DNA from: Candidatus Poribacteria bacterium
GTDB lineage: Bacteria > Poribacteria > WGA-4E > WGA-3G
DNA: 64,000 nucleotides
NCBI GenBank assembly: GCA_012271015.1
Contig: JAAXHD010000123.1
Span: forward strand, 32,138 to 96,137
Direction of reading: 5' to 3'
Numbering within the stretch: position 1 is the stretch's first letter; every line of letters starts with the position of its first letter. The notes under the pieces are model-generated. The model ran no database searches. It saw nothing but the letters and a program-made list of their open reading frames with translations, and had not been told where the DNA came from. The translations under genes and the position numbers were made by a program. Of the stretch, positions 1-64,000 are shown piece after piece.

Positions 1-1
1 C

Positions 2-328
2 CAGTTAAAATATGGTAAACCGTGTCTTGCGCTCGACTTGATGGAAGAATTCCGCCCTATTATCGCCGACTCTGTTGTCATCACCTTGATCAACAACCGG
101 CGTATTAAGTCAGAGGATTTCACACAATCTCATGGCGGTTGGTATCTCAAGGACCATCGTAGGAAGGTATTCTATGCAGCTTATGAGGCGCGAAAGAATG
201 AGACAATCACACACCCTATGTTTAAGTATAAACTGACGTTTCGCCGTGTGATGGAACTACAAGTGCGCTTACTGGCGAAGTATCTGACAGGTGAAATTGA
301 GCAGTATACGCCATTGATAGTTCGGTAA
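2..328 (+). CDS. cas1: CRISPR-associated endonuclease Cas1, C-terminal part (5' end lies outside the window)
   Basis: The reading frame is open from the window edge (..QLKYGKPCLALDLMEEFRPIIADSVVITLINN..), which is Cas1 C-terminal-like. It lies directly upstream of cas2 and the CRISPR array. Confidence 0.75.
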   Translation, partial: QLKYGKPCLALDLMEEFRPIIADSVVITLINNRRIKSEDFTQSHGGWYLKDHRRKVFYAAYEARKNETITHPMFKYKLTFRRVMELQVRLLAKYLTGEIEQYTPLIVR

Positions 329-470
329 GACCAGAAACCTACAAGCGTGACAAAAAAGAGAATTAGGGAATGCCGGACTGGAAGAATAGATGGAACTTCC
401 ACCTCTCCATCTTTCTAATCTTCCAGCCTATATGGACTTTGGAAGTGGGCGCTTAATGAGGAGTCCCTAA

Positions 471-743
471 ATGCATTACACAGTTGCTTACGATATTACA
501 GATGACAAACGCCGGAACCGGGTCGCTAAAATCCTCAAAGACTTTGGTACTCGTATCCAATATAGCGTTTTTGAATGTGACACGGATCGCCGCGCCCTGC
601 TACGCTTGCAGAGCCGATTAGAGAAGGCGATTGATTTGCAAGAGGACACGATCACCTTTTACCATCTCTGTACGGCATGTGAGAAACAGATCGATCGGAT
701 CGGTCGAAAAAAAGGGCTTGATAGTCAGTCGTATATTGTGTAA
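471..743 (+). CDS. cas2: CRISPR-associated endoribonuclease Cas2
   Basis: 90-aa protein MHYTVAYDITDDKRRNRVAKILKDFGTRIQYSVFEC..; typical Cas2 N-terminus (YDI.DD.RR.RV...L...G.R.Q.SVFEC). It lies between cas1 and the array. Confidence 0.75.
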   Translation: MHYTVAYDITDDKRRNRVAKILKDFGTRIQYSVFECDTDRRALLRLQSRLEKAIDLQEDTITFYHLCTACEKQIDRIGRKKGLDSQSYIV

Positions 744-929
744 AATTATTTCTATGGGCGAAAGCGGATCAAAAAACCCTTGCTCCTCAAAGAGAGGTGG
801 AAACCGTTATGAGTCGTGCTTTGAACCAATTCATCATGTTTTTCTATGATCTCCATGCCCATGGAAAATTGTCGCGCGCGGAATTGCTGCGGGTTAAAGC
901 ACGTCCGGTAAGACCTCCCATCAAGCGGG

Positions 930-2622
930 GTTGAAATAAGAAGATTCTCGATTACGAGATTGAAACCATAGTCCTTTGCAGGTGCCGCCAACCCCCCAAC
1001 TCAGTTGAAATAAGAAGATTCTCGATTACGAGATTGAAACTCCGTGCGTGTTACTTCCGATGTCTGACCCGCGGCATTGTTGAAATAAGAAGATTCTCGA
1101 TTACGAGATTGAAACTGGGTCTGTGAACGTGGGGCCTCGGTCACCCTCGCGTTGAAATAAGAAGATTCTCGATTACGAGATTGAAACCTGCAGTAATCCT
1201 GCCATCCAGTCGAGGTGTCTTGGTTGAAATAAGAAGATTCTCGATTACGAGATTGAAACTGGTAATGGTAAATTAGGTTTAGTCGCAAGGTCTGGTGGGT
1301 TGAAATAAGAAGATTCTCGATTACGAGATTGAAACTTATAGGTATGACGCATCCTCTGGTGGTTGGGACTTTGGTTGAAATAAGAAGATTCTCGATTACG
1401 AGATTGAAACTTCGGTCATAAGGGTGTATCCAGATGGGATGCCCGCTATGAGAGTTGAAATAAGAAGATTCTCGATTACGAGATTGAAACTAAGTTATAC
1501 TATCCACACATTAACTTTTCTCTTTGGGTTGAAATAAGAAGATTCTCGATTACGAGATTGAAACTGTTCCTGGTGCCCGGCACGCAGGTCAGTCGCGACG
1601 GGTGGGGTTGAAATAAGAAGATTCTCGATTACGAGATTGAAACCTTGTGTGAGTCCGCCGCCACCGCCGCCACCGCCCGGTTGAAATAAGAAGATTCTCG
1701 ATTACGAGATTGAAACCTGCTACCATTGTAACGCCTTCTACGGTTGCCGAGAGTTGAAATAAGAAGATTCTCGATTACGAGATTGAAACTTTTTCAGCGA
1801 AATTCGCAGCAGCCGCCTCTTTAGTATTAGTTGAAATAAGAAGATTCTCGATTACGAGATTGAAACATACATTGAAGTGTAGAACCATCCTCAAACTCAA
1901 AGAGTTGAAATAAGAAGATTCTCGATTACGAGATTGAAACATACGTCAATGTGATGTTATCGCCCGCAGTCACCAAGTTGAAATAAGAAGATTCTCGATT
2001 ACGAGATTGAAACTTCTGGAGGCTCTGTTTCTGGAGGCTCTGCAAGCACGTTGAAATAAGAAGATTCTCGATTACGAGATTGAAACGGGGGTGACGGTGT
2101 AGACACAGTTGACTCTGGTAACGGTTGAAATAAGAAGATTCTCGATTACGAGATTGAAACTCCAGAAATGGTGTTATTGAATGGACACCTCGCGGGAATG
2201 TTGAAATAAGAAGATTCTCGATTACGAGATTGAAACCGATCAGGGTTGTTATCCGTATTGCAGACTAATCCTTTATAGATATGTTGAAATAAGAAGATTC
2301 TCGATTACGAGATTGAAACCTAAAATTAATGAGGGGTGGGGGTTGAAGATTCTCCGTGCCGTTGAAATAAGAAGATTCTCGATTACGAGATTGAAACGAG
2401 AGACAACCTTCCCAACCCGTTTTCGGCAATGCTGTTGAAATAAGAAGATTCTCGATTACGAGATTAAAACGTGCGACCCGAAGATCGCACCTACCTCTCC
2501 ATTTCTAAGTTGAAATAAGAAGATTCTCGATTACGAGATTGAAACATTCTATTTATCAACGTCCTGGTGGTAGATGTGAATGTCCGTTGAAATAAGAAGA
2601 TTCTCGATTACGAGATTGAAGT
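930..2622 (+). CRISPR. CRISPR array with 23 repeats of 37 bp (GTTGAAATAAGAAGATTCTCGATTACGAGATTGAAAC) and 22 spacers of 35-41 bp
   Basis: Direct enumeration of repeats at 930, 1004, 1079, 1151, 1223, 1299, 1374, 1454, 1528, 1607, 1680, 1753, 1840, 1904, 1977, 2050, 2124, 2210, 2283, 2361, 2434, 2509 and 2586. The repeat ends in ATTGAAAC, a type I-B / type III-like 8-nt handle. There is an internal variant at 2434 (..GAGATTAAAAC) and a degenerate terminal repeat at 2586 (..GATTGAAG). The leader (744..929) is on the cas2 side and the degenerate repeat is distal, consistent with transcription on the + strand. Confidence 0.95.
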
Positions 2623-2859
2623 TAACACAATATCATCAAAAAGCAGGTAATTCTAAAATCTACCATAGTTGCGTTCGGAGATGTACAACCATAGGGGTCA
2701 ATTTAGAATTTTCACGGCAGATAGGAGAAACTCTACAAATACCGCCCCTATGGGGCTTAGGTCTAGTGGGTGCCGCTTTTCTACAGAGATATCGTCCCTA
2801 CAGGACTGAAGAAGGGTTTTGGGTAGGCACGGTTTGGATCTAAGACTGGGGCGGTTAGG

Positions 2860-3111
2860 AAACCGCACCATAGGTGTCAATTTGAGAAAATGTGCGTATA
2901 TCTTGTTCCGAAAATCAAGGTATCCAGCAGAGATTTCCTTGGAGAGCATAGCAAAGATCCGGGGCATCTGTTAGAGGTCGTTTCAGTCCCGGAGGGGCGA
3001 CCTCTCTGTAGCAAATATCCTATAAATCCGTTGACCCCCGTAGGGGTGCCATCTCTGGTGGTGCTGCGACAACATCCGCACAAAGCCTTAAATTGACACC
3101 TATGGTGCGTT
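2860..3111. mobile_element. MITE-like element bounded by 21-bp terminal inverted repeats (CACCATAGGTGTCAATTTGAG ... CTTAAATTGACACCTATGGTG), with a partial third copy at 2662..2712
   Basis: The left arm at 2860-2880 and the reverse-complement arm at 3089-3109 match at 20/21 positions. A related direct copy (ataggggtcaatttagaa plus tgcgttcggagatgtacaacc) occurs at 2662-2712, and tgcgttcggagatgcacaacc again at 3109-3129. There is no convincing ORF inside. Confidence 0.4.
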
Positions 3112-3266
3112 CGGAGATGCACAACCTAACAGGTTATGCTACAAAGATAATAACTTGCGTTAAAACAGCAACGAAAACGTAGTCCGTAACGCAGTAGAGG
3201 ACGGCTCCAACGCGAAAATCTTGAAGTTTCAAACCACGTTACTTCTCCGCAAGGAATAATTAAAAA

Positions 3267-4148
3267 ATGAAAATACTTATAACCGGCGCGAGCGGTAGGC
3301 TCGGTGAGTTTGTAATCCGAGAATTGGTGTCAGATCACGCATTAGTGCTGATGTCACGCAGAACACCACCCGCTGAATTCTCGCACCTCCCATTCATCCA
3401 AGGCGATCTGAATACCTTTGAGGACTGCCAGCGTGCTGTTGAAGGTGTGGACGCTATCCAACATCTCGGTGCACAACCCGGTCCCGTCGATCATCCAGAT
3501 TTACGTGCCCGCGCCGCTGAGCAGGGGATCCCCTTCGACGCAACCTTCAAAACGAACATGCTTGGCACTTACTACCTCATGCAAGCCGCAATTGAAGCAG
3601 ATGTCCACACGGTTGTGATGTCCGGAAGCAATTGCGCCTTAGGACACGGCTTTCGGATTAGCAAAACCCACATTCCAGTAGACTACCTCCCTATAGATGA
3701 AGAACACCCGTGCTATCCTGAAGACTCCTATAGTTTCTCTAAACGGTGTGGCGAGGATTTGTTGGCAAGTTACACCCGCGCTTATGGCATCCGAACCTAC
3801 GTTACACGTCCTGCGGGTATCAGCCCAGAAGAACGGAGAAAACAGATGGCGGAAAATGCTAAACCGACAACGGCTTGGACACCGTGGCTCTGGTGTTGGG
3901 TTGGGAGCGAAGATGTCGCAAGTGCACACCGCCTGATTATGGAAAAAGCGGATACGTTACCCGCGCACGATGTCTACTTTTTGAACGCCGACGACACTTC
4001 AGCCTTGGAACCTTCTCAAGAGTTAGTCGAGCGTTTTAAACCCGAATTTCTTCTGAAGGTGAGAACGCTTGAAGGACATCAATCGTTTATTACTTGCGAT
4101 AAACTGAAAAACGCCGTCGGATGGCAACACAAAACATCGTGGCGATAA
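3267..4148 (+). CDS. NAD-dependent epimerase/dehydratase (extended SDR family)
   Basis: N-terminal Rossmann motif ITGASGRLG and catalytic YxxxK (YSFSK). It is preceded by the conserved leader CCGCAAGGAATAATTAAAAAATG. Confidence 0.7.
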   Translation: MKILITGASGRLGEFVIRELVSDHALVLMSRRTPPAEFSHLPFIQGDLNTFEDCQRAVEGVDAIQHLGAQPGPVDHPDLRARAAEQGIPFDATFKTNMLGTYYLMQAAIEADVHTVVMSGSNCALGHGFRISKTHIPVDYLPIDEEHPCYPEDSYSFSKRCGEDLLASYTRAYGIRTYVTRPAGISPEERRKQMAENAKPTTAWTPWLWCWVGSEDVASAHRLIMEKADTLPAHDVYFLNADDTSALEPSQELVERFKPEFLLKVRTLEGHQSFITCDKLKNAVGWQHKTSWR

Positions 4149-4592
4149 TTTCTAATTTTGCTTGCGCGCAGTCAAGGCTATTCGGTAAGAATCTCTTCTT
4201 GTTGGTGCCGCACGCGCCGTTGTTGCGTGCTACGATCTTTGGCTTTTAGAGGAAATATCTTTCTAATTTTGCTTGCGCGCAGTCAAGGCTATTCGGCAAG
4301 AATCTCTTCTTGTTGGTGCCGCACGCGCCGTTGTTGTGTGCTACGATCTTTGGCTTTTAGAGGAAATATCTTTCTAATTTTGCTTGCGCGCAGTCAAGGC
4401 TATTCGGTAAGAATCTCTTCTTGTTGGTGCCGCACGCGCCGTTGTTGCGTGCTACGATCTTTGGCTTTTAGAGGAAATATCTTTCTAATTTTGCTTGCGC
4501 GCAGTCAAGGCTATTCGGCAAGAATCTCTTCTTGTTGGTGCCGCACGCGCCGTTGTTGCGTGCTACGATCTTTGGCTTTTGGAGGAAATATT
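4149..4592. repeat. Four tandem copies of a 111-bp unit in the 5' leader of the downstream oxidoreductase gene
   Basis: Units start at 4149, 4261, 4372 and 4483 (tttctaattttgcttgcgcgcagtcaaggctattcggtaagaatctcttcttgttggtgccgcacgcgccgttgttgcgtgctacgatctttggcttttagaggaaatatc). Each contains the hairpin GCACGC-N9-GCGTGC and ends in an SD-like GAGGAAATAT. Only the last copy is followed by ATG (4593). Confidence 0.9.
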
Positions 4593-5675
4593 ATGTCAAA
4601 CAGTGACAGAGTACGCATCGGTGTTGTCGGTGTCGGGAGTATCTCCGTGCGCGGTATCCTGCCACACCTCACGCAAGACGATGTCCAAGATAGATTACAG
4701 GTAACGGCTGTCTGTGACCCTGTTCCCGGTAGAGCACAAGCGGCCTCTGAAAAATTTAACGTTCCGTATGCGTACGAAACTTATGAAGCCCTCTTAGCAG
4801 ACGGACATGTAGATGCAGTCAGCATCGCATCGCCTATCGGATTGCATTACGAACAGGGAAAACTCGCCATTGAACACGGTCTCCACGCACATTTCAACAA
4901 GACGATGACAACGACTGTCAATGAAGCGGACGCTCTGATCGAATCGGCGGCGCGTAAAGGTGTAAAATTAGTGGCTTCCCCTGGAGAGATGCTCCGTCCG
5001 ATCCATCAAGAAATTCGCAGTCTTATTGCTGACGGTGCTATCGGAACGTTGACATGGGCAGCTGCTGGTTCCGCCTTTGGAAGATACCACGAAAACGAAT
5101 CCGTTAGACATGGTGACGATCCCCTCTCCAATATCAATCCTGCATGGTATTTCCGCAAACCGGGTGGTGGACCTCTCTATGATATGACTGTCTACGGCTT
5201 GCATACACTGACGGGTATCCTCGGACCTGCGAAACGTGTAACGGCGTTCTCCGGTGTTCGCCTCAAGGAACGCGAATTTCGAGGCGAGATGCTTCCGTGC
5301 GACATGGATGATAACACCTTCATTCTCCTTGACTTCGGCGAAGCATTTTACGGCTTTGTCTACGGTGCTGCTGCCGGTTCTGTCGTCAGAGGTAGGCTGG
5401 CAATTCACGGCACCAATGGCACGATTGAAGGCAACTTGCTGAATGGTAAACCCATTGATGCCCCAGACGGGGAGCTCCCACACGTTGTGGGACCGCATCG
5501 TAGCATCCAAGAATCGCACGTTTATGAGGACATTATGCAGTTGATGGATTGGATTCGCGAGGGTAAACCGACGATTGTCACAGCGGAGCATGCCCGGCAT
5601 GTCATAGAGATCTTCGATGCGGGGTACCGATCCGCGCAAACGGGACAGGCACAAGAGTTACGCACCACATTTTGA
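4593..5675 (+). CDS. Gfo/Idh/MocA family oxidoreductase
   Basis: MSNSDRVRIGVVGVGSISVRG.. is an N-terminal Rossmann fold typical of Gfo/Idh/MocA. GGAGG lies 8 nt upstream of ATG 4593. The upstream part of the 4158 ORF is a translation of the tandem repeat and was rejected. Confidence 0.75.
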   Translation: MSNSDRVRIGVVGVGSISVRGILPHLTQDDVQDRLQVTAVCDPVPGRAQAASEKFNVPYAYETYEALLADGHVDAVSIASPIGLHYEQGKLAIEHGLHAHFNKTMTTTVNEADALIESAARKGVKLVASPGEMLRPIHQEIRSLIADGAIGTLTWAAAGSAFGRYHENESVRHGDDPLSNINPAWYFRKPGGGPLYDMTVYGLHTLTGILGPAKRVTAFSGVRLKEREFRGEMLPCDMDDNTFILLDFGEAFYGFVYGAAAGSVVRGRLAIHGTNGTIEGNLLNGKPIDAPDGELPHVVGPHRSIQESHVYEDIMQLMDWIREGKPTIVTAEHARHVIEIFDAGYRSAQTGQAQELRTTF

Positions 5676-5689
5676 AGGAACAATCCACT

Positions 5690-6640
5690 ATGCCAAAAGC
5701 TTTATGTATCGGTGAACTCCTTATCGACTTTGTCTCCACGACACCTGATGTGACACTCGCCGAAGCCCCAGGATTTGTTAAAGCCCCAGGGGGTGCCCCT
5801 GCGAACGTTGCTGTCGGCTTAGCGAAACTCGGTATGGATGCCGGGTTTATCGGTAAAGTGGGGTCAGATGCGTTCGGAGATTTCCTTCGTGAAACACTCC
5901 AACAAAACAGTGTTAATACCGACTATCTCATCGCAGGTGAAGGGACACGGACGACCTTAGCCTTCGTTGCCACCCGCTCTGACGGTATGAAGGACATCAC
6001 CTTCTATCGACATCCAGGTGCCGACATCCAGCTCGCCGCTGATGAAATCAATACCGATTATATCCAATCGGCGGACTTATTTCACTACGGCTCTGTCAGT
6101 CTTAGCCATTCGCCGAGTCGAGAAGCGACCCTTCACGCAATCCAGGCTGCAAAAGCGGGGGGTGCTATGCTCTCCTACGACCCGAATTTGCGGTTGATGC
6201 TCTGGGATAACGCCAACGATGCCAAGCACTGGATCTGGGAAGTGATACCTTATGCAGATATCGTGAAAATTTCGGAAGAGGAGTGGGAATTCATCACGGA
6301 CGAGGTCGAATTGGCAAATGGAATTGATCGCATTCTTGGACTCGGTGCGAAACTGCTCGTTGTCACGTTAGGCGAACGCGGGTGTTATTACACGAACGGT
6401 TCCGCTGAAGGTTACGTTGATGGTTTTGAAGTTGATGTCGTGGATACACTTGGGGCAGGGGATGCATTCGTCGCGGCGATGCTCACCCAACTGATGCCGC
6501 ATGCAGACCTTACATCGCTCGAAAGTGACCAACTTAACACTATTATGCGATATGCAAACGCCGCAGGAGCGTTGGCAACTCAAAAAGTTGGCGTAATTCC
6601 TGCGTTACCGACTCTTCCCGATATTGAACATTTTCTATAA
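5690..6640 (+). CDS. PfkB-family carbohydrate kinase (fructokinase/ribokinase-like)
   Basis: Contains the GG motif region and the C-terminal DTLGAGDAF anion-hole motif. ATG 5690 has GAAGGAA upstream. The ORF track starts at TTG 5672, overlapping the previous stop codon. Confidence 0.7.
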   Translation: MPKALCIGELLIDFVSTTPDVTLAEAPGFVKAPGGAPANVAVGLAKLGMDAGFIGKVGSDAFGDFLRETLQQNSVNTDYLIAGEGTRTTLAFVATRSDGMKDITFYRHPGADIQLAADEINTDYIQSADLFHYGSVSLSHSPSREATLHAIQAAKAGGAMLSYDPNLRLMLWDNANDAKHWIWEVIPYADIVKISEEEWEFITDEVELANGIDRILGLGAKLLVVTLGERGCYYTNGSAEGYVDGFEVDVVDTLGAGDAFVAAMLTQLMPHADLTSLESDQLNTIMRYANAAGALATQKVGVIPALPTLPDIEHFL

Positions 6641-6669
6641 GAGACGCCCTTCCAGAATCATTCAGTTTT

Positions 6670-7446
6670 TTATTTTCGCCTTGCTTTAACGGTGTACGTG
6701 GGCCAGGAAAAATAGAAGTCATCACCCTCTGGATGAACAGTGTAATATTCTCGTGCCTCATCAGGTGAGAGTTGTGCAAACGCATCACGGACCTCCTGCA
6801 CGACCTCGGGCGGGTTTTTCTCTGGACGTACCCACCAAAGAAACGACATCTGTGCATTTCGGGCATGTGCTGTCCTTTCAAGAGAAAATCCAGCATCCGT
6901 AATCATTGCGTCCCATTGTGACGGTGGATAGCCGTATACGTGCGAGTTATCTCGGAGTGTCTCTACGCGGTTCTGCCATGCTATCAACTTCTCTGATTCC
7001 GGTGAGACAGAATCCGTCATGCAGAAGAGTCCATCTGTCCTTAAAATCCGATGCACCTCGCTTAAGAATGCCCTGACATCCTGAAAGTGATGGGGTGCCA
7101 ATCGACAGGTTACTAAATCCAACGACGCGTCAGCAAACGGCAACGCTTCGGCAGCAGCGACGGAAAACGCAATATTTCTTATCGTTTGTTCTTGCGCCAG
7201 TTCAACCGCCTTCCCGACCATTTCCGGGGTTAGGTCCGTTGCCACAACATGTGCGACTTTCTGGGCAAGTGCGAACGCCGTAAACCCTGTTCCAGTAGCG
7301 ATGTCCAATGTCTGTTCCGTGCCTTTGGGGTCTGCAAAATCGAGGAGGACGTTTAGCGTATCCCCTTCGGCATGCACGCTACTCTGGGCATAGTAATCGG
7401 CATGTTGGCTAAACTGGTCTCGAACTACTGTGTATATGGATTTCAT
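6670..7446 (-). CDS. Class I SAM-dependent methyltransferase (Methyltransf_11-like)
   Basis: LDIATGTGFTAFALAQ motif I (glycine-rich SAM binding). Confidence 0.65.
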   Translation of the reverse strand: MKSIYTVVRDQFSQHADYYAQSSVHAEGDTLNVLLDFADPKGTEQTLDIATGTGFTAFALAQKVAHVVATDLTPEMVGKAVELAQEQTIRNIAFSVAAAEALPFADASLDLVTCRLAPHHFQDVRAFLSEVHRILRTDGLFCMTDSVSPESEKLIAWQNRVETLRDNSHVYGYPPSQWDAMITDAGFSLERTAHARNAQMSFLWWVRPEKNPPEVVQEVRDAFAQLSPDEAREYYTVHPEGDDFYFSWPTYTVKARRK

Positions 7447-7561
7447 ATATCAGTTCTCGGTTATCGGTTATCAGTTCTCGGTTAAAGAGGTTTCGCAAAA
7501 AACCGATTACTGAAAACCAGAACCTATCTCCGAGATACGATTTCAAAAATTTTTCCACTAA

Positions 7562-8665
7562 CTAATTGAAAACGATAACGCCGCGAGCGTTTTCTCCGGC
7601 TTCCATATCCGCAAAAGCCTCATTAATTTGCTCAAGCCGATAGTGGCGTGTAATGAGTTCATCCAGTTTCAATTTGCCTTCTGCGTACAGATTGAGAAGT
7701 TTCGGCATATCCACTCGCGGTTGGCAGGATCCGTAAAATGAACCAATTAATCGTTTCTCACTTGAAACGAAGCGCTGCGCTGGAATGCTAAATTCGGACT
7801 CATGATGTGCCATTCCAACAATGACGGCACTCCCGGCAGGTCGGACCATATCGTAAGCCTGCACAATCGTTTTCGGATTCCCGATGACCTCAAACGCGTA
7901 ATCTACTCCCAAGCCGTCTGTCAACTCACGAACGGCTCCAACCGGATCATTCTCAGCGGCATTGACAACATCCGTTGCCCCGAATTTTTTCGCAAAGTTG
8001 AGTTTCTTCTCAGCAATATCGACAGCGATAATCCGTTCTGCTTGCGCGAGCACTGCCCCTTGGATGGCGTTCAACCCGACACCGCCGGTCCCGATAACCG
8101 CTACAGTGCTGCCGGGCTCAACTTTCGCTGTGTTAAGCACTGCACCGACGCCTGTCGTCACACCACATCCCACGAGTGCGGCTTTCTCTAACGAATAATG
8201 TGGGTCAATTTTGACGAGATTCTGTTGCGGAACAACCATGTATTCCGACATCGTCGCGATCCGTGCCATCTGAAGAATTCCATCACCCGAACTGTTGTGG
8301 AGGCGGTAAGTGCCATCGAGTAGGAATCCGCGAGGCACATCATAACTCTGGCACAGACAGACCCGATCCATCTGGCACATCCGACAACTACCACAATAAC
8401 TCACAAAAGACAAAATCACCGAATCGCCGGGCTGAAAACCGGTTACGCTGTCCCCAACATGTTCAATCACACCAGCTCCCTCGTGCCCGAGGGCAACAGC
8501 CGCGTCGTAGTAGATGGTCCCAGTCACTACGGAAAGGTCAGAATGACAGACGCCACTTGCACCGGTCCGAACGAGAACTTCATTTTCCTTCGGATCATCT
8601 AATTCAAGTTCCTCAACAACGACAGGTTGATTATGTTCATACATGACAGCGGCACGCGTTTTCAT
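7562..8665 (-). CDS. Zinc-dependent alcohol dehydrogenase (MDR family, class III ADH-like)
   Basis: GHEGAGVIEHVGDSV zinc-ligand motif, Cys-rich structural-zinc region, and GxGxxG (IGTGGVG). Confidence 0.75.
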   Translation of the reverse strand: MKTRAAVMYEHNQPVVVEELELDDPKENEVLVRTGASGVCHSDLSVVTGTIYYDAAVALGHEGAGVIEHVGDSVTGFQPGDSVILSFVSYCGSCRMCQMDRVCLCQSYDVPRGFLLDGTYRLHNSSGDGILQMARIATMSEYMVVPQQNLVKIDPHYSLEKAALVGCGVTTGVGAVLNTAKVEPGSTVAVIGTGGVGLNAIQGAVLAQAERIIAVDIAEKKLNFAKKFGATDVVNAAENDPVGAVRELTDGLGVDYAFEVIGNPKTIVQAYDMVRPAGSAVIVGMAHHESEFSIPAQRFVSSEKRLIGSFYGSCQPRVDMPKLLNLYAEGKLKLDELITRHYRLEQINEAFADMEAGENARGVIVFN

Positions 8666-8692
8666 TTTTTACACCCTCTCAACGTAGTGCGC

Positions 8693-9493
8693 TTATAATA
8701 AAGATTCCAGATAATTTCTCGCCTTTCGCATCGAGTCAACCGGATCCGATTCACCTTCATAGACAACCGAGAGACATCCATTATAGTCAACGCCTCGCAA
8801 GATTTCTAAAACGCGAGGGTAATCCAACCATTCCTCTACACCGCTATCAATCTGATAAAATTTCGTACGGACATAGACGGCGTGCGGGGCTGTCTGTTCA
8901 ATACTTGCGTAGCAGTCGTAGCCAGGATGTGGAGAACCTCGATGTCCACTCGCGCCGGGGGACCCTGCATATTGTCCAGTGTCCAAGATATGTGTGAAAT
9001 AGGGATGATCTGTTTCATTCAGGGCGCGTAAAACAGCGGCACCATCGCGTGTAACGTTGTTATGGTTGTGATTCTGTAATCCGACGAGGATTCCTGATTC
9101 ATAGCCGTATTCAGCAACTTCCTTGAAGGCTTCAATCATCGGTGGCCATAAAGTCTCTTCATCCTCACAGTCCTCAGGGACATAAGCGGCAAAGACTCGG
9201 ACAAGCGGGCAACTCATAAAAGCCGCAACGTCAATCCACTGCTTAATATGCGCGACTTGTTCCTGATGTTCGGCGACAGGACGACCAAAGTTGTTGCTAA
9301 TCCCGATATAACCCAATGGTAACCCTTTTCGCGCAAGATCTTTCTTCAGGTCTCGTAGATAGTCTGCATCGGTGGACTCAAACGCACTTGAATGTAACTC
9401 AATAACATCAAAACCGAGATCGTACACGATTTGTGCGAAAGCAGAAGCAGTAGTATTTCTCACATTCAGAGACATCGTCCCTAATTTTATCAT
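8693..9493 (-). CDS. Sugar phosphate isomerase/epimerase (xylose isomerase-like TIM barrel)
   Basis: Length and composition fit the AP-endonuclease-2 / xylose-isomerase-like TIM barrel family (..VIELHSSAFESTDADYLRDLKKDLARKGLP..). Call made by family-level pattern only. Confidence 0.5.
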   Translation of the reverse strand: MIKLGTMSLNVRNTTASAFAQIVYDLGFDVIELHSSAFESTDADYLRDLKKDLARKGLPLGYIGISNNFGRPVAEHQEQVAHIKQWIDVAAFMSCPLVRVFAAYVPEDCEDEETLWPPMIEAFKEVAEYGYESGILVGLQNHNHNNVTRDGAAVLRALNETDHPYFTHILDTGQYAGSPGASGHRGSPHPGYDCYASIEQTAPHAVYVRTKFYQIDSGVEEWLDYPRVLEILRGVDYNGCLSVVYEGESDPVDSMRKARNYLESLL

Positions 9494-9547
9494 AGCGGTG
9501 CTCTCCCTTTTCGTCTTAGTGGTAGGAACACTTTCAAGTACGTTCGT

Positions 9548-10426
9548 CTAACTCTCGTCCTCTGTTCTATCAGCGGATTCTTGCAGGTATATCCGTGCCT
9601 GCTGATGTAGTCCTAAGAGGAATTGCCGTAAGTTTTGCTGAAGATTATGGAGTTGATGCCGGTCCGCCTCAAGGTCTTGGATTCGTGGATCGAAATGCTC
9701 CAAGCGGTTGAGTCGGTCGAAAATGTCTTCGATCAGATTCTGGATCTCGCTGAACCTCTGCTGTTCGTCTTCAACCTGTCGCCGTTCCCCTTCGAGTTGT
9801 AGAACCTTATCTGCCATGTCAGCGAGTTCTTTGCGTGTCTGCGTCAACTCTTTTTGAAGATTCTGCGTAAAATTTATTAGTTTTTCTAAAGTGTTCGTTG
9901 TTTTATAAGGCGGCTGTTCCGGATTACTAAAATTGATTTGCTCCTGAAGCGACGGGCTCTTTTCTGGTGAAAACGGTGAGGCAATTTCATCCGGTGGGTT
10001 AGCCAGTGCGGAGGCATCTGCCCCTCCAAAAATGCCTATTAACTTAATATGATACGAAAACAGGGTATAAGTTTCTCTGCGCTCGCTGTAGGTAACCTGC
10101 ACCCGTATCTCTTCATCAACCTTCAGGGCACTGAGACGAGAATGTATATTCCGAATAACTACCTCATTGTATCCGAATGAGTTATTTTTTTTTGGATTTA
10201 ATTGCCGGAGATACCGGTAGAGTTCCAGTCCATCGACGCTCTCGCGTTCCAACCCCTCGGTTGTTAAAACACCGACGACTTCAGGATTTTCAGGATCTGA
10301 CGCTCCATACTCGTCAGGTATGACAATATCCAGCGGCACCTCTCCGTGAAGAGCTTTCATCCCGAGAATCCACCCCGTTGTCGATGTTTTACTGCTGTAT
10401 ACAATGAAGTCGTAGGTAATTGCCAT
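9548..10426 (-). CDS. Hypothetical protein with an N-terminal globular domain, a Pro/Ser-rich linker and a C-terminal coiled coil
   Basis: 292-aa ORF. C-terminal heptad-like segment rich in Q/E/L/R (..LQKELTQTRKELADMADKVLQLEGERRQVEDEQQRF..). No recognisable motif. Confidence 0.35.
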   Translation of the reverse strand: MAITYDFIVYSSKTSTTGWILGMKALHGEVPLDIVIPDEYGASDPENPEVVGVLTTEGLERESVDGLELYRYLRQLNPKKNNSFGYNEVVIRNIHSRLSALKVDEEIRVQVTYSERRETYTLFSYHIKLIGIFGGADASALANPPDEIASPFSPEKSPSLQEQINFSNPEQPPYKTTNTLEKLINFTQNLQKELTQTRKELADMADKVLQLEGERRQVEDEQQRFSEIQNLIEDIFDRLNRLEHFDPRIQDLEADRHQLHNLQQNLRQFLLGLHQQARIYLQESADRTEDES

Positions 10427-10450
10427 AGTTTTCTCTTTTCATAAAAGCAT

Positions 10451-11320
10451 TTATTTTTGTAATCTCGACATGACCTCTTCCAGTTTCGGGATGCGAGTGG
10501 TGCCAACGCCCTCTACAGCGAAAGATGCAACACAATGTGCGAAGTTCAGTGCTTCCTTTACAGAATGACTCTGATAATAGTTAATCAAAAAGGCGGTTGC
10601 GAAAACATCACCAGCCCCCGTCGGATCTATTTCTGTAGCGGAGTACGCAGCGGATTCAAGCTGCGTTCCATTTTGAAAAAGGGTCGCCCCCTGTGCGCCT
10701 TGCGTCAGAACAACGATCGAGGTTAATCCAATATATTTTTCGAGTTCATCTGGATAACTGCGAAGATCCTCATCACTCAGGATTAATACATCAATATAAG
10801 GCAAGATATCTTTCGCTGTTCCCCATCGCTTTGCCTCGACCCTACCGCTGGCATCCCACTGTCGGAGCCAGCCTTGCGGTGTCGCTCCTATCAACGTTTT
10901 GTCGCTGAAACAGTGAACAACTTCAGAGGAGACTTCATCTGCAATCGGACACAAATAGGCTATATCACTCGCACGCCATTCGACAGGAATATCGTTACCC
11001 TTCAATTGCTGTGCGCTTCCAAGGATAAATTGCTGTCTGTGTCCCTTTGCGTCGTATTGGTTATCAAAAATTGTTGTCTCAGGAGATTCATGATAGACTG
11101 TCTTTATACCTGCTAAGAGTGGATTCTCCCGATCAAAGTTTGAGCCAACAGCCGTAACAGCTCGAGCATGGTGTCCGAGATTTCGTGCAGTTATTGTTGA
11201 GTACGAAGCGGACCCACCAAGGATATAACCGTTTGGTGAGACATCATAACAGAAATGGCCGACCGATAGAAAAGTCGTAGGCATTGGAGAGGGTGTATTC
11301 ATTTTCGCGTTATAACTCAA
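10451..11320 (-). CDS. PfkB-family sugar kinase (ribokinase-like)
   Basis: DPTGAGDVFATAFL C-terminal motif of the ribokinase/PfkB superfamily. Confidence 0.65.
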   Translation of the reverse strand: MSYNAKMNTPSPMPTTFLSVGHFCYDVSPNGYILGGSASYSTITARNLGHHARAVTAVGSNFDRENPLLAGIKTVYHESPETTIFDNQYDAKGHRQQFILGSAQQLKGNDIPVEWRASDIAYLCPIADEVSSEVVHCFSDKTLIGATPQGWLRQWDASGRVEAKRWGTAKDILPYIDVLILSDEDLRSYPDELEKYIGLTSIVVLTQGAQGATLFQNGTQLESAAYSATEIDPTGAGDVFATAFLINYYQSHSVKEALNFAHCVASFAVEGVGTTRIPKLEEVMSRLQK

Positions 11321-11642
11321 AGACAGGCTCCATCTGTGCCCACCATTCGTCTGGCTGTGCCTCCGCTACTGGTTCTTGGAAGGTTCTCATCAACTCATCC
11401 CAAACTTTGCATTTCGGATTCTCTTCGAGATAGCGTGGAAAATCGCGCTCTATATCAAAGGTATCAATCGTTTCCATTGCCATAAACAGACGGCATCCGA
11501 GCAGATAGATATTCATCTTCGTGATGCCAACTGTTTTCAGGGCATCAATCACTTCGGGCCATGCCTCTCGGTGATATGTTTTATATTTTTCAATAACAGA
11601 CGGATCGTTTTTAAGATTCAGTGTTAAACCGTAGTGTTTCAT
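11310..11642 (-). CDS. L-rhamnose mutarotase-like protein (RhaM/DUF718 family)
   Basis: 110-aa protein; its size and the YHREAWPEV..NIYLLG..LFMAMETID pattern resemble RhaM. It sits in a sugar-catabolic cluster with kinases and an isomerase. Confidence 0.5.
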   Translation of the reverse strand: MKHYGLTLNLKNDPSVIEKYKTYHREAWPEVIDALKTVGITKMNIYLLGCRLFMAMETIDTFDIERDFPRYLEENPKCKVWDELMRTFQEPVAEAQPDEWWAQMEPVFEL

Positions 11643-11837
11643 TTTAACTTTTTCAGTGCCTTTCGAATTATTTCAGCAGGGTCGAAGTTCTTTTTATTCA
11701 GTTTCTATATGATACCAAATTTTAACATTTTCGTCAACATCTTTCTTCACTTGCAGTAACAGTGGACATAGTGCTATAATAATTTCTGGACTCGCAGACA
11801 GTACCTGAAGACATTACCAAGGCAGGTAAAATCGAAA

Positions 11838-12914
11838 ATGAAGGTCCTCCTTAATAAAAACATCCCAAATGCCCTTCTCATTTCTATCGGGCTTCATATT
11901 CTTCTGCTGATGCTACTTGGGACCTTACATCGACAAAGGGTCGATTGGCAACCCAAACCGGTCACAGAGTTTGACATCGTCAAGATTCGAATGCGAAACT
12001 CCGTGCGTCCATTGAAAAAGGTTCGCCACCTTCCACTACAACCCTCTGCGACTCCTGAAAATATGCAACAGATGGAAACAATCGAGGTTCACCCCCCCGC
12101 ACTTCAGACCTCAGCAGCACTCGTAGCGCATCAAGACGCAACTGTCGAATTACAAACACCTGATCTCTCCTCCCTTTCAGGAGAATATGCTCACGGAAAG
12201 GGGCTACGGGCTAAGCCTGTTTCAGGATTAGGCAGTAGTGGTACAGGCAGCGGGTTGAGTTCACGTATATCCGGTAATGGGAAAGCCGGAGGTGCGACTC
12301 GCGGCTTTTTAGGAGGGACGGATGGGCAATCCGCCTCTGACATAGGAGGTCTCACGCTTCCTGATCTGGCACTCACCAAGGTAGGAAGACATATCATCGC
12401 AAACCGTGGGTCCGACCTCGTTGACATCGTTTTTGTTATTGACGGCAGTGGAAGTATGAAAAATGATGTTGACGCGGTACGCGAACACCTCAGTGCTATG
12501 ACAGATCTCTTCGACAGCGCAAACATGGACTTCACCATCGGCATTGTAACCTTCCGAACTGGAACGGGATACGGCTTACTCGGTTTGGACTTTGAGGTGA
12601 TCCCGCAAATGCGTTCCGTTTCTCAAGTTAAGAAGGTGCTGTCACAGTTGAAATTCCGCGGAGACGAAAACGGTCTGGACGCTCTCATCCGAGCCGCCGA
12701 TGAGGTTACGTTCCGACAGGACGCTGAGGTCCATTTCATATTCGTCACAGATGAATATGTAAGCGGGGCGTATTCTTCAATAGACGTGATGGTGAAGATG
12801 AAAACTGCTAAAATCAAGGTAGATGTTATCGGACGCGATGAACCGTTTCAGAAGTTCATCGCCAAAAGTACAGGTGGCTTATGGCTGCCAATTTCCAGTC
12901 TCACGATCCAATGA
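11838..12914 (+). CDS. Membrane-anchored von Willebrand factor A (vWA) domain protein
   Basis: N-terminal TM helix. vWA MIDAS start DIVFVIDGSGSM. Confidence 0.65.
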   Translation: MKVLLNKNIPNALLISIGLHILLLMLLGTLHRQRVDWQPKPVTEFDIVKIRMRNSVRPLKKVRHLPLQPSATPENMQQMETIEVHPPALQTSAALVAHQDATVELQTPDLSSLSGEYAHGKGLRAKPVSGLGSSGTGSGLSSRISGNGKAGGATRGFLGGTDGQSASDIGGLTLPDLALTKVGRHIIANRGSDLVDIVFVIDGSGSMKNDVDAVREHLSAMTDLFDSANMDFTIGIVTFRTGTGYGLLGLDFEVIPQMRSVSQVKKVLSQLKFRGDENGLDALIRAADEVTFRQDAEVHFIFVTDEYVSGAYSSIDVMVKMKTAKIKVDVIGRDEPFQKFIAKSTGGLWLPISSLTIQ

Positions 12915-12942
12915 AACAGTAATCAAAGAACGGTGATCACCG

Positions 12943-14481
12943 ATGCAGATAAAGGATAAACACTATGCCTTAGGGTTGACGTTTCTTTTTCTTGGCGTAA
13001 GCGCATTTACCGCCAGCCATCACGAAATGTGGCGCGACGAGATTCAGGCATGGCTGATCGCCCGTGACAGCGGTTCAATCTTCGAACTCTTCGCGCATCT
13101 CAAATATGAGGGGCATCCGGGCTTGTGGCACCTATTCCTTATGCCACTCACGCGTATCACACACTCCCCCGTCATCATGCAGATATTCCACCTACTGATT
13201 GCAGGTGTCACCGTATATCTTTTCGTTCGCTACGCGCCTTTCAACCTTCTCCAGAAATTTCTGTTCTGTTTCGGTTATTTCGTCCTCTATGAATACACTA
13301 TTCTTGCCAGAAACTATGCCTTCGGGCTTCTGCTAATAACCGTTTTCTGCATCCTTTTCAAGGAGCGTTACAAACGCTTTATTTTGGTGGGTTGCTTGCT
13401 ATTTCTTCTGGCACATACGAGTGTCCATGCTTTAATTCTCACCATAGCAATAGGAGTCGCGCTCTGCTGCGAATACGTTTGTCACTGTTGTCGTCTAACC
13501 CCTTTCATCCAAGAAGGTGAGACGACAGAGGATAAACGCGCCGTCTGGATCGGGTTCGTTCTCATTGGGATCGGTATCACAACATCGGTTTTACAACTCA
13601 ATCCTCCACCAGATACAGGGTTCGCTGTGGAATGGAAGTTTGCCTATGAATCGGAAGAGTTCAGTAAGGTTCTTCATCTCATCTCTCGTGCCTTTCTCCC
13701 CATTCCTGAGTTTTCGCTTAATTTTTGGAACAAGCACCAATTAGAAACGTACGCTTTCTACCAATCCATTCAAATTCTATTCTGCTGTCTTCTGATGCTT
13801 TGCAGTGTGCTGTTGTTACTCAAGCGTCCTACTGCGCTTCTGATGTATCTGATGGCAATATTTGGACTTTTAGTATTTTTTTACATAAAGTATTACGGCA
13901 GCATGCGGCACCACGGATTCTTGTTCATCACACTCCTGATGACGGGTTGGATTCATAAAGACTGCCCTGAGATAGATCTTCGATCAAAGATTTTCAACGA
14001 ATTACCGCAACGGTTGTTTTCCCCGTTTTTCACCTTCATCTTTATCTGTCATTTCATCGGAGGTATAACCGCCGTTGTATTGGAACATCGGCATGTCTTC
14101 TCTTATGGGAAACAGGTAGCTGAATATATCAGTGCGAACGATATGCGAGATATGCAGATGGTCGGTGAGATAGATTATGCCGCCAGCACTATTGTCGGGT
14201 ACCTCGAAAAAGATCAGATTCATTACGTACACGGCAGTCGTCCCGGCTCCTTTGTCAGGTGGGATAACGTCCGCATGCCTGACGTTGATATCCCGGACAG
14301 CCAAGTCGTTGAGGAGGCAAACGCCTTGCGGACCCAGACCTCTCAGGATATTCTCATTATTATGAATCGCGCTTTAGAACCGGAACTGATTGCCCAGCAT
14401 AACCTCAATCTCTTAACCGAATTTATAGGTTCAATCGTTGATGACGAAGGCTTCTATATCTATCTAATGCCAGCGCCTTGA
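12943..14481 (+). CDS. Polytopic membrane protein, GT-C-fold glycosyltransferase-like (ArnT/PMT family)
   Basis: Many predicted TM helices. N-terminal DE..aw followed by an EGHPGLWH-type loop, reminiscent of the ArnT/PMT (GT39/GT83) first periplasmic loop. Confidence 0.4.
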   Translation: MQIKDKHYALGLTFLFLGVSAFTASHHEMWRDEIQAWLIARDSGSIFELFAHLKYEGHPGLWHLFLMPLTRITHSPVIMQIFHLLIAGVTVYLFVRYAPFNLLQKFLFCFGYFVLYEYTILARNYAFGLLLITVFCILFKERYKRFILVGCLLFLLAHTSVHALILTIAIGVALCCEYVCHCCRLTPFIQEGETTEDKRAVWIGFVLIGIGITTSVLQLNPPPDTGFAVEWKFAYESEEFSKVLHLISRAFLPIPEFSLNFWNKHQLETYAFYQSIQILFCCLLMLCSVLLLLKRPTALLMYLMAIFGLLVFFYIKYYGSMRHHGFLFITLLMTGWIHKDCPEIDLRSKIFNELPQRLFSPFFTFIFICHFIGGITAVVLEHRHVFSYGKQVAEYISANDMRDMQMVGEIDYAASTIVGYLEKDQIHYVHGSRPGSFVRWDNVRMPDVDIPDSQVVEEANALRTQTSQDILIIMNRALEPELIAQHNLNLLTEFIGSIVDDEGFYIYLMPAP

Positions 14482-14715
14482 GATAATTCCTCCTTCTTGT
14501 AGGAGAATCCCGGCTCCTTCTAACCGCTGACAACCTCTTTGTAGGAGCGACTTTCAGTCGCGACCTTCATTTGTCGCTAAATCGCCCCACAAAAACTAAA
14601 CATCCGTCTTGACTTTTCACTCGATACATGGTAAACTTAAAGTAAGTTGTATTGATGGGAAAACTCTATCCTCAAGCCACTGCTACCCTAAATGAAATGA
14701 AGGTTACCATCCCCT

Positions 14716-16662
14716 ATGTCAAAAGAAAATTTCAATGAAAAACTGACCGCACTCCTCAAAACCCACCCTGACTTCCTTGACGATGCAGGCGAACTCATCC
14801 CCGCCGCCGTCAGAGACCACGCATGGCAACTCAACCACGATCTCATCAAATTATTGCTCACCGACGATCAGATAAAGACAGCCTTCTTTGACGAAATTGA
14901 CGGACATTGGGTTTTCAATCACAACACCTTCATCAACTACATCACCGACAAAAATTTTCTCGCCAACTCTTACACGCAATTCCGCAACAAAATCGGCTTG
15001 AACATCGGTGGTAAATTTTTACGCGAACGCGGTGAGGTCTCACTCGTTTGGCCCTACAAGGACTGCGTCTTGGAGGGCGGACAGACGAAGGAAGAGGAGA
15101 AACGCAAAGAGATATTCTTCAATGAAACGCTTGCACAGGACGAAATCAACCGGATGTTCGATCCGAAGGTTCTCACCAATTGGAAACGCCACACTGCCGA
15201 AGACGAACAAGACGTAACGGACATCCAACGAGACGAAAATGGAATCATTCTCGAAAACCTCATCATCAAAGGCAACAATCTCATTGCACTCCACACGCTC
15301 AAACAACAGTTTCGCGGGCAGGTCAAACTCATTTACATCGATCCGCCGTATAATACCGGCACTGACAGTTTCGGCTATAACGACAGTTTTAACCATTCCA
15401 GCTGGCTGACGTTCATGAGAAATCGGTTGGAAGTCGCGCGGGAATTTCTGAAGGATGATGGAGTTATCCTGATTCACATCGACGATCAGGAAATGCACTA
15501 TCTAAAACTCGTGGCTGACGATATATTCGGGAGAGACAATTTTATCGCCACTGTCCCAAGAAAAACTAGAAGTGGAAGAAGCAACGTACCTTACAACCTG
15601 TCTCAGGATTTTGACTGGATATTGATGTACTCAAACAAAGCGGTCAAAAAAAATAATATCTTCCAGCGGACAATTTCAAGAAAATATCATACAACCCCTG
15701 ATTTTCCTGACGATGAATGGAGATTAAGCGATATTACAGTTCAGGCTACAATTCATGAAAGACCGAATTGCAACTTCACATTAGTAAATCCGAAAAATGG
15801 GCAAGAATATCCGGTGAATCCTGATCGCTGCTGGGGCTTTCCGGGAAATTCATTTCATGACTACTACAAACGAGGGAAAATTGTTTTTCCTGGGGATTAT
15901 GATTTTCTCAACATAAGACAACCGGCATTGCGCGTTTTCAAATCTGAGGAGATTGAAAGAAAAGGGATAGATTACGATAAGGCTTTCGTCTCATCAGACT
16001 TTCTCAATCAGGCCATGGACGAATTACTGAAAAGTATGGTCAACAGGAAAGGCACGGACGAAATTGTAGAGATTTTTGGAAGAAAAGCATTCGCATATCC
16101 AAAAAATGAACTATTGATGCAACGCATTATTGAATATACAACAAAAGAAGGGGATATTGCTTTGGATTTTCATTTAGGCTCAGGCACAACTGCTGCTGTT
16201 GCTCACAAGATGGGCAGACAATACATCGGCATCGAGCAAATGGATTATGCTGAAACTCTTCCAGTTGAACGCGTAAACAAAGTAATCGCTGGTGAACAAG
16301 GCGGTATCTCTAAATCCGTCAAGTGGCAAGGCGGGGGTGATTTCATCTATTGCGAACTGATGCCATACAATCAAGCGTATATGGATAAAATCCAATCCAC
16401 CCAATCCTCCGAAGCACTGGTAGCCCTCTGGCGAGACATCGCCGAAGACGCATTCCTGAACTGGTACGTCAACCCTGAAGTCCCGGAAGAAGCCATAAAC
16501 GATTTCATCGCCATCGGCGACGTAGAGAAACAGAAACACCTACTCGCTGAATTGCTGGATAAGAATCAACTCTACGTCAACCTCTCCGAAATGGAGGATG
16601 CGGATTTTGAGGTGAGTGCAGAAGATAAGATGTTGAATAAGGCGTTTTATGGAGATTCTTGA
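14716..16662 (+). CDS. mod: Type III restriction-modification system methyltransferase (Mod), beta-class N6-adenine/N4-cytosine MTase
   Basis: Motif IV IYIDPPYNTG lies upstream of motif I FHLGSGTTAAVA (order IV-TRD-I). It is followed by a Res-type helicase-nuclease. Confidence 0.8.
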   Translation: MSKENFNEKLTALLKTHPDFLDDAGELIPAAVRDHAWQLNHDLIKLLLTDDQIKTAFFDEIDGHWVFNHNTFINYITDKNFLANSYTQFRNKIGLNIGGKFLRERGEVSLVWPYKDCVLEGGQTKEEEKRKEIFFNETLAQDEINRMFDPKVLTNWKRHTAEDEQDVTDIQRDENGIILENLIIKGNNLIALHTLKQQFRGQVKLIYIDPPYNTGTDSFGYNDSFNHSSWLTFMRNRLEVAREFLKDDGVILIHIDDQEMHYLKLVADDIFGRDNFIATVPRKTRSGRSNVPYNLSQDFDWILMYSNKAVKKNNIFQRTISRKYHTTPDFPDDEWRLSDITVQATIHERPNCNFTLVNPKNGQEYPVNPDRCWGFPGNSFHDYYKRGKIVFPGDYDFLNIRQPALRVFKSEEIERKGIDYDKAFVSSDFLNQAMDELLKSMVNRKGTDEIVEIFGRKAFAYPKNELLMQRIIEYTTKEGDIALDFHLGSGTTAAVAHKMGRQYIGIEQMDYAETLPVERVNKVIAGEQGGISKSVKWQGGGDFIYCELMPYNQAYMDKIQSTQSSEALVALWRDIAEDAFLNWYVNPEVPEEAINDFIAIGDVEKQKHLLAELLDKNQLYVNLSEMEDADFEVSAEDKMLNKAFYGDS

Positions 16663-17078
16663 TGGAAGCGGTCACGCATATTGACACCCTTGATGAAGAA
16701 AAAACGCAGCAGTGGCGGCGTGCAATTTTCTATCTGTATCTGCTGATTTTGCATCGCCGACCGACTGAGGAACACGACGAATTGAAAACGCTGGTTCACC
16801 AGCATATCCAAGAAAGTTCCCGTAGAGAGGAGGGAGAAACAATGGCACAGACAATGGCTGAGTATCTCATGGAACAAGGTGAAAGACGCGGTGAAAGACG
16901 CGGTGAAACGCACGCAAAACGTGAAGCGGTCCTCAAACTGCTGCGATTTCGATTCAATACCGTTCCTGAATCCATTACCAGTAGGATTACCTCAATACGG
17001 AGTCCATCGCGTCTCGATGCCCTCTTTGAGGCAGTCTTGACTGCCCAAACACTCGATGACATTGATTGGGGAAACTAA
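16659..17078 (+). CDS. Small DUF4351-like protein inserted between mod and res
   Basis: 139 aa. The C-terminal half (..AEYLMEQGERRGERRGE..LKLLRFRFNTVPESITSRITSIRSPSRLDALFEAVLTAQTLDDI) matches the G-rich triplet plus LL.RFG..P..i...I pattern of DUF4351 (C-terminal domain of Rpn/YhgA-like proteins). ATGA overlap with the mod stop; 23-nt overlap with the res start. Confidence 0.45.
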   Translation: MMEAVTHIDTLDEEKTQQWRRAIFYLYLLILHRRPTEEHDELKTLVHQHIQESSRREEGETMAQTMAEYLMEQGERRGERRGETHAKREAVLKLLRFRFNTVPESITSRITSIRSPSRLDALFEAVLTAQTLDDIDWGN

Positions 17079-19701
17079 GGTTACGATGCTTGAGCAATTT
17101 CTTCATGAACAACTCGAAATCGCGTTCAACTTTGGGATCCCCAAACCGGAAATGCCGGATAGCATTACGCAAAATCTGAATCCCACGTTTGAACTCCGTC
17201 CCTACCAAGAAGACGCGTTTGCGAGTTTTATTCACTACTTCAGTAACGACCTGCCGGGCAAAGAAAACCCCTTACACCTGCTGTTCAACATGGCGACCGG
17301 TAGTGGCAAGACGCTCATCATGGCAGGTTTGATTCTCTACCTTTATGAGAAAGGCTACCGCAACTTCCTTTTTTTCGTTAATTCCACCAATATCATAGAA
17401 AAGACGAAAGACAACTTTCTCAATGCGCGCTCCGCAAAATACCTATTCAGTGAAGATATCCATATCGACAGGGAGCACGTTGCGGTCACAGAAGTGGAAA
17501 ATTTCGAGGGAATCAACGAGAAATCTATCAATATTTGCTTCACAACGATCCAGAAACTCCACTCAGATCTAACAGCGGAAAAGGAGAACGCCCTAACCTT
17601 TGAAGATTTCAAGGAAAAGGAAATTGTTCTCTTGGCAGATGAAGCGCACCACATGAACGTGCAGACCAGAACTCAGCAGTTGGAACTGGAATTGGAAGAG
17701 CAGAAGCCGAGTTGGGAGAATACGGTTGAGAACATCTTTCGCGCGAACGCAAATAACCTATTGTTGGAATTCACGGCTACGCACGATTACGAAACCCCAA
17801 ACATTGTGGATAAGTACCGAAACAAGATTATCTATCGTTACGATCTCGTAAACTTTCGGAACGATCGGTTCTCAAAAGATGTTGTCCTTGTCCATTCCGA
17901 CTTGGAGCCAGAATCCCGCATCTTGCAGGCACTCATTCTGAATCAGTACAAAGAGGAGGTCGCGGCGGATAGTGGCATCAATCTAAAACCCGTCATTTTG
18001 TTCAAGGCACAACGAACAATCGCGCAATCGCAAGAGAACAAGGTAAACTTTCATAAACTCATTGATGAACTCACTGCCGACCAGATTGACAGTTTTCGAG
18101 GATCAGATCTTGAGATCGTTCAACGGGCATTCAGTTTCTTGGATAAAAAGATGACTACTGAAGAGTTGGTCCAACGTCTAAAATCGGCATTCCGTGAGGA
18201 GCACTGCCTCTCGGTTAACAATGACAATGAAAAGGAGACGTATCAACTCCGCCTTAACAACCTTGAAGACAGAAGCAATCCGATCCGTGCCATCTTCGCC
18301 GTGCAGAAACTCAACGAGGGGTGGGATGTGTTGAACCTCTTCGATATCGTCCGCTGTTATGAAGCCCGCGACTCAGGAAAGAGCAAAATCGGAAAAACAA
18401 CGATATCCGAGGCACAACTCATCGGGCGCGGCGCACGCTATTTCCCCTTCGTTTTGCCTGACCATACAGACCGGTTCCGCCGTAAGTTTGACGAAGACCT
18501 CGACCACGAATTGCGCGTACTGGAAGAACTTCACTACCATAGTATCCACGATTCGCGCTACATCTCTGAAATCCGCACTGCACTGATTGACGAAGGTATG
18601 ATGGACGAACGCCTTGAGACTCGCGAGCTCAAGTTAAAATCCGAGTTCAAGGACACCGATCTCTACAAACACGGCGTTGTTTGGCTCAACAAACAGGTGC
18701 CGAAAGATTATCAACACGTCCAATCTTTTGGAGATTTGGCGCAACTCAGTGTCCGGCAGAAAAACTACGAACATACCATCCATACCGGAACCGGCGGCGT
18801 GACGGCTGTCATGGAGAACAGTGAGACACCGGTGCAACAGGGCCATCCAAGCAGTCGGGATATTCAGGTAGTTGACATCGAACAGAATATCGTCAAATCC
18901 GCTATTGCTCGCAATCCGCTTTTCTCGTTTGCATCACTTAAACAGTATTTTCCGCACTTGGCATCCGTCCGAGAATTCATTACCTCCAAAAACTATCTGG
19001 GTGGCTTAGCAATCACTTTCAAAGGACACCTCACTGACTTGGAAGAGAATCGCTCTGCAAAACTGGCGGCGTGTGAGGGGCTGCTCAGTCAAATCGAATC
19101 CGAAATTCGCAAAGAGATTACTGAATACCAAGGCACGAAACACTTTTATGAGCAGCAAATTCTCGTTGTTTTCACTGACAAAACCCTGAAATTCAGTGTG
19201 GACACACCGCGTGCCGATGACAGCGACACGGCGTATCTGGTCAAAGTCAGCGACTGGTTCGCTTATGATACCTTCTACGGTACGAGTGAAGAAAAGGCGT
19301 TCGTACAGATGCTGGACAGATGGATTCAGGAATCGGAGAAAACCTACGAGGATATCTATCTGCTTCGCAATGAGGGGCATTTCTCACTCTATAACTTCTT
19401 CGATGGCAGCCCTTTTCAACCTGACTTCGTGTTGTTCTTGCGTGAGAAAAATGGAGAATCCCTAAGTTACCAACTCTTCATTGAACCCAAAGGTGAGCAT
19501 CTGGCGGAAATTGACCGATGGAAAGAGAAGTTCCTACAGGAGATCCGTGCGGAATTCCGCAGTAAAATCTTGACGGAGAACAGTAAATATCGCGTCATCG
19601 GTGTCCCCTCCTTCTATCACGAGAGATACGAGAATCAATTCAAGGACGACCTTAATGCGGCATTAACTGATACATCTCAAACACAAGAACACAATGACTG
19701 A
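17056..19701 (+). CDS. res: Type III restriction enzyme Res subunit (SF2 helicase plus C-terminal PD-(D/E)xK nuclease)
   Basis: Walker A MATGSGKT, DEAH box LLADEAHH, C-terminal FQPDFVLF...FIEPKG endonuclease motif. An alternative start is ATG 17086 (AAGG SD). Confidence 0.8.
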   Translation: MTLIGETKVTMLEQFLHEQLEIAFNFGIPKPEMPDSITQNLNPTFELRPYQEDAFASFIHYFSNDLPGKENPLHLLFNMATGSGKTLIMAGLILYLYEKGYRNFLFFVNSTNIIEKTKDNFLNARSAKYLFSEDIHIDREHVAVTEVENFEGINEKSINICFTTIQKLHSDLTAEKENALTFEDFKEKEIVLLADEAHHMNVQTRTQQLELELEEQKPSWENTVENIFRANANNLLLEFTATHDYETPNIVDKYRNKIIYRYDLVNFRNDRFSKDVVLVHSDLEPESRILQALILNQYKEEVAADSGINLKPVILFKAQRTIAQSQENKVNFHKLIDELTADQIDSFRGSDLEIVQRAFSFLDKKMTTEELVQRLKSAFREEHCLSVNNDNEKETYQLRLNNLEDRSNPIRAIFAVQKLNEGWDVLNLFDIVRCYEARDSGKSKIGKTTISEAQLIGRGARYFPFVLPDHTDRFRRKFDEDLDHELRVLEELHYHSIHDSRYISEIRTALIDEGMMDERLETRELKLKSEFKDTDLYKHGVVWLNKQVPKDYQHVQSFGDLAQLSVRQKNYEHTIHTGTGGVTAVMENSETPVQQGHPSSRDIQVVDIEQNIVKSAIARNPLFSFASLKQYFPHLASVREFITSKNYLGGLAITFKGHLTDLEENRSAKLAACEGLLSQIESEIRKEITEYQGTKHFYEQQILVVFTDKTLKFSVDTPRADDSDTAYLVKVSDWFAYDTFYGTSEEKAFVQMLDRWIQESEKTYEDIYLLRNEGHFSLYNFFDGSPFQPDFVLFLREKNGESLSYQLFIEPKGEHLAEIDRWKEKFLQEIRAEFRSKILTENSKYRVIGVPSFYHERYENQFKDDLNAALTDTSQTQEHND

Positions 19702-20002
19702 ACTCTTATGTAGAGTCTCTCATAAATCCTGGCTCAGCAGGGAAGCCGCCGAAGCCCATACGCGTGTCGCCCCGCTGGGCTTAGAGATCTGTGGTCAACA
19801 CGCAGCTACACATCTGTCGCCCCGCTGGGGCTTAGGGAGGGGTTAGAAACACCGTATAGAAGAGAAAGCGGAACGCCTAATGCCAAAAACTTTACATACT
19901 CAGTAAAAACTTTTTGCTTGACAGAATCTGCAATAAGTGCTAACATAATTAAATGTTTTTTTTGTCGGAGATACACCAAAAACGGAGAGTTTCCTAAGTA
20001 CA

Positions 20003-20601
20003 TGCCAAAACGTAGAAGAAAGCCCAGAAACGACGATGTTTCGGACGTGAATGGAGAAGATGATGTCGTCCTGCGTGAGACAACACCCCTGCAATTGCGC
20101 TACTACGGCGATCCAGTCCTTCGTAAAAGAGCTAAACCGATTGCAGAGATCACAGAGGCAGAACTCCAACTCGCTGAAGAGATGCTGATGACGCTGGAAG
20201 CTACAGGTAACGGTATTGGACTCGCCGCAACACAAGTCGGTGTTTTGAAGAGGCTCATCGTTGTCAACATAGGTGAAGTTGACGATGAGGTATACGAACC
20301 TCTGGTGCTGTTTAACCCCGAAATTCTCAGTTCTGAGGGAGAAATTGTTGTTGAGGAAGGATGCCTCAGTATCCCCGATGTAACCGCTGATGTGAAACGT
20401 CCAGAGCGAATTGTCGTTGAGGGGATTGATGTCCAGCGTGAATCTATTCGTATTGAAGCCGATGGCTTATTCGCTCGCGTTCTGCTACACGAAATAGATC
20501 ATCTCAACGGTGTACTTTTCATTGACCGGATCAGCGGATTAAAGCGCCGTTTGTTGAGTGATGAATTGCAGAGACTGCAACAGGCTCAGCATCCCTCTTA
20601 A
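20003..20601 (+). CDS. def: Peptide deformylase
   Basis: The three PDF motifs GIGLAATQVG, EGCLS and HEIDHLNG. TTGACA-17-TAACAT lies upstream (19916..19944). The ORF track starts further upstream at 19918. Confidence 0.85.
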
Positions 20602-20646
20602 AAGTAGTAGGCACGCTCTGACGTGCCGTTACATGTTGAGCAACAT

Positions 20647-21483
20647 ATGCAAAAACAGAAACTCGAACCTATCCTACAAACAAAACTGGACCATCTCTAT
20701 GCGTGCTTACGGGCTTATGAGAAGATCATCGTTGCCTTTTCTGGCGGTGTTGATAGCACATTTCTTGCAGAGGCGGCACAACACGCATTAGGTGATAACG
20801 CTCTTGCTGTTACTGCCATTTCAGACTCCTATCCGATCCGAGAAATGAGAGCGGCACAAGATATCGCCAAACAGATCGGGATTCGTTTTGAGACCGTCCA
20901 CACGCAAGAATTAGATCTGGAGGGTTACGCGAGCAACCCAACGAACCGATGTTTTTTCTGTAAGACGGAGTTGTTCGACAAATTACAGCCCATCGCTGAA
21001 AAATACGATGTGGGAACGATTGTCTATGGTGCAATCCCGGATGATGTCGGAGACCACCGCCCAGGGATGGACGCCGCGAAGCAGATGGGTATCCAAGCTC
21101 CCTTGATCGATGTTGACCTGACGAAAGCAGAGATTCGTAAGATTTCAAAGGTGTGGAACCTTCCAACATGGGACAAACCCGCGTTTGCCTGTCTCTCCTC
21201 ACGGTTTCCTTACGGCATGCGTATCACCCGTGAACTCCTACGACAGGTAGATGCCGCCGAGCAATTTCTCTATGACTTAGGCATCCGTCAATTCCGCGTC
21301 CGACACCATGGAGACCTTGCACGCATTGAACTCGAAGCGGAGGAGATCTCGCGGATGCTTTCAAAAACCGTGCGCCATGACATCAGCACACACTTCAAAA
21401 CACTCGGATATACGCATGTCGCGCTCGACCTGCAGGGGTATCGTTCCGGGAGCCTGAACGAGGGGATTGCTACTGATGTATGA
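20647..21483 (+). CDS. PP-loop ATP pyrophosphatase, LarE-like (TIGR00268 family)
   Basis: SGGVDS PP-loop plus the conserved FACLSSRFPYG C-terminal motif. The alternative GTG start is at 20623. Confidence 0.6.
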   Translation: MQKQKLEPILQTKLDHLYACLRAYEKIIVAFSGGVDSTFLAEAAQHALGDNALAVTAISDSYPIREMRAAQDIAKQIGIRFETVHTQELDLEGYASNPTNRCFFCKTELFDKLQPIAEKYDVGTIVYGAIPDDVGDHRPGMDAAKQMGIQAPLIDVDLTKAEIRKISKVWNLPTWDKPAFACLSSRFPYGMRITRELLRQVDAAEQFLYDLGIRQFRVRHHGDLARIELEAEEISRMLSKTVRHDISTHFKTLGYTHVALDLQGYRSGSLNEGIATDV

Positions 21484-21949
21484 AGTTAAACCTAATTGGT
21501 GCTATGGCTGTAACTCTGTGTTCGTTATTGACATTAATGGTCCGTATTCTGCCTGTTCGTGCTGATCGATATGAGTGGCGAGAGGCTTATGTTCCTGGTG
21601 TAAGCCTTAAACCTATCGGACATCTTCCGGCAAGACTGTGTGAGCGGTGTGCGATTGTTGATATGGAAAATGAGGATCAAAGCGAGGCCCGGCGGCGTAG
21701 TTAGCGTATAATTTATCAATGTCCGCGTTATCGTTGTGTATGGCGTTACGACGGTTACGGTGCTAGGCATCTCCGTGTCCGTAAAGGCACATGCACCTCC
21801 TACCGTTTTTATGAGGTTGAGTCATTAGGTACTAAATCCTCGGTTTGGAATCCTGTTAGCCGCTTATCTAAGTGTGTATGTCCAATTTGTAGTAAGAAAG
21901 AAGAAATGTTTGATAATATTGCTAATGAAGATCATCCTTATTAGCCCCC

Positions 21950-22300
21950 ATGAAATACGCCTATGCTTCCCTGTATAGTATTTCCAATATTATGACTGCT
22001 GCGGGAGGAAGTATTAAAATGTACAAAATGAGAGGTATTAACCTTAAGACCTACCGATCCACCCAAAAAATACAACGGCAGAAGAAGCGATCGAGTTCAA
22101 AGGAACTCTCGGTGAAAAAAAAGACACTCACACAAGCTGAAAAGGAATCGTTAGCAAGAAAAATTCAGGACGGTCACGACGAAAATATTAACAAAAGTTT
22201 TGTGGGAAAAGCGAATCCGATCTATTTAACGATAACCGCCATCGTGTTGATTGCCCTATTTTTCCTTTACGTTGCTTGGGTCGTTAGCACTTCATCATAA
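21950..22300 (+). CDS. Hypothetical small basic protein with a C-terminal TM helix
   Basis: ORF only. Lys-rich with a C-terminal hydrophobic segment. Sits in a low-GC, poorly coding region. Confidence 0.25.
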   Translation: MKYAYASLYSISNIMTAAGGSIKMYKMRGINLKTYRSTQKIQRQKKRSSSKELSVKKKTLTQAEKESLARKIQDGHDENINKSFVGKANPIYLTITAIVLIALFFLYVAWVVSTSS

Positions 22301-22317
22301 ACCGTAAACAATTTAAC

Positions 22318-23652
22318 ATGTCCAGTCAACAAACACAATCGCTTATCGGTGTAGAGACCTTTAGTTGGAAGAAGTGGGATGCCTGTACACACTGTGGACT
22401 CTGTTTACCCACTTGTCCAACCTACCGAGAATTAGGTTTAGAAACGGATTCACCAAGGGGTAGATTATATCTCATGGGGAGTGCCTTTAAGGATGAAGAT
22501 GCTACCCCACTCAATGAGGAATGGTCGGAATATATCTATAGATGCTTGGACTGTCGGGCGTGTGAAACCGCTTGTCCTTCCGGCGTTCACTTCGGAGAAC
22601 TGCTTGAGGAGGCACGCGCCATCTATGAACAGAACGCCCCTCGCTCAGCAGCCTACCGATTCTGGACGAACCTCGTCTTTAAACAAATTCTACCGAATAA
22701 GGAGCGGTTGGACCAGATCTTCGAGTTGATGTGGCTCTACCAACGACTCGGTATTCGATGGCTCGTTCAAAAAACGGGTATCCTGAAACTCATGGGGCAA
22801 CTCGGGCAGATGGAATCACTACTCCCGAAGATCCCACCACCACAATTGAAATACACAATACGCGACATTACACCCGCGGCAGGCGAAACTCGATATCGTG
22901 TCGGATTCATACCCGGATGTATCATGAACCAAGTCTTCACTGAGACGAACGTCGCAACTATTCGGGTCTTAGCGCAGAACGGATGCGAGGTGGTCACCCC
23001 CCGACAACAGACCTGCTGCGGTGCATTACATCTTCACAATGGCGTGCGAGATATCGCTTCATCTCTCGCTAAGCAGAACATAGACGCATTTGAAGCGGAG
23101 AACTTAGACGCGATCATCATCAATTCCGCTGGCTGCGGTGCGACGCTTAAGGAATACGAGGCACTTTTAGAACACGATACGGCTTACGCCGAGAAAGCGA
23201 AACGTTTCAGTCATAAGATGCGAGACATCAGCGAATTCTTAGCAGAGATCGAGATGGTCGCACCGAGAGGAAGCATCGAAAGGCGCGTTACTTACGACGA
23301 ACCGTGCCATCTTCTGCACGGGCAAAGCGTACAGGCACAACCTCGCAAGGTTCTTCAAGCGATACCCGGACTGGAGTTGATTGAGCTAACTGAATCCGAA
23401 TGGTGTTGCGGGAGTGCCGGGATTTATAACATCACACAACCCGAACTGTCACAGGAAATTTTAGAACGGAAGATGACGCACATCGCCGAAACCGATGCGG
23501 ACATCGTCGCGACTGGAAATCCCGGTTGCTTGCTCCAGATTCAACTCGGTATTCAAAAACACGGATTATCCATGAAAGCCATGCATCCTGTTAATCTCTT
23601 AGACTATGCTTATCGGGGTATCTCTCCAGAGGATTTTTTGCCTGAACAGTAA
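22318..23652 (+). CDS. (Fe-S)-binding oxidoreductase, GlcF-like (glycolate oxidase iron-sulfur subunit family)
   Basis: Two 4Fe-4S ferredoxin-type Cys clusters (CTHCGLCLPTCP and CLDCRACETACP) followed by CCG-type cysteine-rich domains. Confidence 0.6.
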   Translation: MSSQQTQSLIGVETFSWKKWDACTHCGLCLPTCPTYRELGLETDSPRGRLYLMGSAFKDEDATPLNEEWSEYIYRCLDCRACETACPSGVHFGELLEEARAIYEQNAPRSAAYRFWTNLVFKQILPNKERLDQIFELMWLYQRLGIRWLVQKTGILKLMGQLGQMESLLPKIPPPQLKYTIRDITPAAGETRYRVGFIPGCIMNQVFTETNVATIRVLAQNGCEVVTPRQQTCCGALHLHNGVRDIASSLAKQNIDAFEAENLDAIIINSAGCGATLKEYEALLEHDTAYAEKAKRFSHKMRDISEFLAEIEMVAPRGSIERRVTYDEPCHLLHGQSVQAQPRKVLQAIPGLELIELTESEWCCGSAGIYNITQPELSQEILERKMTHIAETDADIVATGNPGCLLQIQLGIQKHGLSMKAMHPVNLLDYAYRGISPEDFLPEQ

Positions 23653-23671
23653 GGGAAGGTTGTTAAAAAAA

Positions 23672-24250
23672 ATGTTTTTATCAGATAAAGATATAATCCA
23701 ATATATAAACAAGGGGAAAATCAAAATCTCCCCCGAACCCGATTTGAAAACACAACTTGGCAGTTGCTCTATAGACTTCAGATTGAGCAACACCTTTCGT
23801 GTGTTTGAGCATAGTAAATACCCGTACATCGATCTGCGTGCAGAGATTGATACCAATGACCTGATGCGGAGGGTTGATGTCCCTGACGGGGATGCCTTCA
23901 CGATGCAACCGGGTGAGTTTGTCTTGGCAGCAACACAGGAAACACTCGAATTAGCAGACGATGTGCTGGCACGGCTTGAAGGCAGAAGCAGTTTAGGGAG
24001 GCTGGGTATTATCGTCCACAGTACCGCTGGGCTTTTCGATCCGGGCTGGATCGGTATCCCTACCTTGGAGTTAGGGAACCTCGGTCGTATGCCGGTCAAA
24101 TTGTACCCAGGGATGCGGATCTGTGCGTTCACTTTTGCGCAACTTTCTTCGAGTGCCCATGTGCCCTATCAACTCAAACCGGCGAACAAATATGCGGGAC
24201 AAGACGGTCCAGAAACGAGCCGTTTTGCCAAAGACGTTGAATTCTTGTAG
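23672..24250 (+). CDS. dcd: dCTP deaminase
   Basis: 192 aa. MFLSDKDIIQYI N-terminus and the GRSSLGRLGI motif typical of dCTP deaminase/dUTPase-fold enzymes. ATG 23672 is in frame within the longer ORF 23606. Confidence 0.7.
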   Translation: MFLSDKDIIQYINKGKIKISPEPDLKTQLGSCSIDFRLSNTFRVFEHSKYPYIDLRAEIDTNDLMRRVDVPDGDAFTMQPGEFVLAATQETLELADDVLARLEGRSSLGRLGIIVHSTAGLFDPGWIGIPTLELGNLGRMPVKLYPGMRICAFTFAQLSSSAHVPYQLKPANKYAGQDGPETSRFAKDVEFL

Positions 24251-24472
24251 GAGCAACCTTTAGGTTGGGACGCTGCGCGCAAAAAACGGGCAATGCCATG
24301 CCTAATAATTTAGCAATATCTTGGGATTTGTAGTATTAGGCATGAACAATAAATCCGGCAGCAATTCGTTCTCGCTGCCTCTCTCGCTTTGCCCCTGTGT
24401 CTCGTGATTTCACACGAGAATTAATCACCTATTTTCGTCGACAAATGCTATCTTATGCCTATCAAAGTCGAT

Positions 24473-24488
24473 TGGCATAAATTTTGCT
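24473..24488 (+). promoter_or_regulatory. Candidate sigma54 (RpoN) promoter for glnA: TGGCAT-N5-TTGCT
   Basis: GG at 24474-75 and GC at 24486-87 have the canonical -24/-12 spacing, about 230 nt upstream of the glnA ATG. An 11-bp inverted repeat CATGCCTAATA...TATTAGGCATG at 24298..24344 lies about 130-175 bp further upstream, which is an enhancer-like position. Confidence 0.45.
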
Positions 24489-24718
24489 TAACCATTCAGT
24501 AAGACACTCGTCAAGTGGTATGAGTTGCACGTTCAGTTGACGGAGTTAGGATATTTTTTTGAATTATCGAAACGGGTTTTAGGATAATCCAGGCTTTCGT
24601 GCCGCGTTTATCCTATACCGTTTCATCAGATTATAGTCTCGGTCTTTGGATCGAGGAAGTTTTGGTTTTTGATAGCAAGTTTCGGCTATCAAGTTAGCCG
24701 AAATTAGGAGGATATGTA

Positions 24719-26134
24719 ATGACACCAAGCGAGGTGGTTGCACTTGCAAAAGACAATGATATAAAGATAGTCGATCTAAAATTCATGGATCTGCCCGGAA
24801 TGTGGCAACACTTTTCCATGATGGCAGACGAATTGACTGAAGACCTTTTTGAAGAAGGTGCTGGTTTTGACGGTTCGAGTATCCGTGGTTTCCAGGCAAT
24901 TAACGAGAGCGATATGTTGCTCTTCCCGGATCCAGCGACCGCCCTTGTCGACCCCGTCTGCAAGGTGCCGACGCTAAGCATCACGTGTAACATCAAAGAT
25001 CCGATTACGTTGGAGAACTATACACGCGATGTCCGGCATATTGCTCAGAAAGCAGAAGCGTATCTCCAAGCCACCGGCATTGCGGATACGAGTTATTGGG
25101 GTCCTGAGGCAGAATTCTATCTCCTCAACGACATCCGCTACGGGCAGGACCAACATTCCGGTTTCTATTCTGTCGATTCTGTTGAGGGAAGTTGGAATTC
25201 AGGTCGCGAAGAGAATCCGAACCTTGGATATAAACCGCGCTACAAAGAGGGTTACTTCCCAGTCCCACCTTCGGATACACTTCAAGACCTCCGTTCCGAA
25301 ATCTGTCTGAAGTTGATGGAAGCTGGCGTTGATGTGGAAGTTCACCACCATGAAGTGGGAACCGCGGGTCAAGGCGAAATCGACATCCGTTTTGGTGAAT
25401 TAACCGAGACTGGCGATAAGATTGCGTTGTATAAGTACATCATCAAGAACATGGCGCGCGCAAACAACCTCGTCGCGACTTTCATGCCGAAACCGCTTTT
25501 CCAAGACAATGGTTCTGGAATGCATGTCCACCAAAGTCTCTGGAAAAACGGCAAGAACGTCTTCTACGATCCACAGGGGTATTCGCTCCTGAGTGAGGAT
25601 GCGCTCTATTACATCGGTGGCTTGCTCACGCATGCCCGGTCACTCTGTGCAATCATCGCTCCGACAACCAACTCCTACAAGCGGTTGGTCCCAGGGTACG
25701 AAGCACCCGTGAACATCGCTTACTCACAACGCAACCGTAGTGCATGTGTCCGTATTCCCGTCTACTCAAAGAGCGAGAAGGCAAAAAGGGTCGAATTCCG
25801 GACACCGGATCCGTCTTGTAATCCTTATCTCGCTTTCAGCGCATTGCTGATGGCAGGACTTGACGGCATACAGAATCGTATCCATCCAGGTGAACCCCTG
25901 GACAAAGACCTCTATGACCTTGAACCCGAAGAACTCGCCGACATCGAGTCCACTCCAGTGTCCCTCGGTGATTCCTTGGATGCCTTAGAGGAAGACCACG
26001 AATATCTCCTCAAGGGCGACGTGTTCACCCAAGACGTCTTGGATGTCTGGCTTGATTACAAACGTGAAAATGAAGTCGATGCAGTCAACATGCGACCGCA
26101 TCCGTATGAATTCTTCCTCTATCACGACATTTAG
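24719..26134 (+). CDS. glnA: Glutamine synthetase type I
   Basis: 471 aa. GS-I N-terminal beta-grasp (..IKIVDLKFMDLPGMWQHF..) and catalytic-domain motifs. SD AGGAGG 8 nt upstream. Confidence 0.9.
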   Translation: MTPSEVVALAKDNDIKIVDLKFMDLPGMWQHFSMMADELTEDLFEEGAGFDGSSIRGFQAINESDMLLFPDPATALVDPVCKVPTLSITCNIKDPITLENYTRDVRHIAQKAEAYLQATGIADTSYWGPEAEFYLLNDIRYGQDQHSGFYSVDSVEGSWNSGREENPNLGYKPRYKEGYFPVPPSDTLQDLRSEICLKLMEAGVDVEVHHHEVGTAGQGEIDIRFGELTETGDKIALYKYIIKNMARANNLVATFMPKPLFQDNGSGMHVHQSLWKNGKNVFYDPQGYSLLSEDALYYIGGLLTHARSLCAIIAPTTNSYKRLVPGYEAPVNIAYSQRNRSACVRIPVYSKSEKAKRVEFRTPDPSCNPYLAFSALLMAGLDGIQNRIHPGEPLDKDLYDLEPEELADIESTPVSLGDSLDALEEDHEYLLKGDVFTQDVLDVWLDYKRENEVDAVNMRPHPYEFFLYHDI

Positions 26135-26259
26135 GTCGTGTGAACTCGGAAGTCGTGCGATCACAACGGTCGTGTTCTCACTGCGAAGCAGTGCTTCCAC
26201 AGAGGTTTGATAAATCACTCTATAGGGCGGACTCTCACATCCGCCCACCGCACTCGTAA

Positions 26260-26673
<414 letters not shown>

Positions 26674-26688
26674 TTTTTCATTCATGTA

Positions 26689-26721
26689 GGGGCGGATGTT
26701 CTCCATATCCGTCCCTTTTTC
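26689..26721 (+). terminator. Rho-independent terminator downstream of glnB
   Basis: GGGGCGGAT-gttctccat-ATCCGTCCC is a 9-bp stem (one G-U pair) followed by TTTTTC. Confidence 0.55.
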
Positions 26722-26930
26722 ATGTCATCCGTTCCAATTTATTGGAATACCTTCTCGTTATATTCTCTCGTCCCTATCCTTTCCGATCTCTACCTATTAC
26801 TGTTTTCTCCCTTTCCTCAAAATCAATTTCGCGACTTAAGGAATTTTATCGGATATTCACCGAATTTTGCAGAAAGAATCAATGTAAAACGATCCTTTTT
26901 CGTCAAAACCAGACTTTTTTTCAAATTCAC

Positions 26931-26958
26931 TTGACAAAAAAAAAATAAAGTTTAGAAT
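26931..26958 (+). promoter_or_regulatory. Near-consensus sigma70-type promoter (TTGACA-16-TAGAAT)
   Basis: -35 at 26931-26936, -10 at 26953-26958. It points into a roughly 150-nt leader before the small ORF at 27116. Confidence 0.5.
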
Positions 26959-27115
26959 GTATTAGAAGTTGAATAGAAAAAGATTTTTGATTGCAAGAAC
27001 TATTATCTATTCTACTACATAGAAATGTTAGAAGAAGTATTTGTACTCTGATAGAATAGTTTGGACCGATCCACATACTTTCACACTCCCTTATTTTCAG
27101 AAAGGACAACCTATA

Positions 27116-27298
27116 ATGCGGAAAAAGATTTTGATAATTGCTATCGCAGCATTTTTGGTGCTGGGATTTTTGCCAATATCGCCAGCTCCTGTATCCCCAC
27201 CTGAAGCTGAAGCAGACTCGTTCCACATTGAGTGCAAGTTGATAATTAGTACCGACTATATAGGTATATTCTGTTGGTGGGAATCCCACGATCACTAA
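27116..27298 (+). CDS. Small (60 aa) putative secreted Cys-containing peptide
   Basis: MRKKILIIAIAAFLVLGFLPISPAPVSPPEAEA is signal-peptide-like. Mature part DSFHIECKLIISTDYIGIFCWWESHDH has two Cys. AAAGGA SD. Hypothetical. Confidence 0.3.
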   Translation: MRKKILIIAIAAFLVLGFLPISPAPVSPPEAEADSFHIECKLIISTDYIGIFCWWESHDH

Positions 27299-27665
27299 TA
27301 GCGAAACTATGGTAGATTTCAGAATTATGGTGGATTTTAGAATTACCTGGACATTCTGCATCGGCGAGGTTAGGAAACCTCGCCTACCCGGGGATGAAAG
27401 TGTCCATGTATTTTCAGCATTTACCATAATTGGACCCTTTCAAATAGTGTGAATGCCTCCAACAGGCATTCACACTAGAAACCCAAACTAAAAGTTTATG
27501 CTACAAAGATGTCTACTTATTTATAGGTTTTACCATAGTAATAATCTGAAGGGTTTTGCATAGGTAGTGATATAGCACAGCTTTCATGATTGAGAAGCTG
27601 CGTCTTTAACGACTTGAGTTTTCATTAGGCCTTAGTAATACCCTTATAACTTGTATGGAGAAACA

Positions 27666-28277
27666 ATGCGATTTCTAATTATCTTCATCGGTCTTATTTG
27701 TTTGTCACACTTCACTTCTGGATGCATAGGCAATCAGGGGAAAATTCCGAATCAAGAGCACACACCTACAAAGGATGCACAAACTGCCACAGCTATTGAA
27801 GACGCGATAAACACCGGAGAAAAACCACCTCCCGAGGATAGTCAGGTAGAAGATCACATCCTTGGAGACGGTCAACAAGGAAGTACCCTGACTGACCTCA
27901 CAGTAGATGAGGCGCAAGAGCATTACCTTGCATTTTTTTCGCTTCTCAAGACGGACCAGGAAGCCGCGATTGCTGAGCTCTCCGAGTACGTTAAACTTCG
28001 GTTCGGGACGCACTCGCTTGCTGACAAATGGATCAGACTCGCCAATCGCCTCGTTCTTGATGAAAAAGGAACTTTTTTGGATATGAAACATTATACGGAA
28101 TGGCATCTTCAGATGCTAATAGATGTGGAACCTGAAAAGCGGACTGCGGCACATACGGATTTGCTTGAAATTCATCAGAATGCTATGAATCAGATTGAAG
28201 TGATGGGCAAAATGCTTGAGAAACAAGGCAAGAATCTGGAAACCTATGAAATGCCCGCTCAGTTTATTACACAATAA
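27666..28277 (+). CDS. Putative lipoprotein
   Basis: MRFLIIFIGLICLSHFTSGC has a lipobox (TSGC). GGAG SD 8 nt upstream of ATG 27666. The ORF track starts at TTG 27651. Confidence 0.45.
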   Translation: MRFLIIFIGLICLSHFTSGCIGNQGKIPNQEHTPTKDAQTATAIEDAINTGEKPPPEDSQVEDHILGDGQQGSTLTDLTVDEAQEHYLAFFSLLKTDQEAAIAELSEYVKLRFGTHSLADKWIRLANRLVLDEKGTFLDMKHYTEWHLQMLIDVEPEKRTAAHTDLLEIHQNAMNQIEVMGKMLEKQGKNLETYEMPAQFITQ

Positions 28278-28303
28278 TAGTGGCATTTCATTTGTTCTCA
28301 TAA

Positions 28304-29050
28304 ATGGAAAATGATATGAAGATACAATCTTATATTAAAGTATTAGGTATCGGGGCGATTCTGACTGTCCTAATTTGTAGTGGTCTTTTTTTCTACCTCC
28401 GCTGGGAGAATCAACGCTTTGTGGGGGAACTTCCAGCGTTACCCAAATTTGAAGATATTTCAGTCCCAGTTGAACAAAGGGGGTTGAAACTGAAAAAATA
28501 TCCAGCACAGATGCCCTCCGTAACAACTGTGGAACCTGAAGTTTTGGAAAACCCTTCCATAACTCCTGAAATATCCGATATCGAAACAGAAAAACAAGCG
28601 TTTCAAGAAACAGATACAGACGAGTTTGACTTGGAATTGGATCCACTTTCCCTTTCTATAATAGAACTTCCGGAAGCATTACCGGAATCACCTGTTGAGG
28701 GAATTGACTGGGTAAGGGTGAAGGCAGCCAGTCAAGATTACAACGACTTTCTTGAAGCCGATCCTGATTATGCTTATGATCGGCTTACGGACCGCTTTAA
28801 AGAGATGTTTGGAGACCGTCCTGAAATTGAGACACTGGTTGAGAATATCAGACGTTCAAATGAAGGCACCTTGACTCTTGATGACGCAATTGCCATGGCA
28901 GAAGCCTCTATAAGTCTTCTACCCGCGGAGGAAACTGAAGCGATAAGGCAGCTGTCGGAAAATCTTGAAGTCTTCCGAGAAATCAAGGCATTCCAAGAGG
29001 AAGGCGGACATGTGAATGTCGAATTCAACATCTCCGTGGGAGGAGAGTAA
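28304..29050 (+). CDS. Hypothetical acidic membrane-anchored protein
   Basis: N-terminal TM helix followed by a Glu/Asp-rich region. No recognisable motif. Confidence 0.35.
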   Translation: MENDMKIQSYIKVLGIGAILTVLICSGLFFYLRWENQRFVGELPALPKFEDISVPVEQRGLKLKKYPAQMPSVTTVEPEVLENPSITPEISDIETEKQAFQETDTDEFDLELDPLSLSIIELPEALPESPVEGIDWVRVKAASQDYNDFLEADPDYAYDRLTDRFKEMFGDRPEIETLVENIRRSNEGTLTLDDAIAMAEASISLLPAEETEAIRQLSENLEVFREIKAFQEEGGHVNVEFNISVGGE

Positions 29051-29163
29051 AACACACTCTATCTCCACTTTCCTCGGGTGCGGTATCTCCGCAGTGCTCT
29101 GTTTAACGCTTCTGTATCACGTCTACATGCTGTAGAGGTACCTTTCAAACCCGGCCCTACAAC

Positions 29164-30702
29164 GTGCCTTTTCTTCAAGTGAAGTCAGACCTGAATATAT
29201 CAAAAACTTTCAAAAAGCACTCGCCTATAGTCTTATTAGCCATTGTCTTACTTCTTTCGTTCGGACTGAAACTTAACAATCTCGGTCACCGAAGTTTTGG
29301 TAGTATTGATGAGTGTTGTCACGCCCTCGTCGCTAAAAACCTCCTCAAACATCCCCTTAAGCCGACACTTATTGATGTTCCGTATCTTCCTTACAGCGCA
29401 GCAACATGGAGTGAAAACCATATATGGCTCCACAAACCGATTCTTCCACTCTGGCAGATATGCGTTTCCTATTGGATCTTAGGTGTCAGCCCCCTCGCGC
29501 TCCGACTCCCCAGTGCCATCCTCAGCACCTTTGCTGCCGGACTCACCTATCTGATTGGCACCCAATTCTTAATGCGTCGTGCCGCGGTTATCGCTGCTGC
29601 TATTCAGGCATTCTCAGGGTTCATCATGCAGCTGACGCATGGTTACCAATTCAGTGATGCAATTGACATTTCACTGTTATTCTATTGTGAACTCGGTATT
29701 TATGGGCTTGTTCGTGTTATTAAGACTGGCAAGTGGCGTTTCGTTCTGCTAGCAGGAATATCCCAAGGGTTTGCCTTTCTTTCAAAAACCTATCCGGCAT
29801 TCATTATCACCGGAGTTGCTTTCGCAGTTTGGTTAGCCCCCAAATTTAGTTTCGGAAAAAAGGAGGCGTGTCACCTCCGTGGACAGCACATTTTAGGTAT
29901 GCTGATAACAACAATCCTTATCGCTGGCCCGTGGATGTTGTACACCGCCCTTCAGTATCCAATTGAGTTCAAAATTGAACATAATTACATTTTCAGGCAT
30001 TTAACAGAAAACGTTGAGGGGTGGCGTGCCCCCTGGTACAAAGTGTTTCTGTACAGTGCTCAGATATTGAACCTATTCACTATCCCTGTTGCTGTAGCAG
30101 TTTGTTGCTCAATTCCTCGTCTTTTTCAAGAGAAAAACATCAGTCTATATCTATTTTATGCTTGGGGATTCGGTGTTTTCATCCCTTTTTCGCTGGCGAC
30201 CACGAAAACGCCGAGTGCAACACTCATCAGTATGCCCGCGTTTCTATTGATACTCGGTGGCTTCATAGATCGAACTACACGCCATAAATCCAACGACTCC
30301 CCCTACAGACGCAGGACTCGTATTGCTTGGGCAACGCTGCTCGTGATCCTATGCCTTGGAGAGGGTATTCAGGCTTGGCGGGTCACCCAAACCCGCAATG
30401 AACATACGCTCTCTGAGATTTCGGCATTCGCGGAGGAACACCTTCCCAAAGATGCCGTCCTCCTTACCGAAATTAATCTAAGAAAAGGTGAAACCCACTA
30501 TGACTATCTTCGCCTGATGTTCTTCACAGGACATACTGCGCGTCCCTACTATTTAAAAAGTGCGTGGAAATCCCTCAGCCGACAAGTTAGAGAGCAAGGA
30601 GGCATTCCGTATGTTGTCACCTTTCGCGAACTCGACTTACCTTTACTCTTTAAAAGCGAAGCAGATAAGCGGACAATGTATTTGGCGGAACCCAGCGACT
30701 AA
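29164..30702 (+). CDS. GT-C glycosyltransferase family 39/83 (ArnT / dolichyl-phosphate-mannose protein mannosyltransferase-like)
   Basis: Polytopic membrane protein. DE-containing first loop plus HKPILPLW (matches the conserved hKPPL.yW motif of ArnT/PMT enzymes). Confidence 0.55.
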   Translation: MPFLQVKSDLNISKTFKKHSPIVLLAIVLLLSFGLKLNNLGHRSFGSIDECCHALVAKNLLKHPLKPTLIDVPYLPYSAATWSENHIWLHKPILPLWQICVSYWILGVSPLALRLPSAILSTFAAGLTYLIGTQFLMRRAAVIAAAIQAFSGFIMQLTHGYQFSDAIDISLLFYCELGIYGLVRVIKTGKWRFVLLAGISQGFAFLSKTYPAFIITGVAFAVWLAPKFSFGKKEACHLRGQHILGMLITTILIAGPWMLYTALQYPIEFKIEHNYIFRHLTENVEGWRAPWYKVFLYSAQILNLFTIPVAVAVCCSIPRLFQEKNISLYLFYAWGFGVFIPFSLATTKTPSATLISMPAFLLILGGFIDRTTRHKSNDSPYRRRTRIAWATLLVILCLGEGIQAWRVTQTRNEHTLSEISAFAEEHLPKDAVLLTEINLRKGETHYDYLRLMFFTGHTARPYYLKSAWKSLSRQVREQGGIPYVVTFRELDLPLLFKSEADKRTMYLAEPSD

Positions 30703-30839
30703 CATACTATTAGGGCATTTATAGCAGATTTTAGTAGAATTTGGACACTCTCAAAGAAGTTCTCCAAGGCTCACCTTAGCGTTCCTTCACGTCGCACAGA
30801 CTCACAGTCTATGCTACAATTCTCTCACATTCATCCGCA

Positions 30840-32192
30840 CTAATTTAGCAATGAATCCACGAGTGCCTCCATCGTTGGTACTGTTCCAACAGCCGGAAGT
30901 GAGGACTTCGCCGCCCATGTCTCGTATCCACCCTCCTCTATCAATGCCTTGTCCGTGCAGATGTAGCCGATATATCCATTCGCTAAGCTGACGAGAAACG
31001 TTGGATTCGCATCGGATTTCGACTTGATATTCATCCCCGTCTCAACGAAAACCTCTCCCGGCAATGCGACAATCGCGGCTTCACCGAGACGGACGACTTG
31101 AACCGGAGCGGTCATCTGCGCCGGTAACTTCGCCAACCGCTGGCATTCATGGGCGTAGACATCAACCAGTGCCTGCGGTATCGGCTCCCCGACGACCCAA
31201 CTGAACGGACCCGTTTCGTAAGCATCGTAAGTCCCTTGCGGCACAGACAACACCTGTTCAGCAACCTTAAGGTCTTCAGCAGTAATCTCTTTGCGTTGGA
31301 ACGTCAGGGTGGCAAGGTCTCCGCTGAGATCAAGCGTTTCGTGCATCTCCATGAGTTGCTTCTCAACGATAAAATGTCCCGCGAGAACGTTCGCCATTTT
31401 CACTGCCTGTTGATGTCCACTCGCCGTCCATTTTGTCCGTCCACTGAAGTCAGTATTGTTAATCTGCCCGGATGCGGCGTTCCAGAGGAGTGAGATACAC
31501 GTATCCCCCAGATAGTGTCGCATGAGCCGATCGAAATGTCCAAAATAGTCTGCCGAGAGCGCATTGCCATTGTCTGTCCCGATATAGTGGAGCGAAAAGT
31601 TAGCAACCGCCGAGATTGGCATCCCATCATCGGTAGCTTCAACGTACATCATCGCTAACTCCGGATCGATTGTACCGGTCGGTTTTACAAGATCTGGGTT
31701 TTCGATACCGGGATTAAAACGGACAGTACCATTTTTCATGTGCCACCGTCGATTGAAAGTGATGCGTTCTTCATCAACACTGGCGAATCCCACCCGTGCC
31801 GACTTGAGTCGCCACACTGCGAGTTCAACTGCATCGGCGATTTTCAGTGGCACCCATTCGGTATAACCTGGATCTTCATCGACACCGAGCAGATCGGCGA
31901 TTGCGACAGCGGTATGCGTATGCGTAGCGTTCACCATGACATGTGCTGCCGGAATATCGCATCTCTCAGCGATACGCGCTTTGGCAGCATCCGCTATTTT
32001 CTCGGGTATAGCGATGAGATCGCAGGTAACGATTGCAATACGCGTTGTTCCGTTATCAATGACGACTGCTTTGGCAAAAAGTTCATCGTCAACGTTCTCA
32101 GCGTATCTCGGTCGGAAACCGCCCGGTATTCTCGTGCCGAGCGGTGGCGTGATATTCGCGCTCGCGCTGCCTGCTTTAAGAGTTGTTTGCAT
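30840..32192 (-). CDS. Neutral/alkaline ceramidase-like hydrolase (N-terminal-domain family)
   Basis: The N-terminal segment ..SASANITPPLGTRIPGG..DDELFAKAVVIDNGTTRIAIVTCDL.. resembles the neutral ceramidase N-terminal domain pattern. Family-level call. Confidence 0.4.
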   Translation of the reverse strand: MQTTLKAGSASANITPPLGTRIPGGFRPRYAENVDDELFAKAVVIDNGTTRIAIVTCDLIAIPEKIADAAKARIAERCDIPAAHVMVNATHTHTAVAIADLLGVDEDPGYTEWVPLKIADAVELAVWRLKSARVGFASVDEERITFNRRWHMKNGTVRFNPGIENPDLVKPTGTIDPELAMMYVEATDDGMPISAVANFSLHYIGTDNGNALSADYFGHFDRLMRHYLGDTCISLLWNAASGQINNTDFSGRTKWTASGHQQAVKMANVLAGHFIVEKQLMEMHETLDLSGDLATLTFQRKEITAEDLKVAEQVLSVPQGTYDAYETGPFSWVVGEPIPQALVDVYAHECQRLAKLPAQMTAPVQVVRLGEAAIVALPGEVFVETGMNIKSKSDANPTFLVSLANGYIGYICTDKALIEEGGYETWAAKSSLPAVGTVPTMEALVDSLLN

Positions 32193-32204
32193 TGTTCAAT
32201 CTCC

Positions 32205-33671
32205 TTAATGTGAACCTCGTGAAACATTGAGGCTCACCTCACAGATAAGATCGCCTCGCAAACGGAATGGGATATGCACCCCTGTTTGCGTGAGATAAAG
32301 TGCCTCCGGTGTAATAGTATCTATGGTGCCGCGCAAAACAACGGACGAACCAATCCGATGTTCTGCGATAACATCCGCCAGCTTCTTGTGGAGTATAGTG
32401 AGCTGATCCTCCAACGGAAAGATGAGTTCCTCTTCGACCGCTGCTCGGAGGTCTGGAAAGAAACCTTCTCCGACGGCTTGCGCGATATCCAAGAGTAGGC
32501 TTCGCGTCGTTAGTGTGTAATCAAATTCAGTGACAGAAACCGCCATCGTCGTCGGATCATGTACAGGTGTCCCGAGTAGATAGAGTTGTCCCTCAGCACC
32601 CAACGAAGGCATGCTGAATTCAATCCCCGCGGCGAGTTGGGTCCCACTACCGTAGAGGGTCAAATTTTTAACAAATGTATCCATCCCTTTTAGTTTGTGC
32701 GTTTTTTCAACATGCGGCTTGGCGAAGTTTTCAACAGCGGCGTAGGTTATTTCAATCGGTGCCATAATCTGGTACCCAGATTCGAGAGCATCCACGAAGC
32801 CGATATTTGGCAAGCCGGTAACTGTACTATTGAAAGAATCGACCGCTATATTTCCCATATTTACTTGAATGTAAGTTTCTACACCGAAACTGAAGAAGAG
32901 TGTCTGCCCGTCACTCGACAGCTGCTGCGCGAGAATTTCCAGGGGTTCTATGATAAGAGCGATTGGCGGTTCCTTATTGAGAATTATCGGTTCGTAGAGT
33001 CTTGCCCATAAACCCGCGACGCGAGTCTTTAGGTCTATATTGGTGATGTATTTGACGATGAGGTTCTCTAATTTGGGGAGAACTGCTTCCCGCACCAATT
33101 CGGTAAGAATCCGACGGACTGAGATTGTAATCCCCAAAATTTCAATTTCCGCTCTCTGGACGGAAATATCAGAGGTTGTTTTGGCAGTAATCCGCCAATC
33201 CGAGTTAAGCGTTGGGGTAAGGGTTAGAGATGCAGTCGCTGCGCCTTCAATATCTTCACGTTTCTGAACGACTTGCCCGAAGATTTTTTTCGAGACGCGT
33301 GCCCACCCACTGAACTGGAAAGGAACGATTACCGACACGGTCCCGTCCATTCCGCCCATCATTGTGAGAGAAGTAGGGTCAAGCGTGATGGCGTACTCAA
33401 TCGCGCCATTTTTTCGTTGGATAGGTTTACTCAGATAATCTCTGAGTGCGGATTCTGCTAAACCTTTGACCTCGTGTATAGGCAGATTCGCCTTCACAGC
33501 GATAATTGAGCGGACTGGAGGCGGCAATGGAATAGGTGTAACTTCCCGAGGCGGTGCGGGTGCTTGGACGGCGAGATCAGAACCGCGCGGCATGAGGAGG
33601 AACAGCGTCATGCAGATGAACACAACGCCAACGGAAATCACACTGACAATTATTTTCGTCTGTCTCGTCAT
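32205..33671 (-). CDS. Hypothetical membrane-anchored protein
   Basis: A single N-terminal TM helix, then a roughly 450-aa soluble region with no motif I can identify. Confidence 0.3.
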   Translation of the reverse strand: MTRQTKIIVSVISVGVVFICMTLFLLMPRGSDLAVQAPAPPREVTPIPLPPPVRSIIAVKANLPIHEVKGLAESALRDYLSKPIQRKNGAIEYAITLDPTSLTMMGGMDGTVSVIVPFQFSGWARVSKKIFGQVVQKREDIEGAATASLTLTPTLNSDWRITAKTTSDISVQRAEIEILGITISVRRILTELVREAVLPKLENLIVKYITNIDLKTRVAGLWARLYEPIILNKEPPIALIIEPLEILAQQLSSDGQTLFFSFGVETYIQVNMGNIAVDSFNSTVTGLPNIGFVDALESGYQIMAPIEITYAAVENFAKPHVEKTHKLKGMDTFVKNLTLYGSGTQLAAGIEFSMPSLGAEGQLYLLGTPVHDPTTMAVSVTEFDYTLTTRSLLLDIAQAVGEGFFPDLRAAVEEELIFPLEDQLTILHKKLADVIAEHRIGSSVVLRGTIDTITPEALYLTQTGVHIPFRLRGDLICEVSLNVSRGSH

Positions 33672-34852
33672 GACTGCAGCCTTGGGATACCGCTTGAGAT
33701 TTTATGTTCTCGGTCAATACGAAATGGGTGAATGTCAAAACCGGTCTTACGGTTTCGGACGAGTTCGCTCATAATACGCCCGACGAGGGCACAAAACTTG
33801 AAGCCATGCCCTGAAAAACCTGCTGCAATCAGCAGATCTGGACAGCGCGGGTGAGCGTCAATGATAAAGTCTTCGTCTGGCGTTTCAGTATAGAGGCAGA
33901 CTTCGGCATGCGTGGCTTTTCCAAGTTCTGGGAGGCGTTCTTGCACGTAAGCATCTATATGGGCAATGTAATTTGCATCAGGTGTGCGTTCGGGTGTATC
34001 AGGGGAGATGATCTGTCCTCTCCCATGCCGTGCAATCTTTAACCCATGTTCACCAAAAGCCGGAACGGCATAGATGAATTCTCCATCAGGCGTTACTTCC
34101 GTAAAAACTGGAAACCGGTCGGGCTGGAAACGTTTGCCGTCTGTAGGCTGATAGTAGCACACCTGTTGTTTCGTGACCGTGAGTGGGAGATCCAACTCGG
34201 CGAGCAGGGTGCCAGCCCACGCCCCCGCTGTCACGATGACTTTCCTACCACGGAATTGGCTGTTTTCGGTCCGAACAGTTGGAACATCTGTTTGCCAATC
34301 AATGTTGGTTACCTTGGTCTCTTCCTTAATTTCCGCGCCGTGTTGCTCTGCCAACTGCAAGTGGGTGGAGACACACTCGGCGGCACGGAGAAAACCCGTG
34401 TCCTTCTGATAGAGGATCTCCATATTACCCGTCAATCGGAATTGCGGAAAACGTTTCGTTAACTGTGCCGCATCCCACCACTCGGATTCAACGCCTGCAG
34501 CATCTAAACTTTGCCGTGTCGCGCGTCCGTACGGGTTTCCCTTCGCGCCGATACCTACACTCCCTGTGATAAACAGCAACGATTTCCCCGATACTGATTC
34601 GAGGTCGCGCCATTCAGCATAGGCGGTTTTCATCAGTTCGGTGTAGAAGGGTTTATCGTAGAAGAAGCGGATGATACGGGTTTCGCCGTGCGAACTGCCG
34701 AACGGGTGTCCACGTTGGAACTGCTCTAAGACAAGTACGTCCGCGCCAGACTTGGCGAGGTGGTATGCGGTCGCACTCCCCATGCCGCCGGCACCGATGA
34801 TAATTGTATCGTAACTACGAGATCGCATTTTTTTCCTGGCTGTCGGTTGCAA
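33668..34852 (-). CDS. FAD-dependent oxidoreductase, sarcosine oxidase / N-methyltryptophan oxidase (MSOX/MTOX) family
   Basis: DTIIIGAGGMGSATAYHLAKSGADVLVLEQ dinucleotide-binding motif. Length and pattern fit monomeric sarcosine oxidase. Confidence 0.6.
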   Translation of the reverse strand: MQPTARKKMRSRSYDTIIIGAGGMGSATAYHLAKSGADVLVLEQFQRGHPFGSSHGETRIIRFFYDKPFYTELMKTAYAEWRDLESVSGKSLLFITGSVGIGAKGNPYGRATRQSLDAAGVESEWWDAAQLTKRFPQFRLTGNMEILYQKDTGFLRAAECVSTHLQLAEQHGAEIKEETKVTNIDWQTDVPTVRTENSQFRGRKVIVTAGAWAGTLLAELDLPLTVTKQQVCYYQPTDGKRFQPDRFPVFTEVTPDGEFIYAVPAFGEHGLKIARHGRGQIISPDTPERTPDANYIAHIDAYVQERLPELGKATHAEVCLYTETPDEDFIIDAHPRCPDLLIAAGFSGHGFKFCALVGRIMSELVRNRKTGFDIHPFRIDREHKISSGIPRLQS

Positions 34853-35030
34853 GAAGGTTTATGGTAAAATATATAATTACCTATACATCAGAAGATTGGC
34901 GAGGTTAGGAAACCTCACCAGCGAAGTGGTGGGTTTTCGCTTCTATTGAAATGTAAACCTATTTTCATAATTCACCATAGTTACACGAAAACTTCTTTAC
35001 CAAAAGCCGATGGCTGACTGCCGACTGCCA

Positions 35031-35849
35031 TTAAAAGGGATTCGGTACGGTAGTGAAATTCCGGTACCGGTCTTCGCCGCGCAGTAGAATCGGTTTCCAA
35101 GGACGCTTCAGCGAATTTTCCTCTGCCTGCTTTACCGATGGATCTATGTAGCGAATCGTCAGACCACATCTCCGACGTGTAGAATGATTCGGTAGGCTAC
35201 CGTGGATCATCTGTCCGTGGTGGATGGACATTTCACCGGCTTTCAGCACCAAATCTACGGCGGTTTCTGCTTCTGCTTCGGTGACGGGTACCTCTTGATT
35301 GATGCTCAGCAGGTTGCCTGCCTGGTCGGATGTCCCGTGTTCCTTGATGCCACGCTGATGGCTTCCCGGGATTACCTGCATACAGCCGTTCCCTGTATCG
35401 CTGTCGTCTATGGCATACCAAGCAGTAATCGCATCCGGTGGTTCAAGTCCCCAATACGTCACGTCTTGATGCCATGCCACGAACTTGTCGCGGGGACCGT
35501 ACTTGCAGAAGAAATGCGTAGCTAACAGCATCACATCGGGACCGATAAGTGCCTCGATGACATCTACAATTTTCGGATGCGTCGCGAGTTCCCAGATAAA
35601 TTGATAATCGAAATGCCAATCGACAAGACCAATTTCACATTTCTCTGCACCGACTTCCGCTTCCAATGCATCATAGGCTTGCCGATGGCGCGTTGCTTCA
35701 ACTTCACCGGAAACATGGATACCGGTCAAGAATCCGTCTTTTCGGTAATTTTCAGCAAGTTTTTTGGTTATACCTTGCGGTTCGGTAAAGGGGGTTTGTG
35801 CACTCACGGTTACCTCCGTATATCCGGAAGCTTGCATTGGCGGAACCAT
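35031..35849 (-). CDS. Phytanoyl-CoA dioxygenase (PhyH) family protein. The true start is probably just downstream of the in-frame conserved element at 35762-35790.
   Basis: PhyH-like core (..DGFLTGIHVSG.., HxD..H facial-triad context). The N-terminal 30 residues include the translated element TEPQGITKK. Confidence 0.6.
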   Translation of the reverse strand: MVPPMQASGYTEVTVSAQTPFTEPQGITKKLAENYRKDGFLTGIHVSGEVEATRHRQAYDALEAEVGAEKCEIGLVDWHFDYQFIWELATHPKIVDVIEALIGPDVMLLATHFFCKYGPRDKFVAWHQDVTYWGLEPPDAITAWYAIDDSDTGNGCMQVIPGSHQRGIKEHGTSDQAGNLLSINQEVPVTEAEAETAVDLVLKAGEMSIHHGQMIHGSLPNHSTRRRCGLTIRYIDPSVKQAEENSLKRPWKPILLRGEDRYRNFTTVPNPF

Positions 35850-36724
35850 TGTGAATCTTCCGGTGGCGATTCTTCTGGAGTTTTCATCGTCTCAAAGGTT
35901 TTCAAAGCGGGTGATACGGTTTCTGTCCATATCTGTTCGACTTCTTGAAAAGTTACAGGTTGGCGTTCGGTAATATTCTGTTGTTCGTAAGCCGTTAGCA
36001 ATTCCCGCATCTTGTTTCCGAGCCATGCGACTTCATCATCTACCATACGTTCACCGATACGTCGGTCTGATTCAAAGGCATTCGCCCCCATCGCAAAATG
36101 CGGTCCCTGTGTGTCCGCCGCAGGCATCCGCGACATGTCAACACAGTCTGGTTCCAACGCCCATAGCAATGAAGTCTCAACTCTACCGGCGTGGTCTCCA
36201 CCGTCACCCTGCTGACTGAACCCCGGTGTGTTTGCCTCAAAATCGGGAAGCCCATAGAGCCGCATCGCGAAGTGGGGTTGAATTAGAGATAGGAGGGTCT
36301 TAAGGTCCTGCCAATTCGGACCGTAGTGCCCTGTGAGGCAAATAGCGGCGTGGAATCCGAGGGCATCGGCGGCACGAACATGGTAGCAGACGTTTTTGAA
36401 GTGCTGCCATGCTGGCATAGCGGTGAGCCAACTGCGGACTTCTCCGACACTCCGATATGCCCAGTTCGCATACATACCGTGTTCGTGGATATGCCAATAG
36501 TCGGGAGGTGCAACGATACCACCGTGGGTTTGCGCTGCACGACAAGCGATCGCATGTGCTTTAAGCGCATCCAACCCTACAGTGTTCTGCGGACCATGTG
36601 GTTCGCAGAGTCCATAAGTGAAATAAACAGCGGGACAGTCGTTGAATGCGGCTTCCAATTGATCCGGGAACATCCGTTCCCAACGCACCTCTTTTTGCAT
36701 TCGTATTTCCTCTTGGATAATCAT
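35810..36724 (-). CDS. Creatininase-family amidohydrolase
   Basis: GLCEPHGPQNTVGLD resembles the creatininase E-x-HG-P..D metal-binding motif. Confidence 0.45.
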   Translation of the reverse strand: MIIQEEIRMQKEVRWERMFPDQLEAAFNDCPAVYFTYGLCEPHGPQNTVGLDALKAHAIACRAAQTHGGIVAPPDYWHIHEHGMYANWAYRSVGEVRSWLTAMPAWQHFKNVCYHVRAADALGFHAAICLTGHYGPNWQDLKTLLSLIQPHFAMRLYGLPDFEANTPGFSQQGDGGDHAGRVETSLLWALEPDCVDMSRMPAADTQGPHFAMGANAFESDRRIGERMVDDEVAWLGNKMRELLTAYEQQNITERQPVTFQEVEQIWTETVSPALKTFETMKTPEESPPEDSQWFRQCKLPDIRR

Positions 36725-36862
36725 CGGTTATCAGAAACGATCAGAAGAATGGTTTTGGCTATAAAAAGATTTTCTCGCTGACCCCTGATACCTGACTGCT
36801 GACGAACATCCTCTTCTGTAGGAGCGATCTCCTGATCGCGACTCTTAACTGACAACTGCCAA

Positions 36863-37768
36863 CTAATACCCCATATTTAGTGTTTGGCAGATTTTTTTGG
36901 CACCGGTAAGGCGGGGTTGCAATTCAAATGCCATTCTCAAAACGGTTCGTGCCTCTGGAAATCGATCAATTTCAACGTAGAACTCCGCAATCTTTTTGTA
37001 TATCCATGCGGTCTCGCGTTTCGAGAGTTTCAACTCACGAATTTTCGTCAACGGAATCGGGTGTGTTTGGTCGTATCCCTCAACACTGAAATGATAAAGG
37101 TAGATGAATTTGAGGCGGTCCTTGACTTCTCGGATAAAGTGTCTAAAGCAGGGACGCCTTGTTTCGGCAAACAATAGGGATTCATACATTAGCATTGCCT
37201 GCTCAATTTTTCGGTACCGATCCAAGACAGAAGACTGGTTGCCATTAGAAAACCCAAGTTTTTGGTATGCTTCGGCGATGAGGAATTCACAGTCCCGACT
37301 CTCTTCATAACTCAGGAAATCGTCGATGCGTAACTCCTTCCCAATCTCCTGAGAGTGGTGCTGCAACTGCTCATACATGGAAACGCCGGTTTCATAATTG
37401 TGGTGGAGCAACGCTTGCAACAGCAATTCCAACTTCGCATAGGTTTGATTGAGCCTACTCAGTCTGTCAAGATAGATTTCACGGGACTTCTGCTGCCGCT
37501 CAATCGTCTGTAACGTCCGATCATAGTCAGATTTCTGTTTTCTGTCTCGGAGTGTGTTATAAGCATTACAGACTTCGCGGAACATCTTTTCCGCGAAAGC
37601 AGTCCGCTCCGGATTTTTATCGGGATGGTAGCGTTTTGCGAGTTTCCGATAGGCACTCTTTATTTGGCGAGCGGTGGCATCCCGCTCGACCTCTAAGATC
37701 TGATAGTAATCTGGAATTTGCATTATGGATACGATATTTGAAATAGATACAGTATTATCATTCCACAT
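36863..37768 (-). CDS. J-domain (DnaJ-like) protein with a helical/TPR-like C-terminal region
   Basis: DYYQILEVERDATARQIKSAYRKLAKRYHPDKNP is a J domain with the HPD tripeptide. The start may be M16 (37723). Confidence 0.65.
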   Translation of the reverse strand: MWNDNTVSISNIVSIMQIPDYYQILEVERDATARQIKSAYRKLAKRYHPDKNPERTAFAEKMFREVCNAYNTLRDRKQKSDYDRTLQTIERQQKSREIYLDRLSRLNQTYAKLELLLQALLHHNYETGVSMYEQLQHHSQEIGKELRIDDFLSYEESRDCEFLIAEAYQKLGFSNGNQSSVLDRYRKIEQAMLMYESLLFAETRRPCFRHFIREVKDRLKFIYLYHFSVEGYDQTHPIPLTKIRELKLSKRETAWIYKKIAEFYVEIDRFPEARTVLRMAFELQPRLTGAKKICQTLNMGY

Positions 37769-37848
37769 ACTCCAGAATCTGTCAAGGTTTTTTAATGACT
37801 TGAGAAACGAAAACGGAAAGAAATTCGCAAGGGATAATAAACAATGTT

Positions 37849-40800
37849 CTACAATACCTCACGTAAAAAGCGCGCAGTGTGGGATTCCTGCACCGAGGCG
37901 ACTTCCTCTGGTGTCCCCATGGCAACGACTTCTCCGCCGCCTTTGCTTCCTTCAGGTCCCAAGTCGATGATCCAGTCGGCAGACTTGATAACGTCGATGT
38001 TATGTTCGACAGCGATAATCGTGTTGCCCGCATCAACGAGTCGGTTCAGTACCTTGAGGAGTTTCTGGATGTCGTCAAAGTGGAGCCCTGTCGTCGGCTC
38101 ATCCATGATATAGAGCGTTGAACCGGTTTGGCGACGTGCCAATTCTTTCGCAAGTTTGACGCGCTGCGCCTCACCACCGGAGAGGGTCGTCGCGGATTGT
38201 CCCAATTCTATATAACCGAGTCCAACATCTGTTAACATCTGAAGCGTCCGACAGATGCGTGGACTTTCACTGAAGAATGCGAGTGCTTCGTCCACTGTCA
38301 TCGCTAAGACTTCAGCAATATTTTTGTCCTTGTAACGGATTTCAAGGGTTTCCATACTATAACCGGTGCTATTACACGTCTCACACGGCATCCACACATC
38401 AGGAAGGAAATGCATCTCAATGCGATTGAAACGGTGCCCCTCACAAACATGACACTGCCCCTGTGCGAGGTTGAAACTGAATGTGCCCATACTATACCCA
38501 CGCATCTTCGCATCATGTTGCTCAGCGAAGAGTTCACGGATTTTCGTAAACAGGTCGGTATAAGTTGCTGGATTGGAACGCGGCGTCTCTCCGATCGCCT
38601 TCTGGTCTACATTGATGAGACGTTTGATATGGCTAACACCGCGGATGGTTTCATATTCCGGTAGACCATAGTCGTTATATATCGGTTCTCGGTGACCATC
38701 GCTGAAATAATGGGTATAACGACGGTCCTTGGGATCACCAGTTTTGATAGAACTACGACTTTCAAGAGCGGGTTTTAGTGTGCCTTCAACGAGCGAACTC
38801 TTTCCGCACCCTGAGACACCAGTGACACAGGTGAGTGTCCCAAGTGGAATCTCAACATCAATGTCTTTGAGATTATTCGTTTTCGCCCCGAATATTGTTA
38901 ATTGTTTTCCTATGCCTTCGCGCCGAGTGCTGGGAACAAGAATCTCCACTTCATTAGAAAGATAGGCTTGCGTCAAAGATTTTTTAATTTTACCTTGCGG
39001 GGACCTTTCGGGGGTTTGTGCTTTGACGTGCTTTTCTGTAGAGTCGCCCTCCACTTCGTTACGGGCTATCGGTTGCGTGCTAATCACTGATTGCTGATCG
39101 CTGACCGCTGATCGCTGAAATGTATCCGGCGTACCGATAGCGACAATCTCACCACCTCCCTTGCCTGCTTGGGGACCGAAGTCGATTACATGATCGGAGG
39201 CTAATATTGTATCGCGGTCGTGTTCAACGACGAGGACGCTGTTCCCAATATCGCGGAGTTCCTTGAGTGCCGCAATGAGGCGTTCTTGGTCGCGCGGGTG
39301 TAAGCCGATACTCGGTTCGTCAAGAATATAGGTTACACCGGTGAGACCGCTACCGAGTTGGCTCGCGAGCTGGATTCTGCGCATTTCGCCACCGGAAAGC
39401 GTTGGTGCTCCGCGGTCTAACGCCAGATAACCGAGCCCAATATCTTCCAAGAACTGGAGCCGCGTCCGGATTTGGTGTAGGACTTCGGCTTCAAATTCAG
39501 GTGAAGTATGAATGTGAAGTGACGGATGCGTCGCTCTTGAGGTTGACACGCCTGTTGCGATCAGGAAATCGTTCCTATCAGTCTCCGCGTCAGCCGAAAC
39601 GACCGCCGCTTCGATTCGATTTAACTGTGTGTCGAAGAACTCAATAATTTCGGTAATTGACAATGCCATCAATTCAGAGACAGTTACATTCTCAAATCTG
39701 ACACAACTTGGAAAGGGTTTCAGTCGTGTGCCGTGGCATTGTTTGCACGCCTCGTATGGTGGGTGCATGTTTCTTCCGCGTCCATCACAGAAATCGCAAG
39801 CCCCTATTTTGTTGTTAAAGGAGAAGTGGCGTGGTGTCAATTGCCCAAAATTGTTGCCGCAAGAACGACACATCGCGTGTTCACTAAAGAAATGTCGTTC
39901 CGTTGTTTGTCCGCGTTCTATTTTTTCTATGAGTACGAACCCACCACTTTGTAGGAGTGCTAACTCCACGGCTTCCGTAAAACGACTTTTTTCCTCGTCT
40001 ACAAGTTCGACGCGGTCGATGACGATAAAGATTTCATGGTGAATGCCCCTACTCAACTTCGGCGTTTCATCAAGTCGGTGAATCTCACCGTCAATTTGAA
40101 CCCGTACAAATCCTGCTCTTTGCAATCGACGAAATACATCAGCGTAATCCTCGTTCCCTTTCAAACCGTACGCTGACTCACTTGCATTTACATCAACAAT
40201 TTTACCCCTTGACACGCCTTCTTTACCTTCCGGAAGCAGCAAGAAGTTCGTGAGCGGTGCGAGGACATCCACCCGCTGTTCGCGGAGGATTTCAAAAACC
40301 TGCTCCGTTATTTCTTCCGCTGTCTGTGGCTGTACCTCCTTTTGGCAATCTGGACAGTAGGGCTTACCCCATCTGGCATAAAGTGTACGGAGTCCATCGT
40401 GTATCTCCGTAATCGTCGCGACAGTGGATCTTGGGTTTTGCCCAGCATTGGCGTGCGAAATAGCAATCGCGGGCGAGAGTCCCTCAATTTTTGAGACTTT
40501 GGGCTTTTCCATCTGCCCTATAAACTGACGCGCATAAGTGCTGAGTGTTTCAATATAACGACGCTGTCCTTCGGCATAAACAGTATCCAGTGCAAGCGAT
40601 GTCTTACCCGAACCGCTCACCCCAGTCAACGCGGTCATCTTTCGGTGCGGAATATCGATGTCAATATCTTTCAGATTATTTTCTGTAGCTCCTCGCACAA
40701 CAATGTTTTTAATTTTTCTTTGCGGTTCGTTCAAGTGAATTGGTCGTTCCACGCTCCGTTCCGTACATCCGCACCCCACTTCGTTACAGGCTACGATTTC

Positions 40801-43758
40801 GTCGGATTCTGCAATTATACCTTGTGGTTCATTCGGATCGGAAGAAGAGCAGATATCGAAATCCCCGCGAAGTGCCCGACCGGTGTAAGATTCCGGCATG
40901 TCCGCGATCTGTTCAGGTGTCCCCACGGCAACGATAGTACCGCCATCAATACCGCCCTCAGGTCCCAAATCAATGAGATAATCTGCGGAGTTAACGACTT
41001 CCAGATTATGTTCAACGACGACGACCGTATTGCCATCGTCTACGAGTCTATGAAGTATCGTCAACAGTTTATTTACATCGTCAAAGTGCAAACCGGTTGT
41101 GGGTTCGTCGAGGATATAGAGCGTTTTACCGGTGCCGCGTTTGGAAAGTTCCCGCGAAAGTTTGATACGTTGTGCTTCGCCACCTGAGAGCGTGGGGGCG
41201 GGTTGTCCGAGTTTAATGTAATCCAAACCGACATCATGGAGCAGTTTCAACCCTCTTGCGATCCTCGGAATATCGGCGAAATGTGCAAGTGCAGTCTCAA
41301 TATCCATTTCAAGGACTTCAGAGATGTTCTTCTCCTTGTATTTAATGGCGAGGGTTTCGCTATTGAAGCGTTTTCCCTCACACACCTCACACTCCACCCA
41401 GACATCAGAGAGGAGTCCCATATCGACTTTTTTTGCACCGTTCCCGCTACAGGCTTCACATCTACCACCAGAGACGTTGAAACTAAACCGTCCGGGTTTA
41501 TAGCCTCGCAATTTGGCATCGGGCAACCCCGCATAGAGTGCGCGAATATTGTCGAAGACTTTTGTGTATGTCGCTGCGTTGGAACGCGGTGTGCGTCCGA
41601 TAGGTGCCATGTCGATGTTGATAATTTTGTCTATGACATCGGAGACCGGAACGCTTTTCCCTTCAATGATGCCCCGAATATCGTCATAATCCCCCGGCAC
41701 AGTCTTCGCTTTCATGAGGTCGCGGGCGAGTGCTTTGTAGAGAATATCGTGAATTAAGGAACTCTTTCCAGAACCACTCACACCCGTTACACAGCAGAGC
41801 GTACCCATAGGTACTTTAGGACTGATACCTTGGAGATTGTTCTGGCGTGCGTTGCAGATTTGTATCCACCTATCTCCTGTTGGTCGGCGGGATTCGGGTT
41901 GAACGATCACCTGATCGCCTCGGAGATATTGGGCAGTGAGTGTATTGCTCTCCTTCATGAACTGTGCGGGTGTACCGATATCCGTTATATTCCCGCCCTT
42001 AATGCCAGCACCGGGACCGAAATCGACGATAAGATCAGCCACCAACATCGTTGCTTCATCGTGCTCAACGACGATAACGGTGTTGCCTTGATTCCGCAAG
42101 TTTAAGAGGGTCATGAGCAAACCGGCGTGGTCGCGTGGATGTAAACCGATGCTGGGTTCATCAAGAACATAGGTGACATCTCGTAACCCTGCTCCTACCT
42201 GACTCGCAAGGCGAATGCGCTGTGCTTCACCACCGGAAAGGGTCGGTGCGGGACGTGCAAGCGTCAGATACCCCAACCCTACGTCCATAAGGAATCCGAG
42301 TCGTCCTCGAATTTCTTTTAAGAGTTCTGACGCGATGAGCGTCTCGCGCTCTGGAAGTTCCAACTCGCCGAAGAATTGGGTGGCATCCTGAATAGACATC
42401 TCAAGAATGTCCGTTATAGAGGTATCGCCTATCGTCACGGCTTTTACCCATGGGGTAAGTCGGGTTCCTTCACATGTCCTGCAGGGCATTTTGACAAAAT
42501 AGTCCGGGAAGGTGTCTTCATCGGTTTCCTCGTCATCCTCAAAGCGATACTTCTGCTCTTCAGTTGGAATGATGCCGTGAAAACGGGCGCGATATTGCCG
42601 TCGTTGCTTTCGCCCTCTGTGTCTACCTGTACTGGGGGTGGTAATCGTAAGAATATCGTCCCCGGTGCCGTAGAGAATGGCATGTTGCTGTTCCGGTGTG
42701 AGGTCTTTCCAAGGTGTCTCAATATCGAATCCGAGGTGTTTTGCGAGTGCCTCAGCGATTACCTTTTCCTTGAGAGTATTTCGCGTATCAAGAGGTCCCC
42801 ATAGACTTATGGCACCTTGCATGATGGAAAGCGTCTCATCTGGCACGATCAACCTTGGCAAGATTCCCATTTCCACGCCTAAACCGCGACAATTCTCACA
42901 CATTCCATCAGGGTTGTTGAAAGAGAAGTGGCGTGGTTCTGGTTTCACGAAACTGATCCGGCAGTGCGCGCAGGTATAATCCTCGCTAAACAGCAGGTCG
43001 TCGTCCTCCGTCGCGAATGGAGATCCTTCGCCTTCAGTGGGAACAACGTGGACAAGGAGGCTTCCATCTCCACGCATGAGGGCAGTAGATACGGCTTGCG
43101 CAACACGAGGTTCAACTCCCTCCTTGATAACAATCCGGTCAATGACAACATCAATGTCGTGACGTTGATTGGGATTCAAGGTGAGACCGGGTCGGAGTTC
43201 GTATATTTCACCATCGATTCGCAACCTCGCGAAACCCGCTTTGCGTAAATCTTCAAGTTCTCTTTGGTGTGCGCCGCGGGAGCCTCTGATAATCGGTGCT
43301 AAAATGATAAGTCTGGTGCGCTCTGGATAGTCGATCAGAGCTTGGACGATATCTGCGGCAGTTTGTGAACCGACCTCACGCCCGCATTCGGGACAGTGGA
43401 ATTGCCCTGCGCGGGCATAGAGGACACGGAGGTAGTCGTAGACTTCTGTTACGGTTGCCACTGTGGAACGCGGGTTATGTCCCGTTGATCCCTGATCAAT
43501 GGCAATAGAAGGAGACAATCCGACAATTTCGTCTACATCTGGCTTGCCGAGTTGCCCTAAAAACTGCCGGGCGTACGCCGATAAAGACTCGATGTATCGG
43601 CGTTGTCCTTCGGCGTAAACGGTATCAATCGCCATCGAAGATTTGCCGGAACCGCTCACACCGGTGAAGACGATGAGTTTGTCTTTTGGAAGTTGGATAT
43701 CAATGTTTCTGAGATTGTGCTCGCGTGCACCTTGTACAAGAATCGACTCTTCTGTCAT
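37849..43758 (-). CDS. uvrA: Uninterrupted 1969-codon ORF containing two complete UvrA (excinuclease ABC subunit A) units in tandem. UvrA unit 1 is about 43758..40750. UvrA unit 2 is about 40699..37849 and is itself interrupted in frame at 38975-39120.
   Basis: Four ABC ATPase modules (Walker [33 protein letters not shown]; signature LSGGEAQRI x3 and LSGGEMRRI). UvrA zinc-finger cysteines. C-terminus ..[12 protein letters not shown]. The junctions carry the conserved repeat element (see findings). Confidence 0.85.
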
Positions 43759-43853
43759 TTTTTAATTATTCCTTGCGGTTCGGTCAGAGGGATTAAGACA
43801 TTCTTGTTTCTTTGCGTATATCTGCCTGCGCCGGTGTTGCAGGCTACAATTTC
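43759..43853 (-). promoter_or_regulatory. Full copy of the recurrent conserved element (motif B hairpin plus motif A ..CTGACCGAACCGCAAGGAATAATTAAAAA) abutting the uvrA ATG
   Basis: See findings. The same roughly 95-nt bipartite element is at 47304..47396, 40706..40840 and 38980..39072. Motif A alone is at 63902..63940, 3246..3266 and 35762..35790. Confidence 0.6.
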
Positions 43854-43986
43854 GGTTTAGTGTTTTTGCTTGGGTGTTTCCCCAGGAATCGGAGTTCCTT
43901 CCTACCGAGAAACCTGTACGTCATGGAATAGAGTGCAGTCCAGGTAACGGAAGAATTAAAAACCTATTTTTTGTTACAGGACGCAG

Positions 43987-44904
43987 TTAAACATCCGCAA
44001 AACCGCCTAACTCTTTGAGTTTGCGGGTGTCTTTGCGCCAATCGGCTTTGACTGTTACGTAGATTTCTAAAAAAACGCGAGCATCTAAGAATTTCTCAAT
44101 ATCACGCCGTGCAAGTTCGCCGACCCGTTTAATCAATCTACCGCCCTTACCGATAATAATTTGCTTTTGTGTCTGGCGTTCTGCATAGACAATGGCTCGG
44201 ATATAGATAATTTCACCCGCTTTATTATTTCGGCGTTTTTCAAACTCTTCAATAATGACAGCAGAGGCGTAAGGAACTTCACGTTGGGTCAGGAGCATAA
44301 TCTTTTCACGAACGGTTTCGGCGATGAAAAAACGTTCTGGGAGGTCGCTGAGTTGGTCCTCTGGAAAATAGCGGGGTCCGAGCGGTAGGTACGTTTCAAT
44401 CTGCTCAAGAAGCAGCGGTACACCATCGGCTGTTAATGCAGAAATAGGTATCATGTGTGCGAATTCAAATTTCTGACTGTAGTCCTCAAAAATTGGGAGT
44501 AAGGTTGGCTTCGACACGAGATCTACTTTATTGAGCACGAGAATTGTTGTTAGTTTACTGCGCTTGAGACGTTTCAGGATTCTATCCTCAATCTCAGGAT
44601 CTGGACGCGCGACATCAATCAGAAAAAGAACCACATCAGCATCCCCTAAAGCCCCATACGCGGTTTTGACCATCTCGCTTTGTAAACGGTACTTGGGGTT
44701 CATCAGTCCGGGTGTATCGACAAAAATGATTTGATGGGTGTCGGTGGTGACAATTCCGCGAATTTGGTTTCGAGTTGTTTGCGGCTTCGGGGTGACGATA
44801 GCGAGTTTTTGCCCTAAAATGGTATTGAGCAAGGTGGATTTACCGACATTCGGCGCGCCGATAATGCTAACGTACCCGGATTTGAAACTTTGATTTTCGT
44901 CCAT
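43987..44904 (-). CDS. era: GTPase Era
   Basis: GYVSIIGAPNVGKSTLLN (G1), DTPG (G3), NKVD (G4), and a C-terminal KH domain region. Confidence 0.85.
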   Translation of the reverse strand: MDENQSFKSGYVSIIGAPNVGKSTLLNTILGQKLAIVTPKPQTTRNQIRGIVTTDTHQIIFVDTPGLMNPKYRLQSEMVKTAYGALGDADVVLFLIDVARPDPEIEDRILKRLKRSKLTTILVLNKVDLVSKPTLLPIFEDYSQKFEFAHMIPISALTADGVPLLLEQIETYLPLGPRYFPEDQLSDLPERFFIAETVREKIMLLTQREVPYASAVIIEEFEKRRNNKAGEIIYIRAIVYAERQTQKQIIIGKGGRLIKRVGELARRDIEKFLDARVFLEIYVTVKADWRKDTRKLKELGGFADV

Positions 44905-45068
44905 AATTCCTGAAGATAGATGAATGTTGCGATATGTTTGGGTCGCGGAATGTCCTGATGTAGGGTCTTAACGCATGCAAGCAGAACCCGATCTCTCACA
45001 TTAATAAACTTAACATATATTATATCAAATCGGGTAACCAAAATCAAGGAAAATTTTTGAGAATTTCG

Positions 45069-45683
45069 TTAGGCATTCTGCTCTTCGATTTGGTGTAATG
45101 CCTCGCTGATGTAACGACGAATCCATTCACTCTCGGTGGTTTCCGCTAATGCATTCAGCGGGGAGATGGCTTGTGGATTACCAATTCTGCCCAAAGCAAC
45201 AATAGCGGCGGAACAGACGGCTCTGTCAGTGTCCGTTATACTGTTTACCAATGCCTCTATTATTTGCCTTGGTGGCGATGAGAACCTCTCTTCGCTAAGT
45301 CCCAATTCACCAAGAGCAACAACAGCGGCACAACGCATATCAGCTTCTTCGTCTTGTAGAAACGGGATGAGCACGTCAATAGCACGTTCATCGCGGATAT
45401 GTCCAAGGGAAGAAATAGCGAAGCGACGGACGGTTGAGTTGTTATCGCCTAAGGCATTGATGAGTGGCGCGACGGCATGTACATCACCAACGCCCCCTAA
45501 TCCTTCGGCGGCATAAGCCCGCATTTCAGCGGATTCCGATTGCAGTTTTCGTAGTAACACGCGGGTTGGAAGATATCGCCAATTCCTGAGAGGACCCTCT
45601 CGATGCGAGAGCCACTTGATGAACTTGCCGATTTTTTGCTGCAAGGACAGATTTGAAGCAGCGTCTACGGTTTCGCGCGCCAT
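45069..45683 (-). CDS. HEAT-repeat protein (PBS lyase HEAT-like repeats)
   Basis: Repeated ..VR..A..ALG.IGD..A...L...L.D.. units (x4-5). Confidence 0.55.
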   Translation of the reverse strand: MARETVDAASNLSLQQKIGKFIKWLSHREGPLRNWRYLPTRVLLRKLQSESAEMRAYAAEGLGGVGDVHAVAPLINALGDNNSTVRRFAISSLGHIRDERAIDVLIPFLQDEEADMRCAAVVALGELGLSEERFSSPPRQIIEALVNSITDTDRAVCSAAIVALGRIGNPQAISPLNALAETTESEWIRRYISEALHQIEEQNA

Positions 45684-46118
45684 GGTGCCACCTCGTCACT
45701 ATTTTTTTGGACTACGCGACAAAATTATACCACATCTCACAGTTAGATAACAATTTGTTTTTCAGTGAAAGTAGGAATGGATTAGAATCCGACTCTATAG
45801 CAACGCTGTCCTCTGTGATGTTTGAACGAATTATATGCCCCAATTTTCCCCATAGGTGAGTTAGGATTCTACAACCATAGCCGTCAATTTAGGGTTTTTC
45901 ACGGTATTTGGTAGCACCGTCTTTACAAATGCCGCCCCGCTGGAGCTTGGGTCTTTGAGTTAACATATGCTACACAAATGCCGCCCCGATGGGGCTAAAT
46001 CGGATAAATCGCGAGCCGGAGCTCGCTCCTACAGGGTGTAGCACCGTCTTTACAAATGCCGCCCCGCTGGGGCTTTAGATACACCCAACATTCTAATAGG
46101 GACTCTATCTTAATTGAC

Positions 46119-47399
46119 TTATAAGGCAGTACCCAATTCTTTCGCGATAGTGTAGACATCTTTGTCCCCGCGACCTGAAAGGCAGACAGCAATAATTTGA
46201 TTTTTACCAAGTTTAGGTGCAAGCTCACGCAGATAGGCAATGGCATGTGCGGATTCTAATGCGGGGATGATCCCCTCCGTCTCTGATAGCAATCGGAATC
46301 CCTCTACCGCCTCTGCATCGGTAATCGGCACGTATTCCGCTCTACCGGTTTCACGATAATAACTGTGTTCCGGTCCGACACCCGGATAATCTAATCCTGC
46401 AGAGATCGAGTGTGCGGGGGTTATCTGACCGTCATCCTCTTGCAACAGATAGCACTTCGCACCGTGAAAGACACCAACACTACCCGCAGTGAGAGGTGCG
46501 GCGTGTCGTCCGCTACGAATGCTGTCACCTGCGGCTTCTACACCGATAAGCCGAACAGATTGATCGGCATAGAAGGGATAGAACATACCGAGTGAATTAC
46601 TCCCACCCCCGACACAGGCGACGACACAATCAGGTAAAGTCCCTGCCGCCTCTAAAATCTGTGCTCTCGCTTCGGCACCGATGACGGATTGGAAGTCTCG
46701 AACGATCATTGGGTAAGGGTGTGCGCCGACAACCGAGCCGAGAAGCAGATAGGTGGTTCGGACATTCGTGACCCAATCTCGGAAGCAGGCGTTGATCGCA
46801 TCCTTGAGCGTCCGCGACCCAGAGTTAACCGGTACGACCTTTGTGCCCATCAATTGCATGCGGAAAACGTTGAGTGCCTGCCGTTCTATGTCTTCCTCAC
46901 CCATATACACTTCGCATTCCATACCGAACTTTGCGGCGACAGTGGCTGTTGCGACGCCGTGTTGTCCAGCACCGGTCTCGGCAATGATGCGTTTTTTGCC
47001 CATCCACCGCGCGAGGAGGATTTGACCGATTGCGCTGTTAATTTTGTGAGCACCTGTATGGTTGAGGTCTTCCCGTTTGAGATATATTTTTGCGCCACCG
47101 AGTGTTTCTGTTAAATGCTCGGCGTAATAGAGTGGGTTTGGTCGCCCGACATACTCACGGAGGTAGTACTGAAACTCTTGCTGGAATTCGGGATTGTCCT
47201 TGAGTTTCATGTACGCTTCTTCGAGTTCTAAAAGGGCGGGCATGAGTGTTTCGGGGACGTATCTGCCTCCGAATTGTCCGAAATGTCCTGTCGCATCAGG
47301 AAGTTTTTTAATTATACCTTGCGGTTCGTTTAGATGGACCTGGGATTGCATATTCATCTCCGTATATCTGCCTGCGCCGTTGTTGCAGGCGACAATCAT
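46119..47399 (-). CDS. trpB: Tryptophan synthase beta chain. The N-terminus is uncertain because the conserved element is in frame at codons about 20-32.
   Basis: ..[19 protein letters not shown].., the PLP lysine region ..[12 protein letters not shown].., and GGGSN. The first 32 codons ([32 protein letters not shown]) are a translation of the repeat element. Alternative ATG codons lie at 47357 and 47351. Confidence 0.85.
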
Positions 47400-47426
47400 G
47401 GAATGTAGAGGGAGCAGTAGCCATGG

Positions 47427-48425
47427 TCAAAAACTTGCGCGGAGGTTCGATTGTTCTAAAACAGATGGGTTCACGACGGATTCCGGCAGTTTTCCGGTCA
47501 GGACTTGCACGACACACGTGGCGGCGGCAATCTCTAAGTCAAGAATGGATTCTTCTGACATAAAAGCGGCGTGTGGTGTAACGACGACGTTGTCGAGGGT
47601 CAGCAGTCCTTCGTTCTGTTCAGGGGGTTCTGTTTCCAAGACGTCCACACCTGCCCCGGCGATATCAGCGTTCTGAAGCGCAGTAGTGAGCGCAGCAGTG
47701 TCTACGATACCTCCACGCGCTGAGTTAATCAGATAGGCCGTCGGTTTCATCGCCCGAAATTCTGCCGCCCCAAACATGCCCTGTGTTTCTGGTGTCAGTG
47801 GCGCATGGATAGTGATAAAATCAGAGGTTGCGAGGAGTTCTGAAAACGAAACCTTTTGCGCACCGGACTGCTGAATTAATTCAGGATCCGTACGCGGCGA
47901 ACAGACGTTGATTGTAAATCCAAACGCCTTCGCTTTCGGCACAATTGAGCGTGCAATCCGTCCGAAGCCGACGACACCGAGCGTTTTACCTCGGATCCTA
48001 CGCATCGATGGTCCGATATTTTGCTCCCATCTGCCTCCTTTGACAGCCCGATCATAGCGCGAAATTTTTCTCGCACACGCCAGCAGCAACCCCATCGCGT
48101 GGTCCGATACCTCATCGATACAATACGCGGGGACATTGGTGACAACGATGCCGTGTTCTGTAGCAACTTCCACATCAATGTTGTCTAACCCTATACCGCA
48201 ACGTCCGATAATCTGACAATTTTCAGCGGCAGCGATGACAGGCGCACGAACAGGTTTCCAACAGGTAAGGATGCCGTCCATCGTAGGAGCAAGGGTTAGG
48301 AGTTCTGCCTCGTCGCCAGTCTCCGCGGCGATGAGTTCCGCCCCGATTTCGGCAAGCACTTGTCGTTCAGGTTCTATAGAGGGCCAAGCGTAATCGGTAA
48401 TGAGGACTTTCCAGTTGTTTTGCAT
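47427..48425 (-). CDS. D-isomer-specific 2-hydroxyacid dehydrogenase (phosphoglycerate dehydrogenase-like)
   Basis: GxGxxG NAD-binding motif (GVVGFGRIARSI) and the catalytic R/E/H pattern of the D-2-hydroxyacid dehydrogenase family. Confidence 0.7.
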   Translation of the reverse strand: MQNNWKVLITDYAWPSIEPERQVLAEIGAELIAAETGDEAELLTLAPTMDGILTCWKPVRAPVIAAAENCQIIGRCGIGLDNIDVEVATEHGIVVTNVPAYCIDEVSDHAMGLLLACARKISRYDRAVKGGRWEQNIGPSMRRIRGKTLGVVGFGRIARSIVPKAKAFGFTINVCSPRTDPELIQQSGAQKVSFSELLATSDFITIHAPLTPETQGMFGAAEFRAMKPTAYLINSARGGIVDTAALTTALQNADIAGAGVDVLETEPPEQNEGLLTLDNVVVTPHAAFMSEESILDLEIAAATCVVQVLTGKLPESVVNPSVLEQSNLRASF

Positions 48426-48460
48426 ATTTTTCTTTAGTGTTACAGGATCGAAAAACGCGT

Positions 48461-49843
48461 CTACAAGAAGACCTTGCCGGGGTTCATCAAGTTTAGTGGA
48501 TCCAAAGCATGCTTGATAGCACGCATTAACTCAATTCCTGCCCCGTGTTCCTTTTCTAATGCCTTTCGTTTGCCAAGACCGACACCGTGTTCACCGGTGC
48601 AGGTACCTCCCATCTCTAAGGCGATGTCTACAATCTGATGGCTGAGGTGTTGTGCCTCTGCCAATTCATCCGCATTATCGGCTTCAAGCGGGAAGACGAC
48701 GTGAAAATTCCCGTCTCCAACGTGCCCGAGGAGGGACGGAACAAGGTCTGATTTCGTGAGGAGTGCTTTCGTTTTGGCGATACACTCGGCGAGTTCAGAT
48801 ATCGGGACACAGACATCGGTGACGTAGCCGACGGAACCGGGACGGCGGTTCAAGGCGGCATAGTAACTATCATATCGGGCTTGCCAAAGGCGTTTGCGTT
48901 CGTTTGCGTCTGTTGCCCACCGAAAATCACCCCTGCCGTGTTGTGCTGCGATGGTCCCAGCAATCTCAGAACTTTCTGCGACAGTGTGTTTGGAACCGTG
49001 GAATTCAAAGAAGAGGGTCGGTGCGACTTCATACGCCAATCCCGCATATTTGTTGACGGCATCCATCTGGAGTTCATCTAAAAGCTCAATACGAGCGATG
49101 CTAACCCCTGTACCTATCAGTTCAATAACGGTGTCTACTGCTGCAGTTACGGTCGGGAAAGCGCAGACGGCGGATGCGACCGCTTCCGGTAACCGTGTCA
49201 ATTTGAGCGTGATTTCAGTAATGATCCCTAATGTGCCCTCTGAACCGATGAAAAGACGTGTGAGATCGTAGCCTGCGGCAGACTTTCGAGCCCTACTCCC
49301 CGTCCGGACGATAGCACCATCAGCAGTAACCACAGTCAAGCCGAGGACGTTATCGAACATCGTGCCGTATCGGACGGCACTTGTACCGGATGCCCGCGTC
49401 GCTGCCATCCCACCCAGTGAGGCATCTGCTCCCGGATCAACAGAGAAATGGAGCCGTGTACCTATCTCCGCGAGATGCGTGTTCAATTGCAACCGCGTTA
49501 CCCCTGCTTGGACGGTGGCATCTCTGTCGTCTTGACTGACGCGGAGGATCCGGTTCATCTCGTTCAGTGCAATGCAGAGTACGCCTTCGGTTGTGACGAC
49601 AGCACCTTCAACCCCCGTACCCGTGCCGTAGGGGACTATCGGCATCTTATATTTTCTGCAGATTTTGACAATTTCAGCGACTTCAGCGTTGGTTTTCGGG
49701 AAAGCGACGGCATCCGGGAGTGCGCCACGGTGATAGGAGGCATCGCGTGCGTGTGCGTCCCGGACGGCACTATCCGTGCTGAAGCGTTTTCCGAGCAGTG
49801 TATGGAGTTCTTTATGGGCGTGTTTTAAGTCTTGCTGGTTCAT
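48461..49843 (-). CDS. FAD-linked oxidase (GlcD / D-lactate dehydrogenase-like, PCMH-type FAD binding)
   Basis: FAD-binding PCMH domain pattern (..IVPYGTGTGVEG..) and a C-terminal FAD-oxidase domain. Confidence 0.65.
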   Translation of the reverse strand: MNQQDLKHAHKELHTLLGKRFSTDSAVRDAHARDASYHRGALPDAVAFPKTNAEVAEIVKICRKYKMPIVPYGTGTGVEGAVVTTEGVLCIALNEMNRILRVSQDDRDATVQAGVTRLQLNTHLAEIGTRLHFSVDPGADASLGGMAATRASGTSAVRYGTMFDNVLGLTVVTADGAIVRTGSRARKSAAGYDLTRLFIGSEGTLGIITEITLKLTRLPEAVASAVCAFPTVTAAVDTVIELIGTGVSIARIELLDELQMDAVNKYAGLAYEVAPTLFFEFHGSKHTVAESSEIAGTIAAQHGRGDFRWATDANERKRLWQARYDSYYAALNRRPGSVGYVTDVCVPISELAECIAKTKALLTKSDLVPSLLGHVGDGNFHVVFPLEADNADELAEAQHLSHQIVDIALEMGGTCTGEHGVGLGKRKALEKEHGAGIELMRAIKHALDPLNLMNPGKVFL

Positions 49844-49891
49844 GCTATGGGTATTTTAGCATAATTCAGGGGTAATGGCAAAGGAAAAGTG

Positions 49892-50329
49892 TTAGGCCTC
49901 TTTGTTCTCCGTGTGTTTTCGTAATTGGCGGGTGTCTTCTCTGAGTTGGTCGGTCAAGGTTTTCTGGGTGTCTTCAAGAGCGTTGACTTCTTGGGGTGTG
50001 ATATTGAGGGGTTCCTCTTGTTGGTTGACGGCGTTGCATGCGGCGATGGTTTTGAGGATCTGGGCGGCTTGGGTGATGTATTTGAGGTCGCGCTTTTCGA
50101 TGACGAGTTCCTTTGTGAGACGGTATAGAAATTCCAATTCGAGGATGAGGTTTTCAGGGAGGCTGAGACTGGCACTGCGGTAACTCGCGAGGTATTGTTC
50201 ACGGGCTTCGTTGAAGAGGGTTCGATATTTCCGTGGGAACTGGGGGTGTGTGATGTTGAGTCTGCAGAAGTTATTTGCGCACTTTCCTTTGAGCATCTCA
50301 TTGTAGCGATTGATCCGTGCGATGATCAT
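49892..50329 (-). CDS. Hypothetical protein with a possible HEPN-like C-terminal Rx4H motif
   Basis: 145 aa with RQLRKH near the C-terminus. No other recognisable motif. Confidence 0.25.
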   Translation of the reverse strand: MIIARINRYNEMLKGKCANNFCRLNITHPQFPRKYRTLFNEAREQYLASYRSASLSLPENLILELEFLYRLTKELVIEKRDLKYITQAAQILKTIAACNAVNQQEEPLNITPQEVNALEDTQKTLTDQLREDTRQLRKHTENKEA

Positions 50330-50337
50330 TTCCCAGT

Positions 50338-50634
50338 TTACAAATACCTGTCTTCTTTGTTGGATGCCTTTTTTGTTGTTATGATTTTATACAAATCGCA
50401 TTGATAGATGTTAGGTTGGTGGCCGTTTAGGTAATGCTTTTCAGTAAAGTGTTCCTTTTTCCGTAAGATTTCTTCTACAAGTTCTTTTTCGAGTTTATCT
50501 GCGCTGTCTTCGAGGAACGCTTCGGCGATATGGGGTGCAAAAACAATCATGAAGTTTTCAAGGATCTCACTGGATTTCATAAAACAGGCGTATCCCTTAA
50601 CGACGAATTCTTTGTGTTCTTCTTGGAGTTTCAT
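50338..50634 (-). CDS. Hypothetical small protein (98 aa), adjacent partner of the 49892 gene
   Basis: ORF only. 8-nt spacing to the downstream gene suggests a two-gene module. Confidence 0.25.
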   Translation of the reverse strand: MKLQEEHKEFVVKGYACFMKSSEILENFMIVFAPHIAEAFLEDSADKLEKELVEEILRKKEHFTEKHYLNGHQPNIYQCDLYKIITTKKASNKEDRYL

Positions 50635-50830
50635 GGCAATTGCTCCTTAAAATGTTACGTTTTTATAACATTTTTAAATTGGTATTTCTGTATGGATTTT
50701 CGGTTGACAGCCCAGTGGGGACGTGGGGTTCTTGGGTGTTTCTCGGTTGCGATTTCGTGTTACAAATTAGGAAACCCAGTTGGAAAAACGAGCCAGGGTG
50801 ACTTGGAACAGATGGAATCGGAAATCGCTC

Positions 50831-53800
50831 CTATAATGGAGTGGAGTCGATATCCGAATCTTGGAAGATTGGTTTGAGATAGGCGGGATCGTCAGTGCGG
50901 AAAAGGATGTGCCATTTTTCTGCGAAAGTGTTTCTATCCTCGTCCGGATACCTTCCTATGAGATCGGACAGACTGGTTCTCGAAATTACAAAGGCATCCA
51001 TTTGGACATGTTCATAACGGAGTCGTTCATAAGAGATGTCCCGGAGTCGCTGGAAAAGGGTAAGTTTATCATTATCCTCGTTGATGTCCTCGTGGACCAT
51101 GCCGTGCGGTTCAATAAAGACGATGCGCTGTTTAACGCCGTCAAGGATCCAGAGGATAAAATCAGGGTAGAATCCTTCGTTCTCATAGAAGCCAACTCCT
51201 TTGCCACGACTCTGGTTACGTAAGAGGAAAACCTCTTTCTGACAAGGACGTTTCTGGTGGTGTTGACGGAGGTATTGATTTAAATCTTCCACGAAATCTC
51301 TTTCACTGTCTTCCAAGGCAGGGGGAGTGGTCCGCCATAAGTTGTTTCCAATGCCCATGCTTAGGAGGGATCGATAAAGATGTTCTTCGTTGGTTAGGAG
51401 GGGTTGATAGAGATGACGTTCGTTATAGACATTCGGTAGAACGGTTAGGCTGGGTCCATATATCTCTTCACTTTCCATGAGATTTTCAATCCGTGGTTGA
51501 ATTTCCTGCGCTTCGGTTCTTGGCACATGAACAATCCAGTCGGGAAAGTTGTTCTCATCTTCGGTTTCCTCACCTAAGCGGCGTATCCGAATCCTATCAT
51601 CGTTCCATCGTTTTTGAATAATACGGTAGTATTTAGCAATATATTTTCGGAGAAGCGTAAGGACTAATTCTTCTAAACGTTCAAGTTCTACTGTTGATGT
51701 CGGGACGACTTCGGATTCATCCATGACGGTAAGTTTATAGACGGGTTTGTTCGGGTTGAGGATCTCCTGAAGAGTAGTGGTATCAAAGATGAGGTTGTGG
51801 TATCCCTTTTCGTGTTTATATGCTAGGAGTTGCAGGTAAATTTTTTCCCAGTCTACAAGCGCTAAGCTTGGTTCTGGAATGTAGGTGGGAAGCGTTCCTT
51901 CGGCGTGTTCAGTATGGATACCGCGCTGTGAACTGCTTCCAACGATGCCAATACTTTGAGTGGTGTGAGTAATAATTGTGCCTGTGAGTACTTTAAGAGG
52001 TTCGCACTGCCCTTTCGCCCCTTCATGGTAGGGAGTAACTTTCGGGATGCAAAGCCGTTTCTCGTGGTAAACATCGTTTCGTCTGATTTCAATTGTCAGT
52101 TGGATAGGTTCATCAAGTTGTATGCCTTCGCGCAGGAGGTAATCTCGGAATTGTGCCATGAAGTTGGCACGGACAGCAAAAATGTTCAACGTTTCCAAAA
52201 GAGGGAGGTTGCGCGGATGCTCGCCATCCAGGGCAGCACTGCGTCTGAGACTCATGTTCTTGCCACGTAAGCGGACACCCCTACCGAACAATTGAATAAT
52301 CTGGGAGCCTTCCTGCCTGCCGATGTTGAGCAAACCCATGGCGGTGACGCGCCAACTGTCCCATCCTTCGATGAATTTTTTTGCACCAATGAGAATATGA
52401 ATTGAACTATCGGATTTGTTGATGTCATTGAAAAGGCTTTCCGTGAGTACATCTTCAGAATCTGTTTCAATGCCTGCATCATCGTTTTCAACGAGTTTTT
52501 TGAAGGCAGCGGTATCTCCAATGTAGATAAGACCAAAGTTTTCCCTGCCGTGAGTGGTTTTCAATGCGATCTCACCCTGAGCGTTTCGAACATCTTGTAG
52601 GTGTAACGCGCCGCTTGTGTTGGTGTGGAACACCTCGTCAAGAATGCCAGTATAGATTTGGGCTGATGTCTCGTCGAAAGTTTTGAGATAATTGAGCCGA
52701 GTGTGGAAGATATCCGTGTCGTTGTCATCAGATAAGCCTGAATTGCCATTAATAATTTTCTCAATAGCGTTAGTCGCCCAATTTTCTTCGTTTTTTACGA
52801 ACCAATGCAGGAAACGGATGACATTGAGGACATCAGAGCGGGCGCGGCGGTTTTCGGTATAGACAGCGTTGACTTTACTCCCCACAAATGCCCATAGCGG
52901 AGAGTCCAATCCATAGGCACGAACAGCCTTGGTGTTTTGTTTGAAATAGCGGCGTTGCTCGTAGAAGGTGAGTAGATTGGCTAAAAGCAGCATCTCAGTT
53001 TGGGACTCTTCATCTTGGCGAACGTTGAGGATGCGGAAGTTTTTTCCGTAACCATCTTCGTAGAAATACCGGTAGGAGTAATCAAAGACGATAGCTTTTC
53101 CGTATTCCTCGACGAGATCTGCATTTTTCGCGGCGGTGAGTGCCTGCCCGAAGGTGGCACTGTATTCAAAAGTAAAGCCGGTTTCGCCGAGTCTATCGCG
53201 GATTTTGCGCCAGACTTCGCCGCCACTCCCCTTATGTCCTTCATCAACAAGAATGAGATTGTTCCCCTCAAAAGCCTCAACCGGTACACTTTCGCCTACA
53301 CCTGTCTTTTCTTCCACCACCTTTGTGATTTCAATGACTTGCACAGCATCGTGATCACGAGCGTTCCGATTGCCATCAACGTTGAAACGTTGGCATCGGA
53401 TATCGGAGTTTGTGAGTTCACGGATATGTTGTTCACTTAAGCCCTCGTTGGATGTGATAAGAACAACATGGTCCAATTCCTCTTTGCTGTAGTGGAGATA
53501 CTGATGGTAGTTGATGTGCATGATGAGGGTTTTACCGGCACCCGTTGCCATCCAGAAGGCGAGTTTCTCAATATCTTCATTTGTGAATAGGGTGTCCATA
53601 GCATCGCCGGGGGCTCTCGCATCGTTCTGCGTTTGGACAAAATCGTTGAGTTGGCGTAAAAATTCACCGCGTCTATTGAGTTTCCAATCTAAAAAGATTT
53701 CGGTATAGAGAAGTGCTAAGTATTGAAAATAGCGGAGGACAATTGGCTGTGTGCGTCTGCTGTTTATGGCGGACAAGTGCTGTTTGATATTCGTATCATA

Positions 53801-54013
53801 GGTTGGGAGTTCGGCTTCGATCTCTGGTTTCAAATTTGGGCGGGACATCAGAAATTTGCAGATTGCGGAGTGTCCATCTGGGGTGAATCCCTCTTCTTCG
53901 TTTTTGACATCGTTGAGGAGAGCCCGCGTGGTTTTATACCCGAAGAGGTCATTGAGCCACGCATGAAGTATGAGGTGATTGTCAAGTTGGCGTTGTGAAT
54001 TGTTTCTGGGCAT
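50831..54013 (-). CDS. Type III Res-like helicase-nuclease, enlarged (1060 aa)
   Basis: Walker A MATGAGKT. DExH box LILVDEGH. Motif VI QLFGRGVRL. C-terminal FYPDFILW...FIEPHG paralleling the FQPDFVLF...FIEPKG of the first Res (His in the Lys position). Confidence 0.6.
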   Translation of the reverse strand: MPRNNSQRQLDNHLILHAWLNDLFGYKTTRALLNDVKNEEEGFTPDGHSAICKFLMSRPNLKPEIEAELPTYDTNIKQHLSAINSRRTQPIVLRYFQYLALLYTEIFLDWKLNRRGEFLRQLNDFVQTQNDARAPGDAMDTLFTNEDIEKLAFWMATGAGKTLIMHINYHQYLHYSKEELDHVVLITSNEGLSEQHIRELTNSDIRCQRFNVDGNRNARDHDAVQVIEITKVVEEKTGVGESVPVEAFEGNNLILVDEGHKGSGGEVWRKIRDRLGETGFTFEYSATFGQALTAAKNADLVEEYGKAIVFDYSYRYFYEDGYGKNFRILNVRQDEESQTEMLLLANLLTFYEQRRYFKQNTKAVRAYGLDSPLWAFVGSKVNAVYTENRRARSDVLNVIRFLHWFVKNEENWATNAIEKIINGNSGLSDDNDTDIFHTRLNYLKTFDETSAQIYTGILDEVFHTNTSGALHLQDVRNAQGEIALKTTHGRENFGLIYIGDTAAFKKLVENDDAGIETDSEDVLTESLFNDINKSDSSIHILIGAKKFIEGWDSWRVTAMGLLNIGRQEGSQIIQLFGRGVRLRGKNMSLRRSAALDGEHPRNLPLLETLNIFAVRANFMAQFRDYLLREGIQLDEPIQLTIEIRRNDVYHEKRLCIPKVTPYHEGAKGQCEPLKVLTGTIITHTTQSIGIVGSSSQRGIHTEHAEGTLPTYIPEPSLALVDWEKIYLQLLAYKHEKGYHNLIFDTTTLQEILNPNKPVYKLTVMDESEVVPTSTVELERLEELVLTLLRKYIAKYYRIIQKRWNDDRIRIRRLGEETEDENNFPDWIVHVPRTEAQEIQPRIENLMESEEIYGPSLTVLPNVYNERHLYQPLLTNEEHLYRSLLSMGIGNNLWRTTPPALEDSERDFVEDLNQYLRQHHQKRPCQKEVFLLRNQSRGKGVGFYENEGFYPDFILWILDGVKQRIVFIEPHGMVHEDINEDNDKLTLFQRLRDISYERLRYEHVQMDAFVISRTSLSDLIGRYPDEDRNTFAEKWHILFRTDDPAYLKPIFQDSDIDSTPL

Positions 54014-54033
54014 GGCAGTTTTCTGCTGCAGAT

Positions 54034-57000
54034 TTATTGTGAAAACATTAATCGTTTGAAGAGCGGATCTAAAGATTCTGCTTCTGGAACAATACTATCT
54101 GTGTTAACATAGACCTTGTCCGCTCCATCTGTGAGTTTGTGCCCTTCAACAAAGAAGAAATCTCGTTCCCAATCTTCTGGGCCCCAGCCTTCAGTATCAC
54201 GCCAGATAATGATGGTAGTTTTTTGTCCGACTATACCGCGGTAGATGAGATAACGTCTATCATCATCATCATACAAGCATTGGCGGGTTTTGACTGTAAT
54301 TCCAAGAAGATAGTTAAAAGTTTCGGGCAAGTCCACAGTCTGTGTCTGCGTCTGTAGACTTTCAGCGATGTTAAGTCGATAGTTAAACGGGTTTTGGAGT
54401 TTAGCAACGTTCAAAAATGTTGGACTTTCACGAGTTTCGCTACCGAGTAGGTAACTGAGTAGCGGCTCCTCAAAGAGCGAGTTTTCGCGTTCGGTGAATT
54501 CAACGTTATTGAGCGCATCTTCATAGGATTCAATACGTTGGTATTTGATGGTGTGGGAGAGACGGGAGTCGGGGTTAGAAACCCCTCCTACAAAGACAGG
54601 TTTCGCATCTTTCCACTTTTCGGCATAGACGGCTTTTTTGATACGTGGTTTGAGGACGGTGTCGAAATGATCTCCCATTTCAATGAGGATGTATTTACGA
54701 TTGCCATTATCTTTACGGTTGAGGTTGATAGTTGCGTGGGCAGTGGTCCCAGAACCCCCGAAATAATCAAGAACGATGTCCCTGTCGGTACAATTCATGT
54801 TAATTAGATATTTTAATAGTGAAGTAGGTTTAGGATAGTCGAATTTATCAGTGCCGAGGGTTTCTTCTAGTTCTGTGTTTGCGTCTTCATTGGTTCCTAC
54901 TTGACATTCTTTTTGTGTAATTAGATTTGAGGGGACTTTAACTCGTTTTTGCTGATTTCTTTCGTAACGGATAGAAAATTTATCACTCTTTATGTGAAAG
55001 AGCGTTCCAGCTTCAATTTCGTTTTGAACAGTTTCCTGCACCCATTTAAATCTGCCTTCCATAATCAGGTTATTTAGAAATTGGCCGTTCCTCACCTCTA
55101 TTTCTTCAACGAGTTTAATTTTGCCATACTTTTGGGCTTTATAAATACCATCTTTAAGGTTAACCCTACGAAATGCGTCTTTTGGAAACTCAAGCTGGCG
55201 AATAGTATTTGCTTCATTGAGTAACGGCATATCTCCGCCTTCTGTCTGTCCACCGAAGAGATTCAGCTTTTTCGATTTCCTATAGCAGATGAGCGGTTCC
55301 ATTTTTCTTCTAACTGTTTTTGATAGACTTGGAGGAGTAGCGGTCCGCATCCAAAAGAATTGTGCAGTAAAGTTCGACTCTCCAAAAATCTTATTCATTA
55401 ACATCCGTAAGTGATGCACTTCATTATCATCAATTGATATGAAGATCGCCCCTTCTTGGGATAGCAATTCGTGTGAAATTGCAATTCGATCTGCTATGAA
55501 GGAAAACCAACTTGAATGTTGATAAGAGTTTTTGTAAATAAAATCAGTCCCACCCGTATTGTAAGGTGGGTCAATGCAGATGGTTTTTAGGGATTCACGA
55601 TATTTCTTTGTCAGCAGATTTAGTCCTTGGAAGTTTTCTCCGTGGATTAACAAGCCATCTGTTTCGTTATCCAGATCGTCAAAATGTGACAGGAGGCGAT
55701 CTATGAAATCAGAACCAAAATGACAGGTGTCTAAGACGAGGTTTGGGTTTTCTTTGAGAAAGTCAATGGAGGGCGGTTCGGTATAGGTAGAATTAACGAG
55801 ATCAGCATCTATTTCGTGAATAGCAAAGAGACGTTTCCACTCTTCAAGCTGCGCAGTGTTTTGGACAATTTCAGAATAGAATTCTTCTGGAACTTGGTCA
55901 AGTGTGAGGCAGTAGTCGGTGGAGAGGACGAACTTCTTTTTAAGCCAGAGTGTCTTTTGGAATTCTTCAATGTGGGAGAGAAAATCAATGATTTGGGTGG
56001 CGATGTGGTGAACGAGTTTCGCGGTTTCAAGCCAATTATTAATATTTGTTAAACAAGGATTTACCCCCCCCCCCACTTTACTGATGTTAAGTATAAACTC
56101 AGAAAGTAGAAGAACTTCGTTTTTGATATAGACATCAAGTTCGCGGGCGAGGAACTGATTCAGGCCCTTATGAATGAAGAAGTCTGCAGTGTTGCGGCGT
56201 GTGTAGGTGCGGAGGTGTTTTTTGAGAGTAGTTTCACCTTCCGTTTGGTGTTCTAAAGCAGATAGGGCATTGTAATGACCTGTTAGGCATTTCATGATTT
56301 CAGGTTCAACAGCTTCAAGGATTTTATCCTGCTGTTTTTGTCCGCTGTAGCGTTTCTTTTCTGCATCGGTGAGGGGTCGGTATTCAAAAGGGATGCGGAT
56401 TTCATCAGTTTCCGATTTATAGGTTGTCTCGGCAGATAGAGGCACGAAAAAACGTTTCGTGCCTTTGACGTTATCCTTTTCAATATCTACATCACGAAGG
56501 TCAAAGGTAACGGTAATACCTTGGGATTTGAATCTGTAGGTAGAGAAATGCTCGCCGCTTTTGACATAATATTGGTCTCGGTTTGCCCAGTGGAGGTAGA
56601 CTTCCTCGCCGTTGTATGGAACAGCGTAGCGTTCAGTCTGCGAGTAGCGTCGGCGCGGGATGAAGTCGCCATTATCGTAGTAGCGGGAAAAGAAGGTATA
56701 GAGATGGTTAAAGACGGCATCTTCTCGCTGGTTTCGGGTTTGCGGGGAGCCGATTTGTTCTTTTGCCTCCAGGTATTTCTGAACAAGAGGTGTTGCTTTG
56801 TATGTTTCATTGATTAGGTTTCCGTCGGCATTTAGAACTCCATCGCCAAAGTTTTGGCGAATCTGTTGTGCAAGGTTCTCCATTTCTTGGTGCTCAGATT
56901 CAATATCAGTGTTAGCGTCAAGTGCCGTGTTAACGATAGTAGGAAGTTCTTCGTCGAGGAAGGCTTGGATTTGATCGCGTCGATAGTTGATGATACGGTA

Positions 57001-57081
57001 GATACCGAAGTCGAGGTCGGCGGCATCTGCGCGGAAGAGTTGTTGGAGGAGAGTTTGTAATTTTTGTTGGGATGTTTGCAT
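54034..57081 (-). CDS. Type III Mod-like beta-class DNA methyltransferase, enlarged (1015 aa, about 500-aa N-terminal extension)
   Basis: Motif IV ICIDPPYNTGGTD about 250 aa upstream of motif I DYFGGSGTTAHA. The block DPPYNTG..HSSW..F...R......L...G.I.I.ID..E...L is more than 50% identical to the first Mod. Confidence 0.65.
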   Translation of the reverse strand: MQTSQQKLQTLLQQLFRADAADLDFGIYRIINYRRDQIQAFLDEELPTIVNTALDANTDIESEHQEMENLAQQIRQNFGDGVLNADGNLINETYKATPLVQKYLEAKEQIGSPQTRNQREDAVFNHLYTFFSRYYDNGDFIPRRRYSQTERYAVPYNGEEVYLHWANRDQYYVKSGEHFSTYRFKSQGITVTFDLRDVDIEKDNVKGTKRFFVPLSAETTYKSETDEIRIPFEYRPLTDAEKKRYSGQKQQDKILEAVEPEIMKCLTGHYNALSALEHQTEGETTLKKHLRTYTRRNTADFFIHKGLNQFLARELDVYIKNEVLLLSEFILNISKVGGGVNPCLTNINNWLETAKLVHHIATQIIDFLSHIEEFQKTLWLKKKFVLSTDYCLTLDQVPEEFYSEIVQNTAQLEEWKRLFAIHEIDADLVNSTYTEPPSIDFLKENPNLVLDTCHFGSDFIDRLLSHFDDLDNETDGLLIHGENFQGLNLLTKKYRESLKTICIDPPYNTGGTDFIYKNSYQHSSWFSFIADRIAISHELLSQEGAIFISIDDNEVHHLRMLMNKIFGESNFTAQFFWMRTATPPSLSKTVRRKMEPLICYRKSKKLNLFGGQTEGGDMPLLNEANTIRQLEFPKDAFRRVNLKDGIYKAQKYGKIKLVEEIEVRNGQFLNNLIMEGRFKWVQETVQNEIEAGTLFHIKSDKFSIRYERNQQKRVKVPSNLITQKECQVGTNEDANTELEETLGTDKFDYPKPTSLLKYLINMNCTDRDIVLDYFGGSGTTAHATINLNRKDNGNRKYILIEMGDHFDTVLKPRIKKAVYAEKWKDAKPVFVGGVSNPDSRLSHTIKYQRIESYEDALNNVEFTERENSLFEEPLLSYLLGSETRESPTFLNVAKLQNPFNYRLNIAESLQTQTQTVDLPETFNYLLGITVKTRQCLYDDDDRRYLIYRGIVGQKTTIIIWRDTEGWGPEDWERDFFFVEGHKLTDGADKVYVNTDSIVPEAESLDPLFKRLMFSQ

Positions 57082-57105
57082 ATTTTTTTAATAAAGCGGA
57101 GGCAC

Positions 57106-57702
57106 TCAATTTTGATTGCGTGCGTTTATTTCCATCAGTTTTTCGCGAGCCAATATTTCAAAGACCGGCATCACTCTTTCGACGAGTTCGTCGTATCGTC
57201 CAGACAAGCGATCATGTGCTGTCTGTAGAGCTTTTAGTTCGCTTGTAACCGCATCTAACGCGGCGCGGAGGGTTGCATTTCCTTCCTGAAGCGTGTTATG
57301 CTGATCCAGCAGGATACTCTGGGATTCCTGAAGCGCGTTATGCTGATCCAGCAAGGAATTATATCTCCGATCAGCCGTGCTTTGGAAAGTTATAAGTTCC
57401 TGCTGTAGGGTGCTGTGCTGTCCTTGGAGGCTTTCATGTTCTTGCTGTAGGGTGCTGTGCTGTCCTTGGAGGCTTTCATGTTCTCGCTGCAGCGTGATGT
57501 GTTCCTGTCGTAGGCTTTCATGTTCTCGCTGCAGCGTGATGTGTTCCTGCTGCAGGGCGTTGCATCGCTTATCTAATTCCTCAGAGAGTGCTGTGTATCG
57601 ATCGACCTGGTTTTTCAACCACCATAAGCCGATAATACTGATACTCAGCACACCCATGTCTATTAAGCTGATAGTTGCCCAACTGAATTCTAAGAGTCCC
57701 AT
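57106..57702 (-). CDS. Membrane-anchored coiled-coil protein with tandem 17/18-residue repeats
   Basis: N-terminal TM segment, then HITLQREHESLRQE x2 and HSTLQQEHESLQGQ x2, encoded by nucleotide tandem repeats at about 57400-57560. Confidence 0.45.
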   Translation of the reverse strand: MGLLEFSWATISLIDMGVLSISIIGLWWLKNQVDRYTALSEELDKRCNALQQEHITLQREHESLRQEHITLQREHESLQGQHSTLQQEHESLQGQHSTLQQELITFQSTADRRYNSLLDQHNALQESQSILLDQHNTLQEGNATLRAALDAVTSELKALQTAHDRLSGRYDELVERVMPVFEILAREKLMEINARNQN

Positions 57703-57852
57703 TTTTCCCTTTGTGACTTATGTTTGTAACTGTTTCGAGAAGGCAGGTTTTTGCGTTGAGAAAAGTATAGCACTTTTATTTATGTATGTCAAACGTTTTT
57801 CTGAATGGGCAGGGTCATTTTGCAGTGTTTTGACAATAGCAGAAAACGGAGA

Positions 57853-58839
57853 TTACGGTGTTGGAATTATAGTATCGCGGACTTCGTTGACAATGGCATC
57901 GGGTTTTATGCCTTCGCCTTGTCCCTCGAAGTTAAGAAGGATGCGGTGACGGAGGGCAGGCAGTAACACGTCATCGATATCTGAAAAGGCAACGTTGTAA
58001 CGTTCATCGAGGAGGGCATTGATTTTGGCGGTGAGTGCTATCGCTTGGACGCTCCGAATCCCTGCACCGAGATGGACATAGCGTTTAACAATCTCCGGTG
58101 CGTCCTCAGAATTCGGATGTGTACCTCGGACAAGTCGGATGATGTGCCGTTCGACATGCTCAGCAATGATGACCTGTGGCACGAGTTGACGCATCTCGTT
58201 GAGCGTCTTGGCATCCGTCACCTTGCCGATAATGATCTCAGCACCGGATGTGGTGCGGTGCAGGATTTCGACAATCTCATCTTCACCCGGAAAGTCAATC
58301 AGGAGTTTGAATAGAAATCGGTCAAGTTGCGCCTCTGGAAGCGGATAGGTGCCTTCCATCTCCAACGGGTTTTGCGTGGCGAGTACACAAAAGGGTTCCT
58401 CTAATTTATGGCTGGTACGTCCAACGGTAACAGTCCGCTCTTGCATCGCCTCAAGGAGCGCGGATTGCGTGCGTGGCGTGGCGCGGTTAATCTCGTCAGC
58501 GAGGATGAGTTGAGAGAAAATGGGTCCCTGTTGAAATTCAAACTGTTTTCCGCCGTGTTCATCTTCAACGAGAAGTGTTGTGCCTGTGATGTCGGAGGGC
58601 ATCATGTCCGGCGTAAACTGGATGCGCTTGAAGGAGAGGTCGAGTGCCTCGCTGAGGGTATAAATGAGTTGCGTTTTGCCTAAGCCAGGGATGCCTTCAA
58701 GGAGGGCGTGCCCGTTGGCAAGTAAGCAGAAGAGTACACCTTCAATAATAGCGTCTTGACCGACAATGCGTTTCTGGACTTCGGCTTTGACATTGTAAAA
58801 GGTTTCACGGAACTGCTGGATTTGGGTTTCTAAGTTCAT
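57853..58839 (-). CDS. MoxR-family AAA+ ATPase
   Basis: Walker A GIPGLGKT, Walker B LLVDE..R, and the typical MoxR length (328 aa). Confidence 0.75.
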   Translation of the reverse strand: MNLETQIQQFRETFYNVKAEVQKRIVGQDAIIEGVLFCLLANGHALLEGIPGLGKTQLIYTLSEALDLSFKRIQFTPDMMPSDITGTTLLVEDEHGGKQFEFQQGPIFSQLILADEINRATPRTQSALLEAMQERTVTVGRTSHKLEEPFCVLATQNPLEMEGTYPLPEAQLDRFLFKLLIDFPGEDEIVEILHRTTSGAEIIIGKVTDAKTLNEMRQLVPQVIIAEHVERHIIRLVRGTHPNSEDAPEIVKRYVHLGAGIRSVQAIALTAKINALLDERYNVAFSDIDDVLLPALRHRILLNFEGQGEGIKPDAIVNEVRDTIIPTP

Positions 58840-58907
58840 GTCTTAGGTTGGTGGAATGGGCGGGTATGGGGACCCGCCCAAACGAGATGAAACGGGCAAG
58901 AGGTATT

Positions 58908-59957
58908 TTACCAGTTATCCCTGGTAACATAGAGAGAGCGGTTTTCCATGGGGAGCGTAATGTGCTTACCGCCGAGTCGATGCGACTCGATCATACCCAT
59001 AAGTGTCTCTTGGCTCCGACGCGCTAGGTGAACGGGTCCTTTGGTCTCTCGGTCTTCGTCGAGTGCCTCGGCGATGTCGGTAATCCCCATGACGGTGCCT
59101 GTCGCGCGGGATGTCTCTGGGAACGGCACTTCTTCAAAGAAGCTCCCGTCCTTTTTGCGGAATTGGATTTCTCTACTATTGTTTTGTATACGGATCTTGC
59201 CACCGGTGCCACAGACCTCATATTCGGGTCCAGTGCCAGCGGTGTTATAGCCGTGGACCCCGTTGGCATACCGGATGTAACCACAAGCAATACCCGGATC
59301 AACGTTGAGCCGGTTACCGTCCCAATCCGAATCTTTGCATATAATCGCGCCCACCACGAAATCTACCTCCGGGTCCCCCGCGAGGAAGAGGAGCATGTCT
59401 GCGGCGTGCGTCAAGCCCCAGAGGGCGGAACCGGCTCCGTATTGGGCGATAGAGCATTGGACATCGCCGATTTCGCCGGCATCCACGAGCTCACGCACTT
59501 TTCGATAGATCGGCATATAGCGGCGCTGCGTTCCGTAGTTGAACTTGACACCGTGCTTTTGAACGATGTCTACCATGATGTCTGCTTCTTCCATAGAGCA
59601 GCAGAGCGGTTTTTCACAATAGATACCTTTGACCCCATTTTCGGCGGCGAAGACAGTCATGTCGGCATGTGGTCCGGGACGCGTGGCGATACAGACGATG
59701 TCAGGTTTTTCCTTTTCGATCATCTCTTGGTAATCTGTATAGGCGCGCTCGGCTCCATAGCGTTGCCTGATGGTTTCGGCTTTTTCGGCAAAAACATCTG
59801 AGACTGCGACGAGGTCTGTCCGTTCACAGGCGACAGCGGCGGCTGCGTGTGAAAAGGGTTGCCAAATAAAACTATCGTCTCTGCCTTCGACTTCGTCGTC
59901 AATGGTCGCGCCCATCCGTCCGCATCCGATGAGACAGGCTTTGTATGTGCGTGGCAT
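58908..59957 (-). CDS. Gfo/Idh/MocA family oxidoreductase
   Basis: N-terminal CLIGCGRMG Rossmann motif and Gfo/Idh/MocA C-terminal alpha/beta domain. Confidence 0.7.
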   Translation of the reverse strand: MPRTYKACLIGCGRMGATIDDEVEGRDDSFIWQPFSHAAAAVACERTDLVAVSDVFAEKAETIRQRYGAERAYTDYQEMIEKEKPDIVCIATRPGPHADMTVFAAENGVKGIYCEKPLCCSMEEADIMVDIVQKHGVKFNYGTQRRYMPIYRKVRELVDAGEIGDVQCSIAQYGAGSALWGLTHAADMLLFLAGDPEVDFVVGAIICKDSDWDGNRLNVDPGIACGYIRYANGVHGYNTAGTGPEYEVCGTGGKIRIQNNSREIQFRKKDGSFFEEVPFPETSRATGTVMGITDIAEALDEDRETKGPVHLARRSQETLMGMIESHRLGGKHITLPMENRSLYVTRDNW

Positions 59958-60016
59958 AATTTTCTCCTTTGAGAGGCGTTAAGTTAGATAGATTCCAATA
60001 CCGGTATAGTTTTGAA

Positions 60017-60292
60017 TTACGGGGCATACACTTTCCCGCGCGTTCGGATTCCTCTGATGATGCATTTACGATGTTGCTTGTCTATCCTATAGATAATCCT
60101 ATAACGTCCAACACGATAACGATATAATCCGGCGTACCGCCCGTGCAATTTGGTTATATTAGGTCCAAATAACGGATTGTTCATTAAGATGTTAAGTGCA
60201 GTATTAACTCGCCGCTCCATATCAGCATCAAGCCTACCGTAATCAGCAATTGCCTCATTTGTGAATTGGACTTCAAACGTCTTGCTTAACAT
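60017..60292 (-). CDS. Type II toxin-antitoxin system RelE/ParE-family toxin
   Basis: C-terminal ..YRVGRYRIIYRIDKQHRKCIIRGIRTRG is typical of RelE/ParE toxins. Probable start MLSKTF. Confidence 0.6.
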   Translation of the reverse strand: MLSKTFEVQFTNEAIADYGRLDADMERRVNTALNILMNNPLFGPNITKLHGRYAGLYRYRVGRYRIIYRIDKQHRKCIIRGIRTRGKVYAP

Positions 60293-60503
60293 CAGCCCAA
60301 CTTTTGAGTCTGCCGGCCTTTTCATCGGCCTCCGCACGTTCTAAACTTTTCACAATCTCTGCGTTACTTGTCAGTTCGTGTGTTGCATTCCATGCTTCCT
60401 TATCGTAGAGATAGTTCATATAATCTATAGCAGCCTTGAGTTTTTTCTTTGGGAGTCGCTCTATTAACATCATAGCTTGTTTCTGCAGTTTTGAATTCTT
60501 CAT
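60273..60503 (-). CDS. Putative antitoxin partner of the RelE/ParE toxin
   Basis: 76-aa ORF (MKNSKLQKQAMMLIERLPKKKLKAAIDYMNYL...) with a GGAG SD. Overlaps the toxin start by about 20 nt. Confidence 0.45.
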   Translation of the reverse strand: MKNSKLQKQAMMLIERLPKKKLKAAIDYMNYLYDKEAWNATHELTSNAEIVKSLERAEADEKAGRLKSWADVKQDV

Positions 60504-60725
60504 TACAGAACTCCTTAAAGGATAATTTTCTCGAATTTTTGTTAATATGGTATCAGAAGTCTGAAGCGTTGTCAAGTTTGGGATGCGGTTGGGGGATTTA
60601 GTCTGGGAAGAGACTAAATCCGTAGCACCAGAACGGATGCGCGTGTGGCATCCGAGGACAACGTGTGGACTTGCGGGACAATGTATTACATTCCGCACCT
60701 ACCCTGATTGGGAAAAGTCTAAAAA

Positions 60726-62180
60726 TTACTCACCCGTGTAGAGTTTCCCGAAATAGGGTCGATACCCTGCAGGTCCAGGGAAACCGTTCCAGTAATGCGC
60801 ATCGGCAGGGAAAGCAGCCTCGCCGCCACTCCGAAGCCACGCCATGAGCGCGGGATCGGTGCCACGGCGTTCGATTTCATCAACAGCGGCGGCGTGCAGT
60901 TTCGCAACGATGTCGGGATGTTCATCGGCAACATCGTCTAATTCACCGAGTCGGACGAGGCTTGAATTTTCAGGTTTCGTGCCGACCTCTAAACTCCACT
61001 CACGATCAAAGATAGTGAAGAGGTTGAGATTCGGATTCTCTGTGCTATTCTCCCACCGCTCAATACTTCCACCAGAGAGTGCAAGCTGCCTTTCACCGGC
61101 TTCCCCGTTACGTGCTGGGGTTAAGATGTCGTGTCCTTCAATGCCGTCGGGACGTGCTTCCCCTAAGATATTGAGAATTGTCGGGAAGAAGTCCTGCGGT
61201 TGGACGATGACGTTACTTCTCCCTGTATCTCCTTCGGGAAGCCGAATAAAGAGCGGGACATGTGTCTCCTGCTGACGGACAGGTTGTCCCTTGCCGAACC
61301 TGCCGCGTTCACCGACATTTGTCCCGTGGTCAGCGGTGAAGATGACAGCGGTATTCTTGTCAAGCCCCGTGGATTCAAGTGCGTCAAGAAATTGTCCGAA
61401 GCAGTGGTCCATCCATGTCGTTTTCGCGGCGTATTGCGCTTTGATGTGCTGTTTCGCTTCATCTGAGAGCTTCGCATTACCCCTTGCGCCGAGACTGCGC
61501 GGATCAACGCGTCCATCGTAACCCGGGCGGGTATCGTATTTTTTCATGAACTCAAGCGGTGCATCCCAAGGTTCGTGGGGATCGAAGCAGTCTACCCAGA
61601 GGAAGAAATTGTCTCGCTTAGCATTGTCTTTGAGGAATTGCGCCGCGGTGTTGAAGAGTCTTGCGCAGTTCCAATCTTCAGGTTTTTTGCGGTTTCTGTT
61701 TGCGCGTGCGTAACTACGAAGCATCCCGGATTCAGCGGCTTTGTCATCGATACAATCGAAGAGAGGTTGATGGGTCCAGTTGTCGGGCCATACTACAGTA
61801 TCGGAAATCCAGTCTCTGTCTACTTCCGCACCGCGAACGAACGTCCATGCGTGGAAGGGCCAGTCGAAGTTATGCCCACCGTTGACGAGATGCGGTGTAT
61901 CGTGAATGAGCTGCGTCGCGTAGCCATTTTCTGCGAGTGTCCACGGCAAAGTTTGGCGTTCATGACGAAGCGGTTTCCACGGGTGGATGGGCGCGCCGTA
62001 TTGCCCAGTGATGACATCAGTCCGATAGGGGATAGTTGGGAAACTGGCGCAGAAAGCGTAGTCAAACGCCATGGCTTCGGAAGCAAACCGATCAATGTTG
62101 GGTGTTTCTATCCAGTCATTTCCGTTCGCGCCGATGTAGTCGTAGCGGAGTGTATCAATAACAATATAAGCGAGATTCAT
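60726..62180 (-). CDS. Sulfatase-like hydrolase (alkaline phosphatase superfamily)
   Basis: N-terminal ..IVIDTLRYDYIGANG.. and overall sulfatase-family pattern. The canonical C/S-x-P-x-R is not clearly identifiable (CASFPTIPYR). Confidence 0.5.
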   Translation of the reverse strand: MNLAYIVIDTLRYDYIGANGNDWIETPNIDRFASEAMAFDYAFCASFPTIPYRTDVITGQYGAPIHPWKPLRHERQTLPWTLAENGYATQLIHDTPHLVNGGHNFDWPFHAWTFVRGAEVDRDWISDTVVWPDNWTHQPLFDCIDDKAAESGMLRSYARANRNRKKPEDWNCARLFNTAAQFLKDNAKRDNFFLWVDCFDPHEPWDAPLEFMKKYDTRPGYDGRVDPRSLGARGNAKLSDEAKQHIKAQYAAKTTWMDHCFGQFLDALESTGLDKNTAVIFTADHGTNVGERGRFGKGQPVRQQETHVPLFIRLPEGDTGRSNVIVQPQDFFPTILNILGEARPDGIEGHDILTPARNGEAGERQLALSGGSIERWENSTENPNLNLFTIFDREWSLEVGTKPENSSLVRLGELDDVADEHPDIVAKLHAAAVDEIERRGTDPALMAWLRSGGEAAFPADAHYWNGFPGPAGYRPYFGKLYTGE

Positions 62181-62327
62181 TTTTTTAATTTTCCTTTTCT
62201 TGGCTTTCGGCTTTCAGGTCGCTGCGCTTTCGGCTATCAGTAGTGTCTATGGTAGTTGCTGAAGTTTTGTTCGCCGCAAATGCCTCTTGTCCGATTGCCG
62301 ATGGCTGACCCCCGATAGCCAACGACA

Positions 62328-63074
62328 TTACCACTTCGGAATTGCACCGAGTAAGAGCTGCTGTTGAGGTGTCCCCTCTTCTCGGAGTTTCGTGACTCGA
62401 GGACCGTCAAAGGGTTCGCGAGACTTCATCCACGCGTTCTGATAACACATGAGACAGACACGTCGACGTTGTGACGAAGTGTTAGCCGCGCCCCGATGCC
62501 ATGTCCATCCGTCAAACATAACCGCTTGTCCGGGGGAGACGAGCACGCGTTTTTCATCCGGCAATTCGACAGGTGTCGGTGGCGGACGGAAAGGGGCACG
62601 GTGGCTCCCGGGTTGGATAACCGTGGGACCGTTCTCGTCGGTGACTTCGTCGAGATAATAGCCGCAGTTAATCTGTGCCGGGAGACTCCCGTAAGGCGTT
62701 CCATTCGGCGCAACCGGCCACGGACCATCGCGATGCCAATGCTGATCAGGTGTTCCGGGTTCTGTAATGCGTGCGGTCGCGCTATGGAGTTGGACACAGG
62801 TGCCTAATACGGCTTCCATCCGCTTTAGAACGGGTGGGTTGTCCAACAGAAACGCGAACCGATCGTCTTCCTCAAGGAGTTCACCGATAAATTGGCTTTT
62901 GTCGTTGCGCTCGTAACTCTCATCGAGCGCTTCTCGCAGCGATTTAATCTGCTCCGGTGTTGCGGCGTTGTCAACGACGAGATACCCCCAATTGAGGAAA
63001 AAGTTAACCTCTTGTTGCAGTTGGTGATCCAGTTCGACGTTGAGTGTCGGTGGCACTACACTTGGATTTGCCAT
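62328..63074 (-). CDS. Phytanoyl-CoA dioxygenase (PhyH) family protein
   Basis: ..WGYLVVDNAATPEQI.., HWHRD and the downstream His are consistent with the 2-His-1-carboxylate triad. Confidence 0.6.
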   Translation of the reverse strand: MANPSVVPPTLNVELDHQLQQEVNFFLNWGYLVVDNAATPEQIKSLREALDESYERNDKSQFIGELLEEDDRFAFLLDNPPVLKRMEAVLGTCVQLHSATARITEPGTPDQHWHRDGPWPVAPNGTPYGSLPAQINCGYYLDEVTDENGPTVIQPGSHRAPFRPPPTPVELPDEKRVLVSPGQAVMFDGWTWHRGAANTSSQRRRVCLMCYQNAWMKSREPFDGPRVTKLREEGTPQQQLLLGAIPKW

Positions 63075-63076
63075 CG

Positions 63077-63901
63077 TTATGCCTCCTTAATTGCGTCGCG
63101 GTCGGCGGTTGCCCACTCTTCCCAGCGTTCTTCATCGGAACGGAGGAAACCGGAATTGCACCGGGGTTGAAGCTGCTCGTCCACACCGAGGAGTCGCATG
63201 TGTTGATGATTATTGGCGGCTTTCGCAGTCTCCAACAACTCTTGGGTATGTGGACCGGTGTGATGATCGGTGTGTTTTAGCCATGTGAGGTTATAATAGA
63301 TGCTAAAAAAATAACGTAAATTTCCAGAAGTGTTCGGGGTGCCGGAGTGGATCAGTCCGTTATGTGTGATGACAACATCACCGGCTCCCATGTGAACCAA
63401 TGTTTCGTCGGGATGCGGGACACTTCGTTGTGAATCTTCCAAGGTAATCGGTTTGCGATGCGAACCGACAATGACACGGAGGGGTCCGTATTCATCCGTT
63501 AAATCCTGTAGATAGGATATAGCGTTGATGGCGTTCGGGCGATGATAGGCATCAGTAAAAGGAACGTGTGCCCAGCGATCACGGTGCCACCCTGAGACTC
63601 TGCCTTCCGCTTTTTCCGCTTCCATGGATGGAAAGGCGGCAAGCGTGAGGTTATCTAATTGCACGAAGGGCCCCATCACTCTTTCTACAAATTCAAGGAT
63701 TGTTGGATGTGAGACAGCGGGCCACATCAGTTCAGGTGCCAATTCAAGCGTATTTCCGAACCATGTTTGACCGTCGTTGGCGGCAGAGAGTTCTTGATGT
63801 TTCTCTCGCCAATTTTGCATTTGCGGTTCGTCAAAGACTTTCTCAAAGATTGTGAAACCATCGGTTCTATAGGCTTCAAAGTGTTCGTCAAGCGTTGCCA
63901 T
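63077..63901 (-). CDS. Phytanoyl-CoA dioxygenase (PhyH) family protein
   Basis: ..YRTDGFTIFEKVFDEPQM.. and GWHRD. It is preceded immediately by the conserved leader element. Confidence 0.6.
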   Translation of the reverse strand: MATLDEHFEAYRTDGFTIFEKVFDEPQMQNWREKHQELSAANDGQTWFGNTLELAPELMWPAVSHPTILEFVERVMGPFVQLDNLTLAAFPSMEAEKAEGRVSGWHRDRWAHVPFTDAYHRPNAINAISYLQDLTDEYGPLRVIVGSHRKPITLEDSQRSVPHPDETLVHMGAGDVVITHNGLIHSGTPNTSGNLRYFFSIYYNLTWLKHTDHHTGPHTQELLETAKAANNHQHMRLLGVDEQLQPRCNSGFLRSDEERWEEWATADRDAIKEA

Positions 63902-64000
63902 CTTTTAATTATTCCTTGCGGTTCGGTCAGGCGGATTAGATATTCAACACGTTTCTCCGTAGACCTAAAGAAACACCCCGCTGAATGCCACACGCGCATT

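Follow-up and report, generated by a model that had tools for sequence, protein, structure and literature searches.

What is the conserved sequence that stands directly against the start codon of uvrA, at position 43758 of the 64-kb window (the whole stretch of DNA analysed here), and what is it doing in front of other, unrelated genes? A preliminary description had proposed a recurrent bipartite element that includes the initiation codon and is either a promoter/translation-initiation cassette or a small selfish element carrying one. Its individual sightings held up: CTGACCGAACCGCAAGGAATAATTAAAAA is read directly 5' of the uvrA ATG, a copy with one mismatch precedes the PhyH ATG at 63901, a shorter form (CCGCAAGGAATAATTAAAAA-ATG) precedes the epimerase at 3267, a degenerate form (AAAGGAAAATTAAAAAA-ATG) precedes the sulfatase at 62180, and the upstream GCCTGC..GCAGGC block is present at both uvrA and trpB. 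The bipartite architecture stood only in part, since both blocks are there but alignment of the window copies gave similarity that runs continuously over ~95 nt, a single colinear unit rather than separate blocks. The 20-mer CCGCAAGGAATAATTAAAAA has seven matches at three or fewer mismatches in the window, against a chance expectation of 0.01, and by profile search the window holds an interspersed repeat of seven full copies (~95-110 nt each) and one four-copy tandem array. We think it probable that this is a non-autonomous, interspersed, Poribacteria-specific repeat of ~95-110 nt that is mobile or duplicative and has a portable role in translation initiation. The copies and their parts are as follows.

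43759..43853, minus strand: the flagged full copy, abutting the uvrA ATG (43758); nhmmer 71.6 bits, model positions 2-97.
43759..43778, minus strand: its near-invariant 3' block CCGCAAGGAATAATTAAAAA, an SD-like AAGGA and an 11-nt A/T spacer, then ATG; conservation stops abruptly after the block, and AAGGA is enriched in ATG-abutting copies.
43824..43847, minus strand: its GTAG tag and hairpin 1 (GTA-GCCTGC-AACACCGGC-GCAGGC); stem 98% paired in 84 copies, with compensatory changes.
43862..43883, minus strand: a hairpin mini-repeat, GGGGAAACACCCAAGCAAAAAC, 22-26 nt, with a CTTGGG/CCCAAG-type hairpin, just 5' of the uvrA copy.
47305..47399, minus strand: full copy (profile search) fused in frame to trpB, the junction without an ATG; orthologous copies in L084 and L006.
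40706..40801, minus strand: full copy in the linker that joins the UvrA halves, where the reading frame runs through it; the L110 ortholog lacks it.
40813..40835, minus strand: a partial additional 3' block, GAACCACAAGGTATAATT, just 5' of the 40706 copy (profile search).
38981..39072, minus strand: full copy forming a 99-nt in-frame insertion within UvrA2, with GTPDTFQRS before it and SLTQAYL after it; the L110 ortholog has no such insertion.
35761..35853, minus strand: copy at the creatininase/PhyH junction with a different hairpin in place of hairpin 1 (profile search).
3172..3266, plus strand: full copy with a GTCC/GGAC stem variant and a type-2 tail, abutting the epimerase ATG at 3267 (profile search).
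63902..64000, minus strand: copy abutting the PhyH ATG at 63901, with a nested insertion, running past the window end (profile search).
4149..4592, minus strand: a tandem array of four 111-nt copies that are 98% identical and belong to a divergent subfamily; they have GTAG, a GCACGC/GCGTGC stem and a 3' block of degenerate form, GCGCAAGCAAAATTAGAAA.
62181..62198, minus strand: a 3' block standing alone and degenerate in sequence, AAAAGGAAAATTAAAAAA, ahead of the sulfatase ATG (62180), seen in the sequence; stand-alone blocks occur at other loci too.

All seven full copies point the same way as their downstream gene. An ATG follows only three of the seven; the remaining four lie inside long ORFs, two of them in the ORF of the fused uvrA-uvrA gene. 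The 35761 copy contains the TAA of the upstream gene and a GGAGG-N5-GTG, by way of which the PhyH gene (35031) likely starts inside the element. The array at 4149-4592 adjoins the stop codon of the convergent epimerase gene, and that gene (window 3172-4592) has a co-oriented copy at its ATG and the inverted array at its stop codon. Throughout the sampled DNA, 12 of 16 pairs of oppositely oriented copies bracket one ordinary gene with their 3' blocks facing inward, and no transposase was found among the bracketed genes. The 5' end of a 505-aa ORF with a TTG start, 4158-5675 on the plus strand, overlaps the four 111-nt copies of the array; the opening ~145 codons of that ORF are probably not genuine, and the gene itself likely begins beyond 4592.

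Read 5' to 3', the unit comprises an A-rich leader (..ACCAAAACC), a GTAG-tagged 21-nt REP-type hairpin, GGATATACGGAG, a variable middle of ~35 nt that contains GGAG and forms a weak second helix, and the block CCGCAAGGWAWAATTAAAAA. The 3' boundary is sharp, conservation ending immediately after ..TTAAAAA, and the 5' boundary is gradual, fading 12-16 nt upstream of the hairpin (..ACCAAAAcC, then GTAGCC). Covariation bears out the hairpin noticed in the preliminary description: the facing columns of hairpin 1 (8-11 x 26-29) are paired in 98% of cells in 84 copies, with 12, 10 and 36 double compensatory changes, and the covariation score of 0.40 compares with 0.11-0.16 in slid controls and was reached in 0 of 500 shuffles. 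The stem has 4-6 bp, and its inner C-G/U-A pair (61 C-G, 21 U-A) closes a G-N-A triloop. Stem sequences fall into discrete, complementary subfamilies (GCCTGC/GCAGGC, GCCC/GGGC, GTCC/GGAC, GCTC/GAGC and GCTT/AAGC, with GCACGC/GCGTGC the subfamily of the 4149 array). Ahead of the stem, GTAG is exact in 58 of 84 copies (69%; G 88%, T 85%, A 99%, G 96%), and its last G pairs with a conserved C. The second helix (ACGGAGAGG with CCTCACCG, just 5' of the block) is 69% paired in a register that varies by subfamily. Folding of whole copies against shuffles gave no excess stability (z from -1.6 to +1.6), and Rfam returned no match at the gathering threshold, a permissive search giving one chance lncRNA match with E=2.4. 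On these two results we rejected a riboswitch- or ribozyme-like RNA. Comparison of the element ends revealed no terminal inverted repeats.

The most constant part is CCGCAAGG, near-invariant in all copies, including those inside arrays, inside ORFs and at convergent gene ends, and within the hexamer W-A-W-A-A-T the A at position 2 and the T at position 6 are invariant. Does the unit extend to the start codon, as the preliminary description had it? At locus L062 (2651-3594, minus strand) there are seven tandem copies with a 142-nt period and an ATG adjoins only the last of them; the array-internal copies have none, and the start codon therefore lies outside the repeat unit. A peptide-coding module (..EPQGIIKK) was likewise rejected, its frame being open in only 57 of 137 copies and the ATG-abutting copies using another frame.

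How widespread is the repeat? With CCGCAAGGWATAATTAAAA as query against one genome per species, the matches listed comprise at least 112 loci, nearly all of them in Candidatus Poribacteria MAGs, many of which are closed 5-6 Mb chromosomes; there were few stray chance matches. The copies that the preliminary description had suggested looking for elsewhere are thus plentiful. By profile, 197 copies were counted in 888 kb of the genome loci among the matches listed, and with the seed copies excluded the density works out at ~9.7 kb per copy for the genome loci, ~7.3 kb for metagenome loci and ~9.1 kb for the window, which extrapolates to ~550-750 copies per 5.5 Mb genome. When metagenomes were scanned with the 5' hairpin alone, all 21 of the 21 loci recovered had the 3' block ~70 nt downstream, and hairpin and block thus form one obligate unit. 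A larger autonomous parent element was rejected, as the hairpin-only scan returned complete ~100-nt units only. Our literature search found no prior description of such a repeat in Poribacteria.

The unit is mobile or duplicative, as is shown by filled and empty orthologous sites, subfamily swaps, arrays and nested insertions. One case is the uvrA gene itself. The minus-strand ORF at 37849-43758 encodes a 1969-aa head-to-tail UvrA-UvrA fusion, and its ortholog at L110 (562-6348), of 1928 aa and 84% identical, has the same fusion and is missing both internal copies. Against that ortholog the 38981 copy is a clean 99-nt (33-codon) in-frame gap with a crisp 3' junction, and the 40706 copy is inserted into the linker that joins the two UvrA halves. 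Conservation of the fusion in another Poribacteria species indicates that it is genuine and older than the element insertions. In a second case, L017, an old SD (ATTAAGGAGA) has been kept ~115 nt upstream, with leader and element inserted just before the ATG; the ortholog of that gene in the window (32192) is an empty site. Different subfamilies stand at one and the same start codon in different species (L082 vs L083 and L033), and several otherwise "empty" orthologs keep only a mini 3' block, (T)AAGGAATAATTAAAAA-ATG. Identity between orthologous copies is 0.61, as against 0.64 at 4-fold synonymous sites; orthologous copies are therefore conserved no better than such sites, which speaks for turnover, and an ancient leader under purifying selection was rejected on the same figures.

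Duplication takes two forms: tandem arrays with periods of 104-142 nt, and frequent tandem duplications, 13-21 nt long, of the 3' block alone (..AATTAAAAA-NCCGCAAGGAATAATTAAAAA-ATG; L032, L033, L043, L009, L073, L069, L090 and L119). The latter suggest slippage or repeated recombination at the block. Target-site duplications, whose presence the preliminary description had raised, did not emerge: exact-match and mismatch-tolerant tests both gave the shuffled-pair null, apart from arrays, with one isolated TSD-like case (ATGYCCAAAG, L083). Among unseeded matches 22 were 5'-truncated and 3 were 3'-truncated, an asymmetry to which we give no weight because the 3' end is detected more easily. A classical MITE was rejected, the repeat having neither terminal inverted repeats nor target-site duplications. 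A GTAG tag and hairpin without such repeats or duplications would point to single-stranded-DNA processing of the Y1/RAYT type (PMC3733652). The hairpin might be recognised, as single-stranded DNA, by a transposase of this type and the unit spread in that way, and the same machinery may be the reason why CCGCAAGG is more conserved than an SD requires; this is the weakest part of our proposal. With E. coli RayT as query against 3662 ORFs from ~1.1 Mb of Poribacteria DNA, a small sample for a single-copy gene, the best match had E=0.15, and no RAYT gene emerged from that DNA.

Where do the copies lie relative to genes? In a census of 188 copies, the unit abuts a start codon in 88 (47%; 81 ATG, 4 GTG and 3 TTG), so the association with start codons noticed in the window extends well beyond it; 18% are followed by another copy or a duplicated block, 12% abut the 3' end of a convergent ORF, 22 (12%) are in frame with the downstream ORF through a junction without a start, and in 6% a co-oriented ORF begins 4-60 nt downstream. 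The spacing is tight, the ATG standing at exactly +1 in 58 of the 81 ATG-abutting copies and within +/-1 in 76. The hairpin-seeded metagenome sample behaves similarly: 11 of 17 distinct loci directly abut a start codon, and at three more the start codon comes right behind a partial duplication. In 47 of 55 cases (85%) a start-abutting copy lies behind a co-directional ORF, and in four it faces a divergent gene; the co-directional upstream ORF ends a median of 78 nt before the hairpin, with gene gaps of ~170 nt. The genes downstream of copies are functionally unrelated, both housekeeping and metabolic. At convergent junctions, the opposing ORF terminates at a TAA from the complement of ..AATTAAAAA in 16 of 25 cases.

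Do the start-abutting copies serve the genes that they precede? Support that they may is found in the Shine-Dalgarno-like part of the block, since 52 of 82 copies with AAGGA abut an ATG as against 29 of 100 with AAGGT (odds ratio 4.2; Fisher p=5.6e-6, a value that is optimistic because orthologous copies are not statistically independent). Perfect TATAAT is, conversely, depleted in ATG-abutting copies (21 vs 45), where AATAAT predominates. Enrichment of AAGGA together with depletion of TATAAT favours a portable ribosome-binding site over a promoter. Sigma-70-type sites in or upstream of the unit occur in 17 of 114 copies, compared with 13 +/- 3 in shuffles, by a consensus that may not be that of the host; by the same consensus there are none at uvrA and none in the L062 array, and no -35 or TG extension. 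The preliminary description was accordingly borne out as regards a small, apparently selfish repeat with translation-initiation signals, one that is dispersed in high copy, polymorphic in its insertions between species and enriched for AAGGA at start-abutting copies. It was not borne out as regards a promoter, given sigma-70 sites at shuffle level (with that same proviso about the consensus), depleted TATAAT and the 85% of start-abutting copies that follow a co-directional gene.

The block is not simply the generic ribosome-binding site of this organism, a possibility that we rejected because other genes in the window have ordinary AGGAG-type SD sites. The AAGGA of the element lies 2-4 nt farther from the ATG than these native SDs do, and half of all copies carry AAGGT, a weaker SD. 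We also rejected the idea that the SD is kept accessible by design: prediction leaves the A/U spacer 0.81 unpaired, which composition alone explains, and the block is predicted to be just as accessible in a 5'-shuffled control. With accessibility at the control level and no excess of folding, design at the RNA level is unproven.

From these sequence comparisons we infer that the 3' block serves as a portable region for initiating translation. In start-abutting copies it would form the initiation region of the gene, in which an unstructured A/U spacer of 11 nt separates an SD-like AAGGA from the AUG, and would displace or replace the native SD, the whole unit presumably being transcribed inside polycistronic mRNAs. 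Where no start codon follows a copy, the internal GGAG and an ATG or GTG may be used instead and the block translated as EPQGIIKK. The trpB gene may be an example: its 3' block is probably translated because a conserved in-frame ATG lies 6 nt past the GGAG of the element in the window, L084 and L006, and the predicted translation of the block, at trpB as at PhyH (35031), is EPQGI(I/T)KK. Alternatively, the whole unit may be tolerated as an in-frame linker insertion, as it would be twice in uvrA-uvrA.

A bolder version of the portable initiation region is that the repeat homes to start codons, a mobile RBS cassette that delivers a ready-made initiation region to the exact -1 of native starts, without target-site duplication, and that has rewired initiation for perhaps 5-10% of genes across a whole uncultivated phylum. 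We offer this tentatively and regard it as rather doubtful. The retained mini blocks, the block duplications and the reoccupation of one site hint at homing to, or recombination at, pre-existing blocks. If start-codon homing did occur, it would imply an undescribed mechanism of target recognition, perhaps one that seeks out 3' blocks already in place or recognises the initiation region itself, and the cassette would be a natural analogue of synthetic RBS insulator parts.

Could the repeat instead be purely selfish, a REP-like element with no RBS function, in which the 3' block is a recognition or cleavage end and adjacency to starts reflects an insertion preference or tolerance? The near-invariance of CCGCAAGG in every class of copy, in excess of what an SD requires, would agree with this, as would the absence of purifying selection at orthologous sites and the 12% of copies that abut convergent stop codons, with TAA supplied in 16 of 25. 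A GTAG tag and hairpin without TIR or TSD also fits Y1-type elements (PMC3733652). Yet we consider a purely selfish repeat unlikely, for it leaves without explanation why AAGGA enrichment is specific to ATG-abutting copies and why stand-alone 3' blocks are kept before ATGs where the rest of the element is missing. Moreover, the native SD has been displaced or lost in L017 and L082, so that the element must supply the initiation signals for an essential-looking gene.

A second alternative, a regulon signal, holds that the unit is a shared cis-regulatory 5' leader whose hairpin and block are bound by a common protein or sRNA, co-regulating hundreds of genes. Orientation that is always with the downstream gene, a fixed distance to the ATG and a conserved, covarying hairpin are what such a leader would show, and ACGGAG and CAAGGA are two GGA motifs that we take to resemble CsrA-type sites. 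There is also a precedent in Neisseria REP2, with 14 co-regulated genes (PMC3184786). Co-regulation is nevertheless improbable, in our judgment, when the downstream housekeeping genes are unrelated in function, when copies also occur in ORFs, arrays and convergent gene ends, and when orthologous copies are not conserved above the neutral level and exchange subfamilies; nor is there any thermodynamic structure beyond the 4-6 bp hairpin, or an Rfam match, and GGT stands in place of GGA in half of the copies. We give scarcely any credence to an outward-facing promoter for leaderless mRNAs, in which W-A-W-A-A-T would be the -10 box and transcription would begin 7 nt downstream, at the A of the ATG, for although TATAAT-TAAAAA-ATG has the canonical -10-to-+1 distance, the hexamer is invariant at A2 and T6 and the exact +1 spacing is sharper than an SD usually needs, TATAAT gives way to AATAAT in precisely the ATG-abutting copies (21 vs 45), a -35 or TG extension is missing and promoter-like sites are at shuffle level, 85% of copies lie behind co-directional genes with ~170-nt gaps, and the block is read through as coding sequence in 12%.

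Taking the unit as a mobile repeat that carries an initiation region, how does it compare with repeats already described? Among the RAYT-associated GTAG-REPs the stems form complementary subfamilies and some copies lie inside repair genes, and both uvrA genes of Opitutus terrae carry double GTAG-REP inserts (Di Nocera et al., 2013; PMC3733652). The Poribacteria repeat resembles them in its GTAG head by a short GC-rich stem, its alternative complementary stems and its high copy number, in lying mainly between co-directional or convergent ORFs and rarely between divergent ones, in termini that can give stop codons, and in its in-frame intragenic copies, notably in uvrA. The 21-nt hairpin is within the 20-40 nt and has the GC-rich stem of a GTAG-REP palindrome; the tag, exact in 69% of our copies, is >90% conserved in most GTAG-REP families. 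In contrast to GTAG-REPs, however, the palindrome makes up no more than the first quarter of a ~100-nt obligate unit and is never free-standing (21 of 21 loci), the unit keeps to the 5' end of the gene downstream and not to the 3' end of the gene upstream, and copies are single or in head-to-tail arrays, not inverted dimers/REPINs.

A different kinship is suggested by Neisseria REP2 (CREN) and the Borrelia IR, which are 120-150 bp long, comprise promoter, RBS and ATG, and are apparently portable 5' UTRs (Delihas, 2011; PMC3184786). They and our repeat have in common the lack of TIRs, stem-loops near the 5' end and a 3' RBS fused to the ATG of unrelated ORFs; of the two 5' stem-loops that characterise them, hairpin 1 of the Poribacteria repeat is strong and the second helix 69% paired. 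Relatedness in sequence is unlikely. REP2 occurs in ~25 copies per genome and contains a promoter (PMC3184786), whereas the Poribacteria repeat occurs in hundreds, has no recognisable promoter, is mostly operon-internal and has in-frame intragenic copies. MIRUs, which "insert themselves at start codons" (PMC12548453), are similarly short mobile repeats that lie between co-directional genes at a start codon, share the orientation of those genes and form tandem VNTR-like arrays, but they have an internal ORF coupled by an ATGA overlap where the Poribacteria repeat would initiate with an SD. An ATGA overlap is present in 29 of 62 copies, and in only six of those 29 does an internal ORF with a canonical start reach 20 codons or more; with frame a open in 57 of 137 copies, MIRU-type coupling was rejected as a general mode. 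Rickettsia palindromic elements (RPEs) are comparable as in-frame intragenic repeats of ~100-150 nt tolerated in surface or linker regions, but in Poribacteria the in-frame copies are a minority (12%), most being intergenic and start-codon-adjacent. The repeat thus lacks at least one defining feature of each of GTAG-REP, REP2/Borrelia IR and MIRU, having no recognisable promoter, no coupling ORF and a hairpin that is neither free-standing nor 3'-anchored.

If the inferred role holds, several hundred genes in each Poribacteria genome take their RBS from a mobile repeat, core genes such as uvrA, trpB, atpA, ilvC, hisB/F and nuo among them. Translation initiation in an uncultivated phylum of sponge symbionts would then be partly a product of selfish-DNA dynamics, and the repeat would be the largest natural example so far of the rare REP2/MIRU-type start-codon repeat. 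It would also link GTAG-REP-type hairpins to a 5'-UTR function, and the tendency of such elements to sit inside uvrA recurs here. For annotation, the repeat yields false N-terminal extensions, spurious ORFs (e.g., 4158-5675) and apparent insertions in conserved proteins.

Several other repeats were observed in the same DNA. A CRISPR array at 929-2632 on the plus strand has 23 copies of a 37-nt repeat (GTTGAAATAAGAAGATTCTCGATTACGAGATTGAAAC) with unique spacers of ~36-40 nt and may extend toward the window start. The mini-repeat beside the uvrA copy also occurs in L001, L029, L053, L073, L025 and L124, in either orientation, beside copies of the main element or nested in them. Upstream of several copies (window ~43905-43950, minus strand; L038; L050) lies a conserved module of ~45 nt, CTCTATTCCAYKACGYRCAGKTTTCT.., which at some loci continues into TGGTATAAT-like sequence. 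Lastly, heptamer-like runs (CAGCGAT/CAGCGGT/CAGCAAT and GATAACC/GAGAACT) adjoin copies and other 5' regions, for instance at ~39040-39080 (minus strand) and upstream of 7446 (minus strand), and those inside UvrA2 are translated as a low-complexity linker.

Follow-up and report, generated by a model that had tools for sequence, protein, structure and literature searches.

Where translation of trpB begins is the question raised by this locus. The stretch analyzed, referred to as the window, comprises 64,000 nt from the sponge symbiont Candidatus Poribacteria (GCA_012271015.1, contig JAAXHD010000123.1, positions 32,138-96,137, forward strand). The mechanically called trpB ORF occupies 46119..47399 on the minus strand, with its stop at 46119. 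As the original prediction stated, a complete copy of a repeated element forms the first ~32 codons of this ORF, the 93-nt repeat lying at 47304-47396. The post-element sequence reads AAAAAA CTT CCT GAT GCG, and no in-frame ATG, GTG or TTG was found from the end of the element to the conserved TrpB core. Reading of the minus-strand ORF confirmed that the only in-frame ATGs 5' of the core are those at 47399, 47357 and 47351. A canonical start further downstream was looked for and none precedes the core; the first one 3' of the element is ATG 47243, within ETLMPALL and beyond a conserved 12-residue motif, so that its use as a start would delete this motif from TrpB. Two options had been put forward, an N-terminal peptide derived from the element or initiation at a non-canonical codon, and exactly these two were left after testing. 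The features of the locus are listed below.

46119..47351, minus strand: proposed trpB coding sequence, 410 aa including the stop codon (Pfam PALP, E = 8e-42; identity to TrpB orthologues of Poribacteria 93-95%).
47304..47396, minus strand: complete trpB copy of the element, 93 nt (nhmmer E = 4e-18, model positions 4-96; aligned with 101 other copies).
47304..47315, minus strand: 3' end of the element, rich in A/U (ATA ATT AAA AAA); its ATT 47312-47310 is a rival, non-canonical start.
47317..47324, minus strand: core CCGCAAGG of the trpB copy, invariant or nearly so in 102 copies.
47349..47351, minus strand: ATG, proposed trpB start, 36 nt 5' of the ATA codon of the element and kept in every element-bearing orthologue.
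47355..47357, minus strand: alternative in-frame ATG with a spacer of 0 to GGAG, not conserved (from the sequence and the orthologues).
47358..47361, minus strand: GGAG, the Shine-Dalgarno (SD)-like part of ACGGAG, 6 nt 5' of ATG 47351 (from the sequence).
47370..47393, minus strand: 5' module of the trpB copy, with the tag GTCG (47393-47390; consensus GTAG).
47390-47385 and 47375-47370, minus strand: arms of hairpin 1 in the trpB copy, GCCTGC and GCAGGC.
47402..47430, minus strand: promoter-like TTGACC-17 nt-TACATT (9/12 matches), 5' of the element and overlapping the stop of a 2-hydroxyacid dehydrogenase gene.

Copies of the element in the window

The presence of the element in the window is real and far above chance. 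The 24-mer at its 3' end (GAACCGCAAGGTATAATTAAAAAA) gave 4 matches at ≤3 mismatches against 0 expected, and a profile search of the window returned 7 copies (E values from 5e-19 to 7e-10), together with one partial copy and a tandem array of diverged units. The profile matches other than that at trpB were as follows.

3170..3266, plus strand: canonical copy; directly after it, at 3267, stands the ATG of an epimerase-like gene starting MKILITGASG.
4148..4702, minus strand: tandem array of five diverged copies with a 111-nt period, antisense to the flanking genes.
35760..35826, minus strand: partial copy (3' two-thirds) before a PhyH-family gene.
38980..39070, minus strand: in-frame copy separating the ABC halves of the second UvrA unit.
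40705..40798, minus strand: full copy, in frame, in the linker that connects the two UvrA units of a 1969-aa ORF.
~40813..40860, minus strand: partial copy, in frame, in the same UvrA-UvrA linker of the 1969-aa ORF.
43758..43851, minus strand: canonical copy, followed at once by the ATG of the UvrA ORF (AAAAAATGA).
63901..63965, minus strand: 3' two-thirds of a canonical copy, in a variant form that carries a GGGGTGTTTCT insert; a second PhyH-like gene begins at the ATG that follows.

It had been claimed that other copies are followed by an ATG. This was correct for three of the eight window copies (3170-3266 on the plus strand, and those at 43758 and 63901) and incorrect for the rest. Within the fused UvrA-UvrA ORF (1969 aa), two full copies and one partial copy all lie in frame, and the reading frame stays open with conserved protein domains on both sides. 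The UvrA-UvrA fusion was also present in the L006 orthologue, where the linker is in frame and free of the element.

Element anatomy and RNA structure

The 93 nt at trpB belong to a composite repeat of ~93-95 nt that is present in many copies and is specific to Poribacteria. From 5' to 3', the alignment of 102 copies (including the trpB copy) showed a short A-rich stretch, GTAG, a hairpin, a variable middle, the invariant CCGCAAGG and an A/U-rich tail, WATAATTAAAAA. The GTAG tag stands directly 5' of the stem (weights in 117 copies: G 0.79, T 0.73, A 0.98, G 0.97) and is the best conserved 5' feature of the element, its A and last G being kept at 98% and 97%. A fixed sigma-70 promoter 5' of the element was considered and rejected, as the profile has no -35/-10 at a fixed distance and only ~14 nt of A-rich conservation. 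The TTGACC-17-TACATT site before the trpB copy is weak evidence, because it is not conserved in the orthologues.

The stem of the hairpin occurs as GCCTGC/GCAGGC, GCCC/GGGC, GCTC/GAGC, GTCC/GGAC and GCAC/GTGC. Across the 102 copies, four stem pairs and two pairs of the CCGCAAGG core were 98.5% paired. Both sides had changed in 66 cells, compared with 14.8 in shuffles (0 of 500 reached 66) and ≤3 in slid controls, and double changes were seen in three stem pairs (10, 11 and 45 sequences). These compensatory changes indicate a role of the hairpin as single-stranded nucleic acid. The only pairs backed by RNAalifold were those of hairpin 1 and the CC/GG pairs on either side of GCAA. The variable middle holds ACGGAGAGG or AGGAA, forms two subfamilies and carries the SD-like ACGGAG/AGG; in the predicted fold of the trpB copy, the GGAG at 47361-47358 is unpaired. 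For one subfamily, a long-range helix of the SD-like CGG.AGG with CCT..CCG was 69% paired versus 25-39% in shifted controls, but covariation was almost absent and the helix, being only suggestive, was dropped as a conserved feature. Rfam returned 0 matches for the whole window at gathering thresholds, and for 47250-47450 only a chance match to SNORD18 (E = 5.4).

Frames 1 and 2 of the tail (ATAATTAAAA) each contain TAA and the third frame (ATA ATT AAA AAA) has no stop, so that a gene without its own start can be joined only to the third frame. Since canonical copies end in AAAAAATGA, a stop in the element frame shares nucleotides with the ATG of the gene that follows.

Abundance and placement across Poribacteria

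More than 112 loci were obtained with an exact-pattern scan using one genome per species; nearly all were from Candidatus Poribacteria, with >112 loci in ~30 Poribacteria assemblies. Beyond the seeded copy, these 112 loci held ~110 further copies per Mb, equal to several hundred copies per 5-6 Mb genome. A long downstream ORF was present for 153 copies, and 98 of them had an ATG ≤9 nt from the 3' end of the element, in the single form TTAAAAAATG in 78 cases; here the element would act as an intercistronic leader and translation initiation region of the next gene. Of the canonical copies, 81% lay behind a co-directional ORF; the gap between the upstream stop and GTAG had a median of 81 nt, with extremes of -62 and 512 nt. 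Neighboring copies within 300 nt had the same orientation 30 times and the opposite orientation 8 times. The remaining class of interest, termed displaced-start copies, precedes genes that have no start of their own and are joined to the stop-free tail frame (26/153, ~17%). Presence and absence of the element differ among close relatives at trpB, the PhyH gene, the DAO gene and the UvrA linker. GTAG-tagged REPs are associated with a cognate gene for RAYT (REP-associated tyrosine transposase, a Y1 HUH transposase), flanked by REPs; a tblastn search of ~1 Mb (the window and 158 loci) with an E. coli RAYT query gave nothing better than E = 0.4. None of the papers searched tied Poribacteria to REPs, start codons or intergenic repeats.

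trpB in related genomes

The arrangement of element and trpB was found in at least seven independent assemblies (L006, L087, L118, L122/L134, L159, L160 and P0015), with 93-97% TrpB identity between the window and L006, L087, L118 and L122/L134. All element-bearing orthologues keep GGAGAT[AG]AA[TC]ATG and an open frame, and the only ATG conserved in all of them is that at 47351. ATG 47357 occurs in the window, L122/L134 and L159 only, other orthologues having ATA, and ATG 47399 is confined to the window; the orthologues differ there, some with an in-frame stop ~100 nt upstream. By our own rough estimate, descent alone could account for the conservation of ATG 47351 among close orthologues with p ~0.1-0.2. 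In the relatives, the N-terminal extension goes along with clear nucleotide conservation of the element; an extension lacking it, which would have refuted the original prediction, was not observed.

After AAAAAA, L006 differs from the window at five sites, all of them synonymous, and the differences among the orthologues are likewise synonymous (CTT/CTC, GAT/GAC, GCG/GCA, GGA/GGG). It follows that LPDATG is translated and that initiation takes place at or 5' of the Leu codon. Between the ATG and CGAACCG, roughly 6-7 non-synonymous and 2 synonymous changes were counted in the orthologues; the extension is therefore unconstrained, as non-coding sequence would also be.

Element-free Poribacteria (L125, P0004-7 and P0017) have ..CTGGAGAACTCTC ATG CAA CAA CTC CCT GAC at this position, an SD-ATG start giving MQQLPD. 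They share the upstream 2-hydroxyacid dehydrogenase gene, and their TrpB is 93% identical. In more distant relatives TrpB begins MQPLPD or MNQNLPD. In the alignment of these loci, ATT AAA AAA of the element stands where the relatives have their first three codons, ATG CAA CAA. The element has thus taken the place of the original trpB start, and the gene is joined to the stop-free tail frame. In L159, a 48-nt in-frame duplication places a full element tail (TTAAAAAC) directly before the equivalent of ATG 47351; its ATA ATT is lost (GGA AAT TTT), the upstream ATGs are kept, and TTG replaces CTT.

Position of the trpB start

Translation of trpB most probably begins at ATG 47351, within the element, which would provide TrpB with a 16-residue element-encoded N-terminal extension. 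As judged by orthologue conservation and by the displaced-start statistics, initiation would occur 6 nt 3' of the element GGAG. This spacing fits that of other genes in the window, which have GGAG or GGAGG 6-8 nt before their ATG, and the trpB start is likely an ordinary SD-ATG site that happens to be located in the element. An in-frame ATG, GTG or TTG within the element and before any stop was present in 20/26 displaced-start copies versus 32/94 canonical copies. A start exactly at -36 followed by an open frame was present in 9/26 versus 6/94 (Fisher p = 6e-4), or in 7 of ~19 displaced-start copies by a hand count after collapsing orthologues. Where a displaced-start copy has a stop in the tail-joined frame, the start codon usually comes directly after that stop. 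In a large ProC clade, the ATG and the open frame have been kept, also in members whose element core is degraded (NAPQETIKN). The full element tail directly before the equivalent of ATG 47351 in L159 and the layout of the PhyH start point the same way. Of the two options in the original prediction, the element-derived peptide is accordingly favored and its exact start refined, ATG 47351 being likely and 47357 not, on the basis of GGAG spacing and conservation.

A start at a near-cognate codon of the tail, namely ATT 47312-47310 or, with less likelihood, ATA 47315-47313, with the upstream ATG as an inherited accident or a minor start, was judged rather unlikely but a serious rival. The resulting MKKLPD would match the ancestral MQQLPD in length, and in other genes ATT read as Met yields natural N-termini, such as MKNIVVRGA (UvrA), MKNIILGVTGG (CoaBC) and signal peptides beginning MKK or MKI. 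The Pfam domains of displaced-start genes (ProC, CoaBC, DAO oxidoreductase) begin 2-6 residues after the ATT, which is retained in copies where ATA has been replaced (GGTAAAATT copies), and the evolution of the ATG-to-CGAACCG stretch without protein-level constraint is also in keeping with an ATT start. The L083 ProC, L047 MurQ-like SIS protein and L053-1893 homocysteine methyltransferase genes have no canonical in-frame start before the conserved domain, and non-AUG initiation would be obligatory in these three only; trpB has ATG 47351 with its GGAG. With initiation at ATT, however, the enrichment of canonical starts inside the element in displaced-start genes would be unneeded. The spacing is also unfavorable, with just 4 nt separating AAGG from the ATT and the ATT standing 8 nt 5' of the ATG position of canonical copies. 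L159 has no ATA ATT yet keeps the upstream ATGs, although it has TTG in place of CTT. The short ProC calls (MGG.., 256-257 aa, seven clusters) were considered as further start-less cases and rejected: all four that were examined (L161-L164) have an upstream in-frame ATG or GTG, and so give no support to obligatory non-AUG starts. Initiation at AUU, a non-AUG codon, occurs in E. coli infC, and trpB is similar in having an in-frame ATT at the position of its natural N-terminus. Unlike infC, it has a canonical SD-ATG upstream in frame, and non-canonical initiation is therefore not required.

Use of another upstream ATG is improbable. ATG 47357 (MNMQSQ..) and ATG 47399 (MIVACN.., the mechanical ORF start) are both in frame with no stop between, but the former has a zero spacer to GGAG and is ATA in most orthologues, and the latter occurs in the window alone, precedes hairpin 1 and has no SD. 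We regard as very improbable that the element is mainly a promoter, with (T/A)ATAAT as a -10, transcription beginning 7 nt further on at the A of the start ATG, leaderless mRNAs, and trpB as an aberrant copy. Most canonical copies do carry TATAAT or AATAAT ending 6 nt 5' of the ATG; against this, the element alignment has no -35-like sequence at 16-18 nt, the hairpin carries compensatory changes, copies within the UvrA ORF are transcribed and read through, displaced-start genes need the upstream half of the element to be transcribed, and 81% of canonical copies have a co-directional ORF before them, a median of 81 nt away. An assembly artefact, or a pseudogene in the case of trpB, would be suggested by nothing but the missing start, and is scarcely credible given at least seven independent assemblies, purely synonymous changes in the core and an intact 392-aa frame; the orthologue comparison effectively refutes it. 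An intein, an intron, frameshifting at A AAA AAC and translational bypass were also rejected, as the reading frame runs on without interruption, the element falls far short of intein or intron size, and trpB has a canonical start available.

The PhyH gene

The PhyH gene (35031..35849) was expected to have the same arrangement as trpB, and it does, with ..TEPQGITKK followed by AAAAAA CTT GCT GAA. Its next in-frame start 3' of the element is TTG 35729, within the conserved DGFLTG. The following features were identified at its 5' end.

35817-35813, minus strand: GGAGG, putative SD of the PhyH gene.
35812-35810, minus strand: TAA, stop of the upstream creatininase-family gene.
35807-35805, minus strand: GTG, proposed PhyH start (GGAGG-TAACC-GTG, 5-nt spacing).

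GTG 35807 falls inside the PhyH element copy, 2 nt after the stop of the upstream gene. We propose from this layout that PhyH has a canonical start, GGAGG-5 nt-GTG 35807, which would be coupled to the upstream stop. The peptide predicted from a start at GTG 35807 is (M)SAQTPFTEPQGITK.

Comparison with known repeat systems

Di Nocera, De Gregorio and Rocco (2013; PMC3733652) found GTAG-tagged REPs inside the uvrA gene of Thioalkalivibrio and inside both uvrA genes of Opitutus terrae. In the same study, many REPs were located at ORF N-termini, of which many are perhaps non-coding since a downstream start exists, classical unidirectional REPs lay close behind the upstream ORF, with a variable gap to the downstream one, and N-termini decorated with RPE-1 were noted to be expressed in vivo. 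The Poribacteria element is like these REPs in having an unpaired GTAG (GTCG in the trpB copy) at the end of the palindrome, directly 5' of a short hairpin whose stem carries covarying, compensatory substitutions. It is likewise high-copy, dispersed and mostly intergenic, lying for the most part between co-directional genes with some copies in ORFs, including uvrA. Unlike them, it is not placed at the 3' end of the upstream ORF: its 3' end adjoins the downstream start, and it is the distance to the upstream stop that varies. Its hairpin is joined to a conserved ~65-nt 3' module ending in CCGCAAGG and the A/U-rich tail. The frequent inverted dimers of GTAG REPs (REPIN/BIME) are not matched either, neighboring Poribacteria copies being mostly direct tandems (30 versus 8 inverted), and trpB has no downstream start, in contrast to many N-terminal REP cases of that study (PMC3733652). 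In its 5' module the element conforms to the GTAG-tagged REP superfamily, and we classify the element as a new, start-codon-anchored REP-type form.

Rickettsia palindromic elements (RPE) are also short repeats that lie in open frame within ORFs and add a peptide, including at the N-terminus. Their sequence is unrelated, and most Poribacteria copies are non-coding leaders, with ~17% of the copies that have a downstream ORF being coding. The in-frame copies resemble RPE, and open frames and start-codon enrichment argue, if indirectly, for translation of the element peptide.

MIRUs, attributed to Supply et al. in 1997, are reportedly intercistronic repeats of 40-100 nt in tandem arrays, with short ORFs overlapping the flanking stop and start codons. 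A conserved GTAG-tagged hairpin is not known from them. The Poribacteria copies are similarly intercistronic, tandem and overlapping with stop and start, and differ in phylum and sequence. Neisseria Correia elements and ERIC are MITE-like, reside in 5' UTRs and alter expression, and 'putative mobile promoters' have also been described. The element shares with all of these the occurrence of homologous upstream regions before unrelated genes; unlike them, it has no terminal inverted repeats and is anchored within a few nt of the start codon.

Implications for Poribacteria

Tentatively, the element may be seen as a REP-derived, start-anchored cassette that could serve as a portable leader and initiation region for about 1 in 8-9 genes. 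Starts overwritten by it would be rescued by a start codon within the cassette, giving N-terminal peptides or linkers, or, in some genes (L083 ProC, L047 MurQ-like, possibly trpB), by AUU initiation. The interest of the finding is moderate overall, with practical consequences for annotation: gene callers are inconsistent at element loci, extending genes to arbitrary upstream ATGs or cutting them to an internal ATG (ProC), and hundreds of gene starts per Poribacteria genome are touched. The element makes up the bulk of many intergenic regions and can supply start codons, N-terminal tails and inter-domain linkers for housekeeping proteins (TrpB, ProC, CoaBC, UvrA). It offers a system for studying how a repeat spreads to start codons, and may help to tell if AUU initiation occurs in an uncultivated phylum.

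Genes joined to the element tail

Among the genes joined in frame to the tail of the element (the ~93-nt GTAG-tagged repeat), with their own start codon gone, three loci of other Poribacteria assemblies stood out:

L083, 4126-4926, minus strand: ProC gene joined to the element tail
L047, 6727-7605, minus strand: gene of a MurQ-like SIS protein joined to the element tail
L053, 5085-6095, minus strand: homocysteine S-methyltransferase gene joined to the element tail

All three genes lack an in-frame ATG, GTG or TTG from the last upstream stop to the conserved domain. They are the leading candidates for a start at AUU or AUA; alternatively, their sequences may contain errors. Sequence similar to the tail was also seen apart from the element: ..AAGAAAAGGAAAATTAAAAAAATG precedes the start of a sulfatase-like gene at 62180 (window 62180-62210, minus strand), where the remainder of the element is absent, and A-rich tracts lie directly 5' of the ATG in several other window genes.

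Element copies in a double UvrA gene and in tandem arrays

Further element copies and a diverged version were located in the window as follows:

37849-43758, minus strand: fused UvrA-UvrA ORF, 1969 aa (Pfam UvrA_inter, UvrA_DNA-bind, ABC_tran)
4148-4702, minus strand: tandem array, 5 units of 111 nt, of a diverged element version (GTAGCACGCAACAACGGCGCGTGCGG...CGCGCAAGCAAAATTAGAAAG)

By its Pfam domains the 1969-aa ORF is an in-frame fusion of two full UvrA units; the linker joining them contains 1.5 element copies, and one more copy lies in the second unit, between its ABC halves. The orthologue at L006 carries the same fusion with an element-free linker, so this double UvrA gene is real in Poribacteria. 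The tandem array is oriented antisense relative to both neighbouring genes, and in that position its units cannot act as leaders; comparable arrays were present at L063, with seven 142-nt units, and at L094, with three 123-nt units.

Other repeats in the window

920-2645, plus strand: CRISPR-like array, 37-nt repeat GTTGAAATAAGAAGATTCTCGATTACGAGATTGAAAC, ~23 copies, spacing 72-83 nt
2721-2758, 19796-19833, 45911-45948, 45960-45997, 46038-46075: second repeat family, CTACAAAT[AG]CCGCCCC-nnn-GGGGCTT, G+C hairpin
3115-3148, 27477-27510, 30790-30823: third repeat, ..CAACCTAACAGGTTATGCTACAAAGAT

The second family, of which three copies are grouped directly downstream of the trpB stop codon, may represent terminators or another REP type. 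The third repeat may be promoter-related; one copy lies directly upstream of the element at 3170.

The 5' end of trpB

The 2-hydroxyacid dehydrogenase gene upstream (47427-48425, minus strand) shares its reading frame with the trpB ORF (46119-47399, minus strand), the dehydrogenase TGA (47429-47427) being the sole separator between them; this agreement is probably a coincidence. At the trpB orthologue of L159 (560-700, plus strand), the 3' half of the element was duplicated in frame (48 nt), ATA ATT was gone from the proximal copy (which reads GGAAATTTT), and a TTG Leu codon follows the A-run. Across the relatives P0002-P0007 and P0015, trpB 5' ends with and without the element were both found in each TrpB sequence type (AEHLTETL and AERLTETL). 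These two 5' alleles do not simply match the TrpB tree, which suggests that strains have recombined or that gain and loss occurred repeatedly.

Follow-up and report, generated by a model that had tools for sequence, protein, structure and literature searches.

Within the window (the whole stretch of DNA analysed, 64 kb in length), two adjacent genes on the minus strand encode a Type III restriction-modification pair whose products, of 1015 and 1060 amino acids, have the sizes given in the first-pass annotation. The first gene, mod2 (54034..57081, minus strand), encodes an Eco86II-like Type III Mod methyltransferase and is in frame (ON) in the window; the second, res2 (50831..54013, minus strand), starts 20 nt after the mod stop codon and encodes a Type III Res that joins an SF2 ATPase to a nuclease domain at its C-terminus. 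The original assignment to Type III was right. PADLOC Type III profiles match both proteins (E 1e-154 to 1e-178), with MTase_III PDLC03646 matching Mod2 at E 1.5e-178 and REase_III PDLC03654 matching Res2 at E 5.3e-154, and the Pfam families N6_N4_Mtase (E 9.6e-34) and ResIII (E 2.9e-13) agree with them. The PDB matches of Mod2 are likewise Mod chains, 6k0w and 4zcf (EcoP15I Mod), its core aligning with 4zcf_A at E 4e-30.

[quoted passage not shown] With motif IV before motif I and a central variable target recognition domain (TRD), Mod2 is a beta-class N6/N4 amino-methyltransferase; motif IV reads DPPY in m6A and m4C Type III Mods alike. Identity comparison locates the TRD at about residues 575–745 (54847..55359, minus strand), a region that is hypervariable among orthologues: over residues 551–750, the identity of Mod2 to 15 intact Poribacteria Mods is 0.15–0.23, versus 0.5–0.9 elsewhere, and this middle region does not align with the Eco86II-type Mod.

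The protein begins with an N-terminal module, residues 1–335 (56077..57081, minus strand), beyond which a helical linker runs to about residue 470. The module has no match in Pfam or NCBIfam, and its AF2 model, of mediocre confidence (mean pLDDT 69.7), found no PDB match with Foldseek. Residues 1–470 are matched by 2455 cluster representatives (50% identity), 899 of them at E<=1e-30, and nearly all of these matches are proteins of ~1000 aa that carry the module at the same position; part of the value of the observation lies in a ~470-residue N-terminal module common to ~900 protein clusters. The extension had been described as about 500 extra residues. There are indeed ~500 residues before DPPY, but the excess over EcoP15I Mod, or over Mod1 of the first Type III system in the window, is only ~300–350 residues, and the extension is present in the characterised Eco86II group (PMC8259958).

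Res2, which has more than 6800 homologues, contains the Walker A motif MATGAGKT at residues 155–162 (53528..53551, minus strand), DEGH at residues 257–260 (53234..53245, minus strand) and motif VI, QLFGRGVR, at residues 574–581 (52271..52294, minus strand). The columns of all three motifs are invariant in a cross-phylum alignment of 18 sequences (A1, whose numbering is the true Res residue number minus one). The EcoP15I Res present in the PDB was not found by sequence, either with Res2 alone or with a family profile.

Genomic neighbourhood of the pair

In 77 loci, drawn from more than 10 phyla, Mod and Res remain neighbours, with mod ahead of res; there is no third conserved gene, and cargo is inserted between the two in ~40% of these loci. 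In the window, the pair sits in a variable low-GC island (GC 40–47% vs 52–54%) between conserved Poribacteria core genes, on the MoxR side and on the GlcD side, which are not part of the system; the flanks are ~90% identical across Poribacteria, vs 58–75% for the R-M proteins.

The first-pass annotation had pointed to flanking genes on the same strand as possible parts of a composite defence module. These genes exist: a MoxR AAA+ gene (57853..58839) and a coiled-coil gene encoding 198 aa with 42-bp tandem repeats (57106..57702) lie upstream of mod2, and two small ORFs lie downstream. Joint action of the pair with the products of these genes, the coiled-coil one being a membrane protein, is suggested by the common strand and tight spacing (24 nt from the coiled-coil gene to mod), by a promoter-like site upstream of the coiled-coil gene and by the position of this gene immediately 5' of mod in at least 8 Poribacteria loci. 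We nonetheless consider such a module exceedingly improbable. MoxR, GFO/IDH/MocA and sulfatase genes on one side, and GlcD and 2-hydroxyacid dehydrogenase genes on the other, are ~90% conserved core neighbours that occur with the pair at this Poribacteria site only. Where the pair is found elsewhere, be it at another site or in another phylum, none of these genes is present, and away from this chromosomal site the coiled-coil gene and the small ORF(s) do not accompany it either. The space between MoxR and mod, moreover, holds differing cargo by genome (Fic, Uma2, the coiled-coil gene or nothing), and PADLOC matches to coiled-coil or AAA proteins are at chance level only.

The two small downstream ORFs, of 98 and 145 aa, turned out to be the halves of one gene of ~247 codons (49892..50634, minus strand), split by a frameshift in an A6/A7 run. 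This gene is island cargo and not a component of the system: it is intact as a single ORF in two loci (L087, L046), stands between mod and res in four (L030, L038, L046, L047), and has no significant Pfam, PADLOC or PHROG family. The 145-aa ORF had been called HEPN-like. It does contain an R-x4-H string (RLNITH), which three homologues conserve, but there is no HEPN match in Pfam, PADLOC, NCBIfam or PHROGs; its matches, to DUF2280 (E 0.0018) and phrog_546, are sub-threshold.

The G11 tract of mod2

A homopolymer of 11 G inside mod2, at codons 335–340 (56064..56074, minus strand; K V G G G V), is a candidate phase-variation switch. This tract, missed in the first reading, sits at the hinge after the N-terminal module, and it is the sole G or C run of at least 8 in the window. 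At the same hinge site, Poribacteria mod orthologues carry G7–G14, C9 or (GA)5–15, and the frame status of mod follows tract length across species, not within a clone: where the flank is G(n)T[AG]AATCC, G8 and G11 keep the gene in frame, whereas G7 and G9 do not. The frame is broken in 22 of the 31 alleles with a repeat, as against none of the 33 repeat-free alleles (Fisher p 2.5e-10), the out-of-frame alleles being drawn from metagenome assemblies, in which homopolymers are sometimes given the wrong length; the in-frame share, 9/31, is not different from one third. The G run is kept among orthologues although the flanks are just 80–93% identical. The N-terminal module is the part still encoded in out-of-frame alleles, and the position of the repeat marks residues 1–335 as a separable unit. 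Family members outside Poribacteria showed no such tract at the hinge.

For a phase-variable mod gene, Atack et al. (2018, NAR 46:3532, PMC5909438) ask for an intra-ORF repeat of nine or more units if mononucleotide and of five or more if dinucleotide, and the G11 tract is long enough to score under their G[9] criterion. The pattern of repeats and frames bears the signature of a phase-variable Type III mod, and the G11 run probably switches the system on and off. It would make the expression of mod stochastic: with one G gained or lost, translation would end after the 335-residue N-terminal module and methylation would be gone, and restriction would be lost as well because Type III Res needs Mod.

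It is important to consider that the frame differences could be assembly or sequencing errors at homopolymers, in which case every genome would have mod as one constitutively expressed ORF, the G tract being an incidental Gly-Gly-Gly linker. Many of the loci were indeed assembled from long metagenomic reads, which are prone to error in homopolymer length, and a clonal or near-isogenic ON/OFF mod pair was not found, the closest pair being 93% identical. However, several observations make this explanation highly improbable. Alleles with (GA)n repeats are also out of frame (L009, L024, L025, L040, L057), out-of-frame alleles occur on short-read-style scaffold names too (L002, L024 and L040, k141_; L087, a TARA METAG scaffold), and the same G8 is present in two independent assemblies (L081, L082). 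Errors would explain neither three different repeat types at one site nor Gly codons that stay GGG across 80–93% diverged flanks.

The repeat might also be a toggle and not a plain on/off switch, converting the fused 1015-aa Mod into a free 335-residue module plus a re-initiated Mod of canonical size (~650–690 aa), two architectures with different activities, in a lineage whose nuclease would run on a His and not on the textbook Lys. We hold this to be distinctly unlikely; if true, the population would alternate between, e.g., a restriction-proficient and a methylation-only enzyme. Returning to the plain switch, our literature search found no report of a repeat-driven Type III mod switch in Poribacteria, and, if true, it would extend phasevarion-type stochastic epigenetic/defence switching beyond host-adapted pathogens, to an uncultivated, vertically stable sponge-symbiont phylum.

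Histidine in the Res nuclease motif

The C-terminal nuclease domain of Res2, residues 896–1010 (50984..51328, minus strand), aligns with the Res1 C-terminus. YPDF lies at residues 949–952 (PDF at 51158..51166, minus strand) and FIEPHG at residues 966–971; the first helix holds a conserved Glu, and the helix after E-P-H an invariant Lys (K983). The invariant columns are E, PDF, P, G and K. In the AF2 model of the domain (pLDDT 71, pTM 0.72), a helix, three strands, a helix and a strand follow in the order of the PD-(D/E)xK core; Foldseek returned nothing significant for this model, and its weak matches include several PD-(D/E)xK nucleases. The motif reads E...PD...E-P-H, with Lys replaced by His, in a protein where all helicase motifs are present. 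The annotated difference between E-P-H in the second Res and E-P-K in the first was confirmed, Res1 having QPDF...FIEPKG.

The His is not peculiar to this locus. At E968-P969-H970 (51104..51112, minus strand), where the majority state of the family is D-P-K, EPH is found in 120/120 close Res2 homologues and in all Poribacteria loci; among 244 family members, 109 have DPK, 130 EPH and 5 DPH, with no other residue at the K/H position. His-bearing Res proteins have K-bearing relatives at 82–86% full-length identity, and the His state, fixed in Poribacteria, appears again in further lineages of this family, one instance being on a Priestia megaterium plasmid. From these comparisons, His for Lys appears as a recurrent polymorphism of this Res family, DPH or EPH having arisen several times. 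The family offers a natural experiment on the catalytic Lys of PD-(D/E)xK enzymes, with close orthologues that differ only in K vs H.

The His form of Res2 is most likely still a working nuclease, because Lys and His interchange repeatedly while every other active-site residue stays fixed. His970 may take over the role of Lys, with the invariant K983 of the following helix as a possible backup; in the PD-(D/E)xK superfamily, relocation of the Lys to the second core helix is on record, and His catalysis has been proposed for BsoBI (PMC3424549). The characterised relative of the Eco86II type has DPK, which counts against activity of the His form.

Alternatively, the change from K to H could disable or strongly attenuate cleavage, leaving the Poribacteria system mainly as a phase-variable epigenetic regulator (phasevarion) in which Res is kept as a translocase or a methylation cofactor. 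The loss of the canonical Lys, the phase-variation repeat in mod, the inheritance of the system in a conserved chromosomal position throughout a phylum of host-associated bacteria and the need of Res for methylation in DthLIII and FnoB1III (PMC8259958) are consistent with this view, which we regard as unlikely. A dead domain should drift, but the helix-1 Glu, PDF, the D/E, the Gly and K983 do not vary between phyla, nor within Poribacteria, where overall identity spans 58–87%. Only K or H occupies the position among the 244 proteins, the Res ORFs are full length in nearly all loci, and the change from K to H, which by the codons should take two nucleotide changes, arose repeatedly.

Comparison with known systems

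Taking these results together, we think it likely that the mod-res operon is a Type III restriction-modification enzyme of the large-subunit (Eco86II) subfamily, with a phase-variable mod and a His nuclease that likely works. The pair is ordinary in kind, a further case of a Type III subfamily that has been catalogued before, and its enlarged subunits and its His are explained by family membership. The suggestion of a diverged variant or a composite defence module was mostly wrong, given that the enlarged architecture is that of an existing, large and partly characterised subfamily.

Eco86II, the characterised large-subunit Type III enzyme of E. coli NCTC86, makes m4C at GAGCC and cuts ~25 bp away (PMC8259958); with its isoschizomers EcoF9792I and EcoB4103II it forms Type III group 3 (Murray et al. 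2021, PLoS One 16:e0253267, PMC8259958). It hemimethylates an asymmetric site, and its ATP-dependent cleavage ~25 bp away needs two inversely oriented sites (PMC8259958). The mod gene of E. coli F9792 is 99.9% identical to that of NCTC86. In BLASTP, Mod2 aligns with the F9792 Mod at 39% identity over 596 aa (E 2.9e-113) and 33% over 305 aa (E 8.7e-42), and residues 5–1050 of Res2 align with the Res adjoining this Eco86II-type Mod at 34% (E 2.6e-167). In size and in full-length homology, Mod2 and Res2 are members of the Eco86II-like group (Mod ~1000 aa, Res ~1050–1130 aa). The Eco86II Mod (~1040 aa) has the same ~470-residue N-terminal module, its Res (~1126 aa) is homologous over the full length, and the mod-res order, the DPPY and FGG motifs, the helicase motifs and the C-terminal YPDF...(D/E)P(K/H)G motif are shared. 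The two differ in DPK vs EPH and in unrelated TRDs. A conserved SNF2-related gene lies 5' of the Eco86II mod; at mod2 it is absent, and the coiled-coil gene stands instead. The SNF2-related gene encodes the defining extra ATPase of the group, without which methylation is possible and which was undetected in a cleaving preparation (Murray et al., PMC8259958). Neither the pEC316_2 SNF2 protein nor the helicase encoded upstream in P. megaterium had a tblastn match in the window or the 77 loci, and mod2-res2 seems to be a two-gene form of the group, without the extra ATPase gene.

If the pair behaves like Eco86II and EcoP15I, Mod would act as a dimer, recognising a short asymmetric sequence through the hypervariable TRD and methylating one strand; the product may be m6A or m4C, both compatible with the sequence. 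Two m6A motifs, as expected earlier, cannot safely be assumed, given that the characterised relative produces m4C. Res would bind Mod2 and, via ATP, turn into a sliding complex, and cutting would occur ~25 bp from the site when two unmodified head-to-head sites communicate. The classical enzymes EcoP15I and EcoPI (PDB 4ZCF) share with the pair the beta-class Mod with a central TRD and the Res built of an SF2 ATPase and a C-terminal PD-(D/E)xK-type domain; Mod2, however, has ~350 extra N-terminal residues, and Res2, with an extra N-terminal region and insertions, is too diverged for a sequence match.

The first Type III system in the window (14716..19701) has the same DPPYNTG neighbourhood, FxGxG motif, helicase motifs and PDF...FIEPxG in the nuclease domain, but it belongs to other PADLOC clusters (PDLC03635 and PDLC03651), has a Pfam TypeIII_RM_meth N-terminal domain and the canonical E-P-K, and lacks a long G or C run. 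Calling the two systems clearly paralogous overstated their relationship: the Mod cores are 25% identical (E 1e-27), and Res1 and Res2 align in patches only, the C-terminal 71 residues at 27% (E 4e-6). The two pairs reflect an old divergence within Type III and not a duplication in this genome.

With the phase-variable Type III mod genes of phasevarions (modA, modH, others), mod2 has in common that a G tract of nine or more lies inside the ORF, that several TRD alleles exist, that the bacterium is host-associated and that ON and OFF alleles stand in databases at about 1:2. The differences are that the organism here is an uncultivated sponge symbiont (Poribacteria), that the candidate switch lies ~1 kb into the gene at a domain hinge, with the OFF form still encoding a 335-residue module, and that G, C and GA repeats arose at one site in different alleles.

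The mod2-res2 pair, its protein family and the histidine of Res

The mod2 gene (54034..57081, minus strand, 1015 aa) and the res2 gene (50831..54013, minus strand, 1060 aa) are separated by a spacer of 20 nt. In Mod2, motif IV DPPY (residues 504-507) precedes motif I FGGSGTT (774-780). Res2 carries a Walker A motif (155-162), DEGH (257-260) and motif VI (574-581), followed near its C-terminus by YPDF (949-952) and FIEPHG (966-971); Res1 (17056..19701), from the other Type III pair of the window, has QPDF and FIEPKG. These translations and motifs agree with the first-pass annotation, which had described the ORFs, their sizes and the E-P-H motif accurately. [quoted passage not shown] The Mod core matches the solved Mod chains 6k0w, 4zcf (EcoP15I) and 7dsu; for Res2, searches of the PDB with the single sequence and with the family profile gave no match to a solved structure, EcoP15I Res included.

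The enlarged subunits, noted in the first-pass annotation, prove in our searches to be a property of the family. With Mod residues 1-470 as the query, 2455 cluster representatives (50% identity) are matched, 899 with E<=1e-30; almost all are about 1000 aa long and carry the matching stretch at the N-terminus. Named carriers of the N-terminal module include Neomoorella thermoacetica, Synechococcus and Dehalococcoides mccartyi, whose member is annotated as 'Type III restriction-modification system methylation subunit'. Res2 has more than 6800 homologues, some of which are given the Pfam family PF27151; the best 120 share at least 71% identity over the full length, and those with a named source are all labelled Candidatus Poribacteria. 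Judged from these sequence matches, the enlarged Mod/Res architecture is common. The N-terminal module found no family in Pfam or NCBIfam, and its AF2 model (16-sequence alignment; pLDDT only 69.7, falling below 50 in the most conserved segments) found no relative in the PDB by Foldseek.

The relation to the first system (Mod1/Res1, 14716..19701) is distant. The Mod cores share 25% identity (E 1e-27), and for Res2 and Res1 the alignable parts are confined to Walker A, the helicase C-terminal motifs and the 71 C-terminal residues (27%, E 4e-6). A recent duplication of the first system can be discarded given the 25% identity of the Mod cores and the separate PADLOC clusters of the pairs (PDLC03635 and PDLC03651 for Mod1 and Res1); on this sequence divergence, the two pairs are read as old Type III lineages sharing one genome rather than as a local duplication. 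In the 390-bp gap between Mod1 and Res1 (16662..17056) we also observed a possible TTG-start ORF of 139 codons (16659..17078) and a perfect 12-nt repeat in 2.6 copies (16878..16908).

The histidine that replaces lysine in the nuclease domain of Res2 was the other feature flagged in the first-pass annotation. E-P-H occurs in all 120 close Res homologues and in all Poribacteria loci, and also in the Res of a Priestia megaterium plasmid (L079); distant members from other phyla bear D-P-K or D-P-H, and D-P-K is the prevailing form among the 120 proteins closest to the cross-phylum profile. Altogether, the 244 Res family members comprise 130 EPH, 109 DPK and 5 DPH, which makes the histidine a family property, and no residue other than K or H was found at this position in any of them. 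Some His-bearing Res proteins are 82-86% identical over their full length to Lys-bearing relatives (P0408/P0400; P0392/P0404), and therefore the change arose several times. Around the K/H position, the Glu of the first helix, PDF, the acidic residue, Pro, Gly and a Lys are invariant across phyla; this Lys, K983, lies 13 residues past the K/H position (residue numbers in the 18-sequence cross-phylum alignment A1 equal the true numbers minus one, Met1 having been left out). In the AF2 model of this C-terminal domain (pLDDT 71, pTM 0.72), one helix is followed by three strands, a second helix and a fourth strand; PDF opens the second strand, E-P-H closes the third, and K983 opens the helix that follows. 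Foldseek returned no significant match for this model (best E 0.08); its weak list includes the PD-(D/E)xK nucleases Bax1, Nt.BspD6I, BstEII, NucS, Can2 and FokI, and is only suggestive of a PD-(D/E)xK fold. A review of that superfamily (PMC3424549) reports the catalytic Lys being relocated to the second core helix, and it cites a paper that proposes His catalysis in BsoBI. Because the change from Lys to His takes two nucleotide changes, only K and H are tolerated and the other site residues are frozen, we infer that the His form of the nuclease is probably active, perhaps with the help of K983.

A repeat at the hinge of mod

The conserved repeat at the hinge, the site of mod that follows the N-terminal module (residues 1-335), is a more interesting point of this locus than the enlarged subunits or the histidine. 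It surfaced as frame differences during a comparison of the variability of the target recognition domain (TRD) among Poribacteria mod genes: about half of these genes lie in two frames, the frame change is always near residue 335-345, and the junctions carry simple repeats. The repeat of mod2 is a G11 homopolymer (56064..56074, minus strand) encoding K-V-G-G-G-V, the sole run of G or C of at least 8 nt in the 64 kb; it went unmentioned in the first-pass annotation. At this site Poribacteria alleles have G7 to G14, C9, (GA)/(AG) repeats (5 to about 15 units) or a short linker free of repeats. Out-of-frame genes make up 22 of the 31 repeat-bearing alleles, versus none of the 33 repeat-free ones (Fisher p 2.5e-10), and the 9/31 in frame are compatible with one third. 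In Poribacteria orthologues, frame status tracks the length of the repeat. With the shared flank G(n)T[AG]AATCC, the frame is kept at G8 and G11 and lost at G7 and G9. Closest to the window is a TARA scaffold (82-93% identity at the DNA level), whose tract is G9 followed immediately by a TAG stop; the G run is kept despite flanks that are only 80-93% identical. No pair of in-frame and out-of-frame alleles closer than 93% was found when near-isogenic pairs were sought.

Three other explanations of the frame differences were considered. A programmed ribosomal frameshift is rejected, since the frame change is +1 or -1 depending on the locus and the slippery element varies (G, C or GA). Genuine split genes, each with its own start, are judged unlikely: the downstream frame has neither an ATG nor a Shine-Dalgarno sequence, and its sole in-frame start candidate is a TTG, which is an ordinary Leu codon in the in-frame alleles. 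Homopolymer errors in the assemblies could inflate the out-of-frame count; however, they leave unexplained the out-of-frame alleles with GA repeats, the out-of-frame records bearing short-read-style scaffold names, the identical tract calls in two assemblies and the sharing of one site by three repeat types. In published work, a G[9] or GA[5] tract marks a Type III mod as potentially phase-variable (PMC5909438), and the G11 of the window is longer than the former. This allele comparison makes phase variation of mod, and hence of the entire Type III enzyme, very probable in the Poribacteria lineage. Our literature search found no report of phase-variable R-M or phase variation in Poribacteria or sponge symbionts.

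A variable island between MoxR and GlcD

The GC content is 40-47% from about 49,900 to 57,800, and 52-54% in the flanks. In Poribacteria, the pair often lies between a side with MoxR, GFO/IDH/MocA and sulfatase genes and a side with GlcD and 2-hydroxyacid dehydrogenase genes; the flanks of this island are about 90% identical to the window across Poribacteria, and Mod and Res only 58-75%. This site (L001, L002, L006, L012, L014, L032, L041, L066 and L081-L091) is a variable island and a hot spot for defence islands. Its cargo in Poribacteria includes Fic-domain proteins, Uma2-family nucleases, UPF0175/DUF3368 pairs and transposases, and in L081 a CBASS operon (SAVED, SMODS, Cap2) stands beside the Type III pair as downstream cargo. 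The interval between mod and res itself carries 0.3-3 kb of cargo in about 40% of related loci (examples among L004-L075), including MNT/HEPN (L068), an AbiEi/AbiEii-like pair (L065) and IS elements (L004, L013, L037). Two pairs of unknown proteins recur there, one of 130 and about 200 aa (L009, L010, L025, L045) and the other of 248 and about 170 aa (L004, L014, L017, L075).

A composite module with MoxR and the coiled-coil protein had been proposed, and the genomic context speaks against it. The other Poribacteria copies and all copies in other phyla are without the MoxR-side and GlcD-side neighbours, Mod and Res alone are conserved there, and Fic, Uma2, the coiled-coil gene or some combination of the three occupies the MoxR-mod interval. 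As judged from gene content, MoxR and the coiled-coil protein are thus not parts of the R-M system. The coiled-coil gene (198 aa; 139-198 aa among relatives) encodes an N-terminal hydrophobic segment and contains a 42-bp tandem repeat (57402..57543, 3.4 copies, 91% matches) that encodes repeated QQEHESLQGQHSTL-like units. Elsewhere in the window, a ParE-family toxin gene (60017..60337, minus strand; Pfam E 5.7e-9) is overlapped by an upstream ORF (span 60017..60698) that is conserved beside the toxin gene in other Poribacteria; within a local GC dip (0.46), the two are probably a ParDE-type toxin-antitoxin pair.

The two small ORFs reported downstream of res2 (98 and 145 aa) can be aligned with the N-terminal and the C-terminal part, respectively, of one protein that is 235-267 aa long in L030, L046 and L087, and are actually one gene of about 247 codons (49892..50634, minus strand) broken by a difference of one A in an A6/A7 run. 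Unsplit homologues occur at L087 8124..8867 and L046 7301..8008, and some genomes have the intact gene in the mod-res interval rather than after res. The R-x4-H string noted in one of the ORFs is present and conserved; its reading as HEPN-like is dropped, as searches against family profiles, HEPN included, gave nothing above threshold and only DUF2280 and phrog_546 below it.

Comparison with Eco86II

Among plasmids, tblastn found relatives matching over the full length in haloarchaea, Priestia, Klebsiella and E. coli. On the Priestia megaterium CK7 plasmid (NZ_CP085421.1, with the His-bearing member at 31578..37746; locus L079), the gene 5' of mod (L079 1051..3996) encodes a fusion of a UvrD-like helicase with a PD-(D/E)xK/Cas4-like nuclease, whereas in the E. 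coli systems this gene encodes an SNF2 protein. E. coli pEC316_2 has the order HTH, SNF2-related protein, Mod (1046 aa) and Res (1120 aa), and blastn with its res matched E. coli chromosomes, among them that of strain F9792, with SNF2 (frameshifted), Mod (1040 aa) and Res (1126 aa). The F9792 mod has the same sequence as that of B4103-1 (100% identity) and shares 99.9% identity with that of NCTC86, the source of Eco86II. Matches to the Eco86II-type mod occur in 167 E. coli genomes, of which only 34 have at least 80% of the gene covered; the lower-ranked matches listed (H82-H107) align over only 52-54% of mod, as two separate segments of about 97% identity, a pattern suggestive of TRD-swapped alleles. 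Single Poribacteria genomes hold two or three copies of the large Type III system at separate sites (OZ244048.1: L030, L038, L047; OZ244616.1: L022, L045; CBDAUH01: L043, L046).

Eco86II was characterised by Murray et al. 2021 as modifying GAGCC with m4C and cutting about 25 bp 3' of the site, and EcoF9792I and EcoB4103II are its isoschizomers (PMC8259958). Its locus has an extra helicase-like ATPase gene 5' of mod, which is dispensable for methylation and whose product was undetected in the cleaving preparation (PMC8259958). Mod2 aligns to the F9792 Mod with 39% identity over residues 12-567, the whole N-terminal module included, and 33% over the last 305 residues, the TRD being the sole part that does not align; Res2 aligns to the F9792 Res with 34% identity over residues 5-1050. 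These full-length alignments therefore place the pair in the Eco86II-type large-subunit Type III lineage. The Eco86II-type Res has DPK in place of the EPH of Res2. The extra 5' ATPase gene is absent from our pair, and a search of the window and of 77 related loci found no SNF2 homologue. By these alignments, the pair of the window is best described as a predicted Eco86II-like Type III R-M system in a two-gene form, without the extra ATPase.
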